This document shows, one piece after another, positions 1-64,000 of a DNA stretch of 64,000 nt. Source of the stretch: an uncultured Oribacterium sp. (GTDB lineage: Bacteria; Bacillota; Clostridia; Lachnospirales; Lachnospiraceae); the NCBI GenBank assembly GCA_900770445.1, contig CAAGKO010000009.1:5918-69917 (forward strand), written 5' to 3'. The first letter of the stretch is position 1. Each line of letters begins with the position of its first letter. A model generated the notes under the pieces. That model made no database searches. It saw only the letters and a list, made by a program, of their open reading frames with translations, and had not been told where the DNA came from. The translations under genes were made by a program, and so were the position numbers.

Positions 1-511
1 CGTAGACCGTGCCGTGCTCGTCGAGCGTCACGCTGAGGCCGGCCTCCTCAGAGAAGCTCGTGCGGTGGTAGTTGATGCCGCAGAGGAAGACGTAGAGCAC
101 GAGCAGCGTGGACAGGATGAGGAAGAGGTGGCCGAGGAAGCGGAGCAGCGGGCGCGCGACGGCGGCGAGAAGATGCGTCTGGGCATCCTGCGATACGCGT
201 ACAGAATGCACGCAGGCTACGCCCACACGTACGGCACGGCACAGCTGCTTCACGAAGTCGAAGAGCACGAAAAGGATCGTCGCGTAGAGCAGCAGGTCCA
301 CCACGGAGAAGGGCAGCAGGCCCATCACGGAGCCGATGCCGAGACTCAGCACGCGATACACGTAGTGAGAGTAAGTATTGGCAAACGCAGAGGAGCGGAC
401 CGCCAGCTGATTCGCGGCGAGCGCAAGCAGATCGAGGAGCAGCACGAATAGATAGCTGCGCCACGTGCCCTTTTTCTGCGTATTTTTGTCCGGTGTGTCT
501 GTTCTCATCAT
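1..511 (-). CDS. Hypothetical polytopic membrane protein, 5'-partial in window (N-terminus MMRTDTPDKNTQKKGTWRSYLFVLLLDL...)
   Basis: Reverse-strand ORF runs off the window start. ATGATG start at 506-511 is preceded by a GGAGAACTCC ribosome-binding site. Translation is hydrophobic with multiple TM segments; a DUF3810-like family is a guess. Confidence 0.55.
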   Translation of the reverse strand, partial: MMRTDTPDKNTQKKGTWRSYLFVLLLDLLALAANQLAVRSSAFANTYSHYVYRVLSLGIGSVMGLLPFSVVDLLLYATILFVLFDFVKQLCRAVRVGVACVHSVRVSQDAQTHLLAAVARPLLRFLGHLFLILSTLLVLYVFLCGINYHRTSFSEEAGLSVTLDEHGTVY

Positions 512-585
512 GGAGTTCTCCTTACTGTTTAGATGATTATACTATTTCGGTCGATTAAAAAAATATCATATAGAAATTTCCAGGT

Positions 586-970
586 TTAAACGTTACTGTT
601 CAAATGCAGCTTAGTCAAGGCGTGGCTCGGCGGACAGCAGACTAGACACGCAACGCACTATTTTAAAATCGTGTATATGAATTTTCCTGTAGAAATCGAA
701 AATCTCTATGTGAAATAGACACGGATGGCTTCATCCTGAAATCGTGTATATATTTTTTGAGTTTGACGAATGAAATCAGAGTCTAATTTAGATTTTTATA
801 GACACGATTTCCGAATCAGCCTTTCAATGTATATTTTTTCGTCTGATCTCACCCCAGAAGCTTTAAAAACATATACACGATTTTGAAATCGGTCTTTCAG
901 TGTATATTTTTCGTCTGAACTCGCCGCTGAGCCACGCCTTGAGATCAACGTTTGAACAGTAACGTTTAAA
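586..970. repeat. MITE-like element with ~45-bp terminal inverted repeats (GTTTAAACGTTACTGTTCAAA...GGCGTGGCTCGGCGG) enclosing internal AAATCGTGTATATA/TATAGACACGATTT hairpin sub-repeats
   Basis: 586-650 is the reverse complement of 925-970. Internal inverted 13-mers lie at 668, 739, 799 and 869. Related TIR-like pieces occur at 2695-2740 and 30223-30290. Confidence 0.6.
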
Positions 971-1082
971 CATCTGTCAGATTATTTTAAAAAAATTGAC
1001 CATTCACATGAAAAAACGAATTCGGTATAATCAGAAAGTTGAGTAAAAATCAGTTTTCTTATAGTCGAGGGGACAATACATT

Positions 1083-2618
1083 ATGATAAAGAAGAAATCC
1101 GTCGTCGCGGCTGCGGCGGCGATGTCAAATAGGAGATCCGTCGTCGCGGCGGCGATGGCGATGACAATGATGGCGAGCCTCAGCACGACGGCGTATGCCG
1201 GGACGATCGCGTCGGGCGTGACGCCGATCGTGGCGAGTGCAGAGACCAGTGGCGCAAACTACAGTGCGGGGGCGACCGGCACGAGTGGCAGCGAAAGCAG
1301 CACGGGGATCGTCGAAGCAACGGGTGCACTGGAGGGCACGACGGCCAGCGCCGGCAGCACGAATCAGAGCGGTACGACGGCTGGCAGCACCACTGCGCCG
1401 ACGGGGGCAGCGACCTCTGAAACCCTGGCGTCGGTCGCTGCATCCACGATGCAGGCGATCACGTCGGCGAGTGGGACAAGCTCGAACCAGGCGCTGGTGA
1501 GCAACAGTGCCAGCACACCGGCTGACAGTATAGGGAGTACGAGCTTCGGACCGACGGTCCCTGGCGCGGCGGGCAGCAGCACGGGCAGCACAAACATGAA
1601 TAATCTGTTCGGCAGCGGCACATCGACCAGTGGCAGTTCCGCCGTCCTGAACGCACTCAGTACCGTACCGCTCCCGGCCGGCTACTACTGCAGCAATGTC
1701 GGTACCTATACCTACCAGGAGATGCAGGTCGACCTCAATATCCTGAAGACGACTTATCCGCAGATGCAGATGGACGTTCTTGGGAACACGATCGACGGAC
1801 GCCAGCTCTACCACGTGGTGGTCGGAAATCCGTCCGCCCCACATAAGATCCTCGTGCACGGCGGCATTCACGCACGTGAGTACATCAGCTCCCAGCTCGT
1901 GATGCGGGAGATCGTGGCGTTGCTTGAGATGCAGAAGAACAACTTGCTCTACCATGGACAGTCCGTCGCGACGCTGCTCCAGAACACCTGCATTCACTTC
2001 GTACCGATGGTGAATCCGGACGGCATCACCCTCGTACAGGGTGGCATCGACGCGCTCAACACGCAGGCGGCGAAGACGATGGTCATGAGCATGGCCGCGC
2101 AGGATCAGGTGACAGACCTCGCCACCTACCTCCGCAAGTGGAAGAACAACATCAACGGTGTCAACCTGAACCGTAACTTCGACGCGTTCTGGCAGGAGGC
2201 GACCCCGAAGGTCGATCACCCGTCGAACATGTTCTATAAGGGCACGAGGCCGGAGAGTGAGGTCGAGTCAAAGGCGCTCGCAAACCTCTGCCGACAGCTC
2301 AGGCCGGACTACACGATCAGCTACCACACACAGGGCCGCGTGATCTACTGGTATTTCGGCGAGACCGGAAACTATAAGGCGAAGGGGCAGTATCTGGCCA
2401 ATGTCGTCCATCAGAACACAGGGTATACCATCTCGGATACCTGGTCACAGACGGACGCCGCGGGCTTCAAGGACTGGGCCGTGCAGAAGCTGGATATCCC
2501 ATCCGTGACGATCGAGCTCGGCCGTGGCACCTCGCCGGTGGACGAGTCGCAGATCACCCAGATGTGGACCGAGAACGACGGCATCCTGCCGGATCTCCTC
2601 GTCGGCATCGGCGCATGA
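1083..2618 (+). CDS. Secreted M14-family zinc carboxypeptidase (gamma-D-glutamyl-diamino acid peptidase-like) with an S/T/G/A-rich low-complexity linker
   Basis: Signal-peptide-like N-terminus, then ~170 aa of low complexity. The C-terminal domain carries HGGIHAREYIS (HxxE zinc ligands), NPDG, NLNRNF and YHTQG motifs typical of M14 peptidases. RBS GAGGGGA. Confidence 0.75.
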   Translation: MIKKKSVVAAAAAMSNRRSVVAAAMAMTMMASLSTTAYAGTIASGVTPIVASAETSGANYSAGATGTSGSESSTGIVEATGALEGTTASAGSTNQSGTTAGSTTAPTGAATSETLASVAASTMQAITSASGTSSNQALVSNSASTPADSIGSTSFGPTVPGAAGSSTGSTNMNNLFGSGTSTSGSSAVLNALSTVPLPAGYYCSNVGTYTYQEMQVDLNILKTTYPQMQMDVLGNTIDGRQLYHVVVGNPSAPHKILVHGGIHAREYISSQLVMREIVALLEMQKNNLLYHGQSVATLLQNTCIHFVPMVNPDGITLVQGGIDALNTQAAKTMVMSMAAQDQVTDLATYLRKWKNNINGVNLNRNFDAFWQEATPKVDHPSNMFYKGTRPESEVESKALANLCRQLRPDYTISYHTQGRVIYWYFGETGNYKAKGQYLANVVHQNTGYTISDTWSQTDAAGFKDWAVQKLDIPSVTIELGRGTSPVDESQITQMWTENDGILPDLLVGIGA

Positions 2619-2639
2619 TCGTTAGAATATAATCTAAAA

Positions 2640-2672
2640 CAGGAGGGCGGACGCTACAAGCGTTCGCCCTCC
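2640..2672 (+). terminator. Hairpin AGGAGGGCGGACGCTACAAGCGTTCGCCCTCC downstream of the carboxypeptidase (no clear T-run)
   Basis: Perfect GC-rich inverted repeat immediately 3' of the stop codon. Confidence 0.4.
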
Positions 2673-2694
2673 GTGCGTTCTATCTATATATAGT

Positions 2695-2940
2695 TAAGTC
2701 AAGCCGCAGCTCGGCGGGCAGCAACCGGAAGCCATACGAAGAGATCGTGAATAAATCCAAATCGGGCCCTTAGAACCAGTTGGAGTACTTTTTCCTTAGC
2801 ACTCTCTGCAACACTGAGTTTTCATAAAGAAAACTCAGTCGTTTGCAGAGAGCCTACTGGTTCTTCAGGCCCGATTTGTGATTTTTCCGATCTCGTAGTA
2901 CTGTGCTTCCGGCTGTTGTCTGCCGAACCACGACTAGACA
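2695..2940. repeat. MITE-like element with TIRs related to the 586-970 element and a ~125-bp internal perfect hairpin (2752-2880)
   Basis: 2700-2738 (AGTCAAGCCGCAGCTCGGCGGGCAGCAACCGGAAGCC) is inverted at 2903-2940. Internally AATCGGGCC...GAACCAG / CTGGTTC...GGCCCGATT and CTCTCTGCAACACTGAGTTTTC / GAAAACTCAGTCGTTTGCAGAGAG are nested palindromes. Confidence 0.55.
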
Positions 2941-2965
2941 GCAACCCTCTGTGCTTTCTGTAACT

Positions 2966-4273
2966 TTACCCCATCAGTCCTCTCTGGTCGCGGAGGACGG
3001 CGAGGATCGAGAGCGCGAGCATGATGCCGACGGTGAGGACGACGGTGACCATCGCGCCGGCGATGCCGACGTGATCCGCGAGGATGCCGATGATCTGTGG
3101 GACGAGGATGCCGCCGATGGCGCTGATGCCGGTGAGGAGCGAGAGACCAATGGTGGAGCCTTCGATGATCGGGCCGGCGGCCGCGACGGTGGTCGGGTAG
3201 ATGGCACTCATGCCGAGACCGAGCACGGCGATGATGATGGCCGCCATTGTCGCGGTGTGGGTGTTCACGAGGAGCACGATCGCGATGAAATCGATGAGGG
3301 CGCTCACGAGGATGATCCAGAGCTTATCGACCTTCTGGAGAAACTGGGCGGTGCCCATGCGGCCGGCCATCATCATGATCCAGGTGACGGAGACCATCGC
3401 GGTGGCGAGCGCACTCGTCATGACGCCGGTGTCCTTCAGGTAGGTGACGAACCAGCCGTTCACGGTATTCTCGAAGCCGACGTACATGAACATGATGAAG
3501 GTGATGATCAGGAAGCTGCGGTTCGTGAGCAGCGCCTGAAGATTCGGCGCGCCGGCAGGCTGTCCCTGCTCAATGCATCCGGCGTCACTGCCGTCACCAC
3601 CCTGCGCTGCATCGGCAGCCGGGCTCGGCATGGTGCCTTCCGGTTTCGCTGCGCTGCAGCCATCTGCGTGGTGGTCGCCTGCATTGGCCGCAGCAGGCTG
3701 CGGCGCCGCGAGCATCCGGTAGTCCATGGTCCAGTAGTTCAGCGGGAAGATCGCGCCGGAGACGCAGAGGATGTACATGATGATGCGCCACGGGAAGCCG
3801 AGGGCGAGGAGCGCGGCCATGATGAAGGGACTCGCGAAGGCTCCGACGGCGAATGTGGTGTGCAGGATGTTCAGGTACTTCGTCGAGCTGTTCGTCGCGA
3901 CATTCATCGCGAGGTTATTGATGATCGTGACGGTGCCCTTCGTGATGCCGAGGAAGAACACCAGCACGTACATGAAGTAGACCGGCGGATGGATCGTCAG
4001 CAGGAACATGAGGATCGGCGAGAGGCCGGTGATGGCGACCACGACCGCACGATGAGAGAAGTGGCGCTTCGCGAGCGGATAGATGATGGAGGCGCAGAAA
4101 TTGCCGATCGCGAGGATGCTGATCAGGCCGCCCGCGACCGCGTAGTTCAGCTGCTCCTCCTCGATGAGATGCGGCAGGATCGCACCGAAAATCGTGATGA
4201 CCGCACCGCTCAGGATGTAACCGAGGTAGAGGTGGTTCAGTACCCGCCACTTGAGTTCCTTCGTAATTTCCAT
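2966..4273 (-). CDS. MFS transporter (12 TM) with a ~60-aa hydrophilic central loop
   Basis: 435-aa ORF with two six-helix hydrophobic halves, typical of the major facilitator superfamily. Confidence 0.7.
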   Translation of the reverse strand: MEITKELKWRVLNHLYLGYILSGAVITIFGAILPHLIEEEQLNYAVAGGLISILAIGNFCASIIYPLAKRHFSHRAVVVAITGLSPILMFLLTIHPPVYFMYVLVFFLGITKGTVTIINNLAMNVATNSSTKYLNILHTTFAVGAFASPFIMAALLALGFPWRIIMYILCVSGAIFPLNYWTMDYRMLAAPQPAAANAGDHHADGCSAAKPEGTMPSPAADAAQGGDGSDAGCIEQGQPAGAPNLQALLTNRSFLIITFIMFMYVGFENTVNGWFVTYLKDTGVMTSALATAMVSVTWIMMMAGRMGTAQFLQKVDKLWIILVSALIDFIAIVLLVNTHTATMAAIIIAVLGLGMSAIYPTTVAAAGPIIEGSTIGLSLLTGISAIGGILVPQIIGILADHVGIAGAMVTVVLTVGIMLALSILAVLRDQRGLMG

Positions 4274-4444
4274 ATTTATAAACCTCTTTTCAATTCACAT
4301 TTAGAATCAGTTTAGCACACTTCCTGAAAAAAGCCGAACAGTTACCATGTGGTAACAGTCCGGCTCGCTTCCCGCATATCCCCTTGTATAACGGCGCCCC
4401 GATATGCTATAATTTTGGGTACTTCATTTTTAGGAGGCTATACT

Positions 4445-6151
4445 ATGTCTATGGAAACAAGAAACGAGAACGGCGTGCTGGAGGAGAAGGCTCCAGAGTC
4501 GAAGCATTTCATCGAGCGTGAGATCGAGAAGGATCTTGCCGAGGGCGTTTATGACCACGTACATACACGATTCCCACCGGAGCCGAACGGTTATCTGCAT
4601 ATCGGCCATGCGAAGTCGATCATTCTGAATTCCGGAATGGCGCAGGAGTACCATGGACAGTTTAACCTCCGCTTCGATGACACGAACCCGATGAAGGAGA
4701 AGACCGAATTCGTCGAGGCGATCGAGCGTGACGTCAAGTGGCTCGGTGCCGACTTCGAGGACCGCATCTTCTTCGCATCCGATTACTTCGATATCATGTA
4801 TGAGAAGGCCATCCTTCTGATTAAGAAGGGACTTGCCTTCGTCGATGATCTCACCGCAGAGCAGATCACCGCATACCGTGGCGACTTCACGAACCCTGGT
4901 AAGGAGTCTCCGAACCGTAACCGTCCGGTCGAAGAGAACCTTCAGCTCTTCCAGGACATGAAGGACGGCAAGTACGCAGACGGTACCCTGACCCTTCGTG
5001 CGAAGATCGACATGGCATCCCCGAACCTGAACATGCGTGACCCGATCATCTACCGTGTAGCCCACATGCATCACCACAACACCGGTGACAAGTGGTGCAT
5101 CTACCCGATGTACGATTTCGCACACCCGATCGAGGACGCTGTAGAGGGCATCACCCATTCCCTCTGCACACTGGAGTTCGAGGATCATCGCCCGCTCTAT
5201 GACTGGGTTGTTAAGAACTGTGATTTCCCGCACCCGCCTCGCCAGATCGAGTTCGCGAAGCTGTATCTGACCAATGTTGTCACCGGTAAGCGTTACATCA
5301 AGAAGCTGGTAGAGGATGGCGTCGTAGATGGCTGGGACGATCCACGTCTCGTCACCATCGCAGCTCTTCGCCGTCGTGGCTACACACCGGAGTCCCTTCG
5401 TCAGTTTGTCACCCTGAGCGGTATCTCGAAGGCGAACTCCAGCTGCGATATCAGTCTCCTCGAGTACTGTATCCGCGAGGACCTGAAGCTGAAGGATAAG
5501 CGTATGATGGCCGTCATTGATCCGATCAAGCTGGTGATCGACAACTATCCGGAGGGCCAGACCGAGATGCTTGAGGTGCCGAACAACCTCGAGAACGAGG
5601 CGCTCGGCAGCCGTCAGGTTCCGTTCTCCCGCGAGCTTTACATCGAGCGCGACGACTTCATGATCGATCCGCCGAAGAAGTATAAGAGACTCTATGTCGA
5701 CAACGAGGTCCGCCTCATGTCCGCATATTTCGTAAAGGCGACCTCCTACGAGACCGACGCCGATGGAAAGGTGACCGTCGTTCACTGTACCTACGATCCG
5801 GAAACCAAGTCCGGCTCCGGCTTCACGGGACGTAAGGTGAAGGGCACGATCCACTGGGTCAATGCTCCGACCGCGGGTCAGGTGACTGTCCGTCTGTATG
5901 AGCAGCTGATCGACGAAGAGAAGGGCAAGCTGAACGACGACGGCACCCTGAACTTCAACCCGAACTCCCTCACCGTCGTAGAGAACTGCATGGTTGAGCC
6001 GGAGCTCATGGACGTGAAGGCATACGACAGCTTCCAGTTCGTACGAAACGGCTTCTTCTGCGTCGACAGCAAGGACTCCACCGAAGGCCACCCGGTCTAC
6101 AACCGTATCGTCGGCCTGAAGTCCAGCTTCAAGCTCCCGACACAGGCCTGA
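4445..6151 (+). CDS. glnS: Glutaminyl-tRNA synthetase
   Basis: [17 protein letters not shown] class-I HIGH motif and a GlnRS-like body. AGGAGG lies 8 nt upstream of the ATG at 4445. The ORF-track start at 4349 is an in-frame upstream extension. Confidence 0.9.
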
Positions 6152-6381
6152 GTTTATGGGGTCAGACCCCCTTACGAAATTCGAACATCTGTAGCTACGA
6201 TGCAGGTATATATATCAGCAAAATCGTGGTATGATAGCAGTATCGAATTTGTAAATTCTGAGCGATACAAATGAAAAATGGACTGGTGGTGCCTGACAGT
6301 AGTATCGATTTGTAAATTCAGATACGGAAGACACTGCAATGAAGAAACGGGCCGGAAGCGACCCGAATGGAGGATATCGTT

Positions 6382-7101
6382 ATGGGCAAGAAAAAAGGTT
6401 TAGGTGGTCTCGTCGGATTCGCTGCACTGGTCGGCGGTGTTGCCGCCGCTGTATCCTATCTCTATAAGTATGAGAAGTTTTCTGAGGAGGTCGATCAGGA
6501 CTTCACGGATGTACTTGAGTCCGCTTCTGAAGTGAAGGATTCCGCGAAGCGATCCTACACGACCCTGAAGAACAGCCAGACGAAGGAAGACTTCAAGACC
6601 GCAGCGAAGGATATCGGTGTAGCCGCAAAGAACCTCGCGGTCGATGCGAAGAACCTCGCCGTCGACGCCGGCAAGGACGCATACAAGACCGTAAAGGAAG
6701 CCCTCGATGAGAAGCTGTCCGGCGCGGCAGAAGAAGATGATGATGTCGTCGACGAGAACGTCGAGCACATCTCCTATCCATATGTAGATGATGAGGACGC
6801 AGAGGCGGATACCGAGGACGCAAAGTCGGATACCGAAGAGGTGAAGGACGAGGCTGCGGAAAAGGCGGAGGATACCGACATCGAGCCGGAGGATGACAGC
6901 GACGTCGAGGTAGAGTTCTTCACGACGGATGCGGATGACGCGAAGACAGATGCGTCTGAGAAGGATACCGAGCCTGCGGCAGAGGCACCTGCGAAGGACG
7001 AGACTGCAGCAGACGCTACGAAGGCCGCTGTAGATGCGGCTACGGAAGTGAAGCAGGAAGCGGAGGAAGCAGAAGCCACTGCAACCATCACCGAAGAGTA
7101 A
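6382..7101 (+). CDS. Hypothetical membrane-anchored, highly acidic low-complexity protein
   Basis: N-terminal TM (GLGGLVGFAALVGGVAAAVSYL) followed by a D/E/A/K-rich tail. GGAGG RBS before the ATG at 6382; an alternative start is 6367. Confidence 0.55.
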   Translation: MGKKKGLGGLVGFAALVGGVAAAVSYLYKYEKFSEEVDQDFTDVLESASEVKDSAKRSYTTLKNSQTKEDFKTAAKDIGVAAKNLAVDAKNLAVDAGKDAYKTVKEALDEKLSGAAEEDDDVVDENVEHISYPYVDDEDAEADTEDAKSDTEEVKDEAAEKAEDTDIEPEDDSDVEVEFFTTDADDAKTDASEKDTEPAAEAPAKDETAADATKAAVDAATEVKQEAEEAEATATITEE

Positions 7102-7117
7102 GTTTAGAAAATCGTAT

Positions 7118-7152
7118 AGCGCGAAGGAAACCGTTCCTTCGCGCTATTTTTT
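7118..7152 (+). terminator. Rho-independent terminator (AGCGCGAAGGAAACCGTTCCTTCGCGCT + T6)
   Basis: Perfect stem followed by TATTTTTTAA. Confidence 0.8.
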
Positions 7153-7183
7153 AAATGTTAATAAGTTAAAGAGAGAAAGCCGT

Positions 7184-8835
7184 ATGAGTTATACAGTTCG
7201 CGACTTACTTATATCAGATAGATTCCCAGGAATGCAGTTGCTTTGCGAAGGCGGTGGACTTGATCGAGAAATCATGGGAATCCGTATCCTTCATAGACCG
7301 GATATGGCACGATTTATGCGGGGGGGGGGGAAGTACTCCTTACGAGTCTGCAGGCCTATGAAAATGCCGAAGAAAAAGAAGTCAGGCAGCATTTACAGGA
7401 GATTTGCGATAAGAAGGTTTGTGCTTTTATAGTAAAACGAAATACGAAAACGAAGCAGCAGAGATACCTGAAGATTTTGCTGCAGATTGCGGAGGCACAG
7501 CGGATTCCGGTCATCGAAATTCCGGAGGACATCTACTTCAGCGAGATCATAAAGTATGTGTTGATGCAGATTTTTGATCGTGAAACCGCGAAGCTGATCT
7601 TCTTTAAAATGGTCCATGATTATATGAGCTATATCGCCCCGCATGGAGACGATATCAGATCCACGATCCAATGCATGATTCAGCAGATGAAAATCGTCCT
7701 CGGAAATCCGGTGGCACTTTATGATACTGAATTTAATTGCCGGGTATCCAGCGAAGAGCAGAGCGTACCGTTTGCGCTCGCGGAAGATCGCACGGAGTTT
7801 GTAACGGATGTGGTGACACAGTATACCTTCTATCGTCAGAAGAGAGATTGTGTCGAGTTTATCAAAAAAATCGACATTTCGGGACGCTGGGAAGTATACC
7901 TCGTGATATCCGAGAGCGAAAATCCGATGAATGAGCTCGACTTCATCGCACTGGAGAATATGGTCGTCAGTCTTAAATATACGATCGCGTGTGCAGTAAT
8001 TGAGGTGGACACCAAAAAGAAATATCACGGAGACGTAATCTACCGTCTTCTGAAAGGCGCGCTGTCAGCTGATGAAGAGGATGAAGCTGCAGAAATACTG
8101 CATCTTCAAGATGCCGACGAAATGCGTGTTGTTACCTTCCGCATGATGCCGACGAATCATACCAGCAGATTTGCGGAAGAAATCATAAACGAAACAAAGC
8201 TAGAGGAAGAGGCGATCGCGAAGCTTCTGCCGAAGGAGTATATTCTGGCCATTACAAATCAGGTCATCTATATCCATAAAAAGGATGAAAAGGAGAGTGA
8301 TCGGGATTTTCGCAGCCGAATCGAGGATGTTCAGTGCCGTGTGCAGCAGCGTCTGGTGCAGAGAAAACTTAAACTAGAGTGTCTGGTGGGGATAGGAAAG
8401 AGTGTTCGTGGATATCATCGCTTAAAAGAATCCTTTGAGGATTCGAAAACAGCGATTCGATACATCTCAATCATTCGGACGATTGTGGGTGATCAGAATA
8501 AATCCGTAGTCGACTGCTCGGAACTCGGCTTTTTCCGTATGTTTGTGGAAACGCAGGATCGGGCAAAGCTCGAGACGTTCATTCCGGAGTCATTAAATCA
8601 GCTTGAAGCGTATGATTGTAAGAAAAACACGGAACTGATCAAAACGCTTGAGTGCTACCTCAACAACAAGCAAAGCATCAAAATGACATCCGAGAAGCTG
8701 TTCGCGCATTATCGAACGATCAGCTATCGGCTTGAAAAAATTGTTGACCTCACCGGCATGGATTTCAGTAACCCGACGGAGATGCTTGCCGTACGGAACG
8801 GACTGATTATTTATCGTATTCTGGAAAATATGTGA
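7184..8835 (+). pseudogene. PucR/CdaR-family transcriptional regulator interrupted by a +1 frameshift inside a G11 homopolymer (7320-7330). Removing one G gives a continuous ~550-aa protein.
   Basis: ORF 7184-7432 ends ...ARFMRGGGKY. In the -1 frame the sequence continues GEVLLTSLQAYENAEEKEVRQHLQEICDKKVCAFIVKRN... and joins the 7477-8835 ORF. The C-terminus is a PucR HTH (KMTSEKLFAHYRTISYRLEKIVDLTG). Confidence 0.75.
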
Positions 8836-9192
8836 TATAAAAACACATCTGCGATATGTTTTTATGCAGCACGTGAGTTTTCAAAGAGAAAATACTTCGA
8901 TGTGATTTGCATCGTTACGAGAACCTTGTCATTTCAGAATGATAAGGTTCTTTTTTGTGCTTATAATTCGTTTTTAAATCTGTATAGACGCGATGTAAAC
9001 GAATGATATGGAACACATTTTACGCAAAGCACGCGTAAAATGTTCATATTTTGCACATTATATAAAAAATAAATATCACTATAATGACTGATACTGAAAA
9101 CACACAGATAAGTTTACCGGAGAGATGATGAAGAGAACATGTAAATCCATAACCCAATCCGGGTACGAGAATCATATGAAACAGGTGATAAA

Positions 9193-12108
9193 ATGAAAAA
9201 ACGAATGATGGCAAGCCTACTGGTAGCTGTGATGATTATAACTATGGTACAGTCTACGGTGCTTGCAGACTCTAATGAATCCATGAAACTACTTATGGAA
9301 AGTGAAGAGACGACAGATTCCCGCGACGATGATACGGCATCTCCGTCCGAGATCGATCGTGAAGAGACAACAGACTTCTGTGACGATGATGTGTCATCTC
9401 CATCCGACATTGAAGAAATCGAGCCGTTCGCAGAAGTAAACTATGAGGTATCCACCGACGCTGAGCTTATCACAGCACTGGATAAGATTAAGGCAAGCGA
9501 GGATACCGAAGCCACCATTGTGCTCGAAAAAGATGTAACGGCACCGAGTACTTCCGGCGGTAGCTATATGAGATCCTTTGGTGTGGATGGTAAGCATATT
9601 ACAGTAAAGAGCGAAGAGGGAGAAATGAAGAAGCTCTCCTTTCCTTATTATGGTGTTCTGACCGGTGACTGCACCTTTGATAATGTCGATGTGACCGGCA
9701 GCAGACTGTTCTGCAACGGTTACCAGACGATTTTCACCGAAAACGGTCAGATCCATTTGAGCGAAACGCTCTACGGCGGCGGTTACCAAACAACGGTAGC
9801 CAGTACATATGTTGTTATTGCAGCAACAGGTTATATCAATCCATACTCTGCCAGCGGTTTGCACGATGTGATTGGTGGCTCATATCAGGGATCGGTTGAG
9901 GGTGATACCTATCTGGAAATCACAGGTGATATTAAAATGCAGGGTGGCAACCACTTAAACCCTGGTTGCATGAAAGGTGATGGCAGTAGCGGCGATGGCA
10001 GGGATGTGCCCGATGTCTATGTCGGCGGCAATGCTACGCTGATTTATGACAACAAAAGCAGTACCGCGTCTCCTGCAATTGAAGGCACATACGGCTGCGA
10101 AATGAAGGGAGATGTCACGCTGGATGTTCGTGCAGGCCGTGTAGCGGGCATTGTCGGTACGGAGGAACCGGTCGATAAATCCATCATTCACGGTAATTTG
10201 CATATCATTGCAGGTAATCCTGCTTATGAGAATACCGATCAGGTTCTGCGGTTAGGTAGCAACTGGCCGATTATTGGCGCAGGCAATAGCTTTGCAACCT
10301 ATCCCGGTGTTGAGGGCAATTATACGGTAGACGGCAACATTACGATCGACACCTATGAAAATGTATGGGCATGGGACAAAGGAACTGAGCCCACCTCGTA
10401 TGATCTGCCGGAAATCTACGGAGCCTTGCGCGGTGATGTAGGCGGCAGCATTACGATCAATGCCCACGGTTCTCATGTACAGAACATTTTCGGTGCAAGC
10501 GATTCGGTTATTCAGGGTTCAGTTACGGTCAATGCAACCGATGTTGAACTGAAAAACAGCGAGTATGATACTGAATATGATGAAGGCTATCTTTTCGGCC
10601 TGTGGGAAAGAGGTATCCCAGCTACCGCCAAAGGCCCAGTGACCGTAACGGTAAACGGCGGCGATGTGGGCCTTGTGATGGCTACCGATCAAGAAACTGT
10701 ACCGGCGGGGTCTTCCATTAATGTCACCGGAAAGCCGAAAATCCGCAACGGTATCCGCGGAACACAGGCAAGTTCTTATTCGACCGAATTCCCGGTTGCC
10801 AATGTCTATGCCTGTGAGGCAACCATTCCGTTCATCAAGGGGATGTCGCAAGTCAATATCACAAACAATTCCGCAGTGACTGCCCATATTATGACCAGCA
10901 ATGCCGGCTTGTTGGTAGAGGAAGGCAGCAGCCTGACAACGGATAACGGTCAGGTCTGGATTTGGGGCGATACTGTCATTAACGGCACCTGGGAACAGCT
11001 GCATAGTCAGACGGCTAATTATAACGATATTTTTGTCAATGGCACCACACAGATCGGTTCAACCGGCCATCTGATCAATCATGGCGCAAGTAATCTGAAC
11101 GGGGCAGTGACCAATGACGGAGTGATGGCTTTCATGAGATGGGCATTACTTCAGAGTGACTATACGGCGAATCATGGGGAGCTGCGTCTGCCGGCAGTGG
11201 CAGATGGTGCAAATTACGATACCGGTACAATTCCGGTACAAATAAATGGACTTTCCACAGGTACAACTACGGTCAACACAGTTGATCCGGCAGACTGGAA
11301 TACATTGAAAAAACCTATGCTCGGCGACAACTATATTCTCTCAAAGAAAAATACGGATGCGCCTGCTCAGGAGGCGTTCCTCTTGGGGAATGAGGATGCT
11401 CTGCAAAGCGGCTGCTTTCTTAAACGTATGGCCGATGCTGACGGCACAGATGACTATTATATGTGGCAGGTGGCCAGTGGAATTCGTGTGATCTTCGACA
11501 AAGATGGTGGTGATACCGAAGCATCTCCTCACATTATGGTAGAGGAAAAAATCGCTGGCCTCGTAGACCATTTTAATCTGCCTAATGTCGAACCAACTCG
11601 TAGCAACTACGAGTTTACCGGCTGGAATACGAAGCCGGATGGGAGCGGAGATGTGTTCACTGCCGAAACCGATGTTAAAGAAAGCATGACGGTTTATGCA
11701 CAGTGGAAGCCTCTCACAAACAACGGCAGTGGTAATCCTGGAGGAACAGGCACCGAAGAGCACCCGGGAGGTGTAAGTGGTGGCAATGGAAATAACCCTG
11801 GAGGAGCTGGCAATGGAGAGCAAACAGGGAATGCAGGTGAAGGTAACAGTGTCATCGGTAGTGGCATAACGGAAGAAACGACCGCTGCGGATGGCCAGGA
11901 TTCCGCTACGCTGGTGACGCAGGACAATGCGATCACACCGGACAGTACAAACACACCGGAAAAGGCAGACGCACAGGATAGGCCGCAACCGCTGGCCGCG
12001 CACAGATCTGTAAAAACCGGTGATGAAAGCAATATGGTTCTGTGGTTCACGCTGATGCTTATCTCAGTTTGTGCATTTACAAGTGATTATATTTATAAGA
12101 GAAAGTAG
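9193..12108 (+). CDS. Large secreted cell-surface protein (putative adhesin) with a beta-solenoid-like G-rich repeat body, a Listeria-Bacteroides (Flg_new-type) repeat and a C-terminal cell-wall sorting signal
   Basis: Signal peptide MKKRMMASLLVAVMIITMVQS. The segment NYEFTGWNTKPDGSGDVFTAETDVKESMTVYAQWKP matches the Flg_new repeat. The C-terminus reads SVKTGD + hydrophobic stretch + KRK, a non-canonical LPXTG-like sortase signal. Confidence 0.7.
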   Translation: MKKRMMASLLVAVMIITMVQSTVLADSNESMKLLMESEETTDSRDDDTASPSEIDREETTDFCDDDVSSPSDIEEIEPFAEVNYEVSTDAELITALDKIKASEDTEATIVLEKDVTAPSTSGGSYMRSFGVDGKHITVKSEEGEMKKLSFPYYGVLTGDCTFDNVDVTGSRLFCNGYQTIFTENGQIHLSETLYGGGYQTTVASTYVVIAATGYINPYSASGLHDVIGGSYQGSVEGDTYLEITGDIKMQGGNHLNPGCMKGDGSSGDGRDVPDVYVGGNATLIYDNKSSTASPAIEGTYGCEMKGDVTLDVRAGRVAGIVGTEEPVDKSIIHGNLHIIAGNPAYENTDQVLRLGSNWPIIGAGNSFATYPGVEGNYTVDGNITIDTYENVWAWDKGTEPTSYDLPEIYGALRGDVGGSITINAHGSHVQNIFGASDSVIQGSVTVNATDVELKNSEYDTEYDEGYLFGLWERGIPATAKGPVTVTVNGGDVGLVMATDQETVPAGSSINVTGKPKIRNGIRGTQASSYSTEFPVANVYACEATIPFIKGMSQVNITNNSAVTAHIMTSNAGLLVEEGSSLTTDNGQVWIWGDTVINGTWEQLHSQTANYNDIFVNGTTQIGSTGHLINHGASNLNGAVTNDGVMAFMRWALLQSDYTANHGELRLPAVADGANYDTGTIPVQINGLSTGTTTVNTVDPADWNTLKKPMLGDNYILSKKNTDAPAQEAFLLGNEDALQSGCFLKRMADADGTDDYYMWQVASGIRVIFDKDGGDTEASPHIMVEEKIAGLVDHFNLPNVEPTRSNYEFTGWNTKPDGSGDVFTAETDVKESMTVYAQWKPLTNNGSGNPGGTGTEEHPGGVSGGNGNNPGGAGNGEQTGNAGEGNSVIGSGITEETTAADGQDSATLVTQDNAITPDSTNTPEKADAQDRPQPLAAHRSVKTGDESNMVLWFTLMLISVCAFTSDYIYKRK

Positions 12109-12213
12109 ATTTCTTTGTACGCTCGCTTCGTCGTGCAGGGACAACTGCTCGAAATCTGAAAGGCAGCCATTGACGTGACTCCGGGGCTCTTGCCGATTTC
12201 AGTAGAAGTTATT

Positions 12214-12252
12214 TCCAGACAGCAAACGACCTGCCCCGCGAGGGACAGGTCG
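12214..12252. terminator. Bidirectional hairpin terminator between the convergent surface-protein gene and asnB
   Basis: CAAACGACCTGCCCCGCGAGGGACAGGTCGTTTG forms a perfect ~12-bp stem. Confidence 0.6.
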
Positions 12253-12301
12253 TTTGCCTTAGGGAGTATAGGTTAATACGGCTATGCCGTTAACCATCGG
12301 A

Positions 12302-13888
12302 TTATTTTCCGGAATCGCCGTAGTTTGAGAGGACGCGGGCGGATGGGTCGTTGACGGCGCATCCGGGCCAGGTCCTGTTCGGCATCCAGAAATCGGTGAC
12401 CATCTGGGACTGTCCCGGATAGTACTCTTCGAAGATTTCGCGGTAGAGGAGCGACTCCTTCGTGAACGGCGTCGCGTGCGTGTATTTCTGACGCTTCTCC
12501 TCGAATTCCGCGTCGGTATACTGCTTCTCGGCGAACTCCGCGAGGTCATCCTTCATGGAGTGACCGACGGCGTCGGAGAAGGCCGCCTTCTCACGCATGA
12601 GGATGTCCTCCGGCAGGAGATGATCGGCCTCAAACGCGTGACGAAGGAGATACTTACCCTTGTGGTAGTGGTTCAGCTTCTTCTCCGGATCGATGTGCAT
12701 CACGTAATCGACGAAGTCAATGTCTCCGAACGGTACGCGTGCCTCGAGAGAGTTTACGCTGATGCAGCGGTCAGCACGAAGTACATCGTACATGTGCAGC
12801 TCGCGGATACGCTTCTCGGCTTCCTTCTGGAATTCCTCGGCGCTCGGTGCGAAATCGGTGTACTTGTAGCCGAAGAGTTCGTCGGAGATCTCACCGGTCA
12901 GGAGAACACGGACATCGGACTGCTCGTGGATCGCCTTACAGCAGAGATACATGCCGATGGAAGCACGGATGGTGGTGATATCGTAGGTTCCGAGGGTCGC
13001 GATGACCTCCCGAAGGGCGGCCAGGACATCCTCACGGGACATGATGACCTCGTGATGGTTTGCACCGATGTAGTCCGCGACCTCACGTGCATACTTGAGG
13101 TCGATCGCATCGACATCCATACCGATGGCGTAGGTCTCGATCGGCTTCTTCAGAAGCTTCTGAGAAATCGCACAGACGAGCGAGGAGTCGAGACCACCGG
13201 AAAGCAGGAAGCCGACCGGTGCGTCCGCGTCGAGACGCTTCTTCACACCCTCGACGAGAAGATCGTGGATGTTGTGGGCGATCTCCTCGAGATCGTCGTG
13301 CGTGTTGTATTTATGCACCACGGACAGGTCGTGATAGCAGACGAACTGGCCATCCTTATAGTAGTGTCCTGGTGGAAATGGCTTGATTTCATGGCAGAGA
13401 CCCACGAGGTTCTTCGGCTCGGAGGCAAATGCCAGCGTGCCGGCGTCAGTGGTGCCATAGTAGAGGGGACGAATACCGATCGGATCCCGCGCCGCGATGT
13501 AGTCATTGGCCTCTGCGTCGTAAATGATGAGTGCGAACTCCGCGTCGAGCATACGGAACATCTCGGTGCCGAGCTCACGCCAGAGCGGAAGCAGGATCTC
13601 GCAGTCAGAATCGGACTGGAAGGTATAACCTTCCTTCGCGAGCTTCTCACGCAGCGGGCGGAAACCGTAGATCTCGCCGTTGCAGACCACATAGGAACCA
13701 TCCAGCTCGAACGGCTGCATGCCGGCGTCGGTCAGGCCCATGATGGCGAGACGATTGAAGCCGAGGTAGCCGTTACCGGTGTCGACGATACGGGTATCGT
13801 CCGGTCCTCTCGATGTAGTCTTCAGAAGCGCGGCCTTGACGACCTCATACTGTGTGCGCTTGTCACAGAATCCGATAATACTGCACAT
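12302..13888 (-). CDS. asnB: Asparagine synthetase B (glutamine-hydrolysing)
   Basis: N-terminal MCSIIGF Ntn-amidotransferase nucleophile and SGGLDSS PP-loop. RBS GGGAGAG before the ATG at 13888. The longer ORF-track start at 14245 is an upstream extension. Confidence 0.9.
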   Translation of the reverse strand: MCSIIGFCDKRTQYEVVKAALLKTTSRGPDDTRIVDTGNGYLGFNRLAIMGLTDAGMQPFELDGSYVVCNGEIYGFRPLREKLAKEGYTFQSDSDCEILLPLWRELGTEMFRMLDAEFALIIYDAEANDYIAARDPIGIRPLYYGTTDAGTLAFASEPKNLVGLCHEIKPFPPGHYYKDGQFVCYHDLSVVHKYNTHDDLEEIAHNIHDLLVEGVKKRLDADAPVGFLLSGGLDSSLVCAISQKLLKKPIETYAIGMDVDAIDLKYAREVADYIGANHHEVIMSREDVLAALREVIATLGTYDITTIRASIGMYLCCKAIHEQSDVRVLLTGEISDELFGYKYTDFAPSAEEFQKEAEKRIRELHMYDVLRADRCISVNSLEARVPFGDIDFVDYVMHIDPEKKLNHYHKGKYLLRHAFEADHLLPEDILMREKAAFSDAVGHSMKDDLAEFAEKQYTDAEFEEKRQKYTHATPFTKESLLYREIFEEYYPGQSQMVTDFWMPNRTWPGCAVNDPSARVLSNYGDSGK

Positions 13889-14002
13889 ATGGTTACTCTC
13901 CCTAATAAATTTATGTCCGTCGAAAGCTCGCCGCTGTGCCCACAGGGGCTGTGGCGACAGGTGACAGGGCGACTCGGGTCGTGCGCTGCCAGACCGGACA
14001 GA

Positions 14003-14051
14003 ATAAAAAAGACGGCAGAGATGTAGCGATACACGCGACACCTTTGCCGTC
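14003..14051 (-). terminator. Intrinsic terminator inside the asnB 5' leader (stem GACGGCAAAGG...CTCTGCCGTC + U6 on the minus strand)
   Basis: The hairpin followed by TTTTTTATT in the asnB transcript orientation sits ~115 nt upstream of the start codon. This is an attenuator-like arrangement. Confidence 0.5.
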
Positions 14052-14269
14052 CATTGATGCTCCACATTATGAAACGGTGCGAAAAGATTGTCAAGCGTCG
14101 ATTTGGAATAGCAGATATTCGCCATGCGAATCAGTCGCTGGTACTGGCCGAAGACGTTTGAGGCGCTCCTCATTCGCCCACCCCCATGAAAACAGTGGCT
14201 ACCTGCATGCGTTGGACCCACCCCAAGCTCATGAGGAGGCCTCAAACATCTGGCAACTCGGAAGTAAAA

Positions 14270-15020
14270 TAGACAATTTCACAAAAACCGTTTATAGCGT
14301 TCATACGCCATTAGTTTTTATGATTTTTGTTACAAATAAGCGATTTTCTGGCTGAGTGACATTAGATGGTTTTCGCAAAGCGAGGTTTTCAAAGAGCGAT
14401 GCCATTATATTTTCAGGAGTTTGTAATAAACAGGGCATTTTCAAGATGCGTGCCATTAAGTGACTTTTACAAATTCTAAATTTCAGCGATCTGTGCCATT
14501 AGATTATTTCACAGATTAAGAAATATCAGACTCTGTGACATTAAGCATTTGGCTTCGCAGATGGAATACGGGGCGATTTACGAAGAAAAATCTGGACGGA
14601 GATAAAGTCACAGCTTCTGAAATGGGCGGTTTTGCGTCAAAAATCGGGATTTCACTCGGATTTTACTGGGCGAGAGTGACGGGACTTAATGTCATAGACT
14701 CGCCAGGTGAGGAAGCTGTGAAAAAGTATAATGGCATACGATTCGGATAAAGTAAATTTGTGAAAAAACTGATGCCAGTCATCACTCGGTCCCCCTCTTA
14801 CCGTTGGCAGCCTTACCATTTTTCACTGTTTTGATGCAGCTTCACCCGCTCGAACGAAAACAGGCGCCGATTTTTCGTTTGCCTGCACGGGGCGGGGCAG
14901 ATATGTAAGTAGATAAAAGACATATACTGGGGTGGGCAGGCAAACGAGAAGCGGTGCCCCGGTATGGACATCACTTGAGAATTATCCAGGTTACAAAATC
15001 ACCCAGGCTGAACTGTTACT
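14270..15020. repeat. Copy 1 of a ~750-bp structured non-coding repeat. It holds an array of TG(N)CATTA motifs spaced ~42 bp and a GC-rich hairpin GTTTGCCTGC...GCAGGCAAAC.
   Basis: It is ~90% identical to the reverse complement of 29450-30200, and a partial third copy lies at 30405-30590. No intact ORF is conserved between the copies. Confidence 0.85.
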
Positions 15021-15059
15021 AGTGAATACCAGCCATAATATTTTGTAATCAAAGATTTC

Positions 15060-15087
15060 TTGACATTCGCGTTTCCGAAATTATAAT
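15060..15087 (+). promoter_or_regulatory. Sigma-A-type promoter (TTGACA-N16-TATAAT) upstream of dapL, followed by a terminator-like hairpin at 15094-15146
   Basis: TTGACA at 15060-15065 and TATAAT at 15082-15087. AAAAGGGCA...TGCCCTTTTT follows, ~50 nt before the ATG. Confidence 0.55.
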
Positions 15088-15194
15088 GTCATCAAAAGGG
15101 CAAGGGCGTCCTGGTTTCACCAGAGAGTCTATGCCCTTTTTCATTTGAAAAATACATATCGAACATTCAACATTTCATGCTGGGGAGTATAAAA

Positions 15195-16397
15195 ATGTCT
15201 GCAACGATCAATCAAAACTATCTGAAATTAAATGAGAGCTATCTTTTTGCGGAGATCGCGCGTCGTATCCGTGAGTGGCAGTCGGCGCATCCGGAGCTCA
15301 GCAGTCAGCTGATCCGCATGGGCATCGGTGATGTCACCCGCCCACTGCCGAAGACCGTCGTCGATGCGATGGTGAAGGCGGCGCAGGAGATGGGTCAGGC
15401 CGAGAGCTTCCATGGCTACGGTCCGGAGCAGGGCTACGATTTCCTGAAGACAGCGATCCAGTCTTATTATAAGAAGTTCGGCGTTCAGCTCGCCCTCGAC
15501 GAGATCTTCATCTCGGACGGCGCGAAGTCCGATCTCGGCAACATCCTGGATCTCTTCGATGAGAAGAACACCGTGCTCGTCACCGACCCGGTCTATCCGG
15601 TCTACGTCGACACCAACATGATGTCCGGCCGGAAGATCATCTACGCGATGTCTTCTGAAGAAAACGGATTCCTGCCGCTTCCGGCACCAGAGTACCGGGC
15701 CGACATCATCTACCTCTGCAGCCCGAACAACCCGACCGGTGCCGTCTATGACCGCGAGGGCCTCACGAAGTGGGTGCGTTTCGCACAGGAGAACAACGCC
15801 ATCCTCCTTTTCGATGCCGCCTATGAGTGCTTCGTGACCGGCGACCTGCCGCACAGTATCTATGAGATCCCGGGCGCACGTGACGTCGCGATCGAGTTCT
15901 GCAGCTTCTCGAAGAAGGCCGGATTCACGGGTACCCGTTGCGGCTACACCGTCGTACCGGACACCCTGAAGCGCGAGGGCGCGAGCCTCAACAAGATGTG
16001 GCTTCGCCGCCAGACCACGAAGTTCAACGGCGTGAGCTACATCACCCAGCGCGGTGCAGAGGCCGTCTTCACCGAGGCCGGCGAGCGGGAGATCGAGGAG
16101 AACCTGCAGTACTACAGGGACAATGCCTCCATCATCACCGAAACGATGGATCGTCTCCATATCTACTATACCGGTGGCAAGAATTCACCGTACATCTGGC
16201 TCAAGTGCCCTGGCGACATGGACAGCTGGAGCTTCTTCGATAAGCTTCTGAATGAAGCCTACGTGGTCGGCACCCCGGGCGCCGGCTTCGGAAAGAGCGG
16301 CGAGAAGTTCTTCCGCCTCACTGCCTTCTCGACCCACGAGAATACCCGCGAGGCGATGGCCCGCTTCGAGAAGCTCGTCCGGTCGATGAGTTTATAA
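15195..16397 (+). CDS. dapL: LL-diaminopimelate aminotransferase (class I/II PLP aminotransferase, DapL-like)
   Basis: N-terminal NYLKLNESYLFAEIARRI...IRMGIGDVTRPLP is diagnostic of DapL. PLP-lysine region SFSKKAGFTG. RBS GGGGAG. Confidence 0.7.
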   Translation: MSATINQNYLKLNESYLFAEIARRIREWQSAHPELSSQLIRMGIGDVTRPLPKTVVDAMVKAAQEMGQAESFHGYGPEQGYDFLKTAIQSYYKKFGVQLALDEIFISDGAKSDLGNILDLFDEKNTVLVTDPVYPVYVDTNMMSGRKIIYAMSSEENGFLPLPAPEYRADIIYLCSPNNPTGAVYDREGLTKWVRFAQENNAILLFDAAYECFVTGDLPHSIYEIPGARDVAIEFCSFSKKAGFTGTRCGYTVVPDTLKREGASLNKMWLRRQTTKFNGVSYITQRGAEAVFTEAGEREIEENLQYYRDNASIITETMDRLHIYYTGGKNSPYIWLKCPGDMDSWSFFDKLLNEAYVVGTPGAGFGKSGEKFFRLTAFSTHENTREAMARFEKLVRSMSL

Positions 16398-16568
16398 AAA
16401 TTTAATGGGGTCTGACCCCATTAAGTATCGGGGAGTGACGATGGTACGGCGGCCTGCATTGGTAAGCGGGCAGGGGTCAGACCCCATAAACTGCCGAGGA
16501 CACGGACAGCCGATGCATGGCAGCTATAGCAAAAAGTACTGTATTCTGAGGAAAAAGCGAGTTTACAT

Positions 16569-17834
16569 ATGATCGATTTAAGTAATACAATATTTAAAAC
16601 CTATGATGATGTTGAGGTGAAGGATATGAATTCGTATGAAGACATCCTCGAGTTTGTGGAAGAGGAGAATGTCAAGTTTATAAGACTCGCTTTTTTCGAT
16701 GTGTTCGGCGTTCAGAAGAACATCGCGATCATGCCGGATGAGCTGAAGCGTGCGTTCAGTGAGGGCATCAGCATCGATGCGAGCTCGGTATGCGGCTTCG
16801 GTGCGGATGTCCGTTCCGATATCTTCCTTCGTCCGGATCCGACGACCATGTCGATCGTGCCGTGGCGTCCGGTCGATGGCCGTGTGGCACGGATGTTCTG
16901 TGACATCGAGTATCCGGATGGAAAGACCTTCGAGAAGGACAGTCGCTGGATCCTGAAGCAGGCGGTCGAAAAGGCGGCCGATCGTGGCATCCACGTGAAC
17001 TTCGGCACCGAGGTCGAGTTCTACATCTTTAAGCTCGACGATGACGGCAACCGCACGATGATTCCGCAGGACCAGGCGTCCTACATGGACATCGCGCCGG
17101 AGGATCATGGTGAGAACATCCGCCGCGACATCAGCTTCGCCCTCGTGGACATGGGCATCCGCCCGGAGGCAAGTCATCACGAGATGGGCCCGGGACAGAA
17201 CGAGATCGACTTCCGTTATGCCGATCCGCTGATAGCGGCGGACAATGCTTCCACCTTCAAGTGGGTGGTGAAGTCCATCGCGACATCGGATGGCGTGTGG
17301 GCTGATTTTTCGCCGAAGCCACTCGCCGACAAGCCGGGCAACGGCATGCACATCAACATGTCGGTGGAGTCCCGTGACGGACAGGATCACAGCGCCGCCT
17401 TCATGGCGGGCATCCTCGAGCATATCCGTGAGATGACGCTCTTCCTGAATCCGACCCGGGAGAGCTACGAGCGACTCGGTGACATGAAGGCACCGAAGTT
17501 CGTGAGCTGGTCCGAGCAGAACCGCTCACAGCTCATCCGTATCCCGGCGAGCCGCTCGGATCTCAAGCGCTTCGAGCTCCGTTCACCGGATCCGATGGCG
17601 AATCCGTACCTCGCCTTCGCCCTGCTGATCTACGCCGGCCTCGATGGTATCGAGCGCGGACTCGAGCCGATGGCACCGCTGGATGTGAACCTGTTTAAGG
17701 CGGACGCATCCATCACGGATCAGCTGAAGCGCCTGCCGCAGTCACTCGACGAGGCTGCCGCCTACGCACAGAGCTCCGAGTTCATCCGGTCGATCGTGCC
17801 GGCGGAGTACTTCGACGCATATACGATTCTTTAG
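16569..17834 (+). CDS. glnA: Glutamine synthetase, short type I (GSI-alpha-like, 421 aa)
   Basis: GS ATP-binding signature KPLADKPGNGMHINMS and a GS catalytic-domain layout. Confidence 0.75.
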   Translation: MIDLSNTIFKTYDDVEVKDMNSYEDILEFVEEENVKFIRLAFFDVFGVQKNIAIMPDELKRAFSEGISIDASSVCGFGADVRSDIFLRPDPTTMSIVPWRPVDGRVARMFCDIEYPDGKTFEKDSRWILKQAVEKAADRGIHVNFGTEVEFYIFKLDDDGNRTMIPQDQASYMDIAPEDHGENIRRDISFALVDMGIRPEASHHEMGPGQNEIDFRYADPLIAADNASTFKWVVKSIATSDGVWADFSPKPLADKPGNGMHINMSVESRDGQDHSAAFMAGILEHIREMTLFLNPTRESYERLGDMKAPKFVSWSEQNRSQLIRIPASRSDLKRFELRSPDPMANPYLAFALLIYAGLDGIERGLEPMAPLDVNLFKADASITDQLKRLPQSLDEAAAYAQSSEFIRSIVPAEYFDAYTIL

Positions 17835-17854
17835 TAACATTTAGGGAGATTCAC

Positions 17855-18457
17855 ATGGAAAGAACGGAGCAAAGGAGCAGCGTACTGATCGCGGCTCAAT
17901 CTGAAAAGATCGCCGTCCAGATCAAGGGCATACTGCCCGCTGGCTTCGGTCGCGTGACTTTCCAGCCGTCCATGGCGCGGGTGAAGCAGACGCTCACCGA
18001 GGAACGGGCGGATCTCCTGATCATCTACACACCGCTGTCGGATGATTCCGGCGTTCAGTCGATCCTCGATCTGAGTGTCAAATATCCGGCGATGAGCATC
18101 CTTCTCATCGTGTCGAAGGAAGCGTATCAACAGGTGCTTTACCGGGCCGGCGACACCGGCATCACGGTCCTGGCGAGACCGATCAGCACCGGCACCTTCG
18201 TTTCGGCGATCCAGATGCTCGGCGCGATGAGCCGTAAGGTTCAGCGTCTGCTCGAGGAGAATGCGAAGCTGCAGCGGAAGCTCGAGGATGAGCGTTACGT
18301 CAGCCGGGCAAAAGCCCTTCTCATCGAGAAGCAGGGCATGACGGAGGGCGAGGCACACAAGTACCTCGAGCGCCAGGCCATGAACGGCAGCGTCACCCGC
18401 CGCGAGGTCGCCCTGAAGATCATCCGCGAGAGCGGACGAATCATTGTAGGTACATGA
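17855..18457 (+). CDS. ANTAR-domain antiterminator with a pseudo-receiver domain (NitR/AmiR-like)
   Basis: C-terminal ANTAR helix region (VSRAKALLIEKQGMTEGEAHKYLERQAMNGSVTRREVALKII). The N-terminal REC-like fold carries Tyr (LLIIYTPL) where the phospho-acceptor Asp is expected. RBS GGGAG. Confidence 0.8.
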   Translation: MERTEQRSSVLIAAQSEKIAVQIKGILPAGFGRVTFQPSMARVKQTLTEERADLLIIYTPLSDDSGVQSILDLSVKYPAMSILLIVSKEAYQQVLYRAGDTGITVLARPISTGTFVSAIQMLGAMSRKVQRLLEENAKLQRKLEDERYVSRAKALLIEKQGMTEGEAHKYLERQAMNGSVTRREVALKIIRESGRIIVGT

Positions 18458-18489
18458 GAGGGCCGTGCGAACAATTAAATCTGTAAATG

Positions 18490-18548
18490 AAGAGGACAAT
18501 GGGGTCCGGGAAGTTTTTTTCCTGTGCCTTGTTGTCCTCTTTTTTATA
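18490..18548 (+). terminator. Leader terminator between the ANTAR regulator and glnN (AAGAGGACAA...TTGTCCTCTT + T6); candidate ANTAR antitermination target
   Basis: Strong intrinsic terminator in the 200-nt gap. glnN has its own RBS (AGGAGGAG) downstream. Confidence 0.7.
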
Positions 18549-18660
18549 CCTACCGCATTTCCATGTAAATCGGTCATGATCGTATCAATCACCGACAGAT
18601 GGACATCGAAATGTGGTGGGGATCACAAACCACCATATATCTTTTTAGGAGGAGAAAATT

Positions 18661-20766
18661 ATGAGTACTACATCGGTTCCTGAGCTTTACGGAAGCCTTG
18701 TATTTAACGACAAGGTCATGCGCGAGCGACTGCCGAAGGACATCTACAAGGCAGTGCACAAGACCATCCAGAACGGATCCCATCTGGAGCTGGACGTGGC
18801 GAATACCGTCGCAGCGACGATGAAGGAGTGGGCACTGGAGCATGGCGCGACCCACTTCACACACTGGTTCCAGCCGATGACCGGCCTGACCGCAGAAAAG
18901 CATGACAGCTTCATTTCCCCGAGCGAAAACGGAAGCGTCATCATGGAGTTCTCCGGCAAGGAGCTCGTCAAGGGCGAGCCGGATGCCTCCTCCTTCCCGA
19001 GTGGCGGCCTCCGTGCCACCTTCGAGGCCCGCGGCTATACCGCATGGGACCCGAGCTCACCTGCCTTCATCAAGGACGGCACCCTGTACATCCCGACCGC
19101 ATTCTGCTCGTACTCCGGCGAATCCCTCGATAAGAAGACCCCGCTGCTCCGCTCCATGGAGACCCTGAGCGAGTCTGCGACGAAGCTGCTCCACATCCTC
19201 GGCAAGGAAAAGGTCACCCGCGTCGACACCACCGTCGGCTCCGAGCAGGAGTACTTCCTGATCGATAAGGACCTCTACACCGAGCGTGAGGACCTCATGC
19301 TCACCGGCCGTACCCTGATCGGCGCTCCGGCACCGAAGGGGCAGGAGATGGAGGATCACTACTTCGGCGTACTGAAGCCAAAGGTATCCGAGTTCATGCA
19401 CGATCTCGACCAGGAGCTCTGGAAGCTCGGCGTTCCGGCGAAGACCAAGCACAACGAAGTGGCACCGTCACAGCACGAGCTGGCACCTGTCTTTGAGACC
19501 GCCAATATCGCCGTCGACCACAATCAGCTTACCATGGAGATGATGAAGAAGGTCGCCGACAAGCATAATTATGCATGCCTCCTGCACGAGAAGCCTTTCG
19601 AGGGCATCAACGGCTCCGGTAAGCACAACAACTGGTCCATGATCACCTCCGAGGGTGAGAACCTGCTCGATCCGGGCAAGACGCCGGGGAAGAACGTTCA
19701 GTTCCTGCTCTTCCTCATGGGTATCGTCAGTGCAGTGGATGAGTATGCAGATCTGATGCGTGTATCCGTCGCAACCGCGGGCAATGATCACCGCCTGGGC
19801 GCAAATGAAGCACCTCCAGCCATCGTTTCCATCTATGTCGGCGATGAGCTCGAGAAGGTCCTCGAGTCCATCGAAAACGGCGAGGATTTCACCTCCTCGG
19901 ATTCGAAGCAGCTTGAGACCGGTGCCCACGTTCTGCCACACTTCGTACAGGACAACACCGACCGTAACCGTACCTCACCGTTTGCCTTCACCGGCAACAA
20001 GTTCGAGTTCCGTATGCCGGGCTCCTCACTTTCCGTCGCAGACCCGAACATCGTACTGAACACCGCCGTCGCGGAGGCACTCGACCAGATCTGCGCGAAG
20101 CTCGAGGACGTCGATCCGAAGGATCTCGAGGAAGAGGCGATGAAGCTCGTCAAGAAGCTCCTCAAGAAGCACAGAAGAATCATCTTCAACGGTAACGGTT
20201 ACACCGATGCGTGGGTAGCCGAGGCAGAGAAGAGAGGCCTCTACAACCTCAAGTCCCTCCCGGAGGCGATGCCGCAGATCAAGGCAAAGAAGAACAAGGA
20301 GCTCTTCGAAAAGCACCACGTCTTCACCGAGACCGAGATCGACTCCCGCTATGAGATCTACCTCGAGAACTACTCGAAGACCATCCGCATCGAGGCACTC
20401 ACCATGCTCGAGATGGTCAAGAAGGACTTCACCGACGGCTTGATGGCATATGAAACCGCCCTCACCGACACCGCGATCCAGAAGAAGCAGGTACTCGCCG
20501 GCGCGAAGTGCACACTCGAAACCAGCATCCTCACGAAGCTCGACGCCGCATCCGAAGCGATCGGCCTCGCCGTCGAAAAGCTCGAGAAGGACCTCGCCGA
20601 GACCCAGACGATCACTGACAGCCTCGCCCTCGCCACCGCGTACCACGACACCATCCTCGCCGACATGGATGCCCTCCGTGCCCCGGTCGACGCAGCCGAA
20701 GAGATGATCCCGGAGACCTACCTCCCGTACCCGACCTACTCGAAGCTCCTGTTCTCACTTAGATAA
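18661..20766 (+). CDS. glnN: Glutamine synthetase type III
   Basis: ~700-aa GS-III architecture (N-terminal MSTTSVPELYGSLVFND..., core HEKPFEGINGSGKHNNWS). Confidence 0.9.
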   Translation: MSTTSVPELYGSLVFNDKVMRERLPKDIYKAVHKTIQNGSHLELDVANTVAATMKEWALEHGATHFTHWFQPMTGLTAEKHDSFISPSENGSVIMEFSGKELVKGEPDASSFPSGGLRATFEARGYTAWDPSSPAFIKDGTLYIPTAFCSYSGESLDKKTPLLRSMETLSESATKLLHILGKEKVTRVDTTVGSEQEYFLIDKDLYTEREDLMLTGRTLIGAPAPKGQEMEDHYFGVLKPKVSEFMHDLDQELWKLGVPAKTKHNEVAPSQHELAPVFETANIAVDHNQLTMEMMKKVADKHNYACLLHEKPFEGINGSGKHNNWSMITSEGENLLDPGKTPGKNVQFLLFLMGIVSAVDEYADLMRVSVATAGNDHRLGANEAPPAIVSIYVGDELEKVLESIENGEDFTSSDSKQLETGAHVLPHFVQDNTDRNRTSPFAFTGNKFEFRMPGSSLSVADPNIVLNTAVAEALDQICAKLEDVDPKDLEEEAMKLVKKLLKKHRRIIFNGNGYTDAWVAEAEKRGLYNLKSLPEAMPQIKAKKNKELFEKHHVFTETEIDSRYEIYLENYSKTIRIEALTMLEMVKKDFTDGLMAYETALTDTAIQKKQVLAGAKCTLETSILTKLDAASEAIGLAVEKLEKDLAETQTITDSLALATAYHDTILADMDALRAPVDAAEEMIPETYLPYPTYSKLLFSLR

Positions 20767-20772
20767 ATGACA

Positions 20773-20803
20773 GGATCTGACCCCACTTCGTGGCGTCAGA
20801 TCC
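20773..20803 (+). terminator. Hairpin GGATCTGACCCCACTTCGTGGCGTCAGATCC after glnN
   Basis: 9-bp perfect stem immediately after the stop codon; a variant of the recurring GGGGTCAGACCCC family. Confidence 0.5.
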
Positions 20804-20816
20804 TTCTGAATAAAAC

Positions 20817-21150
20817 CTTACGGCAGAAGAAATCGGCGCAGGGACCACGAATTTACGGTAGAAGAAATCGGCGCATGGAGGTCGCCACGAACGTACGGCA
20901 GAAGAAATCGGAACAGGGAGGGGACATAATTGCGCATTCAAAGAACAGGTTCCAGTGTAATGTACGTCATGAACACACAGAACGTGTTCTGTGATGGGCA
21001 TGACGAACATTGCACTGGGTTCTGTACTTTGAACTAAGTGAGTTGTCCCCTCCCTGTCCGATTTCTTCGTACTATACATTAGCGGCGCGACCTCCATGAC
21101 CGATTTCTTCGTACCATGAATCCCCTCCCTGTCCGATTTCTTCGTACCAT
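20817..21150. repeat. ~335-bp near-perfect palindrome: three direct ~32-bp units (TACGGCAGAAGAAATCGG...GGAGG), a palindromic core, then three inverted units. It ends 2 nt before the gltB RBS.
   Basis: L2 (20852-20885) is the exact complement of R2 (21083-21115). L3 (20893-20925) is the exact complement of R3 (21045-21075), and R1 (21118-21150) repeats that unit. The core 20926-21044 is itself palindromic. Confidence 0.85.
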
Positions 21151-21166
21151 ATTTAGTGGAGTATAT

Positions 21167-24100
21167 ATGAATACTTATCAAAATCAGAGCACCTTTACTG
21201 TGCCAGAGCAGTACAGGGGACACAACACACTCTGGCGTCCCCAGTCCATCGAGGACATGAATGAGCTCACCCAGGATGCCTGCGGTATCGGCAGCGTCGT
21301 GAACATCGACGGCCACCAGGATACGCGCGTCCTGGACGATGCACTGCATATCGTGGAAAAGCTCGAGCACCGCGCCGGTAAGGACGCGAGCGGCAAGGTC
21401 GGCGATGGCGTCGGCATCCTCCTGCAGATCAGCCACAGCTTCTTTAAGAAGGCGGCACTCACGCAGGGGATCCAGCTTCGTGACGAGCGTGACTACGGTG
21501 TCGGCATGTTTTTCTTCCCGGAGGACCAGCTGAAGCGGACCTTCGCGAAGCGTATGTTCGAGGTCATCACCGAGAAGAACGGACTCCGTTTCCTCGGCTG
21601 GCGTGAGGTGCCGGTGCATCCGGAGATCCTCGGTCAGGTGGCGGTCGACTGCATGCCGCATATCCTGCAGTGCTTCATCGAGCGCCCGGAGGACGCAGAG
21701 AGAGGCATCGATTTTGATCGGCGTTTATATGTACTTCGCCGCGAGTTCGAGCAGTCCTCAGAGGATACCTATATCTGTTCTCTGAGCTCCCGGACCATCG
21801 TATATAAGGGCATGTTCCTGGTAAAGCAGCTCCGTGCCTTCTATGATGACCTGCGTGACCCGGATTATCGGACCGCCATCGCCATCGTGCACTCCCGTTT
21901 CTCGACGAATACCACGCCGAGCTGGGATCGTGCGCATCCATACCGCATGATCGCCCATAACGGTGAGATCAATACCATCCGTGGAAACATTGACCGTATG
22001 CTCGCCCGTGAGGAGACCATGTCGAGCCCGCTGCTCGAGAAGGACGTGGAGAAGATCTTCCCGGTCGTGGAGCGCAGTGGATCGGATTCCGCGATGCTCG
22101 ACAACACCCTCGAGTTCCTCTACATGAACGGCATCGATCTGCCGCTCGCGATGATGATGACCATCCCGGAGCCGTGGAAGCACAACCGCTTCATGGACCA
22201 GAATAAGAAGGATTTCTATCACTACTACGCAACCATGATGGAGCCGTGGGATGGACCGGCGGCGATCCTCTTCTCCGATGGTGATGTGGTCGGCGCGACC
22301 CTCGACCGTAACGGCCTTCGTCCGTCCAGATACTACATCACCGACGACAACCGACTGATCCTGTCCTCCGAGGTCGGCGTCCTCGACATCGACCCGAAGC
22401 ACATCGTGCAGAAGTCCCGACTCCAGCCGGGCCGTATGCTGCTCGTCGACACGAAGGCGCAGCGCATCATCTCGGACGAGGAGTGCAAGGAAGCCTATGC
22501 GGCACGTGAGCCGTACGGTGAGTGGCTCGACCGGAACCTCCTCCACATCGAGGATCTGAAGATCCCGAACCGAAAGATCCCGACGCACACGCAGGAGATG
22601 CGTGACCGCCTCTATAAGGTCTTCGGCTACAGCTACGAGGATGTGAAGTCCGTGATCCTCCCGATGGCCCAGAACGGCATCGAGCAGACCGCGTCGATGG
22701 GCCACGATGTCCCGCTCGCGGTGCTCAGCAAGCAGCATCAGCTCCTGTTTAACTACTTCAAGCAGCTCTTCGCCCAGGTCACCAACCCGCCGATCGACTC
22801 CCTCCGCGAGAAGATCGTCACGGATACGACCGTGTACATCGGCTCCGATGGTAATCTGCTGCAGGATCAGGCCGACAACTGCCGCGTGCTCGAGGTGGAG
22901 AATCCGATCCTCACGGGCGTCGAGCTCATGAAGATCAAGGACCTCAACCAGCCGGGCTTCCGGACCGAGGTGATCTCGCTTCTCTACTATAAGAACACAT
23001 CTCTCGAGAAGGCCCTGGAGCAGCTCAATATTTCGGTCGATCGTGCATACCAGCGCGGCTACAACATCATCATCCTGAGCGATCGTGGGGTCGACGAGAA
23101 CCATGTGCCGATTCCGTCCCTGCTGGCGGTGAGCTCCGTCGAGCAGCATCTCGTCCAGACGAAGAAGCGGACCGCCGTGTCCCTGATCCTCGAGTCTGCT
23201 GAACCACGTGATGTACATCAGTTTGCAACCATCCTCGGCTTCGGTGCCCGTGCGATCAACCCGTACCTCGCCCATGAGTGCATCGCCGAGATGATCGACA
23301 TCGGTATCCTCGATAAGGATTATCATACCGCCATCGAGGACTATAACAAGGCGGTTCTGAACGGCATCGTAAAGATCGCGGCGAAGATGGGTATTTCGAC
23401 GATTCAGTCCTACCAGTCGGCGAAAATCTTTGAGGCCATCGGTCTCAGCAAGGAGCTGGTGGAAAAGTACTTCACCGGTACGGTGTCGAGGGTCGGCGGC
23501 ATTGGCATCCAGGACATCGCCGAGGGCGTAACCTGGCGGCATGACCATGCGTTTGATCCGATGGGATTAAGCCTTGATACCGCGCTCGATTCCGTCGGCT
23601 TCCATCAGCTTCGTTCGGGTCGGGGCACCGAGGATCATCTCTATGATCCGGAGACGATCATTACCCTTCAGCGCTCGGTTCGGAGTGATGAGAGCGATTA
23701 TAAGAAATTTAAGGAGTACACGGCGCGCATCGATGACGAGCGTCGGCCGCATACACTGCGTGGACTTCTGAAGTTTGCGCCGAAGAATCAGCCGGTGCCG
23801 ATCGAGGAGGTCGAGCCGGTATCGTCCATCGTGAAGCGTTTCAAGACCGGTGCGATGTCCTACGGTTCGATTTCGCAGGAGGCGCACGAGGCGATGGCCA
23901 TCGCGATGAACCGCCTCGGCGGCAAGTCCAACACCGGTGAGGGTGGTGAGCACCCGGATCGTTTCGGTACCGAGCGGAATTCCGCCATCAAACAGGTTGC
24001 GTCCGGTCGTTTCGGCGTGACCAGTGCCTATCTCAACTCCGCCGTCGAGATCCAGATCAAGATGGCGCAGGGCGCGAAGCCGGGCGAGGGCGGCCATCTG

Positions 24101-25786
24101 CCGGGCAAGAAGGTCTATCCGTGGATCGCGAAGACCCGTTTTTCGACCCCGGGTGTGTCCCTCATTTCCCCGCCGCCTCACCACGATATCTACAGTATCG
24201 AGGACCTGGCGCAGCTGATCTATGATCTGAAGAACGCGAACCGCCGTGCCGCGATCGCCGTCAAGCTCGTGTCCGAAAACGGCGTCGGCACCATCGCAAG
24301 TGGTGTTGCCAAGGCTGGCGCCCAGGTCATCCTCGTGTCCGGCTACGATGGAGGTACCGGTGCGGCACCGATGACCTCGATCCACCATGCGGGTCTTCCG
24401 TGGGAGCTCGGCATCACCGAGGCGCACCATGCGCTGATCGAGAACGGGCTTCGTAACCGCGTCAAGCTCGAGACCGATGGTAAACTGATGACCGGCCGCG
24501 ATGTCGTGATCGCTGCACTGCTCGGTGCGGAGGAGTATGGCTTCGCGACGACCGCGCTCGTCTGCCTCGGCTGCATGATGATGCGTGTCTGCAACAAGGA
24601 TACCTGTCCGTTCGGCGTCGCTACCCAGAACGACGTTCTCCGCAAGCGCTTCACGGGCAAGCCGGAGTACGTCATGAACTTCATGCGCTTCATCGCACAG
24701 GAGATGCGCGAGTACATGGCGGAGCTCGGTTTCCGTACCGTGGACGAGATGATCGGCCGTACCGACTGTCTCACGGTCAATGCTTCGGCCGCGCAGGTCA
24801 CCACGCGCTCGGCAGAGGTGGATCTCTCTGCGATTCTGGATCCGCGCTATGCGACCCTTCCGGAAGAGGAGCGTCACTTTGACCCGAAGCATGTCTATGA
24901 TTTCCATCTCGAGAAGACCCTCGATGAGTCAGTGCTTCTCCGGAAGTTTGCCCCGGCCATCGCGAGCGGTCAGCACCACGAGGAGAGGGTCGAGGTTTCG
25001 AGCACGAACCGTACCTTCGGTACCATCCTCGGCTCCGAGATCACCGATCACTACGGCATGACACCGGAGGGCGATACCCTGCCGGATGATACCTTCGTGG
25101 TCGAGGCGTACGGCGGTGGCGGCCAGTCCTTCGGTGCCTTTATCCCGAAGGGCCTGACGATCCGTCTCCATGGCGATGCCAATGATGGCTTCGGTAAGGG
25201 CCTGAGCGGCGGTAAGCTCGTCGTGGTGCCACCGGAGGGAAGTCCGTTCCGCGCCAGTGAGAACATCATCGTCGGCAACGTCGCCCTCTATGGTGCGACG
25301 GCCGGCAAGTGCTATGTGAACGGTGTCGCCGGTGAGCGCTTCTGCGTTCGTAATTCCGGTGCGACGGCGGTCGCCGAGGGCTGTGGCGATCATGGCCTCG
25401 AGTACATGACCGGCGGACGTGCCGTCATCCTCGGACCGACCGGCAAGAACTTCGCCGCCGGTATGTCCGGTGGTATCGCCTACGTCCTCGATATGGATCA
25501 CTCGCTCTATCTCAAGCTCAACAAGGACATGGTTTCCCTGCTGGAGGTCACCGAGAAGTATGACATCCAGGAGCTGAAGGAGATCCTCACGGATTATGTG
25601 AAGGAGACGAAGTCGGAGCTCGGCACAGAGATCCTCCGGAACTTCGATATGTTCCTCCCGAGCTTCAAGAAAATCGTGCCGAACGACTACCAGAAGGTAC
25701 TGACCGCGGTCAGCCACTTCGAAGAGCAGGGCATCTCCCATGAAAATGCGGAGCTGGAAGCTTTTAAGTCTTTGTTTGCAGTGTAG
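21167..25786 (+). CDS. gltB: Glutamate synthase large subunit
   Basis: N-terminal ...DACGIGSV Ntn-amidotransferase start. FMN/Fe-S central domain and C-terminal GXGXG-type domain. RBS GGAG before the ATG at 21167. The ORF-track start at 21116 overlaps the palindrome. Confidence 0.9.
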   Translation: MNTYQNQSTFTVPEQYRGHNTLWRPQSIEDMNELTQDACGIGSVVNIDGHQDTRVLDDALHIVEKLEHRAGKDASGKVGDGVGILLQISHSFFKKAALTQGIQLRDERDYGVGMFFFPEDQLKRTFAKRMFEVITEKNGLRFLGWREVPVHPEILGQVAVDCMPHILQCFIERPEDAERGIDFDRRLYVLRREFEQSSEDTYICSLSSRTIVYKGMFLVKQLRAFYDDLRDPDYRTAIAIVHSRFSTNTTPSWDRAHPYRMIAHNGEINTIRGNIDRMLAREETMSSPLLEKDVEKIFPVVERSGSDSAMLDNTLEFLYMNGIDLPLAMMMTIPEPWKHNRFMDQNKKDFYHYYATMMEPWDGPAAILFSDGDVVGATLDRNGLRPSRYYITDDNRLILSSEVGVLDIDPKHIVQKSRLQPGRMLLVDTKAQRIISDEECKEAYAAREPYGEWLDRNLLHIEDLKIPNRKIPTHTQEMRDRLYKVFGYSYEDVKSVILPMAQNGIEQTASMGHDVPLAVLSKQHQLLFNYFKQLFAQVTNPPIDSLREKIVTDTTVYIGSDGNLLQDQADNCRVLEVENPILTGVELMKIKDLNQPGFRTEVISLLYYKNTSLEKALEQLNISVDRAYQRGYNIIILSDRGVDENHVPIPSLLAVSSVEQHLVQTKKRTAVSLILESAEPRDVHQFATILGFGARAINPYLAHECIAEMIDIGILDKDYHTAIEDYNKAVLNGIVKIAAKMGISTIQSYQSAKIFEAIGLSKELVEKYFTGTVSRVGGIGIQDIAEGVTWRHDHAFDPMGLSLDTALDSVGFHQLRSGRGTEDHLYDPETIITLQRSVRSDESDYKKFKEYTARIDDERRPHTLRGLLKFAPKNQPVPIEEVEPVSSIVKRFKTGAMSYGSISQEAHEAMAIAMNRLGGKSNTGEGGEHPDRFGTERNSAIKQVASGRFGVTSAYLNSAVEIQIKMAQGAKPGEGGHLPGKKVYPWIAKTRFSTPGVSLISPPPHHDIYSIEDLAQLIYDLKNANRRAAIAVKLVSENGVGTIASGVAKAGAQVILVSGYDGGTGAAPMTSIHHAGLPWELGITEAHHALIENGLRNRVKLETDGKLMTGRDVVIAALLGAEEYGFATTALVCLGCMMMRVCNKDTCPFGVATQNDVLRKRFTGKPEYVMNFMRFIAQEMREYMAELGFRTVDEMIGRTDCLTVNASAAQVTTRSAEVDLSAILDPRYATLPEEERHFDPKHVYDFHLEKTLDESVLLRKFAPAIASGQHHEERVEVSSTNRTFGTILGSEITDHYGMTPEGDTLPDDTFVVEAYGGGGQSFGAFIPKGLTIRLHGDANDGFGKGLSGGKLVVVPPEGSPFRASENIIVGNVALYGATAGKCYVNGVAGERFCVRNSGATAVAEGCGDHGLEYMTGGRAVILGPTGKNFAAGMSGGIAYVLDMDHSLYLKLNKDMVSLLEVTEKYDIQELKEILTDYVKETKSELGTEILRNFDMFLPSFKKIVPNDYQKVLTAVSHFEEQGISHENAELEAFKSLFAV

Positions 25787-25822
25787 GAGTTTGCAATATC
25801 TATAGAGATAGAGGGAGTATTC

Positions 25823-27352
25823 ATGGGTAAGGTAACAGGATTTCTCGACTATGCGAGAGAAGATAATAAAGACGTTCCGGTAGAGGAGCGTATCAAAAAC
25901 TTTAAAGAATTTCATATCCCCCTCACGGAGGAGGAGCGTCGGAAGCAGGGCGCGCGCTGCATGAACTGCGGTGTCCCGTTCTGCCAGTCCGGCATGAAGC
26001 TGGCGGGCATGTTCACGGGCTGTCCGCTCCACAATCTCTGCCCGGAGTGGAACGATGAGGTCTACAACGGCCACGTCGCCCATGCACTGAGCCGTCTTTT
26101 GAAGACGAACAACTTCCCGGAGTTCACCGGCCGTGTCTGCCCGGCGCTCTGCGAGAAGGCCTGTGTCGAGGGGCTCGATGACGCGCCGGTGACGACACAC
26201 GACAACGAGCTCTACATCATCGAGAAGGCCTTCCGGGAGGGCTACATGCAGCCGCGGATCCCGGAGGTCCGCTCCGGTAAGCGCGTCGCCGTCATCGGTG
26301 CCGGTCCGGCCGGCCTCGCAGTGGCGGATCAGCTGAACCATCGTGGCCACAGCGTCACCGTCTTCGAGCGCGCGGATGAGATCGGCGGTCTCCTCATGTA
26401 CGGTATACCGAACATGAAGCTCGACAAGTCCGTCATCCGTCGTCGCCGCGCCCTCATGGAAGCGGAAGGCGTCGTCTTCCGTACCGGCGTGGACGTGGGC
26501 CGCGAGACATTGACCGCCGGAAAGGGCAGCGCGGTCACCGCGGCATCGATCCTCCGGGACTACGACGCGGTCGTCCTGGCCTGTGGCGCGAAGCAGGCGC
26601 GCGGACTCAATGTGCCGTTCATCGAGCAGGCGCACGGCATCCACTACGCGGTCGACTACCTGACGAGCCAGACGAAGGCCCTCCACGAGCAGGGCGAGCA
26701 TGCCTTCGGCGTCATCAACGCGAAGGGGAAGCATGTCGTCATCGTCGGTGGCGGTGACACCGGAAACGACTGCTGCGGTACCGCGATCCGCCAGGGTGCG
26801 AAGTCGGTGACCCAGATCGAGATGATGCCGGAGCCGCCGGTCGAGCGTGCAGCGTCGAATCCGTGGCCGGAGTGGCCGAAGGTCCTGAAGGTCGATTACG
26901 GCCAGCAGGAGGCCATCCGCGTCTTCGGACATGACCCGCGCGTTTACGAGACGACGATCAAGGCCATCGAGACGAAGAAGGACGGCAGCATCAAGGCCGT
27001 CATCACCTCGAAGGTGAAGTTCGAGAATCGGCAGATGGTACTCGTCGAGGGCACGGAGCAGAAGCTGCCGTGTGACCTCCTCATCATCGCCGCCGGCTTC
27101 ACCGGCTGCGAAAGCTACGTCGCCGACGCCTTCGGTGTCGCACTCACCGAGCGCCATGTCGTAAAGACGGAGGCGGAGCACTACCACACGGAAAGCGCAG
27201 AGAAGCCGATGGCTGCTGCAAATGCCGCGAAGATCTTCACCGCAGGCGACATGCACCGCGGACAGTCCCTCGTCGTCTGGGCCATCGCCGAAGGCCGCGC
27301 CTGTGCAAGCGAAGTCGACGCGTACCTGATGGGTTACAGCTGCCTCGCGTAA
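25823..27352 (+). CDS. gltD: Glutamate synthase small subunit (NADPH-dependent oxidoreductase)
   Basis: N-terminal Fe-S cysteine cluster (CMNCGVPFC...C) and two Rossmann GXGXXG motifs (VIGAGPAG, VIVGGGDTGNDC). Confidence 0.85.
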   Translation: MGKVTGFLDYAREDNKDVPVEERIKNFKEFHIPLTEEERRKQGARCMNCGVPFCQSGMKLAGMFTGCPLHNLCPEWNDEVYNGHVAHALSRLLKTNNFPEFTGRVCPALCEKACVEGLDDAPVTTHDNELYIIEKAFREGYMQPRIPEVRSGKRVAVIGAGPAGLAVADQLNHRGHSVTVFERADEIGGLLMYGIPNMKLDKSVIRRRRALMEAEGVVFRTGVDVGRETLTAGKGSAVTAASILRDYDAVVLACGAKQARGLNVPFIEQAHGIHYAVDYLTSQTKALHEQGEHAFGVINAKGKHVVIVGGGDTGNDCCGTAIRQGAKSVTQIEMMPEPPVERAASNPWPEWPKVLKVDYGQQEAIRVFGHDPRVYETTIKAIETKKDGSIKAVITSKVKFENRQMVLVEGTEQKLPCDLLIIAAGFTGCESYVADAFGVALTERHVVKTEAEHYHTESAEKPMAAANAAKIFTAGDMHRGQSLVVWAIAEGRACASEVDAYLMGYSCLA

Positions 27353-27359
27353 GAGTGGA

Positions 27360-27640
27360 CTGGACACGTGAAGGCTTATATGAAAATTGTGTCTATGGAT
27401 TTCTTCGTAAAAATCAGAAATCGAGGAGCAAAATAGACGCAGATACATCTATTATGAAATAGTGTCTATAAAATCGACGATTGACATCAAAAATTGAAGT
27501 CAGATCTCGAGTTTTATAGACACTATTTTTATATGAGCTTCTTCGTATATATTTTCTATCCAGAATCTGGCTCCGAAGCTCAAATTTCGTAGACACGATT
27601 TTTAAAACGACGCATCTATGTATAGTTTCTTTGAAAACCT
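27360..27640. repeat. Intergenic block of AAATAGTGTCTATA / TATAGACACTATTT hairpin sub-repeats, related to the interior of the 586-970 element
   Basis: Shared 13-15-mers (ATAGACACGATTT, TTATAGACAC) appear in both orientations. Confidence 0.5.
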
Positions 27641-27728
27641 GCTTTTGGACAGGAGATGATTGGTGCTGCCGCGCGAGCATCCGGCTTGATTTCCAGCAAA
27701 CCATCGCGCGCGGCCCGGAAATATCTGC

Positions 27729-29240
27729 TTACACGCGGCCTTTCCTGCGGAGCGCGAGATAGAAGGCGATGCAGATGAGGGCGCTGAGGTGGGAGCCGGC
27801 GGGGGCGGCGAGGCCCATCGCGTAGAGGCTGTCCGGAAACAGCTTCGTGGCGAGCCATGCGCCCGGGATGCGTACGAGGATCACCGAGCAGAGGTTATGG
27901 ATGAAGCTGAGGATCGACAGGCCGGAGGCACTGAAGAAGCCGGAGAATGGGAAGTGAATGCCGGCGACCACGCAGTCGAACACGTAGGTGCACATATACT
28001 GCACCGCGAGCGCCTGCACGACCGGATCCTTCGTGAACAGCGTGAAGAACGGCGCGGAGATGAACTGGAACAGGATCGCGAAGAGGAGCCCGATGCCACT
28101 GGCGAGGCCGACGCCGTACCGGAGTGTCTGACGCGCCCTCGCTGGGTCGCCGGCACCGATGGACTGCGCCGCAATCGTCGACACGGTCGACAGCATGCTG
28201 GACGGCACCAGGAAGAGGAAGCTGATCGTCTTCTCGACGATGCCGACCGCCGCCGAGATGTCGACGCCACGCCGGTTCGCGATTACGGTGATGATCAGAA
28301 ACGAAATCTGGATGAAGCCGTCCTGGCAGGCGATCGGGAGGCCAATGCTGAGAATCTGGTGCAGCATCGCCGGGTCCCACCAGGCGCTGCGATCCGCGCG
28401 GGCAGCGGCCCACCATCCTTCATTCTGTTTTGCATTCGTTCGGGTGCCCGCTGCTTCCGCACGGGCATGTTCGTTTAAAGGCATCGCTGCTTCTTCAGAT
28501 GCATGTCCCTGCGTTTTATTTGGCTTTTCTCTACCAGTATCCGCAGAAGCATTCCGGACGTCCGCGGTATCATGCTTCCGGTTGCTCGCGGTCGTCTTCC
28601 GTATGCCGACGAGCGCGAACGCCACCGACGCGGCCTGTGCCACGACCGTCGCGAGCGCTGCACCCGCTGCGCCCAGCTGCATTGGCCCCATAAAGAGGAG
28701 GTCGAGCAGGATGTTGAGGGCACAGGCCACGGCGATGAAGAGCATCGGACTGCGGCTGTCACCCATGCCGCGGAAAATCGAGCTCAGGATGTTGTACGCA
28801 ACGATAAAGGGGATGCCGGCGAAGCAGATGCGGAGATACGCGAGGGCCCCCGGGACGGCCTCAGGCGGTGTCGACAGTAGCTGGACGATCGGCTGCGTGA
28901 ATCCGAGCAGGGCACATGTGGCCAGCACGGCGATCATCGCGAAGAGGGTGATCGTGTTTCCGATGGCGCGCCGGATGCCGTCCTCGTCCTCTGCACCGAC
29001 GAAACGCCCGATCATGACGGTGGTGCCCATGGCGAGGCCGACGATCATGACGGTCACCATGTGCATGACCTGCGAACCGATCGAAACCGCCGAGATGACA
29101 TCCGCGCCATTGAAGCGGCCAGCGATGAGCAGATCCGCGAGCCCGTAGAGCGTCTGCAGGAAGTAGCTGAGAAGGTATGGGAGCGAAAACAGGATCATAT
29201 TATGGAAGAGATCGCCCTTTGCGAGATTATGTTGAGCCAT
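27729..29240 (-). CDS. MATE-family efflux transporter with an ~80-aa hydrophilic insertion between the two six-TM halves
   Basis: 12-TM MATE-like topology. RBS GAGGA before the ATG at 29240. The ORF-track start at 29372 is an upstream extension. Confidence 0.75.
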   Translation of the reverse strand: MAQHNLAKGDLFHNMILFSLPYLLSYFLQTLYGLADLLIAGRFNGADVISAVSIGSQVMHMVTVMIVGLAMGTTVMIGRFVGAEDEDGIRRAIGNTITLFAMIAVLATCALLGFTQPIVQLLSTPPEAVPGALAYLRICFAGIPFIVAYNILSSIFRGMGDSRSPMLFIAVACALNILLDLLFMGPMQLGAAGAALATVVAQAASVAFALVGIRKTTASNRKHDTADVRNASADTGREKPNKTQGHASEEAAMPLNEHARAEAAGTRTNAKQNEGWWAAARADRSAWWDPAMLHQILSIGLPIACQDGFIQISFLIITVIANRRGVDISAAVGIVEKTISFLFLVPSSMLSTVSTIAAQSIGAGDPARARQTLRYGVGLASGIGLLFAILFQFISAPFFTLFTKDPVVQALAVQYMCTYVFDCVVAGIHFPFSGFFSASGLSILSFIHNLCSVILVRIPGAWLATKLFPDSLYAMGLAAPAGSHLSALICIAFYLALRRKGRV

Positions 29241-29449
29241 GGTAAGTCCTCGATATAGGTAGTGTATGAGTGCCGGCGTCTCATGCTTAAGACGGAGCAT
29301 GTGGTTTGCCTGAACTGTTATGGTTTGCCTGCAAGATAGCGGAATGTGCGTTCTGATTTCGGCTGCAGGCATGTATCTATATTATTTTAGTGAATTTAGG
29401 AAGATTTGAAAACTGACGCCCGATTATAGCTGGCATAAACTGGAAAATT

Positions 29450-30200
29450 TCCGTAACCGTTCAGCCGGGGTGATTTTGTAACCTGTATAATTATCAAGGG
29501 ATGTCCATACCGGGCGCCTCTTCTCGTTTGCCTGCCCTCCCCAGTATACATCCTTTATCTGCGTGCATATTGGCCCCGCCCCGTGCAGGCAAACAAAAAA
29601 TCGGCGCCTGTTTTCGGCCGAGCGAGTGATGCTGTATCAAAACAGTGAAAAATGGGAAGGATGCCAACGGTAAAAGCGTATCCGAAGTTGGAGGCTGCCA
29701 CCCGGTATTTCACAAATTCGCTTTATCAGAAGCGTGTGCCATTAGGCTTTGTCACATTTTCCACTTCTGACGAACCTGTGACATTAAGTCCACTCACGCT
29801 CGCGCTGCGCCATCTGAGTAAAAATGCGGTTTTTGACGCAAAACCGCCCTTTTCAGAAGCTGTGACTTTACTCCGCCCAGATTTTTCTTCGTAAATCGCC
29901 TCGTATTCCCTCCTCGAAGCCAAATACTTAATGTCACAGCTTCGAATATTTCCCTGTCTGTGAAATAATCTAATGGCACAGATCCATGAAATCCATGATT
30001 TGTAAAAGTCACTTAATGGCATGAATCTTGAAACCGCCCCGTTTGTTACAAATTCCAGAAAATATAATGGCATCGCTCTATGAAATCCTATCTTTGCGAA
30101 AATCATATAATGTCGCTCAGCCCGAAAATCGCCTGTTTGTAACAAAGATCATAAAATCTAATGGCGCAAGAATGCTATACACAGTTTTTGTGAAAACATC
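29450..30200. repeat. Copy 2 (inverted) of the ~750-bp structured repeat
   Basis: Its reverse complement aligns base-for-base (~90%) with 14270-15020, including the TG(N)CATTA array and the GTTTGCCTGC...GCAGGCAAAC hairpin. Confidence 0.85.
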
Positions 30201-30404
30201 GGAAATCGTCATGATCGTTACTGCTCAAACGTAGTTGACTCGAGGCGTGGTTTGGCGGACAGCAACTCATGATTAGTGATACACGTAGCTGTCTAAAATT
30301 GGGTCAACTAAAAATTCTTGTGTTCTTGACAAGGGGTACAATTCACATGCTGCCTTCCTAAAACTCCGATCACCAGGTTTTTATCAGATTTCCACACGAT
30401 CAGG

Positions 30405-30590
30405 ATGCATGGGCGGCGATTTTGGTTTGTTTGCATGGGGCGGGTCCGATAAGTAAATAGATAAAGAACGTCGAATGGGGTGGGCAAACAAACAAAAAGA
30501 GACGCTCGGCATAAGCGTCTCGTAAAAATCAGCTGGGTGAGGAAGTCACTCCGGCTGAACTGTTATAAATTTCCAGGCCGCGCGCGTGTT
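30405..30590. repeat. Partial third copy (direct orientation relative to copy 1) of the GC-hairpin end of the ~750-bp repeat
   Basis: GTTTGTTTGCATGGGGCGGG...GGGGTGGGCAAACAAAC...GGCTGAACTGTTA resembles 14870-15020. Confidence 0.6.
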
Positions 30591-30619
30591 TGTGAAGGAA
30601 ATGTGAAATCTGCAAATTG

Positions 30620-30662
30620 TTAGCACTCGTCTCTTGACGTTGCTAATAGACCGTTCTATAAT
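30620..30662 (+). promoter_or_regulatory. CIRCE (HrcA) operator TTAGCACTC-N9-CGTTGCTAA overlapping a sigma-A promoter (TTGACG-N17-TATAAT) for groESL
   Basis: CIRCE consensus is TTAGCACTC-N9-GAGTGCTAA; the right arm carries 3 mismatches. -35 at 30634-30639 and -10 at 30657-30662. Confidence 0.8.
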
Positions 30663-30774
30663 ACGTTTTGTTGTTAGAAAAGAAAGCCGGACGCGTGCCG
30701 GGCTTTATATAAACAGCATCGCCGGGAGGCGAAAAGCCGAAGGGCTGAAAGCAGATATTAAGGAGGTCAATCAA

Positions 30775-31065
30775 ATGAAGCTGGTTCCATTATTTGACAG
30801 AGTCGTACTTGAGAAGGAGAAGATGGAGGAGACCACTGCAAGCGGTATCGTTCTTCCAGGTCAGAATGATAAGGAAAAGCCGGGTCAGGCACTCGTTGTA
30901 GCCGTCGGTCCTGGTGGAGTGGTCGATGGTAAGGACATCACCATGCAGGTGAAGGTCGGCGATCACGTTCTTTTCTCGAAGTATGCGGGATCCGAGGTCG
31001 AGGTTGACGGACATAAGTATACAGTCGTAAAGCAGAACGATATTCTGGCAGTCATCGAGAAGTAA
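30775..31065 (+). CDS. groES: Co-chaperonin GroES
   Basis: MKLVPLFDRVVLEK... is a GroES signature. AGGAGG RBS before the ATG at 30775. Confidence 0.92.
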   Translation: MKLVPLFDRVVLEKEKMEETTASGIVLPGQNDKEKPGQALVVAVGPGGVVDGKDITMQVKVGDHVLFSKYAGSEVEVDGHKYTVVKQNDILAVIEK

Positions 31066-31139
31066 GCATCCGACAGGATGCCGCGTCGGACCCGTGCAGA
31101 AGCGGGCAGGGCGCAGCGCAGACCGACATGAGGATGTAG

Positions 31140-32816
<1,677 letters not shown>

Positions 32817-32987
32817 TGAAATAAAATGCGTTATAATAAAGGTCCGGACTGCATTTGCGGCCCGGACCTTTGTGGATGATGACGATCTGACGGGAACATC
32901 GGATGAAGAAATGATGCGAACGGATAGCTTGTGCGAGAGGATGTTTGACGGACAGAGACATTGACCGACAGAACAGGAGGACGACAG

Positions 32988-33479
32988 ATGGATGATTATA
33001 TCGAGCACATGACGAAGGGAAAGCAGCCGGCCTACTGGACGGTGCTGCTGGTGATCGCGGGCGCGCTGTCCGTACTGTCACTGCTGTTTGCGTTTTATAA
33101 TGTGTTCGGCATCCTGCTCTTCATCGCGGTGAGCCTCGGCACCTACGTGGTCTGGCTTTTCTCGAAGGTGGAGTATGAGTATACCTATGTCGGCGGCGGC
33201 TTCACGATGGACCAGATTCTCAACAAGACGCGGCGTCGTCAGCTGGTCGATACGACGGCTTCCGAGCTGATCGTACTCGCTCCGCAGAACTCGGACGCCG
33301 TCCGCTCGGAGCTCCGGAACGCGAAGGTCATCGACTGTGCCGGCGACTGTCCGGCCGACCGGAAGTTCGGCTATGTATACAACCGTGCGGGGCAGAAGAC
33401 CTGCATGTACATCGAAGTGACCGATGCACTGCTGCGTGAGGCGAGAAGATGCACACCGCAGAAGGTAAAACTGAACTGA
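32988..33479 (+). CDS. Hypothetical small membrane protein (2 TM)
   Basis: AGGAGG RBS 8 nt upstream of the ATG at 32988. Two N-terminal hydrophobic helices. Confidence 0.5.
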   Translation: MDDYIEHMTKGKQPAYWTVLLVIAGALSVLSLLFAFYNVFGILLFIAVSLGTYVVWLFSKVEYEYTYVGGGFTMDQILNKTRRRQLVDTTASELIVLAPQNSDAVRSELRNAKVIDCAGDCPADRKFGYVYNRAGQKTCMYIEVTDALLREARRCTPQKVKLN

Positions 33480-33572
33480 TTTTAGGATAAAAGACGGGTT
33501 GAAATTCAATCCGCCTTTTGTTATACTCGTTTAAATTTTATGAAAAGTCGCGATTTGAAAGGAGATTCTTCT

Positions 33573-35039
33573 ATGGCCAAGATTATCGGTGATGGTATTA
33601 CGTTTGATGATGTGCTGCTCGTTCCGCAGTACTCCGAGGTTGTTCCGAACGAAATCGACGTTTCCACCTATCTTACGAAGTCAATTCATCTCAACATTCC
33701 ATTCATTTCTGCAGGTATGGATACGGTTACAGAGCATCAGATGGCGATCGCCATGGCGCGCTGCGGTGGTATCGGTATCATCCACAAGAATATGTCGATC
33801 GAGCAGCAGGCTGAGGAAGTCGACATGGTAAAGCGCTCGGAGAATGGTGTCATCACCGATCCGTTCTTCCTGACCGCAGATCACACCCTGAAGGATGCCA
33901 ATGATCTCATGGCGAAGTTCCGCATCTCCGGCGTGCCGATCACCGAGGGCAAGAAGCTCGTCGGTATCATCACGAACCGTGACCTCGTTTTCGAGGAGGA
34001 CTACACGAAGAAGATCAGCGAGTGCATGACGAGCGAGCACCTCGTAACGGCGAAGGAGGGTACCACCCTCGAGGAAGCGAAGCAGATCCTCGCACGTGCG
34101 AAGGTAGAGAAGCTCCCGATCGTCGATGATGAGGGTAATCTGAAGGGTCTCATCACCATCAAGGATATCGAGAAGCAGATGAAGTATCCGAACGCGGCGA
34201 AGGATGCACAGGGCAGACTCCTCTGCGGTGCCGCACTCGGTATCACAGCCAATGTCGTCGAGCGTGCACAGGAGCTCATCAACGCACATGTAGACGTCGT
34301 CGTTCTCGACTCTGCACATGGCCATAGTGCAAACGTTCTGAAGTGCGTCAGCATGCTGAAGGAGAAGTTCCCGGATCTTCAGATCATCGCAGGTAATGTC
34401 GCAACCGGTGAGGCGACCGAGGCCCTCATCAAGGCCGGCGCAGACTGCGTAAAGATCGGTATCGGACCGGGCTCCATCTGTACGACCCGTGTCGTTGCCG
34501 GTATCGGTGTTCCGCAGGTATCCGCGGTTATGAATTCGTTCGAGGTAGCCGATAAGTACGGTATCCCGATCATCGCCGATGGTGGTATCCAGTACTCCGG
34601 TGATGTCGTGAAGGCGATCGCTGCAGGTGGCAGCACCGTCATGATGGGTTCTGTATTCGCAGGCTGCGACGAGGCACCGGGTGAGTTCGAGCTCTACCAG
34701 GGCCGTAAGTATAAGGTATATCGTGGCATGGGTTCGCTCGGTGCGATGAAGCAGAAGAACGGTTCTGCGGATCGTTACTTCCAGGCGAACGCGAAGAAGC
34801 TCGTACCAGAGGGTGTCGAGGGTCGTGTCGCATACAAGGGCCGCGTAGAGGATACCATCTTCCAGTTCGTCGGTGGTCTCCGCGCAGGTATGGGCTACTG
34901 TGGTGCGAAGGATATCACGACGCTGCAGCATAACAGCCAGTTCGTGAAGATCTCCAGCGCTTCCCTGAAGGAGTCCCATCCGCATGATATTCATATCACG
35001 AAGGAAGCACCGAACTACTCGGTAGAGAATAACGACTGA
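33573..35039 (+). CDS. guaB: IMP dehydrogenase
   Basis: N-terminal [26 protein letters not shown] pair, catalytic [11 protein letters not shown] loop. Confidence 0.92.
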
Positions 35040-35054
35040 TAAATAATTTTTGAA

Positions 35055-35092
35055 AGGTCAGGCTGCTATGGGCCTGACCTTTTTTTATTTCC
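35055..35092 (+). terminator. Rho-independent terminator after guaB (AGGTCAGGC...GCCTGACCT + T7)
   Basis: Perfect stem followed by TTTTTTTATTT. Confidence 0.85.
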
Positions 35093-35180
35093 GTGCTAAA
35101 ATTATATCTATCTTATGGCACGAGGTCGCTGGATCGCGGCCGATGTCTACATCTGAATTCTATTTCTGAAAGAGTGTGTT

Positions 35181-37349
35181 ATGATCGAAGGATTCCTGCG
35201 GGTGGCGGTGGCCACGCCGAAAATCAAAGTTGCTGATGTGCGTTTTAATACCGATGCGGTGCTTCGTGAGATCGCAGAGGCGGATCGTCAGGGCGTCTCG
35301 CTGCTGGTGTTTCCGGAGCTGGTGCTGACGGCCTATACCTGTGCGGATCTGTTTCATCAGACGATCCTGATCGAGCGGGCAGCGGCGGCACTCGATGAGA
35401 TGGCGGAGGCGACGCGTCGCACGCAGCTCGTGGCGGTGGTCGGTGTGCCGTATATGGTCGACCACAAGCTCTATAACTGTGCGGCAGTGCTGCACGCCGG
35501 CCGCATCCTTGCGCTGGTACCGAAGAAGAATCTGCCGAACTACAGCGAGTTCTATGAGCGTCGCTGGTTCACGCCGGGACAGGCGCGTGTCGTGACACTG
35601 ACGCATCGCTCGGCGGTGACGGGTGAGGAGTACGCGATTCCGTTCGGCATGAACATCCTCGTGGAGGCGATGGATCGTCCGGATTTTCGCCTCGCGTGTG
35701 AGATCTGTGAGGACGTCTGGGTGCTGGATCCACCATCGACCCGCCATGTGCTCGCCGGCGCGACGGTGATCGCGAATACCTCGGCCTCCGATGAGACCGT
35801 TGGCAAGGACAGCTACCGTCGGGAGCTGATCCGCTCGACCAGTGCGCGGCTCGTGTCCGTCTACTGTTATGCCAATGCCGGCGACGGGGAGTCTACCACG
35901 GACCTGGTCTTCGGTGGACAGGATATCATCGCGGAGAACGGCTCCGTCGTGACGGAAGGAAGGCGCTTCGACACCGGTCTCTACATCGCGGATGTCGACC
36001 TCCAGCGCATCACGCAGGAGCGTGCCCGCATGACGACCTTCCCGGAGATCGATGATGCGCTCCGTGACGAGTACAGCATCGTGAAGTTCCGCTTCACGCC
36101 GGTGAAGGAAAGCGCCGGAGGCGAGACACAGGCATCGGCGGATACGGAGAAGGCTTCAGCTGCGGAAGCCAAGCCGCGCAAGAAGTCCTTCGAGGAGGTC
36201 TTCGCAGCGTATGTCGATCCGCAGGCATCGACCGGCGCGTCAGCGTTCGGCGGGGCGTCCCGGGCGGCCACCCGCGTGGTGCCGGAGAGATTGGCCGGAC
36301 AGCTCGCGGCGGACGCAGCCGACCTCCGGCGCTATGTCGACCCGAAGCCGTTCGTACCGAGTGGCGCGGCGGAGCGCAATGCCCGCTGCGATGAGATCTT
36401 CACGATCCAGGCGCTCGGCCTTAAGAAGCGACTCGAGCACACCGGCTGTCAGTCGGCCGTGATCGGCATCTCCGGCGGCCTCGACTCGACCCTGGCGCTG
36501 CTCGTCATCGCGCGCGCCTTCGACATGCTGGGGCTCCCGCGCGAGAATATCATCTCCGTGACCATGCCGGCGTTCGGCACCACGGACCGCACATACAATA
36601 ACGCGGTGACGCTGACGCGTCTTCTGCACGCGACGCTGCGGGAGATCAACATCAAGGCCGCGGTGCTGCAGCATTTCCAGGACATCGGGCACGACCCGGA
36701 GGATCACTCCGTGGTTTACGAGAACGCGCAGGCCCGTGAGCGGACGCAGATCCTCATGGACATCGCGAATCAGTCGAACGGCATCGTCATCGGCACCGGC
36801 GACCTCAGTGAGCTCGCGCTTGGCTGGGCGACCTACAACGCCGACCATATGTCGATGTACGGGGTCAATGCCGGCGTCCCGAAGACGCTGGTGCGCTACC
36901 TCGTCAAGTTCGTCGCCGATACTTCGGAGGATGCGGACCTCGCCCGCTGCCTGAACGACATCTTCGATACGCCGGTGAGCCCGGAGCTGCTGCCGCCGAC
37001 CGGCGACGGCCAGATCAGCCAGAAGACCGAGGACCTCGTCGGCCCGTATGAGCTTCACGACTTCTTCCTGTATCAGATTCTGCGCTACGGCTTCAGCCCG
37101 CGGAAGGTGTACGCGCTCGCGCTCCACGCCTTCTCGGCAGAGAATCAGGCGGAGGCCTACGACGCAGCGACGATCCTCAAGTGGCTCCGGAAGTTCTACT
37201 GGCGCTTCTTCTCACAGCAGTTCAAGCGCAGCTGCCTCCCGGACGGCCCGAAGGTCGGCTCCATCGCGGTCTCCCCGCGCGGCGACCTCCGCATGCCGAG
37301 CGACGCCGTCGTGCAGATCTGGATCGACGAGCTGAAGGAGCTGGATTGA
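35181..37349 (+). CDS. nadE: Glutamine-dependent NAD+ synthetase (N-terminal CN-hydrolase domain + C-terminal NAD synthetase domain)
   Basis: N-terminal nitrilase-like region (VFPELVLTAY...C). C-terminal SGGLDST PP-loop. ~70-aa low-complexity insert in the middle. Confidence 0.8.
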   Translation: MIEGFLRVAVATPKIKVADVRFNTDAVLREIAEADRQGVSLLVFPELVLTAYTCADLFHQTILIERAAAALDEMAEATRRTQLVAVVGVPYMVDHKLYNCAAVLHAGRILALVPKKNLPNYSEFYERRWFTPGQARVVTLTHRSAVTGEEYAIPFGMNILVEAMDRPDFRLACEICEDVWVLDPPSTRHVLAGATVIANTSASDETVGKDSYRRELIRSTSARLVSVYCYANAGDGESTTDLVFGGQDIIAENGSVVTEGRRFDTGLYIADVDLQRITQERARMTTFPEIDDALRDEYSIVKFRFTPVKESAGGETQASADTEKASAAEAKPRKKSFEEVFAAYVDPQASTGASAFGGASRAATRVVPERLAGQLAADAADLRRYVDPKPFVPSGAAERNARCDEIFTIQALGLKKRLEHTGCQSAVIGISGGLDSTLALLVIARAFDMLGLPRENIISVTMPAFGTTDRTYNNAVTLTRLLHATLREINIKAAVLQHFQDIGHDPEDHSVVYENAQARERTQILMDIANQSNGIVIGTGDLSELALGWATYNADHMSMYGVNAGVPKTLVRYLVKFVADTSEDADLARCLNDIFDTPVSPELLPPTGDGQISQKTEDLVGPYELHDFFLYQILRYGFSPRKVYALALHAFSAENQAEAYDAATILKWLRKFYWRFFSQQFKRSCLPDGPKVGSIAVSPRGDLRMPSDAVVQIWIDELKELD

Positions 37350-37740
37350 GGCTGCCAGGACAGAAGATGCGTGATTTCATGTAAGTATGGTTGATTCGGA
37401 GAAATCAAAGATGCGTGCATGGACGCACCGCGTCTTTGTAAAAGCATGAGCGAGCTGCTTCGTGGAAGCATCGATATATAAAATAGAAACTGTGGCCATC
37501 GTGCAGCCGGATGAAGATTCGGAAGCACGGTGGCTTTTTGTTGCCGGAGAGTTAAAGTGGATTCAGCCGGGACGAGGACGAATAGTGGGGTGTTGGCGTG
37601 ATGACTTATCCAGTTTTTCTGAAATTATCCAGAATTAGATATAACACCAGGTTTGAGCTGTGATCCTTCAATTCGTTTAACGACCGACTTGAAAAATGTG
37701 GATAAACGAGCACTATTAATAATGCACACCTTGAATTATT

Positions 37741-37855
37741 TTGCTGTAAAGTGGCAAAATCAAACGACCATGCCCGCGTTGAAGGCGCATTGAAGACATC
37801 GTCTCCTGCATATCCATGGGGGCCGCGCGGAGCGTGGAGAGGGACGCAAGGTGTG
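37741..37855. repeat. Copy of a structured intergenic element (AAAATCAAACGACCATGCCCGCGTTGAAGGCGCAT...CATGGGGGCCGCGCGGAGCGTGGAGAGG)
   Basis: Same element as at 41704-41866 (downstream of rpoD), with its modules circularly permuted. Confidence 0.6.
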
Positions 37856-37881
37856 ATAAATTCTGAGTTTTAGGAGGCAGC

Positions 37882-38769
37882 GTGGAGCGAATTACATCCA
37901 CTGGAAATAAACTGATCAGAGAGGTGCGGGATCTCGAGAAGAAGGCGCGGGCGCGTCGCGAGAGCGGGCTCTTCATCGCGGAGGGCGAGCGGCTGTGCAG
38001 CGAGATTCCGGCGGCGTACATCGAGCGGATCTTCGTGGCGGACGATTATGACGGTAGTCTGCCGGAGTTTGCAGGCGAGGTGTCGCATGATGTACAGAAC
38101 GCGCAGATGAGAGCGGAAGCGGGCGCGAATGCAGCACAGACTTCCAGCCATCCGCTGCAATCACCGGACACCGGCGGGCAGCGAAATCGTGCCTCGCAGC
38201 GGACACCGAAAATTTTTCAGGTGCCGCGCGAGCTGATGGAGCATATGTCCGACACGAAAAACAGTCAGGGTATCCTGGCAGTGGTGCGGCAGAAGAAGTA
38301 CACGGAGCTTCCGGGCGATTTCTTCCTGATTCTCGACACGCTCCAGGATCCGGGCAACATGGGCACGATTTTCCGTACTGCAGAGGCGGCGGGGGTCGAT
38401 GGCATCCTCATGAACCGCGACTGTGTGGATGTGTACTCGCCGAAGGTGGTGCGTGCGACGATGGGCGCGATGTTCCGTATGCCGTTTATGGTCAGCGATG
38501 ACCTGCCTGCGGAGATCCGGCGCATGAAGTCCGAGGGTGTGCAGGTCTACGCCGCGCATCTCCGGGGTACGAAGAACCACTGGGACTTCGACTATCGGCA
38601 GCCGACCGCGTTTATGATCGGCAACGAGGGCAACGGCCTTCAGGATGAAATCGCTACGCTAGCCGACACCTACCTCCGTATCCCGATGATGGGACACACG
38701 GAGTCGCTCAATGCAGGCGTCGCTGCGTCTGTGCTGATGTACGAAGCACTGAGGCAGCGCATGGGCTGA
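37882..38769 (+). CDS. TrmH/SpoU-family RNA 2'-O-methyltransferase (RlmB-like)
   Basis: C-terminal SpoU motifs (LDTLQDPGNMGTIFRTAEAAG; IGNEGNGL; ESLNAGVAASVLMYE). GTG start with an AGGAGG RBS. Confidence 0.7.
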   Translation: MERITSTGNKLIREVRDLEKKARARRESGLFIAEGERLCSEIPAAYIERIFVADDYDGSLPEFAGEVSHDVQNAQMRAEAGANAAQTSSHPLQSPDTGGQRNRASQRTPKIFQVPRELMEHMSDTKNSQGILAVVRQKKYTELPGDFFLILDTLQDPGNMGTIFRTAEAAGVDGILMNRDCVDVYSPKVVRATMGAMFRMPFMVSDDLPAEIRRMKSEGVQVYAAHLRGTKNHWDFDYRQPTAFMIGNEGNGLQDEIATLADTYLRIPMMGHTESLNAGVAASVLMYEALRQRMG

Positions 38770-38921
38770 GCTGCATCAGGAAAGCTTGATACAGCCAATC
38801 GGAGCCGTAAAACTTCAGCTCGGATGACGATTTGATGGAAGTAAACATTGGCATCGCGGTGATGGGACACAGTGTCCTGTCACGGCAGGCCTTATCATAA
38901 GAAGAAAGGAAGAGGAATCAG

Positions 38922-39935
38922 ATGATTGATTTAACTGGACGCGACTTTTTGAAATTACTTGACTATACACCGGAGGAAATCAATTATCTCCTCGATGTCG
39001 CTGCCCGTCTGAAGGCGGAAAAGAAGGCCGGTGCGCAGCCGGGACAGACCCTGCACAGGACGAGCTTCCCGGGCAAGAACATCGCCCTGATCTTTGAGAA
39101 GAACTCGACGAGAACGCGCTGCTCCTTCGAGGTGGCGGCGGCCGACCTCGGCATGGGCTCGACCTACCTCGGACCGACCGGTTCGCAGATCGGCAGCAAG
39201 GAGTCAATCGCGGATACCGCACGCGTGCTGAGCCGTATGTACGACGGCATCGAGTACCGTGGCTTCGGCCAGGATCTCGTGGAGGAGCTCGCGAAGTACA
39301 GCGATGTGCCGGTCTGGAATGGCCTCACGAACGAGTTCCACCCGACGCAGATGCTCGCTGACATGCTGACGATTCGTGAGCATCGTGGTGACCTGAAGGG
39401 CCAGAAGCTGGTGTATATGGGTGACGCTCGTTACAACATGGCGGATTCCTACATGGTCGTATGCGCGAAGCTCGGCATGCATTTCGTGGCCTGCGCTCCG
39501 AAGGCGTACTGGCCGAACGCAGAGCTGATCGCGACCTGCCAGGCGGTGGCAGCGGAGACCGGCGCGACGCTCAGCTTCACAGAGAGCGTACCGGAGGCCT
39601 GCCAGGATGCAGACGTGATCTGCACAGATGTATGGGTATCCATGAGTGAGCCGGATGAGGTCTGGGCGCAGCGTATTCACGACCTCAAGCCGTATCAGGT
39701 CAATGCGGACGCTTTCCGCTACGCGAAAGACGACGCCATCTTCCTGCACTGTCTGCCGGCCTTCCACGACACAAACACGAAGATCGGTAAGCAGATCTAC
39801 GAGAAGTATGGTCTCACCGAGATGGAAGTGTCTGATGAAATTTTCGAAGGCCCGCACAGCGTCGTCTTCGACGAAGCAGAGAACCGTATGCATACCATCA
39901 AGGCGGTGGTGTATACAAGTTTAGGTGGAAAATAA
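38922..39935 (+). CDS. argF: Ornithine carbamoyltransferase
   Basis: STRTR carbamoyl-phosphate motif, [17 protein letters not shown] and HCLPAFHD motifs. Confidence 0.85.
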
Positions 39936-40238
39936 ATGGCAAGAATCAATGCAGCAGGGCGGCAGCCGTCCCGCACACTCGACATGGTGCACATCATCAT
40001 CGGCATCGTGATCGTGGTGATGGCGGTGATGGCATTTATCAACCCGACCGAAAATATGGTACTGTTTCCGTTGATCTTTTTCGCGACCGCGATCCTGAAG
40101 ATCGTGAGCGGAGCAAATACGATCCTGAACGCGAAGCGGGCGCATGAGCACACGAACCCGCAGGGCACGATCGAACTCGTCGTCGGCATCCTCATCGCCG
40201 TACTCGGCGTGGTGTCGGCCGTGAGTGTCTGGTATTAA
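39936..40238 (+). CDS. Small membrane protein (DUF308/HdeD-like, 3 TM)
   Basis: 100-aa hydrophobic ORF whose start abuts the argF stop. Confidence 0.5.
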   Translation: MARINAAGRQPSRTLDMVHIIIGIVIVVMAVMAFINPTENMVLFPLIFFATAILKIVSGANTILNAKRAHEHTNPQGTIELVVGILIAVLGVVSAVSVWY

Positions 40239-40428
40239 TATAAGAGTTTGTATCCATGCCTGCTTCTTCATATTCACGCGTGCATGAGAGGTCCGCAGTT
40301 TGTGGGACGATGCGTAGATGAAAACGCAGACCAGCGGAGTATGTCGGATGTAGGCATTGGACCAAGATAGAGTAACCCGGTTATGATGCGTGTCGTCATC
40401 GCCACGGAATGTAGAACAGGAGGGTAGT

Positions 40429-41703
40429 ATGGCTAGAAAGAAAGCATCTGATGAGAAAACCAGCAAAAAGAAGGTGAACGAAAAGCCGGAAATCAGCAAG
40501 GAGGAGCTCGTCAAGAAGATCGAAGCGCTCTGCAAGCAGGCGGAGCAGAACAAGAACACCATCAGCCAGGCCGATATCAATGACGCATTCCGTGATTATG
40601 CGATCACCGATGATCAGATGGACAGCATTGACCGCCTCATCGAAAATCGGGGCTTCGACATCGAGCCGCTCGAGGAGGAGCTCGACAGCTTCGAGGACGG
40701 TGATCTGCCGGACCTCGACGATGACGATGTCGTCGATGATGTCGTGGGTGAGGATGGTGTCGGTGTCGACGTCGAGGGTGTTGCATCCGATGACGAGGGC
40801 CCGAGCGAGGCAGAGTACAAGCAGGTCGAGGAAGAGAATGTCGACCTCGATGCGGTCGATCTCCTCGAGGGGATCGGCACCGAGGATCCGGTGCGTATGT
40901 ATCTGAAGGAGATCGGTACGGTACCGCTGCTGTCGGCAGAGGAGGAGTATCGACTCGCCGTGCGGAAGTCTCAGGGCGATGAGGTCGCGAAGCAGCGGCT
41001 CATCGAGGCGAATCTGCGTCTCGTGGTTTCGATCGCGAAGCGCTATACCGGTCGAGGCATGAGCTTTCTGGATCTCGTGCAGGAGGGCAACCTCGGTCTC
41101 ATCAAGGGTGTCGAGAAGTTCGACCCGGAGAAGGGCTTCAAGCTCTCGACCTACGCAACCTGGTGGATCCGTCAGTCCGTGACGCGTGCGCTGGCCGATC
41201 AGGCGCGTACCATCCGTGTGCCGGTGCACATGGTCGAGACCATCAACAAGATGTCGAAGATGCAGCGTAAGCTGACCCTCGAGCTCGGCTATGAGCCGTC
41301 CGTCAAGGAGCTCGCCGAACATCTCGACATGAGCGAGGAGAAGGTGCAGGAGATCATGCAGATCGCGCGTGAGCCGGCTTCCCTCGAGACCCCGATCGGC
41401 GAGGAGGATGACTCGAATCTCGGCGATTTCGTCGCGGATTCAAACGTCGTTTCACCGGAGGGCAATGTTGAGTCCGTGATGCTTCGCGAGCATATCGACA
41501 CCCTGCTCGGCGATCTGAAGGAGCGTGAGCGTCAGGTCATCGTGCTCCGCTTCGGCCTCGAGGACGGCCATCCGAGAACCCTCGAGGAGGTCGGCAAGGA
41601 GTTTAACGTCACCCGTGAGCGTATCCGTCAGATCGAGGCGAAGGCGCTTCGCAAGCTGCGGAACCCGGTCAGATCGAAGAGAATCAGGGATTTCTTACAG
41701 TAA
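40429..41703 (+). CDS. rpoD: Primary RNA polymerase sigma factor
   Basis: Regions 1.2 to 4.2 are recognisable ([16 protein letters not shown]; [18 protein letters not shown]; [20 protein letters not shown]). AGGAGGG RBS before the ATG at 40429. Confidence 0.92.
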
Positions 41704-41866
41704 AGTAAATCCATGAGAGGGCCGCGCGCAGCGCGGAGAGGCGCATGGATGCCCCCGGGCGGCGAGGCCGTTTTTCTGCCGAAGGCAGAAAAATCAAGCG
41801 ACGATGCCCACGCCGAAGGCGCATCTGATGGCATCGTCTCTTTGTACCATGAGAGGGAATTTATAG
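41704..41866. repeat. Second copy of the structured element seen at 37741-37855, starting 1 nt after the rpoD stop
   Basis: CATGAGAGGGCCGCGCGCAGCGCGGAGAGG...AAAATCAAGCGACGATGCCCACGCCGAAGGCGCATCTGATGGCATCGTCTC...CATGAGAGGGA. Confidence 0.6.
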
Positions 41867-41867
41867 A

Positions 41868-42698
41868 GTGAATCAGGAAACCGAAGTGCCGGTGTATATC
41901 AAACCGGAACCGAATACGAAGAACTACCAGCGCCTGATGGAGCAGGAGATCAGCCGGTGGCAGGAGAAGCCGGAGCGTCGTCCCCGGCTCCTTCTTCACA
42001 GCTGCTGCGCGCCGTGCTCCAGTGCGGTGCTGGATGAGCTCTGTGCGGACTTCGACATCACGCTGTTCTACTACAATCCGAATATTTCCACGGAGGCCGA
42101 GTTCACGCATCGCGTGGATGAGCTCCGGCGCTTCTGCCACGAAACGGGCATCGATGTGGAGCGGCAGGATCGTGATGGTCATGTGCTCAGTGCCGTCGAG
42201 ATCGTCGTGCCACTGTATGATCACCGGGAGTTCCTCGCCATCGCGCGCGGTCATGAGCGGGATCCGGAGCGCGGCGAGCGTTGCCACCGCTGCTACCGCC
42301 AGCGCCTCGAGCGCACCGCGGAGTACATGGGCGAAGTGAACCAGGCATGGGCTGCGGCGCAACACAGCGGGGATTCGGCGACGCAAGCGCCGGCGACATC
42401 TGTGAATGTGCAGCACGTGAAAGGCCCGGCAGATGAAACGCTGAGCTGTGGCGGAGCGCAGTGCACGCAGGCCGGAGTGACTCGACCGTATGACTACTTC
42501 TGCACGACCCTTACGCTGTCGCCGCTGAAGTCCTCGGAGGTGCTCAATGCCATCGGCGAGGACATCGGGAAGGCGCATGGACTCTCGTTTCTGCCGTCCG
42601 ACTTCAAAAAGCGCGGTGGCTACCAGAAGTCGATCGAACTCTCGAAGCGGTATGAGCTGTACCGGCAGAACTTCTGTGGCTGCGAGTTCAGCCGTTGA
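41868..42698 (+). CDS. queH: Epoxyqueuosine reductase QueH (DUF208) with a ~50-aa internal insertion
   Basis: LLLHSCCAPCS cysteine motif and ...LYRQNFCGCEFS C-terminus. GTG start predicted at 41868. Confidence 0.7.
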   Translation: MNQETEVPVYIKPEPNTKNYQRLMEQEISRWQEKPERRPRLLLHSCCAPCSSAVLDELCADFDITLFYYNPNISTEAEFTHRVDELRRFCHETGIDVERQDRDGHVLSAVEIVVPLYDHREFLAIARGHERDPERGERCHRCYRQRLERTAEYMGEVNQAWAAAQHSGDSATQAPATSVNVQHVKGPADETLSCGGAQCTQAGVTRPYDYFCTTLTLSPLKSSEVLNAIGEDIGKAHGLSFLPSDFKKRGGYQKSIELSKRYELYRQNFCGCEFSR

Positions 42699-42755
42699 TT
42701 TCGACATTCCAAAATCGTATTATGTATATAAGAAAAGCAAAGGAAGGGGAGCGAT

Positions 42756-43052
42756 ATGGTAACAGGTGAAGTAGATGTTATTAACGAGTCGGGTCTCCAT
42801 TTAAGACCGGCCGGTGTGCTGACGCAGACATGCATCAAGTTTAAAAGCAATATCTATCTCTATAACGGAGATCGGAAGATCGTCGCGAAGTCCGTCCTCA
42901 ACGTGATGGCTGCCGGCGTAAAGCAGGGCGCACATCTCCGCGTGGAGTGCGATGGACCAGATGAAGAGGAGGCTCTGCAGGCCGTGATCGAGGCCATCTC
43001 CACCGGTCTCGGTGAAGGTATCAAATACAGCAGTAAAGACCGATTATTTTGA
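42756..43052 (+). CDS. ptsH: HPr-family phosphocarrier protein
   Basis: GLHLRPAG active-site His15 motif and the Ser46 region (AKSVLNVMAAG). Confidence 0.8.
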   Translation: MVTGEVDVINESGLHLRPAGVLTQTCIKFKSNIYLYNGDRKIVAKSVLNVMAAGVKQGAHLRVECDGPDEEEALQAVIEAISTGLGEGIKYSSKDRLF

Positions 43053-43059
43053 ACAGAGG

Positions 43060-43335
43060 AGAGTGTAGGAGTTTGCATCAGCAAACTCCGGAACGATATC
43101 CCACAGAACTTGTTCTGTGCCCGAGTGGAAGAGTTTGTATCAAACAAACTCTGGAACGACCTCCCACAGAGCTGTGCTCTGTGCCCGAAGGGCTGAACTT
43201 GAGCCTTACAAGCTCAAGTTCAGGGCAGGGCTAAAGTCGGGCCTCGATAGCCCGACTTTAGGGCGAGTAGGAGTTTGCATCAGCAAACTCCGGAACGATA
43301 GTGCAGCCGGGTGAAATCACCCGGTTGTTTTTATA
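43060..43335. repeat. Multi-hairpin repeat array (GAGTTTGCATCAGCAAACTC, CACAGAGCTGTGCTCTGTG, CTGAACTTGAGC/GCTCAAGTTCAG, CTAAAGTCGGGC/GCCCGACTTTAG) ending in a CAGCCGGGTGA...TCACCCGG terminator hairpin
   Basis: Several perfect 8-12-bp stems in tandem. The GAGTTTGC..GCAAACTC module occurs 3 times here and again at 47104-47240. Confidence 0.75.
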
Positions 43336-43547
43336 ATGGATGAACATCAAAATATAATCCTGCACGGATGAATGGACGAAGTCCTATTTCTGTGCTATGG
43401 TTATAAGGTTGAGTGTGACCAGCCGTCTGAGCGCGGTTTGAGCACAAGCCTCTCTCTTCCGGTGCAGCACACTCGTGATGATCCATGTACACGATCCCAA
43501 TCGGATTCATGGAGCGTATATTCACATCCTGAAAGGAGTTTACTTAT

Positions 43548-44414
43548 ATGGCAGAATTAGAAAATCAGAAGCCTTCCAGCTGCAACGGCAACTGCGGTTC
43601 CTGTGGTTCCGACTGTGCTTCCCGCCACGCAAATCCAGAGGATTTCCGTGCGAAGCTGGCCGACGGCTGCAGCGTAAAGAAGGTCATCGGCGTCGTTTCC
43701 GGTAAGGGCGGTGTCGGCAAGTCCACCATCACCTCCCTCCTCGCCTGTGGCACCCACAAGGCCGGCTTCAAGACCGCGATTCTCGATGCGGATATCACCG
43801 GTCCGTCCATCCCGAAGGCCTTCGGTCTCTCGAACGACGGCGTCGGTGTCACCCCGGACGGCAAGCTCATGATCCCGGACAGAAGTGCCGACGGTATCGA
43901 AATCATGTCCTCGAACCTCCTGCTCGAGAACGAAACCGACCCGATCATCTGGCGTGGTTCCCTCATCGCGCAGGCCGTCAAGCAGTTCTGGTCTGAGGTT
44001 CAGTGGAAGGACGTCGACTACATGTTCGTCGACATGCCACCAGGAACCGGCGATGTTCCGCTGACTGTTTTCCAGTCCCTCCCGATCGACGGTATCGTCA
44101 TCGTCACCTCTCCACAGGACCTCGTTTCCATGATCGTGACGAAGGCTGTAAACATGGCGGATAAGATGGGTGTGCCGGTCATCGGTCTCGTAGAGAACAT
44201 GTCCTACCTCATCTGCCCGCACTGCGGCGAGAAGGTCAATGTCTTCGGCGAGAGTCATGTGGATGAAGTCGCAGCACAGCACGGCCTCAAGGTACTGGCG
44301 AAGCTGCCGATGGATCCGAAGAACGCAGCCTACATGGACGCCGGTGCGGTCGAGGGCATCGAGCTTCCGGAGATTCAGGACGCCGTACAGGCAGTCATCG
44401 ATTTCAGCAGATAA
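43548..44414 (+). CDS. apbC: Mrp/NBP35-family Fe-S cluster carrier ATPase
   Basis: Walker A GKGGVGKST, an N-terminal Cys-rich stretch, and a CPHC motif. Confidence 0.85.
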   Translation: MAELENQKPSSCNGNCGSCGSDCASRHANPEDFRAKLADGCSVKKVIGVVSGKGGVGKSTITSLLACGTHKAGFKTAILDADITGPSIPKAFGLSNDGVGVTPDGKLMIPDRSADGIEIMSSNLLLENETDPIIWRGSLIAQAVKQFWSEVQWKDVDYMFVDMPPGTGDVPLTVFQSLPIDGIVIVTSPQDLVSMIVTKAVNMADKMGVPVIGLVENMSYLICPHCGEKVNVFGESHVDEVAAQHGLKVLAKLPMDPKNAAYMDAGAVEGIELPEIQDAVQAVIDFSR

Positions 44415-44571
44415 TATAGAGAAAAGCTCAGCCGGGTGATTTTTCACCCGGCTGTTTTAGCAGAGACGCCCGACATCGGAAGCAGAAAAGCAGTGGATGG
44501 CGCACTACATTTATGTGCGACATCCACTGCTTTTATAGAGAGCAGCTGTGCTCTTGCTTTTCATAAAACAA

Positions 44572-45456
44572 TCAGTCAAGAATGCTAAGGAACGCATCGA
44601 GTGACTTTCCGGTGTTGCCGGCGTTGTAAACATAGCCGATGCTGCGGGATGGTACCGGGAACTGGGTCGGGATCTCGATGAGGCTGCCTTCGTCGAGCTC
44701 CTTCTGTACGAGCTCGCGGATCACGCAGCCGATGCCGATGCCGATCTTCGCGAAGTCCACGAGCAGATCCATCGTGGTGACCTCGAGAATCTGTGCCGGC
44801 TCGATGCCCATGGTCTTGAAGTAGTCATCGATGTGACGACGGGTCATGTTGTTCTGGTCGAGGAGCATGATGTTGCCCTCCTGGAACGGATCACAGTCCT
44901 CGCCGTACATCGCCTTCAGATTTTCGAGATACTGTGGGGTCGCGACGAAGGTGTCGTGAATCTGCTTCGGGTGAACGAAGCGGAGCTCCGGACGACGTGT
45001 GCGCGGCTCGGCGGTGAGACCGATGTCGATTTTTTTCTGCTCGAGCAGAGCGAGCGTCTGTGCGGTCGACTGTGTGATGATCGACACGCGGATATTCGGA
45101 TACTTCTGCATGAAGGTCTGAAGATATGGCAGCAGGATGTAGCGGCAGAGTGTCGTCGATACACCGATCTGCAGGTGGCCGATATTGAAATCCTTCATAC
45201 GCTTCAGCTCGGTCTCCGCGTTATTGATATTATCAAACGCATCCTTAATATAGCGGTAGAGTACGGTGCCTTCCTCTGTCAGCGTAACACCGCGGGAATT
45301 CCGGTGAAAGAGCTTCGTATCGAGTCCGTCCTCGAGCTTTACGATGGACTTGGAGATCGCCGGCTGTGAAATGTACAGCTTCTTCGCGGCCTTCGAAATA
45401 TTGCCGCAGCTTGCAACCTCGTAGAAAATTTTGTAACCTGACAGATTCTGATCCAT
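44572..45456 (-). CDS. LysR-family transcriptional regulator (divergent from leuC)
   Basis: wHTH ISQPAISKSIVKLEDGL. The start at 45456 follows a G8 tract (C8 at 45464-45471 on the plus strand) that acts as an SD-like sequence. Confidence 0.8.
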   Translation of the reverse strand: MDQNLSGYKIFYEVASCGNISKAAKKLYISQPAISKSIVKLEDGLDTKLFHRNSRGVTLTEEGTVLYRYIKDAFDNINNAETELKRMKDFNIGHLQIGVSTTLCRYILLPYLQTFMQKYPNIRVSIITQSTAQTLALLEQKKIDIGLTAEPRTRRPELRFVHPKQIHDTFVATPQYLENLKAMYGEDCDPFQEGNIMLLDQNNMTRRHIDDYFKTMGIEPAQILEVTTMDLLVDFAKIGIGIGCVIRELVQKELDEGSLIEIPTQFPVPSRSIGYVYNAGNTGKSLDAFLSILD

Positions 45457-45840
45457 GATAATTCCCCCCCCAAGATAAGGTCGTCTGACCGTAACTGAAC
45501 ATATCGCCATGCGGCTGAGTGAATGCTTCCGATGACGCCTCTGCCTTTATCCGAATTTCTTCAACGCTTTAAAGCAAAGTAATGAATAATAGGCATTTTT
45601 AATATAACATATTTTCTCAACATAACACAAGATTATTTGTAACATGTTTTGACATAACCTTGCAAGAAAATTGGTGCAAAGTGCGAAAATCAGTATAGGC
45701 AAGATAACACGCGGTAATAATGATTATCAAAAACATATATTATGATTATGCCTGGAGGGGTGCTATAGTGTGTGAAAGAGTTTACTAAGAAGGAAAGCGC
45801 AACGAAGCGTCCTTGTCAGGATATAGAATAGGAGTTAAGT

Positions 45841-47106
45841 ATGGGAATGACGATGAGCCAGAAGATTCTGGCGAAGCATGCAGGACTGGAGTCGGTGAGT
45901 GCGGGGCAGCTGATCATGGCGGAGCTCGACCTCGTTCATGGTAACGATATCACGTCGCCGGTGGCGATCCGTGAGATGAAGAAGCTGGATCAGAAGGACG
46001 TGTTCGACCAGGAGAAGGTTGTACTGGTCATGGACCACTTCGTTCCGAATAAGGATATCACGAGTGCGAAGTGCACACAGATGTGCCGGAACTTCGCGCA
46101 TGAGCAGGGGCTTACGAACTACTTCGATGTCGGACAGATGGGCATCGAGCACGCGCTGATCCCAGAGAAGGGACTGATCGTCGCGGGTGAGCTTTCCGTC
46201 GGTGCGGACTCACATACCTGCACCTACGGCGCGCTCGGGGCATTCTCGACCGGTATCGGCTCCACCGATATGGCGGCGGCGATGGCGACCGGCAAGCTCT
46301 GGTTCAAGGTACCGACCGCGATCCGGGTAAACCTCATCGGCAAGAAGCAGAAGTGGGTGTCCGGTAAGGACGTCATCCTGCACCTGATCGGCGAGATCGG
46401 CGTGGATGGTGCGCGCTACCAGTCCATCGAGTTCACCGGTCCGGGCGTCGCAGAGCTCAGCATGGATGACCGTTTCACGATCTGCAACATGGCGATCGAG
46501 GCGGGCGGTAAGAATGGTATCTTCCCGGTCGACGAGAAGACCATCGAGTATATGAAGGCACATTCTACGAAGCCGTACACCGTTTATGAGGCGGATGCGG
46601 ATGCGGAGTACACACGTGAGGTGACGATCGACCTCTCGACCCTGAAGTCGACGATTTCCTTCCCGCATCTTCCGGAGAACACCCACGAGCTCGGCAGCTT
46701 CGAGGACATCAAGATCGACCAGAGCGTCATCGGCTCCTGCACGAACGGACGTATCCAGGATATGCGCGAGGCGGCAGAAATCCTGCGTGGCCGCAAGGTG
46801 GCACCGGATGTACGCTGCATCGTCATCCCGGGCACCCAGGACATCTACATGCAGATGCTGAAGGAAGGCCTCGTCATGGACTTCATCGAAGCCGGCGCGG
46901 TCGTATCGACCCCGACCTGCGGACCATGCCTCGGCGGTTACATGGGCATCCTCGCACCGCATGAGCGCTGCGTATCGACCACTAACCGTAACTTCGTCGG
47001 CCGTATGGGTGACACCACCTCCGAGATCTATCTCGCTTCCCCGGCCGTCGCAGCCGCCTCGGCCGTCACCGGTAAGATCTCGGGACCAGAAGAGTTAGGA
47101 ATGTAG
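45841..47106 (+). CDS. leuC: 3-isopropylmalate dehydratase large subunit (archaeal-type, ~420 aa)
   Basis: Aconitase-family Fe-S cysteines (SCTNGR; CGPCLG). AGGAG RBS. Confidence 0.8.
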
Positions 47107-47240
47107 GAGTGTAGGAGTTTGCATAAAGCAAACTCCGGAACGATATCCCACAGAGCTATGCTCTGTGCCCGAAGGGCTGAACTCGGGACTCCATAGCCCG
47201 AGTTTAGGGCGAGTTTGCATCCGGCAAACTCCGGACGAAA
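47104..47240. repeat. Second copy of the GAGTTTGC..GCAAACTC multi-hairpin element, inside the leuC-leuD operon spacer
   Basis: GTAGGAGTTTGCATAAAGCAAACTCCGGAACGATATCCCACAGAGCTATGCTCTGTGCCCGAAGGGCTGAACTCGGG... is ~85-90% identical to 43063-43270. Confidence 0.75.
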
Positions 47241-47251
47241 GGAATAAATAT

Positions 47252-47749
47252 ATGAACGCAGAGGGTAAGGTTTTAAAATATGGCGACAATATCGATACGG
47301 ATGTCATCATCCCGGCTCGATATCTCGCGATTCAGGATAAGCAGGAGCTGGCGTCCCACGCGATGGAGGACATCGACCAGGACTTTCTGAAGAAGCTTCG
47401 TGCCGGCGACATCGTCGTCGGCGGCAAGAACTTCGGCTGTGGCTCCTCCCGTGAGCACGCACCGCAGGTACTCCAGACCAGCGGCGTCGGCTGTGTCATC
47501 GCCGAGAGCTTGGCGCGCATCTTCTATCGGAACGCGCTGAATATCGGTTTCCCGATCATCGAGGCACCGGAGGCCGCACAGGCCATCGCCGAGGGCGACC
47601 GGGTAAAGGTAGACTTCGATACCGGACTCATCACCGACGAGACGACCGGAAAGACATTCCAGGGACAGCCGTTCCCGGAGTTTCTGCAGAAGATGATCGC
47701 TGCCGGCGGACTGATGGCGTACGTCAACCAGAATGGCGGAAAGATCTGA
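47252..47749 (+). CDS. leuD: 3-isopropylmalate dehydratase small subunit
   Basis: GDNIDTDVIIPARYL and FGCGSSREHAP motifs. AAGGAA RBS before the ATG at 47252. Confidence 0.8.
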   Translation: MNAEGKVLKYGDNIDTDVIIPARYLAIQDKQELASHAMEDIDQDFLKKLRAGDIVVGGKNFGCGSSREHAPQVLQTSGVGCVIAESLARIFYRNALNIGFPIIEAPEAAQAIAEGDRVKVDFDTGLITDETTGKTFQGQPFPEFLQKMIAAGGLMAYVNQNGGKI

Positions 47750-47759
47750 TTAAATAGAT

Positions 47760-47975
47760 GATCGTAGGCATGATCGAGCCGAAATTTGATGATCATGCCT
47801 ACTATTTCAATCGATTTTATAGGCACGGTGTCTTCAAATCTGGGTCATCGTGCCTACGGTTTACCCTGGATTGTGCCTGTTTCCGCAGGCACGATGCCGT
47901 TTTAAAGCGCTTATCATGCCTACAGTTGGGATTTCAGAGCTCCCTCGCTGTAGGCATGGTGGCGTTTTTTTAAGC
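47760..47975. repeat. Array of 4-5 GTAGGCATG/CATGCCTAC-based hairpins ending in a T-run (leuD terminator)
   Basis: GTAGGCATGATC...GATCATGCCTAC; TAGGCACG...CGTGCCTAC; GTGCCTG...CAGGCAC; CATGCCTACAG...CTGTAGGCATG followed by GCGTTTTTTT. Confidence 0.65.
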
Positions 47976-48111
47976 TAAACATGCCTGCACTCGTAAATCC
48001 TATGTGGCGTCGGATCGTCATGACGATGGTTTTAAGCCCCCGGCATGCCGATGCTGTATCTATTTGAAGCTTTCTCATGATGATGACTGGGCAGTCTTTA
48101 AGTTTATGGGG

Positions 48112-49548
48112 TCAGACCCCATAAACCAGGAAGGATTTCAGGTACGCGATGGCCTTCGCCTCGTCGTCGAAGAGCGTATCCGAATACTGTGCATACCGAA
48201 GCTTATCGCGGTACTCGGCCCGGAGCGCCGGCGTATAGACCTCACTCAACTCCGGGAGGAAGCAGCCGGACACGCGCTGGTAGCAGTTCCGCGCGCAGGC
48301 CTTCTTCCGCGCACTGCGGTCCACGAACTCCGCCAGCGACTGGTGGATCACCTGGTCCTCTGCCGGAAGATAGTAGTAGTGCTCGAAATCCGCGAAGAAA
48401 AGCTTTCGCTCCCCCTCGAAAAGCTGCACATAGAGCTCGACCGCGCTGCCTTCGGCGTGCAGTGCCCAGAAATCCCCCCTGAGATCCATCGGCTTCGGCA
48501 GTGTAAGCGCTGGCCAATGCAGGCGGCGATCATCCGTCGCTTCGCGGATGTCGTTTTCGCCGGCATTTGGCCAATGCAGGTGGCGATCATCCGTCGCTTC
48601 GCGGGTGCCGTTTTCGCCGGCATCTGGCCAATGCAGGTGGCGATCATTCGTCGCTTCGCGGATGTCGTTTTCGCCGGCATCTGTGCAATGCTGGCGACGA
48701 TCCTCCATCACTTCGCGGGTGCCGTTTTCTACCGGCGAGTGCGCTGATGGAGGCATTGGCGAAAGAAACGTGAAGGAGAGGTGGACGAGCGACGTGGCGC
48801 CGTCCTGCAGGCGCTCATGCGCGCGGAGGCGGAAATCGCTGTGCGGCAGGACACGGTAGCGAAGCAGCGGCAGCAGGTTCGGGAGGTTCGCGATATCCTC
48901 GGCGTTGTGGAGGAGCAGCGTGTCGAGCAGCGCCGGTGCCTTCGTTTTCTGCCACTCGAAGTAAACCTCGATGAGCTCGCCGCCGGTGAAGCGATCCTCG
49001 CGGTCAATGCCGAGAAAACGCTCGCAGCTTTTCAGCTTGAGATCCGGGAGGCCGAGCAGGTGCTTGAGCGGCCGGAATTTCTTGAACAGGTCGAAGCTCT
49101 CGCCGGTGTCGAAGCTGTACGGCAGCCCATACTGCTCGAGCATGTGGCGGAGGAACGGGATGTCGAAACCATCGCCATTGTAGGAAATCAGGATCTTTTT
49201 CGTGCGGAGCAGCTCGAAAAATGCCTGCAGCACCGCTGGCTCATCCGCGACATCCTCGCAGAAGTACTGGAGAAGCGTCCAGTGACCGGCAGACTCTGGC
49301 GCACTGGCGGCACGGTGGGCCGACGGGACAGCGGAGATCTGCGCTTCGTCGGAAGAGGAGGCGGTGTTGCTTTCCTCCGCAATGGATGTAGCCGCAGTGT
49401 ACGTCAACACGCCGATCAGATAGAGGCCGGCGTTGCGGGCAGAGAGACCAGTGGTCTCGATATCAAAAAAGAGGACGTCCTCCGGGGCGCCGATCGTGTA
49501 TATATCAGATGGAACAGGCTGAGTCAGAACTTTCTCGATGCAGATCAT
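48112..49548 (-). CDS. YprB-like RNase H-fold 3'-5' exonuclease domain protein with 3.5 tandem 19-aa (57-bp) internal repeats
   Basis: N-terminal FFDIETTGL DEDD motif I. The protein repeats HWP(D/N)AGEN(D/G)(I/T)REAT(D/N)DR(H/R)L, and the matching 57-bp tandem repeats are visible in DNA at ~48490-48720. The RBS favours an ATG at 49548. Confidence 0.65.
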   Translation of the reverse strand: MICIEKVLTQPVPSDIYTIGAPEDVLFFDIETTGLSARNAGLYLIGVLTYTAATSIAEESNTASSSDEAQISAVPSAHRAASAPESAGHWTLLQYFCEDVADEPAVLQAFFELLRTKKILISYNGDGFDIPFLRHMLEQYGLPYSFDTGESFDLFKKFRPLKHLLGLPDLKLKSCERFLGIDREDRFTGGELIEVYFEWQKTKAPALLDTLLLHNAEDIANLPNLLPLLRYRVLPHSDFRLRAHERLQDGATSLVHLSFTFLSPMPPSAHSPVENGTREVMEDRRQHCTDAGENDIREATNDRHLHWPDAGENGTREATDDRHLHWPNAGENDIREATDDRRLHWPALTLPKPMDLRGDFWALHAEGSAVELYVQLFEGERKLFFADFEHYYYLPAEDQVIHQSLAEFVDRSARKKACARNCYQRVSGCFLPELSEVYTPALRAEYRDKLRYAQYSDTLFDDEAKAIAYLKSFLVYGV

Positions 49549-49898
49549 GTGGACCTTTCCCTTCATACTTGGTAAACTAAAGAACGATTCAGGTGCCGGA
49601 AATGCCGGCAGGCAGAGCAGCGGTACAGCGGTGGAATGCCTGCGGTTAGAAAAGGCTAACGCGCGCCACTACTGTAACATCTCAGCAGACATGCTACAAG
49701 TGTAGCGGCTTGAATTTTCAAAATCAATGGTTTTAATTGACGAACACATGTTTTTGATATAACATAGAAGCAGCAAATCCGGGAAAAGGGAAATTCTGCG
49801 CGGCGGGAGGCCAAGGGGTCAGACCCACGCGTAGATTCAGCGTCCCTCTTACGCCTTTCAGAAGGGGGTCTGACCCCATAGAGTTAGGAGAATACTAC

Positions 49899-50531
49899 AT
49901 GATTCATTTTATACATGGAACGCTTAGCGATGTGGCCGAGGGGTTGGTGGTCGTCGAAGCGGCCGGTGTCGGCTATGGCATCCACGTGCCGGCGTCGGTG
50001 ATCGGCGCGCTGCCGCCGATCGGCGAGGACATCAAGATCTATACATACTTTTCGCTGACGCAGAACGGCGTGGATCTCTATGGATTCCTGAGTCCGGAGG
50101 ACCGTGCGATGTTCACGATGCTGCTGACGGTCAGCGGCATCGGCCCGAAGGGAGCGCTCGGCATCCTCAGTGCGCTGACTCCGGATGATCTCCGAATGGC
50201 GATCGTGACCGGTGACAGTAAGGCGATTTCACGCGCACCGGGCGTCGGAAACAAGACCGCACAGCGCGTGGTGCTCGAGCTCAAGGATAAGCTTGATGCG
50301 ACCGAGGTCTTCAGCTCGGCGCTGGATCACGGTCATGGCGCTGGGGTAGCGGTGGATGCCGGGGCAGCCGCCGGTGTGTATGGTGCGCAGAAGGAAGCTG
50401 TGGAAGCTCTCGTGGCCCTCGGCTACTCGAACGTTGAGGCGAGCCGTGCCGTGAAGAAGGTCGAGCTCAGCGAAGGCATGACCGTGGATCAGATCCTGAA
50501 GGCGAGTCTGAAGAACCTGAATTTCCTTTGA
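49899..50531 (+). CDS. ruvA: Holliday junction DNA helicase RuvA
   Basis: MIHFIHGTL...VGYGIHVP and an HhH domain (SGIGPKGALGIL). Confidence 0.9.
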   Translation: MIHFIHGTLSDVAEGLVVVEAAGVGYGIHVPASVIGALPPIGEDIKIYTYFSLTQNGVDLYGFLSPEDRAMFTMLLTVSGIGPKGALGILSALTPDDLRMAIVTGDSKAISRAPGVGNKTAQRVVLELKDKLDATEVFSSALDHGHGAGVAVDAGAAAGVYGAQKEAVEALVALGYSNVEASRAVKKVELSEGMTVDQILKASLKNLNFL

Positions 50532-50677
50532 TTCTCGAGAGACAGGCCTGAAAAAGTGACGGCCGTAGTGGATGCTGCCTGGGCTATAAAGTCCGTGGAT
50601 TTTCGTATGTTATCTGAGTGCCGGATACAGGCACATATATATAGGATCCGCGCGTTTGCGCGGAGTGAGGTACAGAT

Positions 50678-51688
50678 TTGGAACGTAGAGTAATCAATAC
50701 AGATGAGACGGTAGAGGATCGGCAGCTGGAGCCGAAGATTCGTCCGCAGACGCTCGATGACTACATCGGCCAGAGTAAGCTGAAGGAGATGCTGAAGATC
50801 TATATTCAGGCGGCGAAGAACCGCGGAGAGTCGCTGGATCACTGCCTGTTTTACGGCCCGCCGGGACTCGGTAAGACGACCATCAGTAACATCATCGCGA
50901 ACGAGCTCGGTGTGAATATCAAGGTGACCTCGGGGCCGGCGATCGAGAAGCCGGGCGAGATCGCCGCGATTCTGAACGGACTTTCCGAGGGCGATGTGCT
51001 TTTCGTCGACGAGATCCACCGCCTGAACCGCCAGGTCGAGGAGGTGCTGTATCCGGCGATGGAGGATTTCGCCATCGACATCATGCTCGGAAAGGACTCC
51101 ACCGCGCGCTCGATCCGCCTGGATCTACCGCACTTCACGCTGATCGGTGCGACGACCCGTGCGGGACTGCTGTCCGCACCGCTCCGTGACCGTTTCGGCA
51201 TCATCACGAAGCTCGAGTTCTACACCACTGAAGAGCTGATGCAGATCGTACGACGTTCCGCGAAGGTGCTGAATGTAGACATTGACGACGCCGGTGCTGA
51301 ACGTATCGCACTGCGCTCCCGCGGTACACCGAGACTCGCGAACCGCCTGCTGAAGCGCGTGCGTGACTTCGCGGATGTCCGCTTCGACGGACGCATCACC
51401 CAGGAGGTCGCCGATATGGCGCTCGACATCCTCGATGTCGATAAGCTCGGCCTCGACCAGAACGACCGGAACTACCTCATGACCATCATCGATAAGTTCT
51501 CCGGCGGACCGGTCGGCGTCGAAACTCTGGCCGCCGCTCTCGGCGAGGACAGCGGCACCATCGAGGACGTCTACGAGCCGTACCTCCTCATGAACGGACT
51601 CATCAACCGCACCCCGCGTGGCCGCGTCGCCACCGCAAACGCCTACCGGCACTTCGGACTCCCGTACCAGGCGACGATGGAGCTGTGA
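50678..51688 (+). CDS. ruvB: Holliday junction DNA helicase RuvB
   Basis: Walker [10 protein letters not shown] and a RuvB-specific N-terminus ([11 protein letters not shown]). TTG start with a GGAGTGAGG RBS. Confidence 0.9.
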
Positions 51689-51709
51689 GAGAAATGAAAG
51701 GAGGACGGC

Positions 51710-52639
51710 ATGAATTTAAAGGAACAGCAGTATGTGTGCACGCTGGCGCGGTGTCGGAGCCTTTCCAGGGCGGCGGAGGCGCTGTTTATCTCGCCATCGG
51801 CGCTGAGTGTGTATATCAGTAATCTCGAAAAGAACCTCGGGGTACCGCTGTTTGAGCGTGTGGGAAAGGAAAAATCCTTCGTTCTGACGCCGATCGGAGA
51901 GGAGTATGTGCAGCGGGCGGAGAAGATGCTGGAGCTGAAGGCGGAGTTCGACGATCTTCTGAAGCGGGAGCAGAAGAAGGAGCAGTCGGCGATTCGCGTC
52001 GGCATCCAGCAGCGAAGAGCGATTTCGATGGTGCCGGAAGTACTGGCGCGTTTTAAAGAGCGTTTCCCGGATGTGGAGTTGGTTTTCCGCGATGCCGTCG
52101 TCGCAGATCTGAATCAGATGTTTAAGGAGAATGCGGTCGATTTCATGGTTTCAAACTTCCTGGAGGAGCTTCCGGATACGGTGTATCAGGAAATCGTGAA
52201 GGAACCAGTGCTGCTGGTGCTTCCGGAGACGCATCCGGCGATTCAGTATGCTTATTCTGTCGAGGGCGATGTTTTCCAGCATCTCGATCTTTCCTATCTT
52301 GACTGGGAGACGTTTATCGTGCCACTGCCGGATCAGAGTATGCGCAGAACGGCAGACCGCATCTTCCGGGAGAATCATATCCATCCGAAGCGTCTGATCG
52401 AGATCGGTCATTTCGAGATCATCATGTCGATGGTGAATCAGGGGATGGGTGTCGGTTTTAACCGTCTCGGGTATCTGTCGGATATGCAGAGATACGAGCA
52501 TGTGCGCTATTTTCTGATCAATCGGGACGCGGAGACCTCCAGCTTCAGGTTCGCTTATCGAAAAGGGCATGTGCTGAGCAACTGCGAGCGTGCGCTGATC
52601 GAGATCGTCGAGCAAACAGTGCGAGAGAAGATGCATTGA
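51710..52639 (+). CDS. LysR-family transcriptional regulator
   Basis: N-terminal wHTH (LSRAAEALFISPSALSVYISNLEKNLG) and a C-terminal substrate-binding domain. Confidence 0.8.
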   Translation: MNLKEQQYVCTLARCRSLSRAAEALFISPSALSVYISNLEKNLGVPLFERVGKEKSFVLTPIGEEYVQRAEKMLELKAEFDDLLKREQKKEQSAIRVGIQQRRAISMVPEVLARFKERFPDVELVFRDAVVADLNQMFKENAVDFMVSNFLEELPDTVYQEIVKEPVLLVLPETHPAIQYAYSVEGDVFQHLDLSYLDWETFIVPLPDQSMRRTADRIFRENHIHPKRLIEIGHFEIIMSMVNQGMGVGFNRLGYLSDMQRYEHVRYFLINRDAETSSFRFAYRKGHVLSNCERALIEIVEQTVREKMH

Positions 52640-52743
52640 ATTTTCTTTAATAGAGCGTTTGAAAAAATCAAATGGCACGTGATTTCCGCTACTGCTATAA
52701 TGTTATACAAAGAAACAACATTATAAAGAAGGGGAATGTAATT

Positions 52744-54141
52744 ATGGCAAGCAAGAAAAAATTTCATGTGCCTCACAGCTTCATGATCGTGTTTTCGATC
52801 ATCGTGTGTGCTGTGCTTCTGACCTGGATCATCCCGGCGGGTGAGTATGTACGTGTGGAGAATGCAGACGGCATCAAGGTCATCGATCCGACGCAGTTCA
52901 GCTATGTCGATCGTACACCGGTGAATCCGTTCCTGATCCCGATGTATATCGTAAATGCGTTTGTAAAGCGTGTCGATATCATGCTGGTTATCCTGTTTTC
53001 GGGTGCGGCTTTCCACATGCTGACGCAGTCTGGTTCACTGCAGGCGGTGATCGCGAAGCTCGCGAAAAAGTTTTCCAACAACCTGTATGTATTTATCCCG
53101 ATTCTGACGCTGATGTTCGGCCTTATCTGCACGACACAGGCTGTCAACATGTTCATCGCGTTCGCACCGGTGATGGTTATGCTTGCACTGGCGATCGGGC
53201 TCGACTCGATCACAGGTGCAGCCATCATCCTGCTCGGTGGAGCCATCGGATTTTCGACGGGAACATTGAACCCGAATACGACGGTTGTCGCACAGAAGAT
53301 CGCGGAGCTGCCGCTGTACTCCGGCATCGGCTACCGCTGGGTATGCTTCGCTGTGTACTATGTGATCACGAACATCTTTCTCGTGCGCTATGCACTGAAG
53401 ATTCAGAAGGACCCGACGAAGAGCCCGATGTATGAGCTCGACCAGAAGAGCGAGTTCCGTACAGCCGGCGGTCTGGATGATTTCGGAACCATCGATCTTC
53501 GGAAGATATTAAATATCGTCGCACTCGTGGTTTCGCTTGCAGTCGTGATCTATGGCAGCATCAAGCTGGATTGGGATATGCCGGAGATGGCGGCGATGTT
53601 CATCTGGCTCGCGATCGTGGTCGGCATCATTTCCGGCTTCGATACGGATACGATCTGTAAGAACTTCCTCGAGGGCTGCAGGAAGATGATGTCCGCGATG
53701 ATCATCATCGGCCTCGCACAGTCCATCAGTGCCATCATGAAGGATGGTAAGATCATCGATACCGTCGTACATGCGCTGGCCGGCGGACTCGGCAGTGTGC
53801 CGACACTTCTGCAGGCACCGGCGATGCTGATTGCGAACACCATCATCAACGTGTTCCTGACCTCCGGCTCCGGACAGGCCGCAGCGGTGATGCCGATCAT
53901 GGTGCCGCTTTCCGACCTCATCGGTGTGACGAGACAGACTGCGGTGCTTGCCTTTAACTTCGGTGACGGCTTCTGTAACTACATCCTGCCGACCTCGACC
54001 GCACTCATGGGCATCATCAGTGCCTGCAACATCCCGTATGATCGCTGGATGCGCTTCATGTGGAAGATGTTTGCGATCTGGCTGGTGGTCGGTACGGTGC
54101 TGCTGGTGATCGCGCAGATCATCCACTTCGGACCGATGTAA
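52744..54141 (+). CDS. YfcC-family (DUF1063, C4-dicarboxylate anaerobic carrier-like) membrane transporter
   Basis: ~465-aa polytopic membrane protein. AAGGGGAA RBS before the ATG at 52744. Paired with the downstream M20 amidohydrolase, as is common for YfcC genes. Confidence 0.65.
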   Translation: MASKKKFHVPHSFMIVFSIIVCAVLLTWIIPAGEYVRVENADGIKVIDPTQFSYVDRTPVNPFLIPMYIVNAFVKRVDIMLVILFSGAAFHMLTQSGSLQAVIAKLAKKFSNNLYVFIPILTLMFGLICTTQAVNMFIAFAPVMVMLALAIGLDSITGAAIILLGGAIGFSTGTLNPNTTVVAQKIAELPLYSGIGYRWVCFAVYYVITNIFLVRYALKIQKDPTKSPMYELDQKSEFRTAGGLDDFGTIDLRKILNIVALVVSLAVVIYGSIKLDWDMPEMAAMFIWLAIVVGIISGFDTDTICKNFLEGCRKMMSAMIIIGLAQSISAIMKDGKIIDTVVHALAGGLGSVPTLLQAPAMLIANTIINVFLTSGSGQAAAVMPIMVPLSDLIGVTRQTAVLAFNFGDGFCNYILPTSTALMGIISACNIPYDRWMRFMWKMFAIWLVVGTVLLVIAQIIHFGPM

Positions 54142-54268
54142 TCAGAATATGTAGAAGAGAGGCGCTGCACCGGTTACCGGGAGGCGCCTTCATACATCCG
54201 TTCGAAGGATGGCGTGTTTTAGACATTTGCTTTTATATGATGACATAAATGTCATGGAGGAATGAACT

Positions 54269-55444
54269 ATGAGCGATAAGAAGACTTTATTTGCTGCGAT
54301 CGATGCACAGCGGGATGTGCTCTGCTCGATGGCGGATCAGATTTTCGATCATCCGGAATATGAAGGAGAAGAGGTGTTCGCCAGCGGACTGCTGACCGAT
54401 TATCTTCGTGCACAGGGCTTCGAGGTCGAGATGGGCGTCGGCGGATTCAAGACGGCGTTCCGTGCAACGTATAAGCGTGGCGAGGGCGGTCCGAAGCTCG
54501 GCATCCTCTGCGAGTACGATGCGCTTCGGAACCTCGGACATGGCTGCGGCCATCATATGCAGGGACCGGGATGTCTCGGTGCTGCAGTGGCACTGAAGAA
54601 CATGGACGGTGCGGAGCCGTTTGAGCTCATCATCTATGGTACACCGGCCGAGGAGAGCTTCGGCAGCAAGGTACAGATGCTGGAGCGTGGCTGCTTCCGT
54701 GAACTGGATGTCGCCTTCATGATGCATGGCGGTCCGAATACCTGCACGGATGTGAAGTGCCTCGCGCAGAAGAGCTTTAACGTGACCTTCCACGGAAAGC
54801 GCGCGCATGCCGCACTGGCACCGGAGAAGGGCAGAAGTGCCTTCGATGCTATGCTGGTTGCATTCCAGGGCGTTGAGTTCCTGCGGGAGCATGTGCCGGA
54901 TGATGTGCGCATGCACTACTGTATGACCGAGCTTCCAGGCCCGTCCAATGTCGTGCCGGCGACGGCGAAGGGTGAGTTTTCACTGCGTTCCTTCTCAAAG
55001 AAGGAGCTCGAGGACATCAGTGTCCGCTTCCAGGACATCATCAAGGGCGCCGCGCTGATCGCCGGTGTCGACTATGAGATCCAGGACGGCACCTTCTTCT
55101 TCAACAAGATTCCGGTGCTTCGTCTGAATCAGCTTCTGATGGACAATGCTGAGCTCGCGGGTGCTCCGCAGCTCGCGCCGCCACGTGAGAAGACCGGTTC
55201 GACCGATTTCGGCAATGTCATGTACGAGATTCCGGGCTCCTGCATTCGTGTCGCGTTCGTACCGGAGGGGACCGCTTCCCACTCCCAGGAGTTCGTGGAT
55301 GCCGGAAAGAGCGACGCAGCGCATAACTGTGTGATCTACGGTGCGAAGAGCATTGCCGGTGCATGCTATGACCTGCTGCATACCGAGGGTCTCCTCGATG
55401 CGGTCAAGGCAGAATACGCCGAGAATAAAAAGAAATATCAGTGA
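54269..55444 (+). CDS. M20-family amidohydrolase (AbgB/aminoacylase-like)
   Basis: Metal-binding CGHHMQGPG and YGTPAEE motifs. GGAGG RBS. Confidence 0.75.
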   Translation: MSDKKTLFAAIDAQRDVLCSMADQIFDHPEYEGEEVFASGLLTDYLRAQGFEVEMGVGGFKTAFRATYKRGEGGPKLGILCEYDALRNLGHGCGHHMQGPGCLGAAVALKNMDGAEPFELIIYGTPAEESFGSKVQMLERGCFRELDVAFMMHGGPNTCTDVKCLAQKSFNVTFHGKRAHAALAPEKGRSAFDAMLVAFQGVEFLREHVPDDVRMHYCMTELPGPSNVVPATAKGEFSLRSFSKKELEDISVRFQDIIKGAALIAGVDYEIQDGTFFFNKIPVLRLNQLLMDNAELAGAPQLAPPREKTGSTDFGNVMYEIPGSCIRVAFVPEGTASHSQEFVDAGKSDAAHNCVIYGAKSIAGACYDLLHTEGLLDAVKAEYAENKKKYQ

Positions 55445-55700
55445 TTTTCGAGCGAAAATCGTGTATGATAGAAGCTGTATGAGGCATACAACAGAGTAGT
55501 TTGCGTATACTTCAGACAAAAGATCTCCGCAGGCAGCGATTCGGAAAGTGAATCGTGTGCGGAAATCAGACAATAGAAAAGAAATGCAGCTGCATTGATT
55601 ATAGTTCAGACTATTTTCGTGCAGCCGCATACCGATGAGAGGGCTGACATGAATGTCAGCCCTTTTCATATGCAGAAAAGTGGAAGAGGAGGAAAAACAA

Positions 55701-56588
55701 ATGGAAACGATGGTGATGAAAAATCAGAAGAAGTGGAGAGAAACCGGGCTTGATATCTTGGGAGATTTCGCGGGTGCGCTGCTGCAGGCCGTCGGTGTCT
55801 GGTGCTTCATCGAGCCGAGTCGGATCGCGCCGGGCGGGGTGTCGGGCATCGCACTGATGATCAATCATCTGTTCGGCTTACCGATCGGTGCACTCAGCCT
55901 CGCCATCAACATCCCACTGCTGCTGGCGTCCTGGCTGCTGCTGAATCGCGGGATGACACTGAAGACCATCCGCACGGTCATCTGCATGAGCGTGATCCAG
56001 GACCTCGTGACGGCGCTCTGTCCATGGCAGTACGCAGGAGACCGCCTCGTATCCTGCGCCTTCGGCGGTATCTTCGTGGGCGTCGGCCTGGCACTGATCT
56101 TCATGCGAAACTCGACGAGCGGCGGTGGCGATATCCTCGCGAAGCTCCTTCAGAAGCGTTTCCCCTATATGCAGACCGGCTATGCCATCATGCTGGTGGA
56201 CTTCGTGATCGTCACGGTCTCCGTGCTGGTCTTCGGTGAGATCGAAGCGGCACTGTACGGCATCATCTCCATCGTCTGCACTACCCAGTCGATGGATGCG
56301 CTTCTCTATGGACTGAACCGCGGCAGTCTGATCACGATCCACTCTGTGAAAAATGAAGACATCGCGCATGAAATCATGGAAACCATGGACCGCGGTACCA
56401 CCTTCTATAAAAGCATCGGCGGCTTCAGCGGCAAGGAATGCCTCACCCTCACCTGCGCCGTCGACCGTAAGCAGTTTCCGATCGTGAAGGAAATCATCGA
56501 CCGCCACGACCCGCACGCCTTCGTCATCGTCTCCCCGACGAAGGAAACCTACGGCGAAGGCTTCATCGGCGATCCGCGGAAGCTCTGA
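55701..56588 (+). CDS. YitT-family membrane protein (DUF161 + DUF2179)
   Basis: Hydrophobic N-terminal DUF161 repeats and a C-terminal DUF2179-like soluble domain. GAGGAGG RBS before the ATG at 55701. Confidence 0.65.
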   Translation: METMVMKNQKKWRETGLDILGDFAGALLQAVGVWCFIEPSRIAPGGVSGIALMINHLFGLPIGALSLAINIPLLLASWLLLNRGMTLKTIRTVICMSVIQDLVTALCPWQYAGDRLVSCAFGGIFVGVGLALIFMRNSTSGGGDILAKLLQKRFPYMQTGYAIMLVDFVIVTVSVLVFGEIEAALYGIISIVCTTQSMDALLYGLNRGSLITIHSVKNEDIAHEIMETMDRGTTFYKSIGGFSGKECLTLTCAVDRKQFPIVKEIIDRHDPHAFVIVSPTKETYGEGFIGDPRKL

Positions 56589-56829
56589 ATGGAGTACAGT
56601 GGTTGATATGGATCCGCTGTCGGACATCGCTTGCGGTTGCATCGCGCTTGCGGGCTATGTTATAATAAATGGTCGAAAACATGAAAACACATTCATGTGA
56701 CGTGATGGATGATAGCATGCGGAGAGGACGGTGGCGCATCTGCGTAGTTCGTAATCAAGCATGATTTTGAGACGCGCATCTGCGCGAGCCACGATCGTTC
56801 ATGATTTTTAGATAGAGGAGTACCGGAGA

Positions 56830-57249
56830 ATGGCAGGAAAGAATTCCGTAGAGGTCGTAATCAATGGCAAGATCTACCAGCTGGCGGGTAGTGAGTCCGA
56901 GAGCTATATGCATGAGGTAGCGAGCTACCTGAACCAGAAAATTCTCGATTTTCAGAAGGAGACCATGGGCTACAACAAGCTCGATGACAGCATCAAGGCA
57001 CTTCTCCTCGAGGTGAACATCTGTGATGACCTCTTCAAGGAGCGGAAGAGAAGCCGTGACATCCAGCAGGCGCGGGATGATGCGGAGCGCGAGAGCTATG
57101 CTGCGAAGCATGACCTCGTGAATATGCAGATGAAGCTCGAGACGACCCTTCGCGAGCTCGAGAACACGCAGAAGAAGCTGGCGGAGCTTGAGGCGAAGCA
57201 GGCAGCGCGCGACGCGCGTGATCGTGCGCTCGCATCCACGAAGAAATGA
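56830..57249 (+). CDS. zapA: Cell division protein ZapA
   Basis: VEVVINGKIYQLAGSESESYMHEVASYLNQKI is the ZapA N-terminal domain. Coiled-coil C-terminus. Confidence 0.8.
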   Translation: MAGKNSVEVVINGKIYQLAGSESESYMHEVASYLNQKILDFQKETMGYNKLDDSIKALLLEVNICDDLFKERKRSRDIQQARDDAERESYAAKHDLVNMQMKLETTLRELENTQKKLAELEAKQAARDARDRALASTKK

Positions 57250-57379
57250 TAAACATCAGACCGCATCGAAAGTGAGGCATGCAGACAGCGCTGGGACGCA
57301 TGAAACGTCCTGCGCCGGAAAACCGACTGCGTGTTCATCCGATCCACAGGATGCAGGCGCTGTCCGGCATGAAAAAACT

Positions 57380-58744
57380 ATGAAAATCAAACGAGATAAA
57401 CGTGTAGAGCTGCTGGCCCCGGCCGGTTCGTTCCAGTCTGTGGTCGCGGCGGTCAATGCCGGCGCTGACGCGGTGTATATGGGCGGCCGTCGCTTCGGTG
57501 CGCGCGCCTACGCAGATTCAGCACAGGCCGAGGGGGAAGATATGGTGATGGAGGCGATCCGTTACTGTCATCTCTTCTCGGTAAAACTATATATGACGGT
57601 AAATATACTCTTTAAGGACGACGAACTTAAGGAGCTTTTTTCGTACATAAAACCCTACTACGAGGCGGGCGTCGACGGCCTCATCATGCAGGATCTCGGC
57701 GCCGTACGCGTGATCAGGTCAATGTTTCCGGACCTCGAGGTACATGCCAGCACGCAGCAGACCATCACCAGCGTGGCCGGTGCCCGGATGGCGCAGCGCT
57801 TCGGCATGACCCGGGCGGTCGTGTCCCGTGAACTCAGTCTTCAGGAGATCCGGAAGATCCACGACGAGAGCGGCATGGAGCTCGAGGTCTTCTGCCATGG
57901 CGCGATGTGCTACAGCTACTCCGGTGCCTGCTTCATGTCCTCGCTCCTCGGCGGCCGTTCCGGCAACCGCGGACGCTGCGCCGGCACCTGCCGTCTCTGC
58001 TATGAGACTGCAGGGCAGAAGGGCTACTACCTCAGCATGAAGGACATGCAGACGATCGAGCTGCTGCCGGAGCTGATCGAAGCCGGTGCCTACAGCTTCA
58101 AGATCGAGGGCCGCATGAAGTCCCCGCTGTATACCGCGGGGGTCGTGAGCGTCTATCGAAAGTACCTCGACCTCGCGCTCGACTGCATTGACCGAAAACA
58201 GGGGGCAGCGAAGCACGGCAGTATGTCGGGCTACCGCGTGGCGGAGGAGGACCTCCGGACGCTGCGCGAGATCTTCGACCGCGGCGGCACCAGCAGCTAT
58301 CTGAAGAAGCATAACGGCGCGGACATGATCGCGTTGTCGGAGAAGAAGTTCCGTGCGGTGGACCAGACGGTGACGGACCGCATCCAGGCCGCGTACATCG
58401 ACCGCAACCGGACGATCACGGTGGACGCCGTGATGGACATGACGGTGGGCGCGCCGGCGGTGCTGACCCTCAGCGACGCAGCCGGCCGCATGGTGACCGC
58501 GGTGTCGGAGGACCTCGTGCTCCCAGCCGAGCAGAGGCCAATGCAGGCGACGGAGGTCGAGGCGCGGCTCCGGAAAACCGGTGGCACCGCATTTACTTTA
58601 GGAGACGTACAGGTATCGGTGCATGGCGATGCGTTCTATCCGGTCGGAAGGCTGAATGAGCTTCGCCGGACCGCACTCGCGATGTATGAAGAGGAGATTT
58701 TACGTGGCTCGCAGAGAACATACGCAGCACAATCAGATAGATAA
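57380..58744 (+). CDS. Peptidase U32 family protein (TrhP/YrrO-like) with a C-terminal DUF3656-like barrel
   Basis: U32 core signature E-x-F-x-HGAMCYSYSGACFMSS. Weak RBS. The ORF-track start at 57188 is an upstream extension. Confidence 0.7.
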   Translation: MKIKRDKRVELLAPAGSFQSVVAAVNAGADAVYMGGRRFGARAYADSAQAEGEDMVMEAIRYCHLFSVKLYMTVNILFKDDELKELFSYIKPYYEAGVDGLIMQDLGAVRVIRSMFPDLEVHASTQQTITSVAGARMAQRFGMTRAVVSRELSLQEIRKIHDESGMELEVFCHGAMCYSYSGACFMSSLLGGRSGNRGRCAGTCRLCYETAGQKGYYLSMKDMQTIELLPELIEAGAYSFKIEGRMKSPLYTAGVVSVYRKYLDLALDCIDRKQGAAKHGSMSGYRVAEEDLRTLREIFDRGGTSSYLKKHNGADMIALSEKKFRAVDQTVTDRIQAAYIDRNRTITVDAVMDMTVGAPAVLTLSDAAGRMVTAVSEDLVLPAEQRPMQATEVEARLRKTGGTAFTLGDVQVSVHGDAFYPVGRLNELRRTALAMYEEEILRGSQRTYAAQSDR

Positions 58745-59021
58745 GCGGAAGCACGCTTCGGCGTCCGCAGGTCGAAGAGAAAAGCCGACCGAAACCGGAC
58801 GGAGAAACGACCATGCGAGGACAGAGCGCAGCACAGCTCCGAAGCGCGGCGGCCAGACCACGGAGTGGAAGCGGACGGCGAAAAGTACTTCGAGCGAGGC
58901 GGGGCCGACCTCGGCAGGCCGTGGCCAGCGAGGGGAGAACCCGGCGGCGAAGCGCAGCGGGAACCGCGTTTCCAGCGAGGGCTGTCGCGCAGGCGAGCGG
59001 GCTCAGACGGAGCGCGCGTCG

Positions 59022-60152
59022 ATGGCGTTTACGGCGTCCGGAACCGCGGCGCGCGACTGGGCGCTGCCGGTGGCGGTGTCGGTCGAGACGGAGGCGCAGC
59101 TCGCAGAGGTGCTGAAGCACGACGCGGTCGCGCTCGTGTACCTCGATGAGGCCTGCTTCGCGGACTTCGCCGTGGCGATCCGGCGGGTGCATGCCGCCGG
59201 AAAGCAGGCAGGGCTTCGTCTCCGCCGCATCGAGCGCGACTTTGACGCGAACGGACGAAAGGCGGAAAACAGCGCCGAGCTTCTGAGCGGACTCTGGAAG
59301 GCGGCGTGCGATGCGCAGACGACCGGGGTACCAGAGCGCAGTGCAGAGGAGCACGAGGCGCAGTCGGTGAGCAGCGCCGATCGTGGAAGCGCGGCGGCTG
59401 CAGAAGCAGGATCGCAGATGTCTGCATCCGGAAAACAGCCGCCGAGCTGCCTCCCGGACGTGCTGCTGGTGCGGAACCTCGATGAGGCGATGCTGCTCGA
59501 GGATTTCTTCGGGGCGCATCCGGAGCTTGGGGCGCGCATCCGCCGGAACTTCGACTACACGGTGTACGGCTACAATCAGGAAGCGATCCAGGCGCTGGTG
59601 TCCCTCGGTGCCGACGGACTCACCTATCCGATCGAGCTCACGTACCACGAGTGCCGGAAGCTTCGAGAGAAGCTTCGGAGCAGTGTCCGTGGTGCCGCAG
59701 GCACCCGCGGCACGAACGCGGAGGCAATCGATGGAGTGAGCGCCCCGCTGCCGGCAGCTGCGCGGCCGGGTGCCGGCACAGAGGACGCCGGCAGCGGCCG
59801 CGGCGAACTGCCGTTCGAGCTGATGATCTACGGGCATCTGCCGATGATGGTGAGTGCGAACTGTATACAGCGGACGAGCGCACGTTGTGATCACGGCAAC
59901 CGGATCCTGGAGCTGCGCGACCGCATGGGCAAGGATATGCCGGTGCGCTGCTACTGCACGTACTGCTACAATCAGATCTTCAACGCCGAGCCGCTCGTGC
60001 TCTATGATCTGCCGGATGAGGTGCGCGCGCTGCAGCCGCAGTGCCTGCGCTACGATTTCTCGGTGGAGCCGGCGGCGGTGGTGCGGCAGGTGCTCGAGGG
60101 CGCGGTGCCACGCAGCATGACACGCGGGCATTTCCGCCACGGGATCGAGTGA
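59022..60152 (+). CDS. Second U32-family protein (YrrN/TrhP-like partner)
   Basis: ELMIYGHLPMMVSANCIQRTSARC...CYCTYCYNQIF is a U32-like Cys-rich core. It is separated from the first U32 gene by a 277-bp purine-rich low-complexity spacer. Confidence 0.55.
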   Translation: MAFTASGTAARDWALPVAVSVETEAQLAEVLKHDAVALVYLDEACFADFAVAIRRVHAAGKQAGLRLRRIERDFDANGRKAENSAELLSGLWKAACDAQTTGVPERSAEEHEAQSVSSADRGSAAAAEAGSQMSASGKQPPSCLPDVLLVRNLDEAMLLEDFFGAHPELGARIRRNFDYTVYGYNQEAIQALVSLGADGLTYPIELTYHECRKLREKLRSSVRGAAGTRGTNAEAIDGVSAPLPAAARPGAGTEDAGSGRGELPFELMIYGHLPMMVSANCIQRTSARCDHGNRILELRDRMGKDMPVRCYCTYCYNQIFNAEPLVLYDLPDEVRALQPQCLRYDFSVEPAAVVRQVLEGAVPRSMTRGHFRHGIE

Positions 60153-60263
60153 AGCAGCCACGGCCCTGGAACGTTCGTTTCGAAGCGGCCGGGTATGGAC
60201 ACGGCGGTTGCCTGCATTGGCACAGGCCAGGGTATATGTTGATGGATGCGTAGAGGATACATC

Positions 60264-61700
60264 ATGATCAATCTTTTTATCACGGCGACGAAGTACATTC
60301 AGCTCCTGCTGATCGTGCTTTACACCTATTGCAATTTCCGATATCTGTCCATCCCGGACCAGGAGGACGCGGACCCGCTCTGCGACTGGCAGCTCCGTAT
60401 CATCCTGCTGGTTCATTTTCTGATGAACTGTATCATCTATCTGAAGACGGCGGACATGAGCGCGGTGTGGTTCTACCTCCTGCAGCTCGCGTTTTTCCTG
60501 CTGTACATCTTCGGCGCGCAGCGGCTCTACCGGAACATCAACCGGCTGCTGCTAAACAACACGGTGTTTTTTCTCACCTACGGACTCATCATGCTCGAGC
60601 GCCTCGATCCGACGAAGGCGATGAAGCAGTTCGTGATCATCGTCGGGGCGGCGGCGCTCACGCTCGTCATCCCGTACCTCATCGATAAAATCTGGGACCT
60701 CGTGCGCTGGCGCCATGTCTTCGCCGCCTTCGGCATCCTGCTGCAGGGCGTCGTGCTGATCATCGGCGCGACGAGCTACGGCGCGAAGATGTCGATTTCG
60801 ATCGGCGGCTTCACCTTCCAGGCGTCGGAGATCGTGAAGATCACCTTCGTGCTGGCGATGGCCGGCATGCTGAGCCGCGCGACGGAATTCAGAGACATTG
60901 TCCTAAGCTCGCTGGTGGCGGCCGCGCATGTGCTGGTGCTCGTCGCCTGCAAGGACCTCGGCTCCGCGCTGATTTTCTGCCTCGCGTACCTCGTGATGAT
61001 CTTCATCGCGACGAACCGCAGCCTCTACCTCGTGCTCGGCACGGCGGCGATGGGCGGCGCGTCGGTGTTCAGCTACGCTGCCTTTTCGCACGTGCGGAAG
61101 CGTGTGTTCGCGTGGATCAATCCATGGGCGGACATCGATGATAAGGGCTATCAGATCACACAGTCGCTCTTCGCGATCGGCACCGGCGGCTTCGCGGGCC
61201 TCGGCCTCTACCAGGGTATGCCGAAGCGCATTCCGATCGTCGAAAAGGACTTCATCATCTCGGCGATTTCCGAGGAGATGGGCGCGATCACCGCGATCTG
61301 CATCATCCTCGTGTGCCTCGGCTGCTTCATGCAGATGATGGTCATCGCTACCTACATGGAGGACAGCTTCTACAAGCTCGTGGCGGTCGGCCTCGCGATC
61401 GAGTATATCGTGCAGTCCTTCCTCACGATCGGCGGCGCGATCAAGTTCATCCCGTCGACTGGTGTGACGCTGCCGTTCATCAGCTACGGCGGCTCGTCGC
61501 TCGTCTCGGCCTTCATCGTCTTCGCGATCATCCAGGCGCTCTACATCATCCAAGGCAACGAGGATGAGGCGGACGAGCTCGAGGAGATGGAGGCGTACGA
61601 GGAGACGCCGGACGACGAGGACGAAACGCTGGAGGAGGACAATGCTGAGAACGACGCCTACGCGTCGGAGCAGGTTTCTGCGAAAGATTTAGACCTGTAG
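60264..61700 (+). CDS. SEDS-family peptidoglycan glycosyltransferase (FtsW/RodA/SpoVE) with a ~45-aa acidic C-terminal tail
   Basis: 10-TM SEDS fold with conserved ...PSTGVTLPFISYGGSS... AGAGGA RBS before the ATG at 60264. Confidence 0.8.
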   Translation: MINLFITATKYIQLLLIVLYTYCNFRYLSIPDQEDADPLCDWQLRIILLVHFLMNCIIYLKTADMSAVWFYLLQLAFFLLYIFGAQRLYRNINRLLLNNTVFFLTYGLIMLERLDPTKAMKQFVIIVGAAALTLVIPYLIDKIWDLVRWRHVFAAFGILLQGVVLIIGATSYGAKMSISIGGFTFQASEIVKITFVLAMAGMLSRATEFRDIVLSSLVAAAHVLVLVACKDLGSALIFCLAYLVMIFIATNRSLYLVLGTAAMGGASVFSYAAFSHVRKRVFAWINPWADIDDKGYQITQSLFAIGTGGFAGLGLYQGMPKRIPIVEKDFIISAISEEMGAITAICIILVCLGCFMQMMVIATYMEDSFYKLVAVGLAIEYIVQSFLTIGGAIKFIPSTGVTLPFISYGGSSLVSAFIVFAIIQALYIIQGNEDEADELEEMEAYEETPDDEDETLEEDNAENDAYASEQVSAKDLDL

Positions 61701-61712
61701 GAGAGGACGACA

Positions 61713-63209
61713 ATGTCAGAAAAGAAATCCCGTTCCGGGAAGCAGAAATCAAATCGAAATATCGTGGGCTTCATCTACTTCTTCGCGCTGCTGTTTTTCG
61801 CGATGATCGGCTACATGATCTACTTCATCGGCTGGCAGGCGGAGGACCTCATGGGAAACTCGTACAACCCGCGCATGGAGGTCTTCAACGACCGCTTCGT
61901 GCGTGGCGCGATTCTGTCCGCGGACGGGCAGGTGCTCGCGCAGACGGCGGTGACGGACACGCGCGTGAATCAGGATGGTTCCGTGAATCCGGACGGCACG
62001 TACACCGAGATGCGGCAGTACCCGTTCGGCGGCGTGTTCGCGCAGGCAGTCGGCTACTCGACGAAGGGCAAGACCGGCATCGAGGCGCTCGCGAATTTCT
62101 ACCTGATGCAGTCGAGTGCCAGCCCTGTGACGCAGGTGGTCAATGAGATCATGGAGACGAAGAGCCTCGGGGACAATGTGGTGACGACCCTCGACGCAGG
62201 GCTCCAGAAGGTGGCGTATGATGCGCTCGGGGACCAGAAGGGGGCAGTGATCGCCGTGAATCCGACGACGGGCGAGGTACTCGCGATGGCCTCGAAGCCG
62301 AGCTTCGATCCGAATACGATCGTCGAGGACTGGGACGACATCGTGAATAACCAGTCGGCGGCTGCGCCGCTTCTCAATCGCTGCACCCAGGGACTCTATG
62401 CACCGGGCTCGACCTTTAAGATCGTGATGGCGCTCGAGTATATGCGGGAGCATCCGAACGACTGGCAGGATTTCCACTTCGACTGCGACGGCGAGTACCA
62501 GGATCCGGCGGACGAGCGCTACGTCGTACACTGCTACGGTGGTGAGACCCACGGAAGCGAGGATCTGTCGTCCGCCTTTGCGAACTCCTGTAACGCGGCC
62601 TTTTCGAAGATCGGTACGCTGACGGATCCGAAGAAGCTGCTGGAGACCGGCGACGCACTGCTCTTTAATCAGGATCTGCCGATCAGCATCGCATCGAGTA
62701 AGAGCCGGCTGAAGCTCGCCACGGATGCCGACCCATGGACGATGATGCAGACCGCCATCGGACAGGGCGACACGATGATGAGTCCGCTGCATGAGGTCAT
62801 CCTCAGTGCGGCCATCGCGAACGGCGGTGTGCTCGTCGAGCCGACGCTGCTCCGGCAGGTGCAGTCCACGGATGGCAAGGTCGTGAAGACCTTCGGCGAG
62901 GGTGCGAAGCGGACGCTGATGAGCGCGGAGGAGGCGTCGACGCTCGGCGGCTTCATGCGCCGCGTCGTCACTGAGGGTACCGCGTCGGCGCTCCGAAAGG
63001 CGGACTACGAGGCGGCCGGCAAGACCGGATCCGCCGAGGTCGTGAAGAACGGAGAGAAGAGCACGACCGCCTGGTTCACCGGCTTCGCGCCGTACGAGAA
63101 CCCGGAAATCGCCATCTGCGTCGTCGTCGAGGACGGCGAAACCGGCGGCCGCACCGCCGCACCTGTCGCCCGGAAGGTGCTGGACTACTGGCTCGAAGAG
63201 CGAGGATGA
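61713..63209 (+). CDS. Class B penicillin-binding protein (D,D-transpeptidase), short form
   Basis: N-terminal TM, SXXK (STFK), SXN (SCN) and KTG (KTGSAEV) motifs. GGAGAGGA RBS. Confidence 0.85.
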   Translation: MSEKKSRSGKQKSNRNIVGFIYFFALLFFAMIGYMIYFIGWQAEDLMGNSYNPRMEVFNDRFVRGAILSADGQVLAQTAVTDTRVNQDGSVNPDGTYTEMRQYPFGGVFAQAVGYSTKGKTGIEALANFYLMQSSASPVTQVVNEIMETKSLGDNVVTTLDAGLQKVAYDALGDQKGAVIAVNPTTGEVLAMASKPSFDPNTIVEDWDDIVNNQSAAAPLLNRCTQGLYAPGSTFKIVMALEYMREHPNDWQDFHFDCDGEYQDPADERYVVHCYGGETHGSEDLSSAFANSCNAAFSKIGTLTDPKKLLETGDALLFNQDLPISIASSKSRLKLATDADPWTMMQTAIGQGDTMMSPLHEVILSAAIANGGVLVEPTLLRQVQSTDGKVVKTFGEGAKRTLMSAEEASTLGGFMRRVVTEGTASALRKADYEAAGKTGSAEVVKNGEKSTTAWFTGFAPYENPEIAICVVVEDGETGGRTAAPVARKVLDYWLEERG

Positions 63210-63212
63210 GAC

Positions 63213-63250
63213 GAAAGCTGTGCCTGTGGCACAGCTTTCGTGCATTTTGG
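63213..63250 (+). terminator. Terminator hairpin after the PBP gene (AAAGCTGTGCC TGT GGCACAGCTTT + TTTT)
   Basis: 11-bp perfect stem followed by CGTGCATTTTGG. Confidence 0.7.
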
Positions 63251-63391
63251 CCCTTTTCTCCGCCCGTGCGAGGGCGTATAATGTGAAGATAAAACGGCGC
63301 AGGGCGATAAAATCCGGAAAAAGATCTGTGGATCGATCGTCAGACTGCTACGTGCAGCATCAGCGCGCCGAAACCATCCAGGGGAGAAATC

Positions 63392-64000
63392 ATGAAACGT
63401 TTACTGACTTATATCCGGGACTACCGGGTCCGCGCCGTCCTGGCGCCGCTGTTCAAGTGCCTCGAGGCGTGCTTCGACCTCTTCGTGCCGCTCGTCATCT
63501 CGAGCATGATTGACCGCGGCATCCGGAGTGGCAACCTCGGCTATGTCTTCCGCATGGGCGGTCTGCTGCTCGCGCTCGCCGCGATCGGCCTCCTGTGCTC
63601 CTTCACCGCGCAGTTCTTCGCCGCGAAGGTCGCGATCCATACCGGAAAGGGCCTGCGCAATGACCTTTTCAGGCACATCAACGCGCTCGGCTATCGTGAG
63701 ATCGATACGCTCGGCACCAGCACCCTGATCACGCGCATGACCTCCGACATCAATGCCGTCGAGAGCGGCGTCAACATGGCGCTTCGTCTCTTCATGCGCT
63801 CGCCGTTCATCGTCTTCGGTGCCATGGTCATGGCCTTCACGATCAGTGCCCGCGCCGGTCTCATCTTCGCGGTGACCATCCTGATCCTCTTCATCGTCGT
63901 CTTCGGCATCATCCTGACGACCGCGCCGATGTACCGTGCGAACCAGGGCCAGCTCGACCGCATCATGAAGACGACCCGTGAGAACCTTCTCGGTGTCCGC
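63392..64000 (+). CDS. ABC exporter (transmembrane domain of a multidrug/lipid-type ABC transporter), 3'-partial
   Basis: GGGGAG RBS before the ATG at 63392. MKRLLTYIRDYRVRAVLAPLFKCLEA... is a typical N-terminus of type I ABC exporter TMDs. The ORF runs off the window. Confidence 0.7.
   Translation, partial: MKRLLTYIRDYRVRAVLAPLFKCLEACFDLFVPLVISSMIDRGIRSGNLGYVFRMGGLLLALAAIGLLCSFTAQFFAAKVAIHTGKGLRNDLFRHINALGYREIDTLGTSTLITRMTSDINAVESGVNMALRLFMRSPFIVFGAMVMAFTISARAGLIFAVTILILFIVVFGIILTTAPMYRANQGQLDRIMKTTRENLLGVR

Follow-up and report, generated by a model that had tools for sequence, protein, structure and literature searches.

The window analysed here is a 64,000-nt stretch of DNA from an uncultured Oribacterium sp., a member of the Lachnospiraceae, and the locus under study lies on its plus strand. 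At the upstream end, a gene at 6367..7101 encodes a protein of 244 aa with a pI of 4.05, 71 Asp plus Glu residues, and one hydrophobic N-terminal segment, which bears out the acidic membrane protein placed upstream of the regulator in a preliminary description of this DNA. Searches of Pfam and NCBIfam matched this protein to no family, and an ORF of 235–239 aa was found upstream of the regulator gene in three related loci (L004, L016, and L023). A terminator-like hairpin of 14 pairs followed by a T run (7116..7147) lies between the acidic-protein gene and the regulator gene, which begins with the ATG at 7184 and contains a long G run. A second terminator-like hairpin (8919..8952), with an equivalent in all lineages, is located 3′ of the regulator gene and is followed by an A/T-rich palindrome, ACATTTTACGC-N7-GCGTAAAATGT (9015..9043), a candidate operator with TTTTACG/CGTAAAA half-sites that was also flagged as terminator-like. 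Further downstream, a TATAAT −10 box (9080..9085) with a conserved CATTATATAAAAAAT element ahead of it marks a putative promoter of the surface-protein gene. This gene (9193..12108) encodes a surface-type protein of 971 aa with a signal-peptide-like N-terminus and one Listeria-Bacteroides repeat. Its C-terminus consists of SVKTG, a hydrophobic stretch, and KRK, without an LPXTG motif, and no anchor model matched it at E ≤ 0.01; the length and the surface-type character described earlier stand, and the sortase anchor is at most putative. An Rfam scan of the window found no RNA family.

Direct reading of 7320..7330 confirmed the 11 consecutive Gs already reported there, and this G11 run is the longest homopolymer of the window. 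The next longest, a C8 run at 45464–45471, is also the sole other G/C run of at least 7 nt. In dinucleotide-preserving shuffles of the window (n = 100), 0.26 G runs of at least 9 nt were expected per window, and 2 of the 100 shuffles had at least three G9 matches, equal to what one G11 run yields. The run position, designated site B, corresponds to codons 46–49 and covers an Arg codon, two Gly codons, and the first base of a Glu codon within the GGE(V/L)LLT motif, in which the family alignment showed G47 to be nearly invariant and G48 and E49 to be invariant. The N-terminal residues of the regulator fit the family consensus M.YTV.DLL.S..FP.M.L. Eleven Gs, however, are an out-of-frame length: the ORF from ATG 7184 leaves the family frame at codon 50 and stops at 7432 after 82 codons (7184..7432), the early termination noted before, and the remainder lies intact in another frame from GAA 7330 to TGA 8835 (7330..8835), where it encodes a putative GGDEF-like/GAF-like middle domain and a C-terminal HTH. 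To find the frame outcome of each run length, the gene was rebuilt in silico with 8 to 13 Gs. Only G9 and G12 restored the reading frame, G9 giving a single 549-aa ORF with ...FMRGGEVLL... (FMRGGEVLLTSLQAY) and G12 a single 550-aa ORF with ...RGGGEVLL..., whereas stops were reached after 81, 58, and 82 codons with G8, G10, and G11, respectively; the earlier statement that 10 Gs repair the frame was thus wrong. With G11, the next in-frame start is TTG 7477, codon 99 of 549, and the 452-aa gene call that begins there is identical to a protein present in NCBI and ENA (P0125). Because this TTG has no obvious ribosome-binding site, the product of the off state (G11) is probably null.

The repaired protein matched PF07905 (PucR N-terminal) over residues 7–129 at 69.2 bits, above the cut-off of 33.5, and PF13556 (HTH_30, C-terminal) over residues 484–537 with 57.8 bits against a cut-off of 27, and it contains GGEVLLTSLQAY. 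The middle GGDEF-like/GAF-like domain scored 23.5 bits with PF17853, for which the cut-off is 24.5. No NCBIfam equivalog model was reached by the repaired protein, the best being AdeR with 62 bits versus a cut-off of 700. An AlphaFold model with a pLDDT of 85.6 consists of an N-terminal alpha/beta domain, a GAF-like middle, and a C-terminal HTH; Foldseek matched it to the PucR-like structures Rv2242 and BAD_0249, and its middle domain to GAF-type folds, for example those of CodY and phytochromes. By its domain content, the repaired product is a PucR-family transcription regulator, in line with the assignment made earlier from the family-typical motif and the C-terminal HTH. In the same model, site B and a second run position (site A, described below) are both located in glycine loops between secondary-structure elements, site A in a loop between strands, and in the site B loop an extra Gly is tolerated in relatives.

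Run lengths were compared in related-locus DNA (n = 18) obtained from Logan and ENA assemblies and one MAG (L011). Exact-flank DNA searches for site B found no match in species-representative genomes and none in JGI metagenomes. Among independent public assemblies carrying alleles 94–98% identical to that of the window, G8 (off), G9 (on), and G10 (off) were all found at site B, in addition to the G11 (off) of the window. The allele L016, which differs from the window at 28 of 1,500 nt (98% identity), has G9 and is on, encoding 549 aa, and three ENA assemblies of the same identity level with 31 differences from the window (L019–L021) have G8 and are off, as is L022, also with G8. A G9 on allele was likewise found in L001, and two alleles from the same accession series, L017 and L018, which differ from L001 at 6 and 2 positions in 1,500 nt, have G10 and are off. 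Strains that are 99.6–99.9% identical over 1.5 kb therefore differ in site B length, as exemplified by L001 (G9) versus L018 (G10) with 2 differences per 1,500 nt. Supportively, an independent ENA contig (P0299) encodes a G11-class 82-aa product that is one residue off that of the window (S2R), and therefore G11 is not unique to the window's assembly. The out-of-frame lengths G8 and G10 recur in independent assemblies built by different assemblers. G12 was not seen at site B among the alleles of the clade; G9 is the only documented on length, and the G12 on state is predicted. Starting from the G11 of the window, G12 can be reached in one slip and G9 in two. Collectively, the comparison of tract length across isolates that the preliminary description had proposed yielded G8, G9, G10, and G11 among related alleles.

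A second run position, site A, was found 24 codons upstream of site B, where sister alleles, which are the more divergent ones and come from the same or a very close Oribacterium species, carry a run of G7–G9 and both in-frame and out-of-frame lengths were seen. The equivalent in the window, GAAGGCGGTGGA (7247..7258, plus strand), spans codons 22–25 (EGGG) and is interrupted rather than a run. At site A, L003 has G7 and is on, L004, L005, L006–L010, and L011 have G8 and are off, L002 has G9 and is off, and L023 has G8 and is on in a different sequence context. Identical alleles with G8 were found in all five of L006–L010, which are five samples of one study, and G8 was also uniform at site B in L019–L021; this consistency may reflect a stable consensus or samples that are not independent. 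In the alleles with a site A run, site B is interrupted (CAGGGTGGGGAA), and the converse is also true, which indicates that each allele keeps exactly one armed, that is long-run, site. The 90% protein clusters reflect the same variation. Full-length forms read CGGV, CGGGV, or CGGAV, and shifted forms appear as alternative-frame N-termini (MTYSHQIDF...), as GTG starts within the run (MGGAV...), or as 452-aa calls of the same type as that of the window. When counted, the listed cluster members comprised ~18 contigs in frame versus ~48 with calls explicable only by a frameshift at the run. The alternative ATG of site-A off alleles (MTYSHQIDF...) was considered as the start of a functional isoform and was rejected, as it lacks a ribosome-binding site, is missing from the window's allele, and displaces conserved N-terminal residues.

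The coding sequence outside the run was then assessed for intactness and selection. In each off allele tested, a 1-nt change in the run gave an ORF of 545–551 aa, with no second lesion in ~1.6 kb. The dN/dS values, determined by the Nei-Gojobori method over the repaired genes, ranged from 0.03 to 0.35 across allele pairs, and pairs in which both alleles are off gave 0.16 (L004/L011), 0.17 (L006/L011), and 0.26 (window/L002). The 21 codons upstream of site A, the only part that would be translated in site-A off alleles, have 10 synonymous and 4 non-synonymous differences between lineages. These substitution patterns indicate that the off alleles are under purifying selection and are not decaying pseudogenes. 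Codon usage was also informative: GGG is the rarest Gly codon in the window's genes (6.4%), and GGG-GGG occurs in none of their 74 other Gly-Gly pairs, so the run opposes codon preference and has been kept nonetheless. Off states are commoner than on states in public assemblies, a predominance that could reflect selection against expression in the habitats that were sampled but also repeated loss.

The surroundings of the regulator are conserved in order and variable in content. The order of acidic protein, terminator, regulator, terminator, promoter region, and large secreted protein is kept in every locus that is long enough. The downstream gene varies among relatives: some encode 966–991+ aa that include a Listeria-Bacteroides repeat, others a Cna_B protein of ~2,740 aa, and the rest are different long ORFs, of which those cut off at 1,934+ and 2,272+ aa have no family match on record. 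In the species-representative collection, the sole close relative is L011, a MAG labelled 'uncultured Oribacterium sp.', and its similarity to the window is uneven: the flanking glutaminyl-tRNA synthetase gene is 96% identical at the nucleotide and 99% at the amino acid level, the regulator gene is 84% identical at the nucleotide level, and the downstream surface-protein gene has no detectable similarity. The G+C content is 41–50% at ~7.0 to 12.1 kb versus 55–60% around it. This uneven identity, together with the low G+C stretch, points to a divergent allelic cassette, made up of the regulator gene and its neighbour, in a single species or in two that are very closely related.

Within this cassette, the terminator, the palindrome, the CATTATATAAAAAAT element, and the −10 box persist in lineages whose downstream coding sequences bear no relation to each other. 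At the relative position of the palindrome, sister lineages have TTTTTACGTAAAAA, and most sister alleles have an extended TGTATAAT at the −10 box. Since gene order, palindrome, and promoter are conserved across lineages with differing downstream genes, we infer that the promoter of the adjacent surface-protein gene is a target of the regulator, which would act on it via the TTTTACG/CGTAAAA palindrome, in which case switching of the regulator would alter the cell surface.

The preliminary description had left the G11 run as either a homopolymer sequencing error or a slipped-strand switch with G10 as its on length. Although that on length did not hold, the comparison favours the switch, with G8 to G11 found in independent assemblies, near-identical strains in different states, and off alleles otherwise intact. 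It is nevertheless conceivable, if unlikely, that the length in the window is a miscall, the 11 Gs being a homopolymer sequencing or assembly error in a genome that truly has G9 or G12 and an intact gene. Pyrosequencing, semiconductor, and nanopore platforms are all prone to errors in homopolymers of 11 nt. G9 is the length in L016, the closest of the in-frame relatives, and in an informal reading of the window's ORF map, the regulator was the only frameshift noticed and no obvious split genes were present. Against this, P0299 is an independent ENA contig with the same G11-class 82-aa product in a slightly different allele, the 452-aa call in NCBI and ENA (P0125) is identical to that of the window, and G8 and G10 each appear more than once among independent assemblies from different assemblers; the locus would be length-polymorphic even were the one length in the window miscalled. 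A fixed pseudogene, in which the run would be no more than a hot spot of mutation and the regulator would be gone for good in this strain, and repeatedly in others, with no adaptive switching, was judged improbable. The excess of off over on alleles in public assemblies, the two steps that separate G11 from the sole documented on length, and the uniform off length of L006–L010 would all fit such losses. However, none of the off alleles has a second lesion over ~1.6 kb, dN/dS between off alleles is 0.16–0.26, the original frame is still conserved in the codons that precede the run, near-identical strains are found in different states, and a run of the rarest Gly codon has persisted, having arisen at two sites without being purged.

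The frameshifted gene might also still be expressed by recoding, through transcriptional slippage or ribosomal frameshifting, with the run length tuning the level; we regard this as very improbable. Long homopolymers can cause RNA polymerase slippage, which lends the idea some plausibility at this run. The topic is cited in PMC9187656. The sequence G GGG GGG would permit re-pairing of tRNA-Gly in the −1 frame. Yet the off alleles need opposite shifts (G8 and G11 versus G10), in-frame alleles exist, and the 90 nt after the run have no unusual RNA structure, with z = −0.10 for the 111-nt stretch that includes the run. G runs are, to our knowledge, not among the known efficient slippery sites. 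Because opposite shifts are needed and the RNA after the run folds no better than shuffled sequences, ribosomal frameshifting is unlikely and was rejected as the main mechanism. Some leaky transcriptional slippage may occur at the run, but leaky expression would modulate a DNA-level switch and not replace it.

An on/off switch, not a one-off error, is therefore the most likely explanation, because the run length varies among close relatives and the gene is otherwise intact. We consider it probable that the G run is a slipped-strand contingency locus in a PucR-type regulator of Oribacterium-like Lachnospiraceae and that the window is in the off state, a reading that takes in the proposed link through the palindrome and the reversibility of switching as its inferred parts. 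In the proposed mechanism, slipped-strand mispairing at replication would add or remove Gs in site B, where a run of the rarest Gly codon sits over the glycines of GGE(V/L)LLT. A length of G9 (seen) or G12 (predicted) gives the full regulator of 549 or 550 aa, and with G8, G10, or G11 translation ends after 58–82 codons, so that the G11 of the window is an off state. In sister alleles, site B is interrupted and an equivalent run lies in the other Gly loop, that of site A. Switching would be reversible and fast within a population.

Evidence beyond Oribacterium was obtained from proteins alone, using 90% protein clusters of homologues that are 46–51% identical and whose source labels include Blautia sp., Blautia glucerasea, Holdemanella porci, and others. 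The Blautia-like homologues fall into two length classes, full-length forms of 549–554 aa and calls of 483–511 aa that begin just after the GGE motif, and the truncated class is often represented on more and longer contigs than the full-length class. For instance, the 500-aa P0285 is found on 756 contigs versus 95 for the full-length 554-aa P0286, the 483-aa P0189 on 108 contigs versus 68 for the full-length 552-aa P0190, and the 511-aa P0243 on 120 contigs versus a few for the 552-aa forms. Full-length proteins make up nearly all of two clusters, P0215 (896 contigs), which carries the label Anaerobutyricum hallii, and one other. When the N-terminal 48 residues of a Blautia-like protein were used as the query, 42 clusters of proteins of 35–78 aa were retrieved; 30 of the 42 were read, and most of these are canonical up to FL[GRV]GG and then continue in either alternative frame (...NCS or ...TAPDEYESL, each followed by a stop). 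Two to five glycines precede the tail in these short proteins, and some of the clusters have 40–127 member sequences or ~96 contigs. For one pair, back-translation is consistent with a G10/G9 run, with RGGGRELLL in the on form and RGGVENFC followed by a stop in the off form. These protein data suggest that the same site is hypervariable in the Blautia-like homologues, and we see about an even chance that the switch would be a conserved property of a PucR-type regulator subfamily across oral and gut Lachnospiraceae. A scan of viral contigs for relatives of the regulator found none, and a tblastn search of plasmids gave only distant PucR-family matches with 23–28% identity.

If the proposed switch is real, a regulator that flips beside a fast-exchanging surface cassette would generate heritable, reversible surface heterogeneity, which would bear on adhesion, immune recognition, and phage susceptibility. 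In annotation pipelines, such genes come out truncated or split, as calls of 452, 483, 500, and 505 aa, and the switch would therefore be invisible in current catalogues. Should the family-wide reading also be true, selection across genera would have maintained a hypermutable run of Gs over an invariant glycine motif, and in Oribacterium the run would have moved between two glycine loops. It would then represent a widespread stochastic regulon switch of abundant human commensals that is off in most sampled populations.

Homopolymer switches are textbook examples of phase variation in Neisseria, Haemophilus, Campylobacter, Helicobacter, and Bordetella. In the commensal Clostridia of the gut and mouth, most of the phase variation known so far involves invertible promoters. 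Full-text literature searches found no paper linking Oribacterium, Blautia, Lachnospiraceae, or PucR regulators with homopolymer phase variation. The allele comparison gives good support to a switch that is, in function, of the classical homopolymer contingency kind. It would differ from described cases in the oral/gut Lachnospiraceae host, the one-component PucR-type gene, the two alternative run positions, and perhaps its conservation across genera. Like the members of the PucR/CdaR family, such as Bacillus subtilis PucR, E. coli CdaR, AdeR, and PmfR, the regulator has a PucR domain with GGE(L/V)LLT, a putative GAF/GGDEF-like middle, and HTH_30. Known members of this family control catabolic operons, whereas the gene described here lies next to that of a surface protein and contains a hypermutable run.

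Regulators that are phase-switched by homopolymer frameshift include Bordetella bvgS, with its poly-C run, and Campylobacter jejuni flgS/flgR. As in these genes, a short coding homopolymer in a regulator would toggle a downstream programme by frameshift, a programme that is putative in the present case. However, bvgS and flgS/flgR belong to two-component systems of Proteobacteria/Campylobacterota, while the present gene is a one-component PucR-type regulator of Lachnospiraceae in which, unlike in those systems, the run occupies two alternative positions in different alleles. Homopolymer phase variation in the genera Bordetella and Campylobacter has been reviewed (PMC1891110, PMC8355987), and the poly-G contingency loci of Neisseria and Campylobacter have been described for hmbR/hpuAB (PMC3786947) and in genome-wide surveys (PMC5084427). 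The present locus resembles the latter in having a poly-G run of ~7–12 nt early in the ORF, a frame-dependent on/off outcome, and states that are mixed among isolates. In Neisseria and Campylobacter, however, such loci number in the dozens and most affect surface or modification genes, whereas the 64-kb window has one in an ORF and one G8 at a ribosome-binding site, and, unlike these hosts, the organism here is a Gram-positive anaerobe. In Bifidobacterium breve UCC2003, intragenic G-tracts switch sortase-dependent pilus genes by replication slippage (PMC9187656), and that system shares with the present one a Gram-positive host that lives as a commensal in the human gut or mouth, an intragenic G run of ~8–11 nt, mixed frames, and a link to the surface, which is putative in the present case. 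In B. breve, it is the structural gene of the pilus that contains the run, and maximum-depth sequencing was used to measure slippage (PMC9187656), whereas here the run is in a regulator gene beside the surface gene, the host belongs to the Clostridia and not to the Actinobacteria, and the length variation is known from assemblies.

The regulator gene of the PucR family, which starts at 7184 and is broken in frame by the G11 run, and the neighboring surface-protein gene (9193–12108) together lie in a low-GC islet spanning approximately 7000–12100 of the window, with a GC content of 41–50% against 55–60%. When this region was compared with positions 5143–13648 of L011, a metagenome-assembled genome locus of an uncultured Oribacterium sp., the flanking glnS was found to be 96% identical in nucleotides and 99% in amino acids, whereas the regulator gene shared only 84% identity, and the surface-protein genes of the two loci were unrelated to each other. 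From these sequence comparisons, the regulator and surface-protein genes look like an allelic cassette that is swapped within one species.

Between the two genes, an A/T-rich palindrome with TTTTACG/CGTAAAA half-sites was found at 9015–9043. The same palindrome was present just 3′ of the regulator-gene terminator in five related loci (L002, L003, L004, L006, and L011), its half-sites being separated by an N7 spacer or directly abutting depending on the allele type, and a conserved −10 box followed it at a distance of about 35–65 nt. This conserved palindrome is a candidate operator. In another related locus, L017, a 72-nt insertion carrying a G7 run was observed at about 2040–2112, immediately after the TATAAT (−10) box and ahead of the surface-protein gene; it was missing from the window and from L001, L016, and L019, all otherwise near-identical. 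Upstream of the regulator gene, some lineages of sister alleles carrying the G run at site A, 24 codons upstream of its position in the window (site B, 7320–7330), contain a 48-aa ORF following the gene of the acidic protein (L003 148–294, L004 935–1081, L006 546–692, and L007 225–371), and a counterpart was absent from the window and the site-B lineages.

Three contigs from different ENA assemblies (L019, L020, and L021) begin at the identical base, which precedes the site-B run by 59 nt, and L005 begins 20 nt before the site-A run. Such contig starts could be assembly-graph breaks caused by within-sample length heterogeneity or by strain mixtures; alternatively, the shared starts may reflect non-independence of the assemblies.

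Besides 7320–7330, the only G/C run of at least 7 nt in the window is a G8 run in the minus-strand reading (45464–45471), which occupies the Shine–Dalgarno position of a LysR-family regulator gene (GGGGGGGGAATTATCATG), 7 nt upstream of its ATG at 45456. This run could be a second length-variable element, affecting translation initiation of that regulator. A search of Rfam with the window (1–64000) returned zero families at the gathering score, with no riboswitch, tRNA-like, or rRNA match.

Homologues of the PucR-family regulator with 46–51% identity, from Blautia-like and other organisms (P0173–P0342), were nearly uniformly full length in two clusters, one of which is that of A. hallii. Overall, the gene calls fell into two length classes, and many 5′ fragments exited the frame exactly at an FL[GRV]GG motif, in which the number of glycines varies; these two features suggest, at the protein level, that the same hypervariable G run is present in other Lachnospiraceae genera.

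Follow-up and report, generated by a model that had tools for sequence, protein, structure and literature searches.

In the 64-kb stretch of Oribacterium DNA analysed here (the window), two copies of a repeat carry the short motif TG(N)CATTA many times over, and the question raised by this locus is what such a series of sites is for and how it came to be there. The first-pass annotation offered two readings, namely iterons of a plasmid or phage and a cooperative binding array for a DNA-binding protein. We slightly favour (at a probability of roughly 0.55) that the array is a multi-site, double-stranded DNA protein-docking core of about 500 bp, which belongs to a dispersed, gene-less, mosaic MITE-like element of Oribacterium-like Lachnospiraceae.

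The enrichment of the motif over shuffled sequence and the matching geometry of both copies indicate that the TG(N)CATTA array is genuine and regularly spaced. The 64-kb window contains TGNCATTA 16 times, where 4.2 +/- 2.0 occurrences would be expected; none of 100 shuffles attained 16, and 13 of the 16 occurrences fall within the two repeat copies. The core and its sites are arranged as follows:

14277-14784, plus strand: array core "A" of copy 1, the homologous block common to all family members.
14306-14543, plus strand: six direct units (U0-U5) of copy 1, with Box 1 (C/T)G(A/C)CATTA, then Box 2 TTTTCRCARA and Box 3 GATTTCA.
14600-14650, plus strand: central conserved block, with TAAAGTCA (14603-14610), GCTTCTGAAA and TTTTGCGTCAAAAA (14630-14643).
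14687-14777, minus strand: inverted units of copy 1, TAATGTCA at 14687-14694, TAATGGCA at 14729-14736 and the degenerate TGATGCCA at 14770-14777.
29695-30195, minus strand: array core "A" of copy 2, with direct and inverted Box-1 sites read on the minus strand.

The direct Box-1 sites of copy 1 start at 14306 (CGCCATTA), 14357, 14400, 14451, 14494 and 14536, i.e., at start-to-start distances of 51, 43, 51, 43 and 42 bp. The spacing of about 42 bp given in the first-pass annotation is correct as to its regularity, but the actual distances alternate between 51, 43 and 42 bp. Likewise, of the "at least 7" direct sites proposed there six are clear, while the seventh, at the left edge, is only partial and degenerate. 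Both inverted sites proposed for copy 1 are present, the first clear one at 14687, 151 bp past the last direct site, and the next one 42 bp further on at 14729; degenerate inverted sites are found at 14603 and 14770. The array was also said to be mirrored in copy 2, and all sites are indeed present there at equal distances. Direct Box-1 sites lie on the minus strand at 30159-30166, 30108-30115, 30065-30072, 30014-30021, 29971-29978 and 29929-29936, and inverted ones at 29779-29786 and 29737-29744. Read on the reverse strand from 30166 down to 29737, copy 2 reproduces the sites and distances of copy 1 and is 83-88% identical to it.

Within the direct units Box 2 sits 5-13 bp after Box 1 (in the variants TTTTCGCAAAG, CTTTTACAAA, TTTCACAGA and TTTGTAACAAAC), and Box 3 directly ahead of the Box 1 of the next unit. 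Units of 51 and 43 bp alternate, the extra 8 bp being located between Box 1 and Box 2, so that the array is made of 94-bp super-units; these are about 68% alike. The sixth direct unit is followed by a variable stretch of about 60 bp and then by the conserved central block, which consists of TAAAGTCAC, GCTTCTGAAA and TTTTGCGTCAAAAA between 14603 and 14643. Beyond it, an inverted Box 2 (TGTGAAAAA) stands immediately before the Box 1 of I3 (14729) and of I4 (14770), and both units repeat the Box 1-Box 2 architecture of the direct units on the opposite strand. No Box 2 could be identified upstream of I2 (14687). The inverted Box-1 sites have offsets of 410, 452, 493 and, in some copies, 546; around one centre at about offset 338 (window position ~14615) they are the mirror image of the direct sites at 259, 217, 174 and 123. 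The site positions of the core thus form a quasi-palindrome, of which the left arm is the longer. In its general plan, the core has between six and nine units in direct orientation and, beyond a central block of about 150 bp, another two to five in inverted orientation.

The geometry of the array is shared by copies from many other genomes. A first genome scan with a loose three-motif pattern, in which one genome per species was searched, gaps of 30-46 nt were allowed and U0, U1 and the inverted sites were left unconstrained, gave 116 matches, mostly chance hits or unrelated arrays, among them 13 true homologues. All 13 derive from Oribacterium MAGs or isolates or from a Lachnospiraceae MAG, and a single MAG, CAKQED01, has at least six loci, with a copy on at least six of its contigs. 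The element is also present in a cultured Oribacterium, strain Sow4_G1_1 (locus L085). Conservation of the motif spacing in other genomic copies had been set as a test beforehand: the succession 51/43/51/43/42, then about 151 and 42, is present in 13 of 13 genome copies, together with the orientation pattern. One copy (L046) keeps the array spacing though its spacers no longer align by BLAST.

A second scan of gut metagenome assemblies, with a fixed-spacing pattern of five CATTA motifs, yielded 65 contigs, of which about 62 carry genuine family members; 14 contigs with 16 arrays belong to one metagenome assembly. The spacing in these metagenome copies is partly conserved by construction, as CATTA and the distances were imposed by the search pattern. 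Features that the search did not force are conserved as well, namely the TG before CATTA, Box 2, Box 3, U0, the central TTTGCGTCAAAAA and the inverted-site offsets of 410/452/493/546. Two additional arrays in the fetched loci deviate by 1-2 bp in some spacings. Among 42 copies that are pairwise at most 90% identical, information is high at Boxes 1, 2 and 3 and low in the spacers. The number of direct units is mostly six or seven and rarely eight or nine, and some members combine seven to nine direct units with up to four good inverted units. A search of the literature on Oribacterium or Lachnospiraceae repeats gave nothing relevant and no description of the element.

The array does not travel alone. 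What was described as a 750-bp repeat is indeed repeated, but represents two copies of a transposon-like element with terminal inverted repeats, composed of the following parts:

14106-14113 and 15024-15031, no strand: target-site duplication of copy 1, GAATAGCA and GAATACCA, single in the empty sites L192 and L197.
14114-15023, plus strand: mobile element copy 1, 910 bp, with left hairpin module, array core and right hairpin/terminal-repeat module; empty sites in L192 and L197.
14140-14262, plus strand: left long hairpin module "H1", CGTTTG-stem-CCCACCCC...CCCACCCC-stem-CAAAC, from the sequence as read and from module comparison.
14785-15019, plus strand: right hairpin module "B", with a long hairpin at 14871-14951 and a terminal inverted repeat ...TCACCCAGGCTGAACTGTTAC ending at 15019.
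29445-29452 and 30567-30574, no strand: target-site duplication of copy 2, AAATTTCC, perfect at 8 of 8 positions and single in the empty sites.
29453-30566, minus strand: second copy of the mobile element, 1114 bp long, with a terminal inverted repeat at either end; L185 and L186 are empty at this site.
30499-30521, minus strand: inward-facing terminator-like hairpin GAGACGCTTATGCCGAGCGTCTC with a T-run behind it, part of the left hairpin module in copy 2.

For each of the two positions there are close relatives that lack the element. The copy 1 locus was recognised on other contigs by the same encoded ANTAR protein; it is empty in L192 and L197, which join window position 14113 straight to 15024, and filled in L194-L196 and L198-L200. 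At the copy 2 locus, recognised by contigs that encode an identical GroES, L185 and L186 are empty, their flanks abut and the 8-mer occurs once. The flanks of the relatives with empty sites are mostly 85-99% identical. Empty sites and target duplications at each locus imply that the two window copies are independent insertions. Transposition involves the entire unit of 0.9-1.1 kb and generates 8-bp target duplications.

The subfamily of the window has its core enclosed by two long hairpin modules, which are inverted relatives of each other and end in GTAACAGTTCAGCC repeats. Copy 2 starts with GTAACCGTTCAGCCGGGGTGA at 29453 and ends with ATAACAGTTCAGCCGGAGTGA, on the reverse strand, at 30566, and the terminal inverted repeat GTAACAGTTCAGCCGGGGTGA is found at both ends of this and of many other copies. 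Copy 1 retains only the right terminal repeat intact: the module "H1" is the inverted relative of the right module and its outer terminal repeat is degenerate, and the duplication GAATAGCA/GAATACCA matches at 7 of 8 positions. Complete elements measure 876-1365 bp. Among the other 12 complete copies a duplication is present only in L054 (7/8) and L136 (6/8, probably the same locus) and absent in ten, which may be due to age or to recombination between copies. Hairpin modules that seemed side-swapped in L014, L054 and L085 raised the idea of an invertible promoter switch, which we reject because these loci are not orthologous and the left "H1" represents just a variant of the right hairpin module in inverted orientation.

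The GTAACAGTTCAGCC/GTAACAGTTCAG termini resemble, as judged by their sequence, the ends of ISBst12/IS66-family elements. Of 14 positions of the terminus, 11 are identical in the repeat of ISDge4 (GTAACTGCTCAGCA), the one published element with which it was compared; ISDge4 belongs to the ISBst12 group of the IS66 family and makes 8-bp duplications (PMC12898284). A cognate IS with a transposase was not found in the fetched loci. An IS-related origin, which the first-pass annotation had set against its own reading, therefore applies in part to the carrier, given its terminal repeats, empty sites and 8-bp duplications, but not to the array core.

Core and carrier are separable in both directions. 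Diverged cores occur without the terminal-repeat frame, from which we infer that the core predates its present vehicle and does not depend on it. In L183 the same target site has been taken by a palindromic MITE of 255 bp that shares the type of terminus and holds no array; the array is accordingly not needed by that transposase, for which the outer ISBst12-like ends appear to be sufficient. The same hairpin/terminal-repeat frame encloses a different cargo in L054. As the simplest history, the core would first have come to lie within the loop of a palindromic MITE and would have spread with it afterwards. For the core alone, neither a target duplication nor exact termini could be defined.

Protein coding does not explain the array, as had been stated before. 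The two ORFs that overlap it have codon-usage scores of -0.31 and -0.27, compared with +0.24 to +0.47 in real genes, and a Pfam search of the ORFs over the array gave no match; on these grounds the coding reading is rejected. Intrinsic curvature is likewise rejected, as the A/T tracts lack a periodicity of 10-11 bp and show only 23-bp and 8.5-bp components. Antitoxin arrays of the ToxI type consist of near-identical tandem repeats of 36-45 nt followed by a toxin ORF. A type III toxin-antitoxin array of this kind does not fit the locus, where the units have diverged from each other and are not succeeded by any ORF.

It is very unlikely that the array acts as a transcribed non-coding RNA, for example as a sponge that shows single-stranded UGNCAUUA/UUUUCGCAAA to an RNA-binding protein in the manner of CsrB, RsmZ or CrcZ. 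A length of about 500 nt, six to nine repeated motifs, several copies per genome and a folding-energy z-score of -3.7 would all suit such an RNA. However, the minimum-free-energy z-scores of the two strands are alike (-3.7 and -3.8), and this equality is a signature of inverted repeats at the DNA level. The array matches no known ncRNA family: a search of Rfam gave no matches in the whole window at gathering thresholds, and at 13850-15250, with the threshold relaxed to E<=10, only chance-level matches, none of them convincing. A scan of the ungapped alignment detected no conserved helix of at least 5 bp in the array, and RNAalifold predicts for 34 diverse copies, aligned in 509 columns, an energy of only -14 kcal/mol, with -1.08 as its covariation term, the pairs being only the complementarity of Box 1 to inverted Box 1 and of Box 2 to inverted Box 2. 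Pairing of direct with inverted units in RNA is rejected as well, since the N of the motif covaries weakly in U4/I3 (CG 18, AU 6, mismatches 9) and shows no covariation in U5/I2. Furthermore, the core has no conserved flanking promoter or terminator, and its inverted units show the architecture of the direct ones on the opposite strand, for which an RNA motif would have no use. Even less can be said for the two plasmid-like readings. The sopC site of the F plasmid consists of 12 direct 43-bp repeats bound by SopB, a member of the ParB family, and the direct-repeat array with its units of 42-51 bp comes close to this period (PMC3177203). A centromere-like partition site bound by a ParB-like protein is nevertheless highly improbable, as Box 1 is asymmetric and not palindromic, in contrast to the 16-bp inverted repeat of each sopC repeat, parA/parB genes are not adjacent, the element occupies many chromosomal loci per genome with presence/absence polymorphism, and plasmid records give no match. 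Replication-origin iterons of an integrated plasmid or phage, one of the two readings offered at first, are hardly credible. Direct repeats plus inverted copies would recall iterons with a rep operator, but no rep gene lies near any of the approximately 80 copies, blastn against 72,556 plasmid and 50,697 phage records gave no matches, and IMG/VR holds no arrays (seven matches to the 16-nt terminal repeat are chance hits without extension), by which a phage, plasmid or virus origin is rejected. The window shows no switch in GC skew, several origins per chromosome would be hazardous, and the units are long and mutually diverged as opposed to the near-identical 17-22-mers of iterons.

More weight has to be given to two other readings. 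In the first, a host nucleoid-associated or regulatory protein binds the array, which has been domesticated as an insulator, topological barrier or regulatory hub, comparable to IHF and gyrase on BIME/RIB; in the second, the array lacks a function and is a neutral passenger, or structural filler, in a MITE that expanded recently, and its conservation reflects young copies and gene conversion. The substitution pattern bears on both. In eight orthologous groups with shared flanks from different samples, 6 variable sites fall on 94 box positions and 59 on 191 others (Fisher p = 1e-5), an about five-fold avoidance of the boxes, where box positions are defined as high-information positions and the forced CATTA positions are excluded. 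This depletion is suggestive of selection on the boxes after insertion, which speaks for a host platform. Gene conversion between paralogous copies could, however, equally deplete the boxes, since it imports differences mainly at family-variable positions, and could thereby mimic a box-specific constraint on a passenger. A passenger would also agree with the outer terminal repeats and 8-bp duplications, which account for mobility without the array, and with the different cargo of the L054 frame. We consider it distinctly unlikely all the same, because subfamilies that have diverged past detection by BLAST retain every box, the unit order, the base-pair-exact spacing and the mirrored inverted sites, and because diverged cores exist outside the terminal-repeat frame. 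For a host platform speaks the position of the window copies exactly between divergent promoters (asnB/aminotransferase and MatE/groES), as well as the inward-facing, terminator-like hairpins in the flanking modules and a Box-1-like palindrome, TGACATT-N17-AATGTCA, in the operon promoter at 15060-15087. On the other hand, close relatives are empty at both loci, which implies that no copy is essential in place, the neighbouring genes share no common function and follow no orientation rule, the CodY box is not enriched, and no other familiar regulator motif was apparent. A domesticated host platform thus appears unlikely, and a CodY operator array is rejected.

The genomic neighbourhood points to no particular partner. 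Neighbours include ftsY/ffh, rho, dinB-like genes, MatE genes, a histidine kinase, ABC ATPases and others, i.e., ordinary housekeeping genes, and no recurrent partner gene exists among the neighbours of about 80 copies. A linked partner such as a transposase, Rep or Par is rejected, as all-against-all clustering of 241 flanking ORFs recovered orthologous synteny only. The orientation relative to neighbouring genes is unbiased in 42 distinct groups (17:9 on the left, 10:15 on the right). In the window the two inverted copies bracket a 14-kb operon for glutamine/glutamate (nitrogen) assimilation, and in related strains the MatE gene nearby has the inverse orientation. A leader or riboswitch of the nitrogen operon is rejected, as the element is situated outside the operon's promoter (15060-15087) and relatives with the same operon lack it.

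A cooperative protein-binding DNA array, the second of the two original readings, remains the best interpretation, as motif, spacing and orientation are conserved over many independent copies of a sequence that is non-coding and belongs to no ncRNA family. The units would be double-stranded DNA sites for one sequence-specific protein, of which successive copies would load 42-51 bp (about four helical turns) apart and thus roughly on one face of the helix; the cumulative helical offsets of the sites, within about 50 degrees, are consistent with such a placement. The inverted arms may then let the loaded protein pair them across the central block. Multiple sites in oppositely oriented arms are a hallmark of the ends of Mu, Tn7 and IR-DR elements, and by this analogy the likeliest client would be a transposase or recombinase encoded in trans, by which the core is, or once was, mobilised. 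A co-opted host protein is the main alternative client and ranks second. Against a docking array it has to be noted that no gene recurs next to the copies, and that a purely selfish element is not expected to show purifying selection in place.

Comparison with known systems places the element as a whole among MITE-like mosaic repeats, of which pneumococcal BOX and IS66/ISBst12-derived MITEs are nearest in build. With the latter it shares the lack of genes, terminal inverted repeats, several copies, presence/absence polymorphism among strains, 8-bp duplications and termini that begin with GTAAC and agree with the ISDge4 repeat at 11 of 14 positions (PMC12898284). It is large at 0.9-1.1 kb, however, compared with MITEs in general (usually below ~600 bp), and its interior is not a deleted IS but a separately conserved core that is also found without these ends. 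Pneumococcal BOX, Neisseria NIME/Correia and enterobacterial BIME elements are likewise intergenic, MITE-like and present in several copies; BOX, with the structure boxA-boxB(n)-boxC, also parallels the element in its two partly complementary end modules around an internal tandem array with units of about 45 bp (PMC3049150). In contrast, boxB units are almost identical to one another and their number differs from locus to locus and from strain to strain, whereas the units described here are dissimilar, each position having its own sequence, and nearly fixed in number and spacing. The present element moreover has an inverted arm as the mirror of its direct arm, and sequence similarity to BOX, NIME and BIME is absent. 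What sets the element apart from these analogues is its size and a deeply conserved, position-specific, dyad-symmetric and base-pair-exact array that is independent of the transposon frame.

An asymmetric site that is direct on one arm and inverted on the other is known from L1-L3/R1-R3 of Mu, the TnsB sites of Tn7, IR-DR Tc1 elements and the subterminal repeats of CACTA elements. The present element differs from such multi-site transposon ends in having no transposase gene, and the edges of its core have no demonstrable termini or target duplication; from Mu and Tn7 it also differs in the 42-51-bp spacing and the mirrored geometry. With sopC and plasmid iterons the element has an array of direct repeats of similar period in common; its sites are, however, non-palindromic, and it is chromosomal, mobile, present in several copies and devoid of par/rep genes and of any plasmid homologue.

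A bolder and rather doubtful proposal would be that the core represents a new class of mobile cis-acting DNA module, namely a dyad-symmetric multi-site docking platform of base-pair-exact geometry, which would be under purifying selection at each insertion as a protein (a recombinase or transposase of a new type, or a host chromosome organiser) assembles on it, and which would hitch-hike in different transposon frames. If an array for protein binding is what these elements carry, uncultured gut Lachnospiraceae possess mobile, gene-less elements whose payload is not a gene but an array of binding sites. Such elements can drop ready-made binding platforms between promoters, can create inverted repeats that flip chromosome segments and can serve as strain-level markers in metagenomes, and their exact, conserved geometry provides an experimental handle for finding the binding protein. 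They also call for caution, as iteron-like arrays in chromosomal intergenic DNA need not mean replication origins.

The same genomes may also contain sibling modules built from other motifs, to which the ATTGGATA array in L184 and the CATGCC array in L054 would belong.

The intergenic site AAATTTCC between MatE and groES is a hot spot for insertions. In the window it is occupied by the 1114-bp array element and duplicated on either side of it (29445-29452 and 30567-30574), and two related loci, L185 and L186, carry no insert at all. A third locus holds a 255-bp palindromic MITE there (L183 3433-3690), of which the terminus is of the GTAACAGTTCAG type found in the array element, and a fourth an unrelated insert of 456 bp that is dense in ATTGGATA/TATCCAAT motifs (L184 3326-3781). 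The neighbouring groES promoter is overlapped by a CIRCE-like inverted repeat, TTAGCACTC-N9-GTTGCTAA (window 30620-30662).

On the other side of this target, several related strains have MatE, together with about 80 bp of upstream sequence (window 27729-29452), inverted with respect to gltD and groES, as seen by comparing its orientation in L182 and L187-L190 with that in L183-L186. In L183 and L185 MatE is bordered by remnants that resemble terminal repeats, and the window has one such remnant at 29308-29321. The MatE reading frame is annotated with 547 aa in the window; this is probably too long, because relatives have 482-502 aa.

The two element copies of the window form inverted repeats of approximately 750-900 bp, and the 14.4 kb between them (15020-29452) contain the aminotransferase, GS-I, ANTAR, GS-III and GOGAT genes as well as MatE. 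Recombination between the copies could invert this entire nitrogen-assimilation block. Within window 15060-15150, the promoter of the aminotransferase/GS/ANTAR operon is a perfect TTGACA-16-TATAAT. It lies inside the palindrome TGACATT-N17-AATGTCA, which is similar to Box 1, the recurring site of the array core. Next comes a terminator-like leader hairpin (15095-15147), on which the ANTAR regulator of the same operon could act.

In some strains an IS3-family insertion sequence with an rve transposase interrupts the array core, which is left truncated:

L193 1168-2618 and L201, equivalent to window 14598/14599: IS3-family insertion in the array core

In L198 (1-1460) the asnB-aminotransferase intergenic region is present twice in tandem, with one empty-site and one filled version: either the region has been duplicated locally or the contig is a chimera assembled from two strains.

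The hairpin/terminal-repeat frame of the array element encloses a different cargo in L054 (7168-8000): modules repeated in tandem, each about 65 bp long, and CATGCC/GGCATG motifs arranged as an array. This suggests that mosaic elements bearing arrays constitute a wider class. A separate iteron-like family, picked up solely through a shared TGCCATTA, is found at no fewer than five intergenic loci of one genome, where the palindrome ATAATGCCATTAT recurs 5-6 times at 22-bp spacing:

L031, L032, L045, L052 and L055: ATAATGCCATTAT palindrome arrays of Bacteroidales bacterium UBA5515

Other repeats in the window comprise a 104-nt direct repeat (43123-43226 and 47107-47210), the copies of which are 82% identical and 4 kb apart, and a 57-bp (19-codon) repeat in 3-4 tandem copies within a long ORF (48510-48729), which is probably a coding repeat.

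Follow-up and report, generated by a model that had tools for sequence, protein, structure and literature searches.

The 335-bp palindrome between glnN and gltB in this stretch of Oribacterium (Lachnospiraceae) DNA, 64 kb in all and called the window below, is on balance probably a passenger: a low-copy, non-coding repeat of the MITE/ERIC/Correia/BOX type, with incidental effects on the mRNA and no dedicated role in regulating gltBD. Closely related strains manage without the element, so it is not a required or dedicated gltBD regulator. The palindrome would represent the largest (3+3) allele of a repeat family of an Oribacterium clade, and what the members appear to have in common is a conserved 168-nt core hairpin made of an inner GAAGAAATCGG unit, a centre and an inverted unit. 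There is a caveat to the passenger reading, namely that only two locus types have been found, so that this is not a prolific MITE.

The repeat has no sequence relation to any described family, and a literature search returned no mention of such a repeat in Oribacterium. Its distinctive features are the mirrored arrays of terminal units and a natural allelic series at one operon junction. With these data a tempting false lead is removed, as a striking palindrome near a key nitrogen gene turns out to be dispensable and common to an unrelated locus, and an apparently undescribed family of palindromic repeats is documented in a genus of gut and oral Lachnospiraceae.

Setting in the nitrogen cluster

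Coding DNA of the window shares 93-95% identity with contigs labelled Oribacterium, and its GlnN matches a protein named for Oribacterium sp. P9 at 98% identity. The palindrome lies in a cluster of nitrogen genes, upstream of which an asparagine synthase gene is found on the opposite strand. The genes and signals are the following.

15177-16397, + strand: aminotransferase
16569-17834, + strand: GS type I
17855-18457, + strand: ANTAR-domain protein
18661-20766, + strand: GS type III (glnN)
21158-21161, + strand: gltB ribosome-binding site GGAG, followed by the start codon ATG at 21167-21169, both outside the long hairpin
21167-25786, + strand: gltB
25823-27352, + strand: gltD

The initial annotation put the gltB Shine-Dalgarno (SD) sequence at 21153, 2 nt after the right arm; its actual position is 21158-21161. 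Pairing in the long stem extends to 21143 and the last unit to 21147, which leaves 10-14 nt between the element and the SD. Strains with and without the element have an identical SD and start context at gltB.

Is the palindrome placed to gate the gltB promoter and 5' UTR, as had been proposed? A consensus scan of 20500-21500 detected neither a sigma-70-like promoter nor a gltB-strand terminator, and the stem is not followed by a U-tract terminator; inspection by eye revealed no sigma-54 (-24/-12), GlnR/TnrA, cre or LexA-type site. In the strains that lack the element only 58 nt, holding nothing more than a small REP-like hairpin, separate the glnN stop from the gltB start. Because these empty spacers leave no room for a promoter and none was detected, gltBD is most likely read through from glnN, and the gating proposal is not supported. 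Judged from the sequence, glnN-gltB-gltD most likely forms one transcription unit.

Membership in a known family of structured RNAs, be it a riboswitch such as the glutamine riboswitch, a leader or an sRNA, was also considered and rejected: Rfam 15 gave 0 matches at gathering score in the whole window, and within 20600-21400 only chance miRNA/snoRNA matches with E >= 0.35.

Architecture of the palindrome

The overall design is the one first described, with three direct units, a palindromic core and three inverted units, at window positions 20819-21147. The exact 11-mer GAAGAAATCGG occurs in all three left-arm units (at 20826, 20861 and 20901), where it is followed by a CA(G/T)GGAGG-like sequence, and CCGATTTCTTC occurs in all three inverted units of the right arm (at 21058, 21100 and 21133). 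From left to right, the parts are as follows.

20772-20804, + strand: small hairpin AGGATCTGACCCCAC-TTC-GTGGCGTCAGATCCT, directly 3' of the glnN stop codon, without a U-tract
20819-20846, + strand: left-arm unit 1, decayed X-type, TACGGCA-GAAGAAATCGG-CGCAGGGACC
20854-20885, + strand: left-arm unit 2, Y-type, TACGGTA-GAAGAAATCGG-CGCATGGAGGTCGC
20894-20926, + strand: left-arm unit 3, inner X-type, TACGGCA-GAAGAAATCGG-AACAGGGAGGGGACA, left end of the 168-nt core
20927-21043, no strand: central quasi-palindrome of ~117 bp, dyad at 20984/20985 (CACAGAAC-GT-GTTCTGTG)
21044-21072, - strand: right-arm inner unit, X-type inverted, TGTCCCCTCCCTGT-CCGATTTCTTC-GTAC, right end of the 168-nt core
21085-21114, - strand: right-arm middle unit, Y-type inverted, GCGCGACCTCCATGA-CCGATTTCTTC-GTAC
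21121-21147, - strand: right-arm outer unit, X-type inverted, TCCCCTCCCTGT-CCGATTTCTTC-GTAC

Two unit types thus alternate, X ending in ...CAGGGAGGGGACA and Y in ...CATGGAGGTCGC. The conserved 168-nt core of the element corresponds to 20901-21068, and the centre between the inner units is an imperfect palindrome, with conserved asymmetric internal loops and a stem that carries compensatory substitutions between lineages. The small hairpin at 20772-20804 is kin to the GGGGTCNGACCCC REP-like palindromes; it lies outside the big palindrome and inside the variable spacer.

The unit pairs are not exact complements over their full length, as had been stated for two of them: complementarity is exact only over the 11-12-nt cores and the GGGAGGGGA blocks, with a 1-nt bulge difference in the inner pair and GGCGCATGG versus GGTCATGG in the middle pair. 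Even so, the repetition is far beyond chance. Six exact matches to the 11-mer GAAGAAATCGG are found at the palindrome, compared with 1.7 expected in the whole 64-kb window when one mismatch is allowed, and 0 of 100 shuffles equalled the observed count. The palindrome is not an assembly artefact either, because the same 3+3 arrangement recurs in the independent assemblies L144 and L167.

The only open reading frame inside the element (190-335 bp) encodes 20-35 amino acids and has a variable end. In the window it spans 20930-21037 on the + strand, with a TTG start 8 nt past the GGGAGGGG of the inner unit and a 35-aa product (MRIQRTGSS...). In other alleles it stops after 20 aa, and its variable residues track the compensatory changes of the stem. 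This mini-ORF is probably not a gene.

Folding and conservation of the hairpin

The expectation that the palindrome, if transcribed, would form a very long RNA hairpin is in agreement with the predicted fold. The RNA folds into a single long bulged hairpin of -219.5 kcal/mol, compared with -113 +/- 6 for shuffled sequences (z = -17.8), and the opposite strand folds equally well (-228.7 kcal/mol). The single arms do no better than shuffles (z = +0.7 to +0.9). Since each arm by itself is unstructured, the units are not individual stem-loops, and the idea of units acting as self-folding hairpins or protein-binding stem-loops was rejected.

Predicted stability is graded across the alleles of the spacer: -30 kcal/mol for the empty one, -130 for 1+1, -146 to -178 for 1+2 to 2+2, and -215 for 3+3. 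The gltB SD is left unpaired by the long stem in all of the filled alleles.

As for conservation, 16 distinct 168-nt cores from both loci were aligned in a common orientation. They support 66 pairs, with 98% of the cells paired, and at 17 of these 66 pairs both sides have changed in a compensatory manner, against 0-3 in slid controls; none of 500 shuffles reached as high a covariation score. The asymmetric internal loops of the hairpin are conserved as well. The compensatory changes, together with the controls, mean that the hairpin is maintained. Its upkeep could reflect selection on RNA or on single-stranded DNA, or gene conversion from arm to arm in a DNA palindrome.

Could the hairpin be more than a passenger? 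Strong covariation and conserved asymmetric bulges could mean that the hairpin itself is selected for a function. In that case it would be an adaptive RNA module, a selected cis-acting site of mRNA processing or stability whose unit number tunes GOGAT against GS-III, with both copies functional and non-selfish. The 17 of 66 compensatory pairs and the loops conserved across lineages speak for it, as do the graded fold stability and the unit 11-mers, invariant in 41 of 41 cases in protein-ascertained loci. In addition, the loci are only two, positionally stable, presumably transcribed and non-coding, and both are beside genes acting on glutamine amide groups. However, the compensatory pattern can also come from arm-to-arm gene conversion in a DNA palindrome, the heavily sampled lineages P0283 and P0284 are empty at gltB in all places read, and both strands fold equally well. 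Moreover, transcription would run through the two copies in opposite directions, so that no single RNA sequence is conserved. An adaptive module is rather unlikely in our view, and the low-copy passenger repeat is the explanation retained here.

Strain variation at the glnN-gltB spacer

A scan of the genome collection for two tandem units gave at least 119 loci; among those listed, five were relevant (orthologous) and the rest mostly chance; a scan of metagenomes for the inner inverted pair added further orthologous loci. The number of units, left arm plus right arm, differs widely among them.

3+3: window, L144
2+2: L072, L110, L143
2(+1 decayed)+2: L036
1+2: L075
1+1: L132
1+3: L125

To avoid ascertainment through the repeat itself, 36 spacers were gathered by GlnN protein identity. 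Thirteen of them are empty, nine are 1+1, four 1+2, two 2+1, four 2+2 and one 3+3; two were cut by contig ends, and L147, which has an assembly gap, was excluded from the unit counts. The comparison of the spacer in relatives, as the initial annotation had suggested, therefore reveals a presence/absence polymorphism.

The empty alleles include near neighbours of the window. For example, the GlnN of L168 is 100% identical to that of the window and its spacer is empty; the element is likewise absent at the loci of the close relatives L160, L162 and L186-L196. Every place read is empty in P0284 (107 contigs) and P0283 (46 contigs), the two lineages with the heaviest sampling. Absence from close relatives with unchanged gltB expression had been named beforehand as an outcome against a regulatory role, and the absence half of it is what the spacers display.

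Filled alleles differ at short distance too. The P0112 strains share one GlnN sequence and are 1+2, 2+1 or 2+2, which indicates that gain and loss proceed separately on the two arms. Slippage, or unequal recombination among the direct repeats of 33-42 bp, probably accounts for the turnover of the extra terminal units. A side observation concerns L184 and L185, whose spacer contains a chimeric 1+1 allele, Y-type on the left and X-type on the right; beside its termini the stem pairs less well (-115 versus -130 kcal/mol), and the allele is evidence of recombination between element variants.

Three contigs (L071, L175 and L183) end inside the element, as expected for a repeat, and its presence explains the assembly breaks at the glnN-gltB spot. 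Finally, a glnN-gltB copy is also found in a species at 86% nucleotide identity (L125), so that the polymorphism may be due to loss or to replacement of alleles rather than to recent transposition.

A second genomic locus

The initial annotation had proposed a search for other copies of the 32-bp unit. None was found elsewhere in the 64-kb window, and metagenome contigs yielded a second locus. This copy (L120, L123 and L128) is of the 1+1 type, 85-87% identical, and sits in the 3' UTR of a transglutaminase-like gene (Pfam PF01841), 13-17 nt past the stop codon and ~25 nt before the intrinsic terminator of the gene. With respect to transcription, its orientation is opposite to that of the gltB copy.

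Each of three metagenome samples contained exactly two locus types, the glnN-gltB and the transglutaminase-like one, and copies within a sample share the haplotype of the centre (L120 versus L132). When the site was looked up through the transglutaminase-like protein, the full element was present in 13 of 15 further places; the remaining two, L181 and L182, are deletion variants that keep one unit. As no other locus type was recovered by the metagenome scan or by the protein look-ups, the intact copy number appears to be about two. Homologues further removed from the second-locus gene (78% and 64% identity) lie in other contexts and have no element, and hence offer no clean empty site.

Two minor points concern this locus. 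In the deletion variants (L181 2694-2720 and L182 1657-1683) the deletion takes the centre, the other arm and the terminator, and fuses unit X to the TTG start of a downstream traX-like gene, with GGGAGGGG at the SD position. Further, the transglutaminase-like gene ends in codons (TTCGAAGAACTCG / TTCGAAGAAATCTAA; L120 2000-2021 and L198 2225-2252) that resemble the terminal CGAAGAAATCGG of the element; this could be chance, or homology that guided insertion.

The existence of a second copy, at an unrelated gene and reversed, argues against an operator specific for gltB or for nitrogen. The same copy, together with the absence from close relatives, leaves the suggested binding of a regulator at six sites unsupported.

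Regulatory and switch readings

Another question is whether the palindrome is a dedicated gltBD site, either as six operators for an oligomeric factor or as a set of ANTAR RNA targets, working as a terminator, an antiterminator or an SD-masking switch. The idea draws on the location inside a nitrogen-assimilation cluster (aminotransferase, GS-I, ANTAR, GS-III, gltB and gltD), with an ANTAR gene two genes upstream, and on units that are repeated and invariant in sequence; ANTAR regulons typically consist of nitrogen genes, glutamate synthase included (PMC3369931). The ANTAR target is a pair of hexaloop mini-hairpins with A at position 1 and G at position 4 of the loop, the second one overlapping an intrinsic terminator (PMC3369931). 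However, no such pair was found in the element by a scan of 20764-21170, single candidates being located only at 15097-15112 and 18494-18507. There is also no promoter and no U-tract after the stem, the SD remains free, neither arm has structure by itself, close relatives live without the element, and the second copy stands reversed after an unrelated gene. A dedicated site is thus very improbable.

The two single candidates are of interest in their own right. A perfect sigma-70 promoter, TTGACA-17-TATAAT (~15061-15089), followed by a leader terminator, precedes the aminotransferase gene (window 15061-15150), and the interval between the ANTAR gene and glnN contains another intrinsic terminator (window 18485-18545). 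The 5' arm of each terminator contains a mini-hairpin with an A..G.. hexaloop, AGGGC-AAGGGC-GTCCT at 15097-15112 and GGAC-AATGGG-GTCC at 18494-18507. These are likely the ANTAR antitermination sites of the nitrogen cluster.

Might the element be an inverton, in which the inverted units are recombination sites and the centre flips to change the expression of gltBD? One species (L071 and L125) has a centre that is exactly reverse-complemented compared with every other locus; the flanking A-type and B-type termini stay put, and the breakpoints are within the 11-bp GAAGAAATCGG core. From its sequence this inversion is genuine. An occasional single inversion is, however, expected for any palindrome through recombination between inverted repeats, and no recombinase is present among the ~10 annotated genes on either side of the element. 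Because ~30 other filled loci, many with identical GlnN, share one orientation, and because the centre has no promoter, a phase switch is not supported; the centre is moreover nearly symmetric, and its flipping would change little. An inverton is scarcely credible on these grounds. As an aside, the L125 allele with the inverted centre (9009-9329) has three units on the right arm and one on the left.

A broader proposal is a two-site functional system, in which a sequence-specific protein recognises the invariant GAAGAAATCGG units and the unit number, from 0 to 3+3, acts as a heritable, strain-level rheostat or switch of GOGAT against GS-III. Candidates for this protein would be an RNA-binding regulator, or else a recombinase or transposase with DNA hairpins as its substrate, and if such a system were real, the inversion in L071/L125 would be a trace of that recombination activity. 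We regard this as quite unlikely.

Mobile-element features

The low-copy passenger repeat preferred here has several features of a miniature mobile element. The initial description of a foldback or MITE-like structure that separates glnN from gltBD is apt, as the element is small (190-335 bp), non-coding and bounded by inverted repeats of 24-33 bp (TACGGCA-GAAGAAATCGG... and ...CCGATTTCTTC-GTAC), and it has the presence/absence polymorphism of a MITE, with 13 of 36 spacers empty. At each of the two loci TA or TAC is found at both junctions, and the empty site has it once (CCCCAT-TAC-AAAAATT); this is suggestive of a target-site duplication but ambiguous, since the right junction carries one more C and the left flank of the empty allele differs. 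No autonomous IS with the same ends was among the genome-collection matches listed. The plasmid, phage and viral collections gave no matches to the element, and an origin from any of these was rejected.

Some of the hits recovered were discarded. L116, a distant Lachnospiraceae glnN locus, is a chance pattern match inside coding sequence. A group of soil metagenome loci (L122, L124, L126, L127 and L138-L141) are unrelated palindromes of 155-180 nt that share the 11-mer pair by chance; in those loci that span the whole contig (L122, L124, L126, L127, L138 and L139) the palindrome is almost exactly at the contig midpoint, and these soil palindromes are probably foldback assembly artefacts.

Comparison with known families and effects on mRNA

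Among the known families, the BOX elements of Streptococcus pneumoniae (boxA-boxB(n)-boxC) are similar in being non-coding, modular and intergenic, with ends that pair into a hairpin once transcribed. They are modular hairpin repeats with a strain-variable number of tandem modules (PMC3049150), and here too the module number differs between strains at a given locus. BOX elements often lie in spacers that are transcribed, and they can change how the adjacent gene is expressed (PMC3049150). However, there is no sequence similarity, BOX has >100 copies whereas two loci per genome are seen for the element, and BOX varies a single internal boxB array whereas the element varies its terminal units, mirrored on both arms.

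The Correia elements of Neisseria and the ERIC/IRU elements of enterobacteria are likewise imperfect palindromes, of 100-200 bp, with terminal inverted repeats, found at transcribed intergenic sites (for the element the transcription is deduced) and present or absent depending on the strain. Both form long RNA hairpins that RNase III can bind or cut, with changes in mRNA levels (PMC2649163, PMC2229807, PMC3184786); for Correia elements, binding or cutting by RNase III goes along with altered expression of the neighbouring gene (PMC2649163). In contrast to these families, the element shows no similarity to them in sequence, its TA duplication is not established, no outward promoter was found at its ends, its copy number is very low, and its arms consist of 1-3 direct units. 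More generally, repeats of the ERIC/Correia/BOX type come in tens to hundreds of copies that match a family consensus, and only two loci were found here; their stable RNA hairpin in a transcribed intergenic region has its counterpart in the element, if the spacer is transcribed as the sequence suggests.

By analogy with Correia, ERIC and BOX, the most likely effect on the message is an incidental one. The element sits in an intercistronic spacer, and the co-transcribed glnN-gltBD mRNA would probably contain a bulged duplex of 170-330 nt. Such a duplex would serve as a barrier to 3'-exonucleases or as an RNase III site, and the stability or abundance of the glnN portion of the mRNA relative to the gltBD portion would shift, with the gltB SD left unmasked. 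The natural alleles, from 0 to 3+3 at one intercistronic site, are a ready-made test of hairpin length against mRNA processing and the GS-III:GOGAT ratio.

Like the element, REP/BIME/REPIN sequences consist of extragenic palindromic units combined into inverted pairs and variable mosaics and occupy 3' gene ends and sites inside operons, and the Oribacterium spacers with the element also hold small GGGGTCNGACCCC REP-like hairpins. They differ in that the units of the element are not self-folding, its hairpin measures 170-330 nt and not 30-100 nt, and its copy number is low.

Several transposase-binding repeats per transposon end are found in Mu, in Tn7 and in Tc1/mariner elements of the IR/DR type. 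The resemblance lies in the up to three direct, short, conserved sites that are mirrored in inverted form at the other end. However, the element has neither a transposase gene nor cargo, its unit number varies among near-identical strains, and no related autonomous element was among the matches listed.

Other small repeats in the window

The window contains six copies of the short REP-like palindrome GGGGTC[AT]GACCCC, often in the form ATGGGGTCTGACCCCATTAC (6158, 16407, 16473, 48108, 49815 and 49865), against 0.14 expected, and this palindrome forms the hairpins of the empty and of the L075-type glnN-gltB spacers (L075, L148, L164 and L160). The glnN-gltB spacer is therefore a mosaic of small repeats.

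Arrays of a ~42-nt repeat with GTGCCATTAR (15 matches against 3.9 expected) occupy the intergenic regions 14300-14560 and 29736-30167, in both orientations. They are another dispersed repeat family, and a stretch of the same type is found at L120 4356-4656, 68% identical to window positions 29775-30073.
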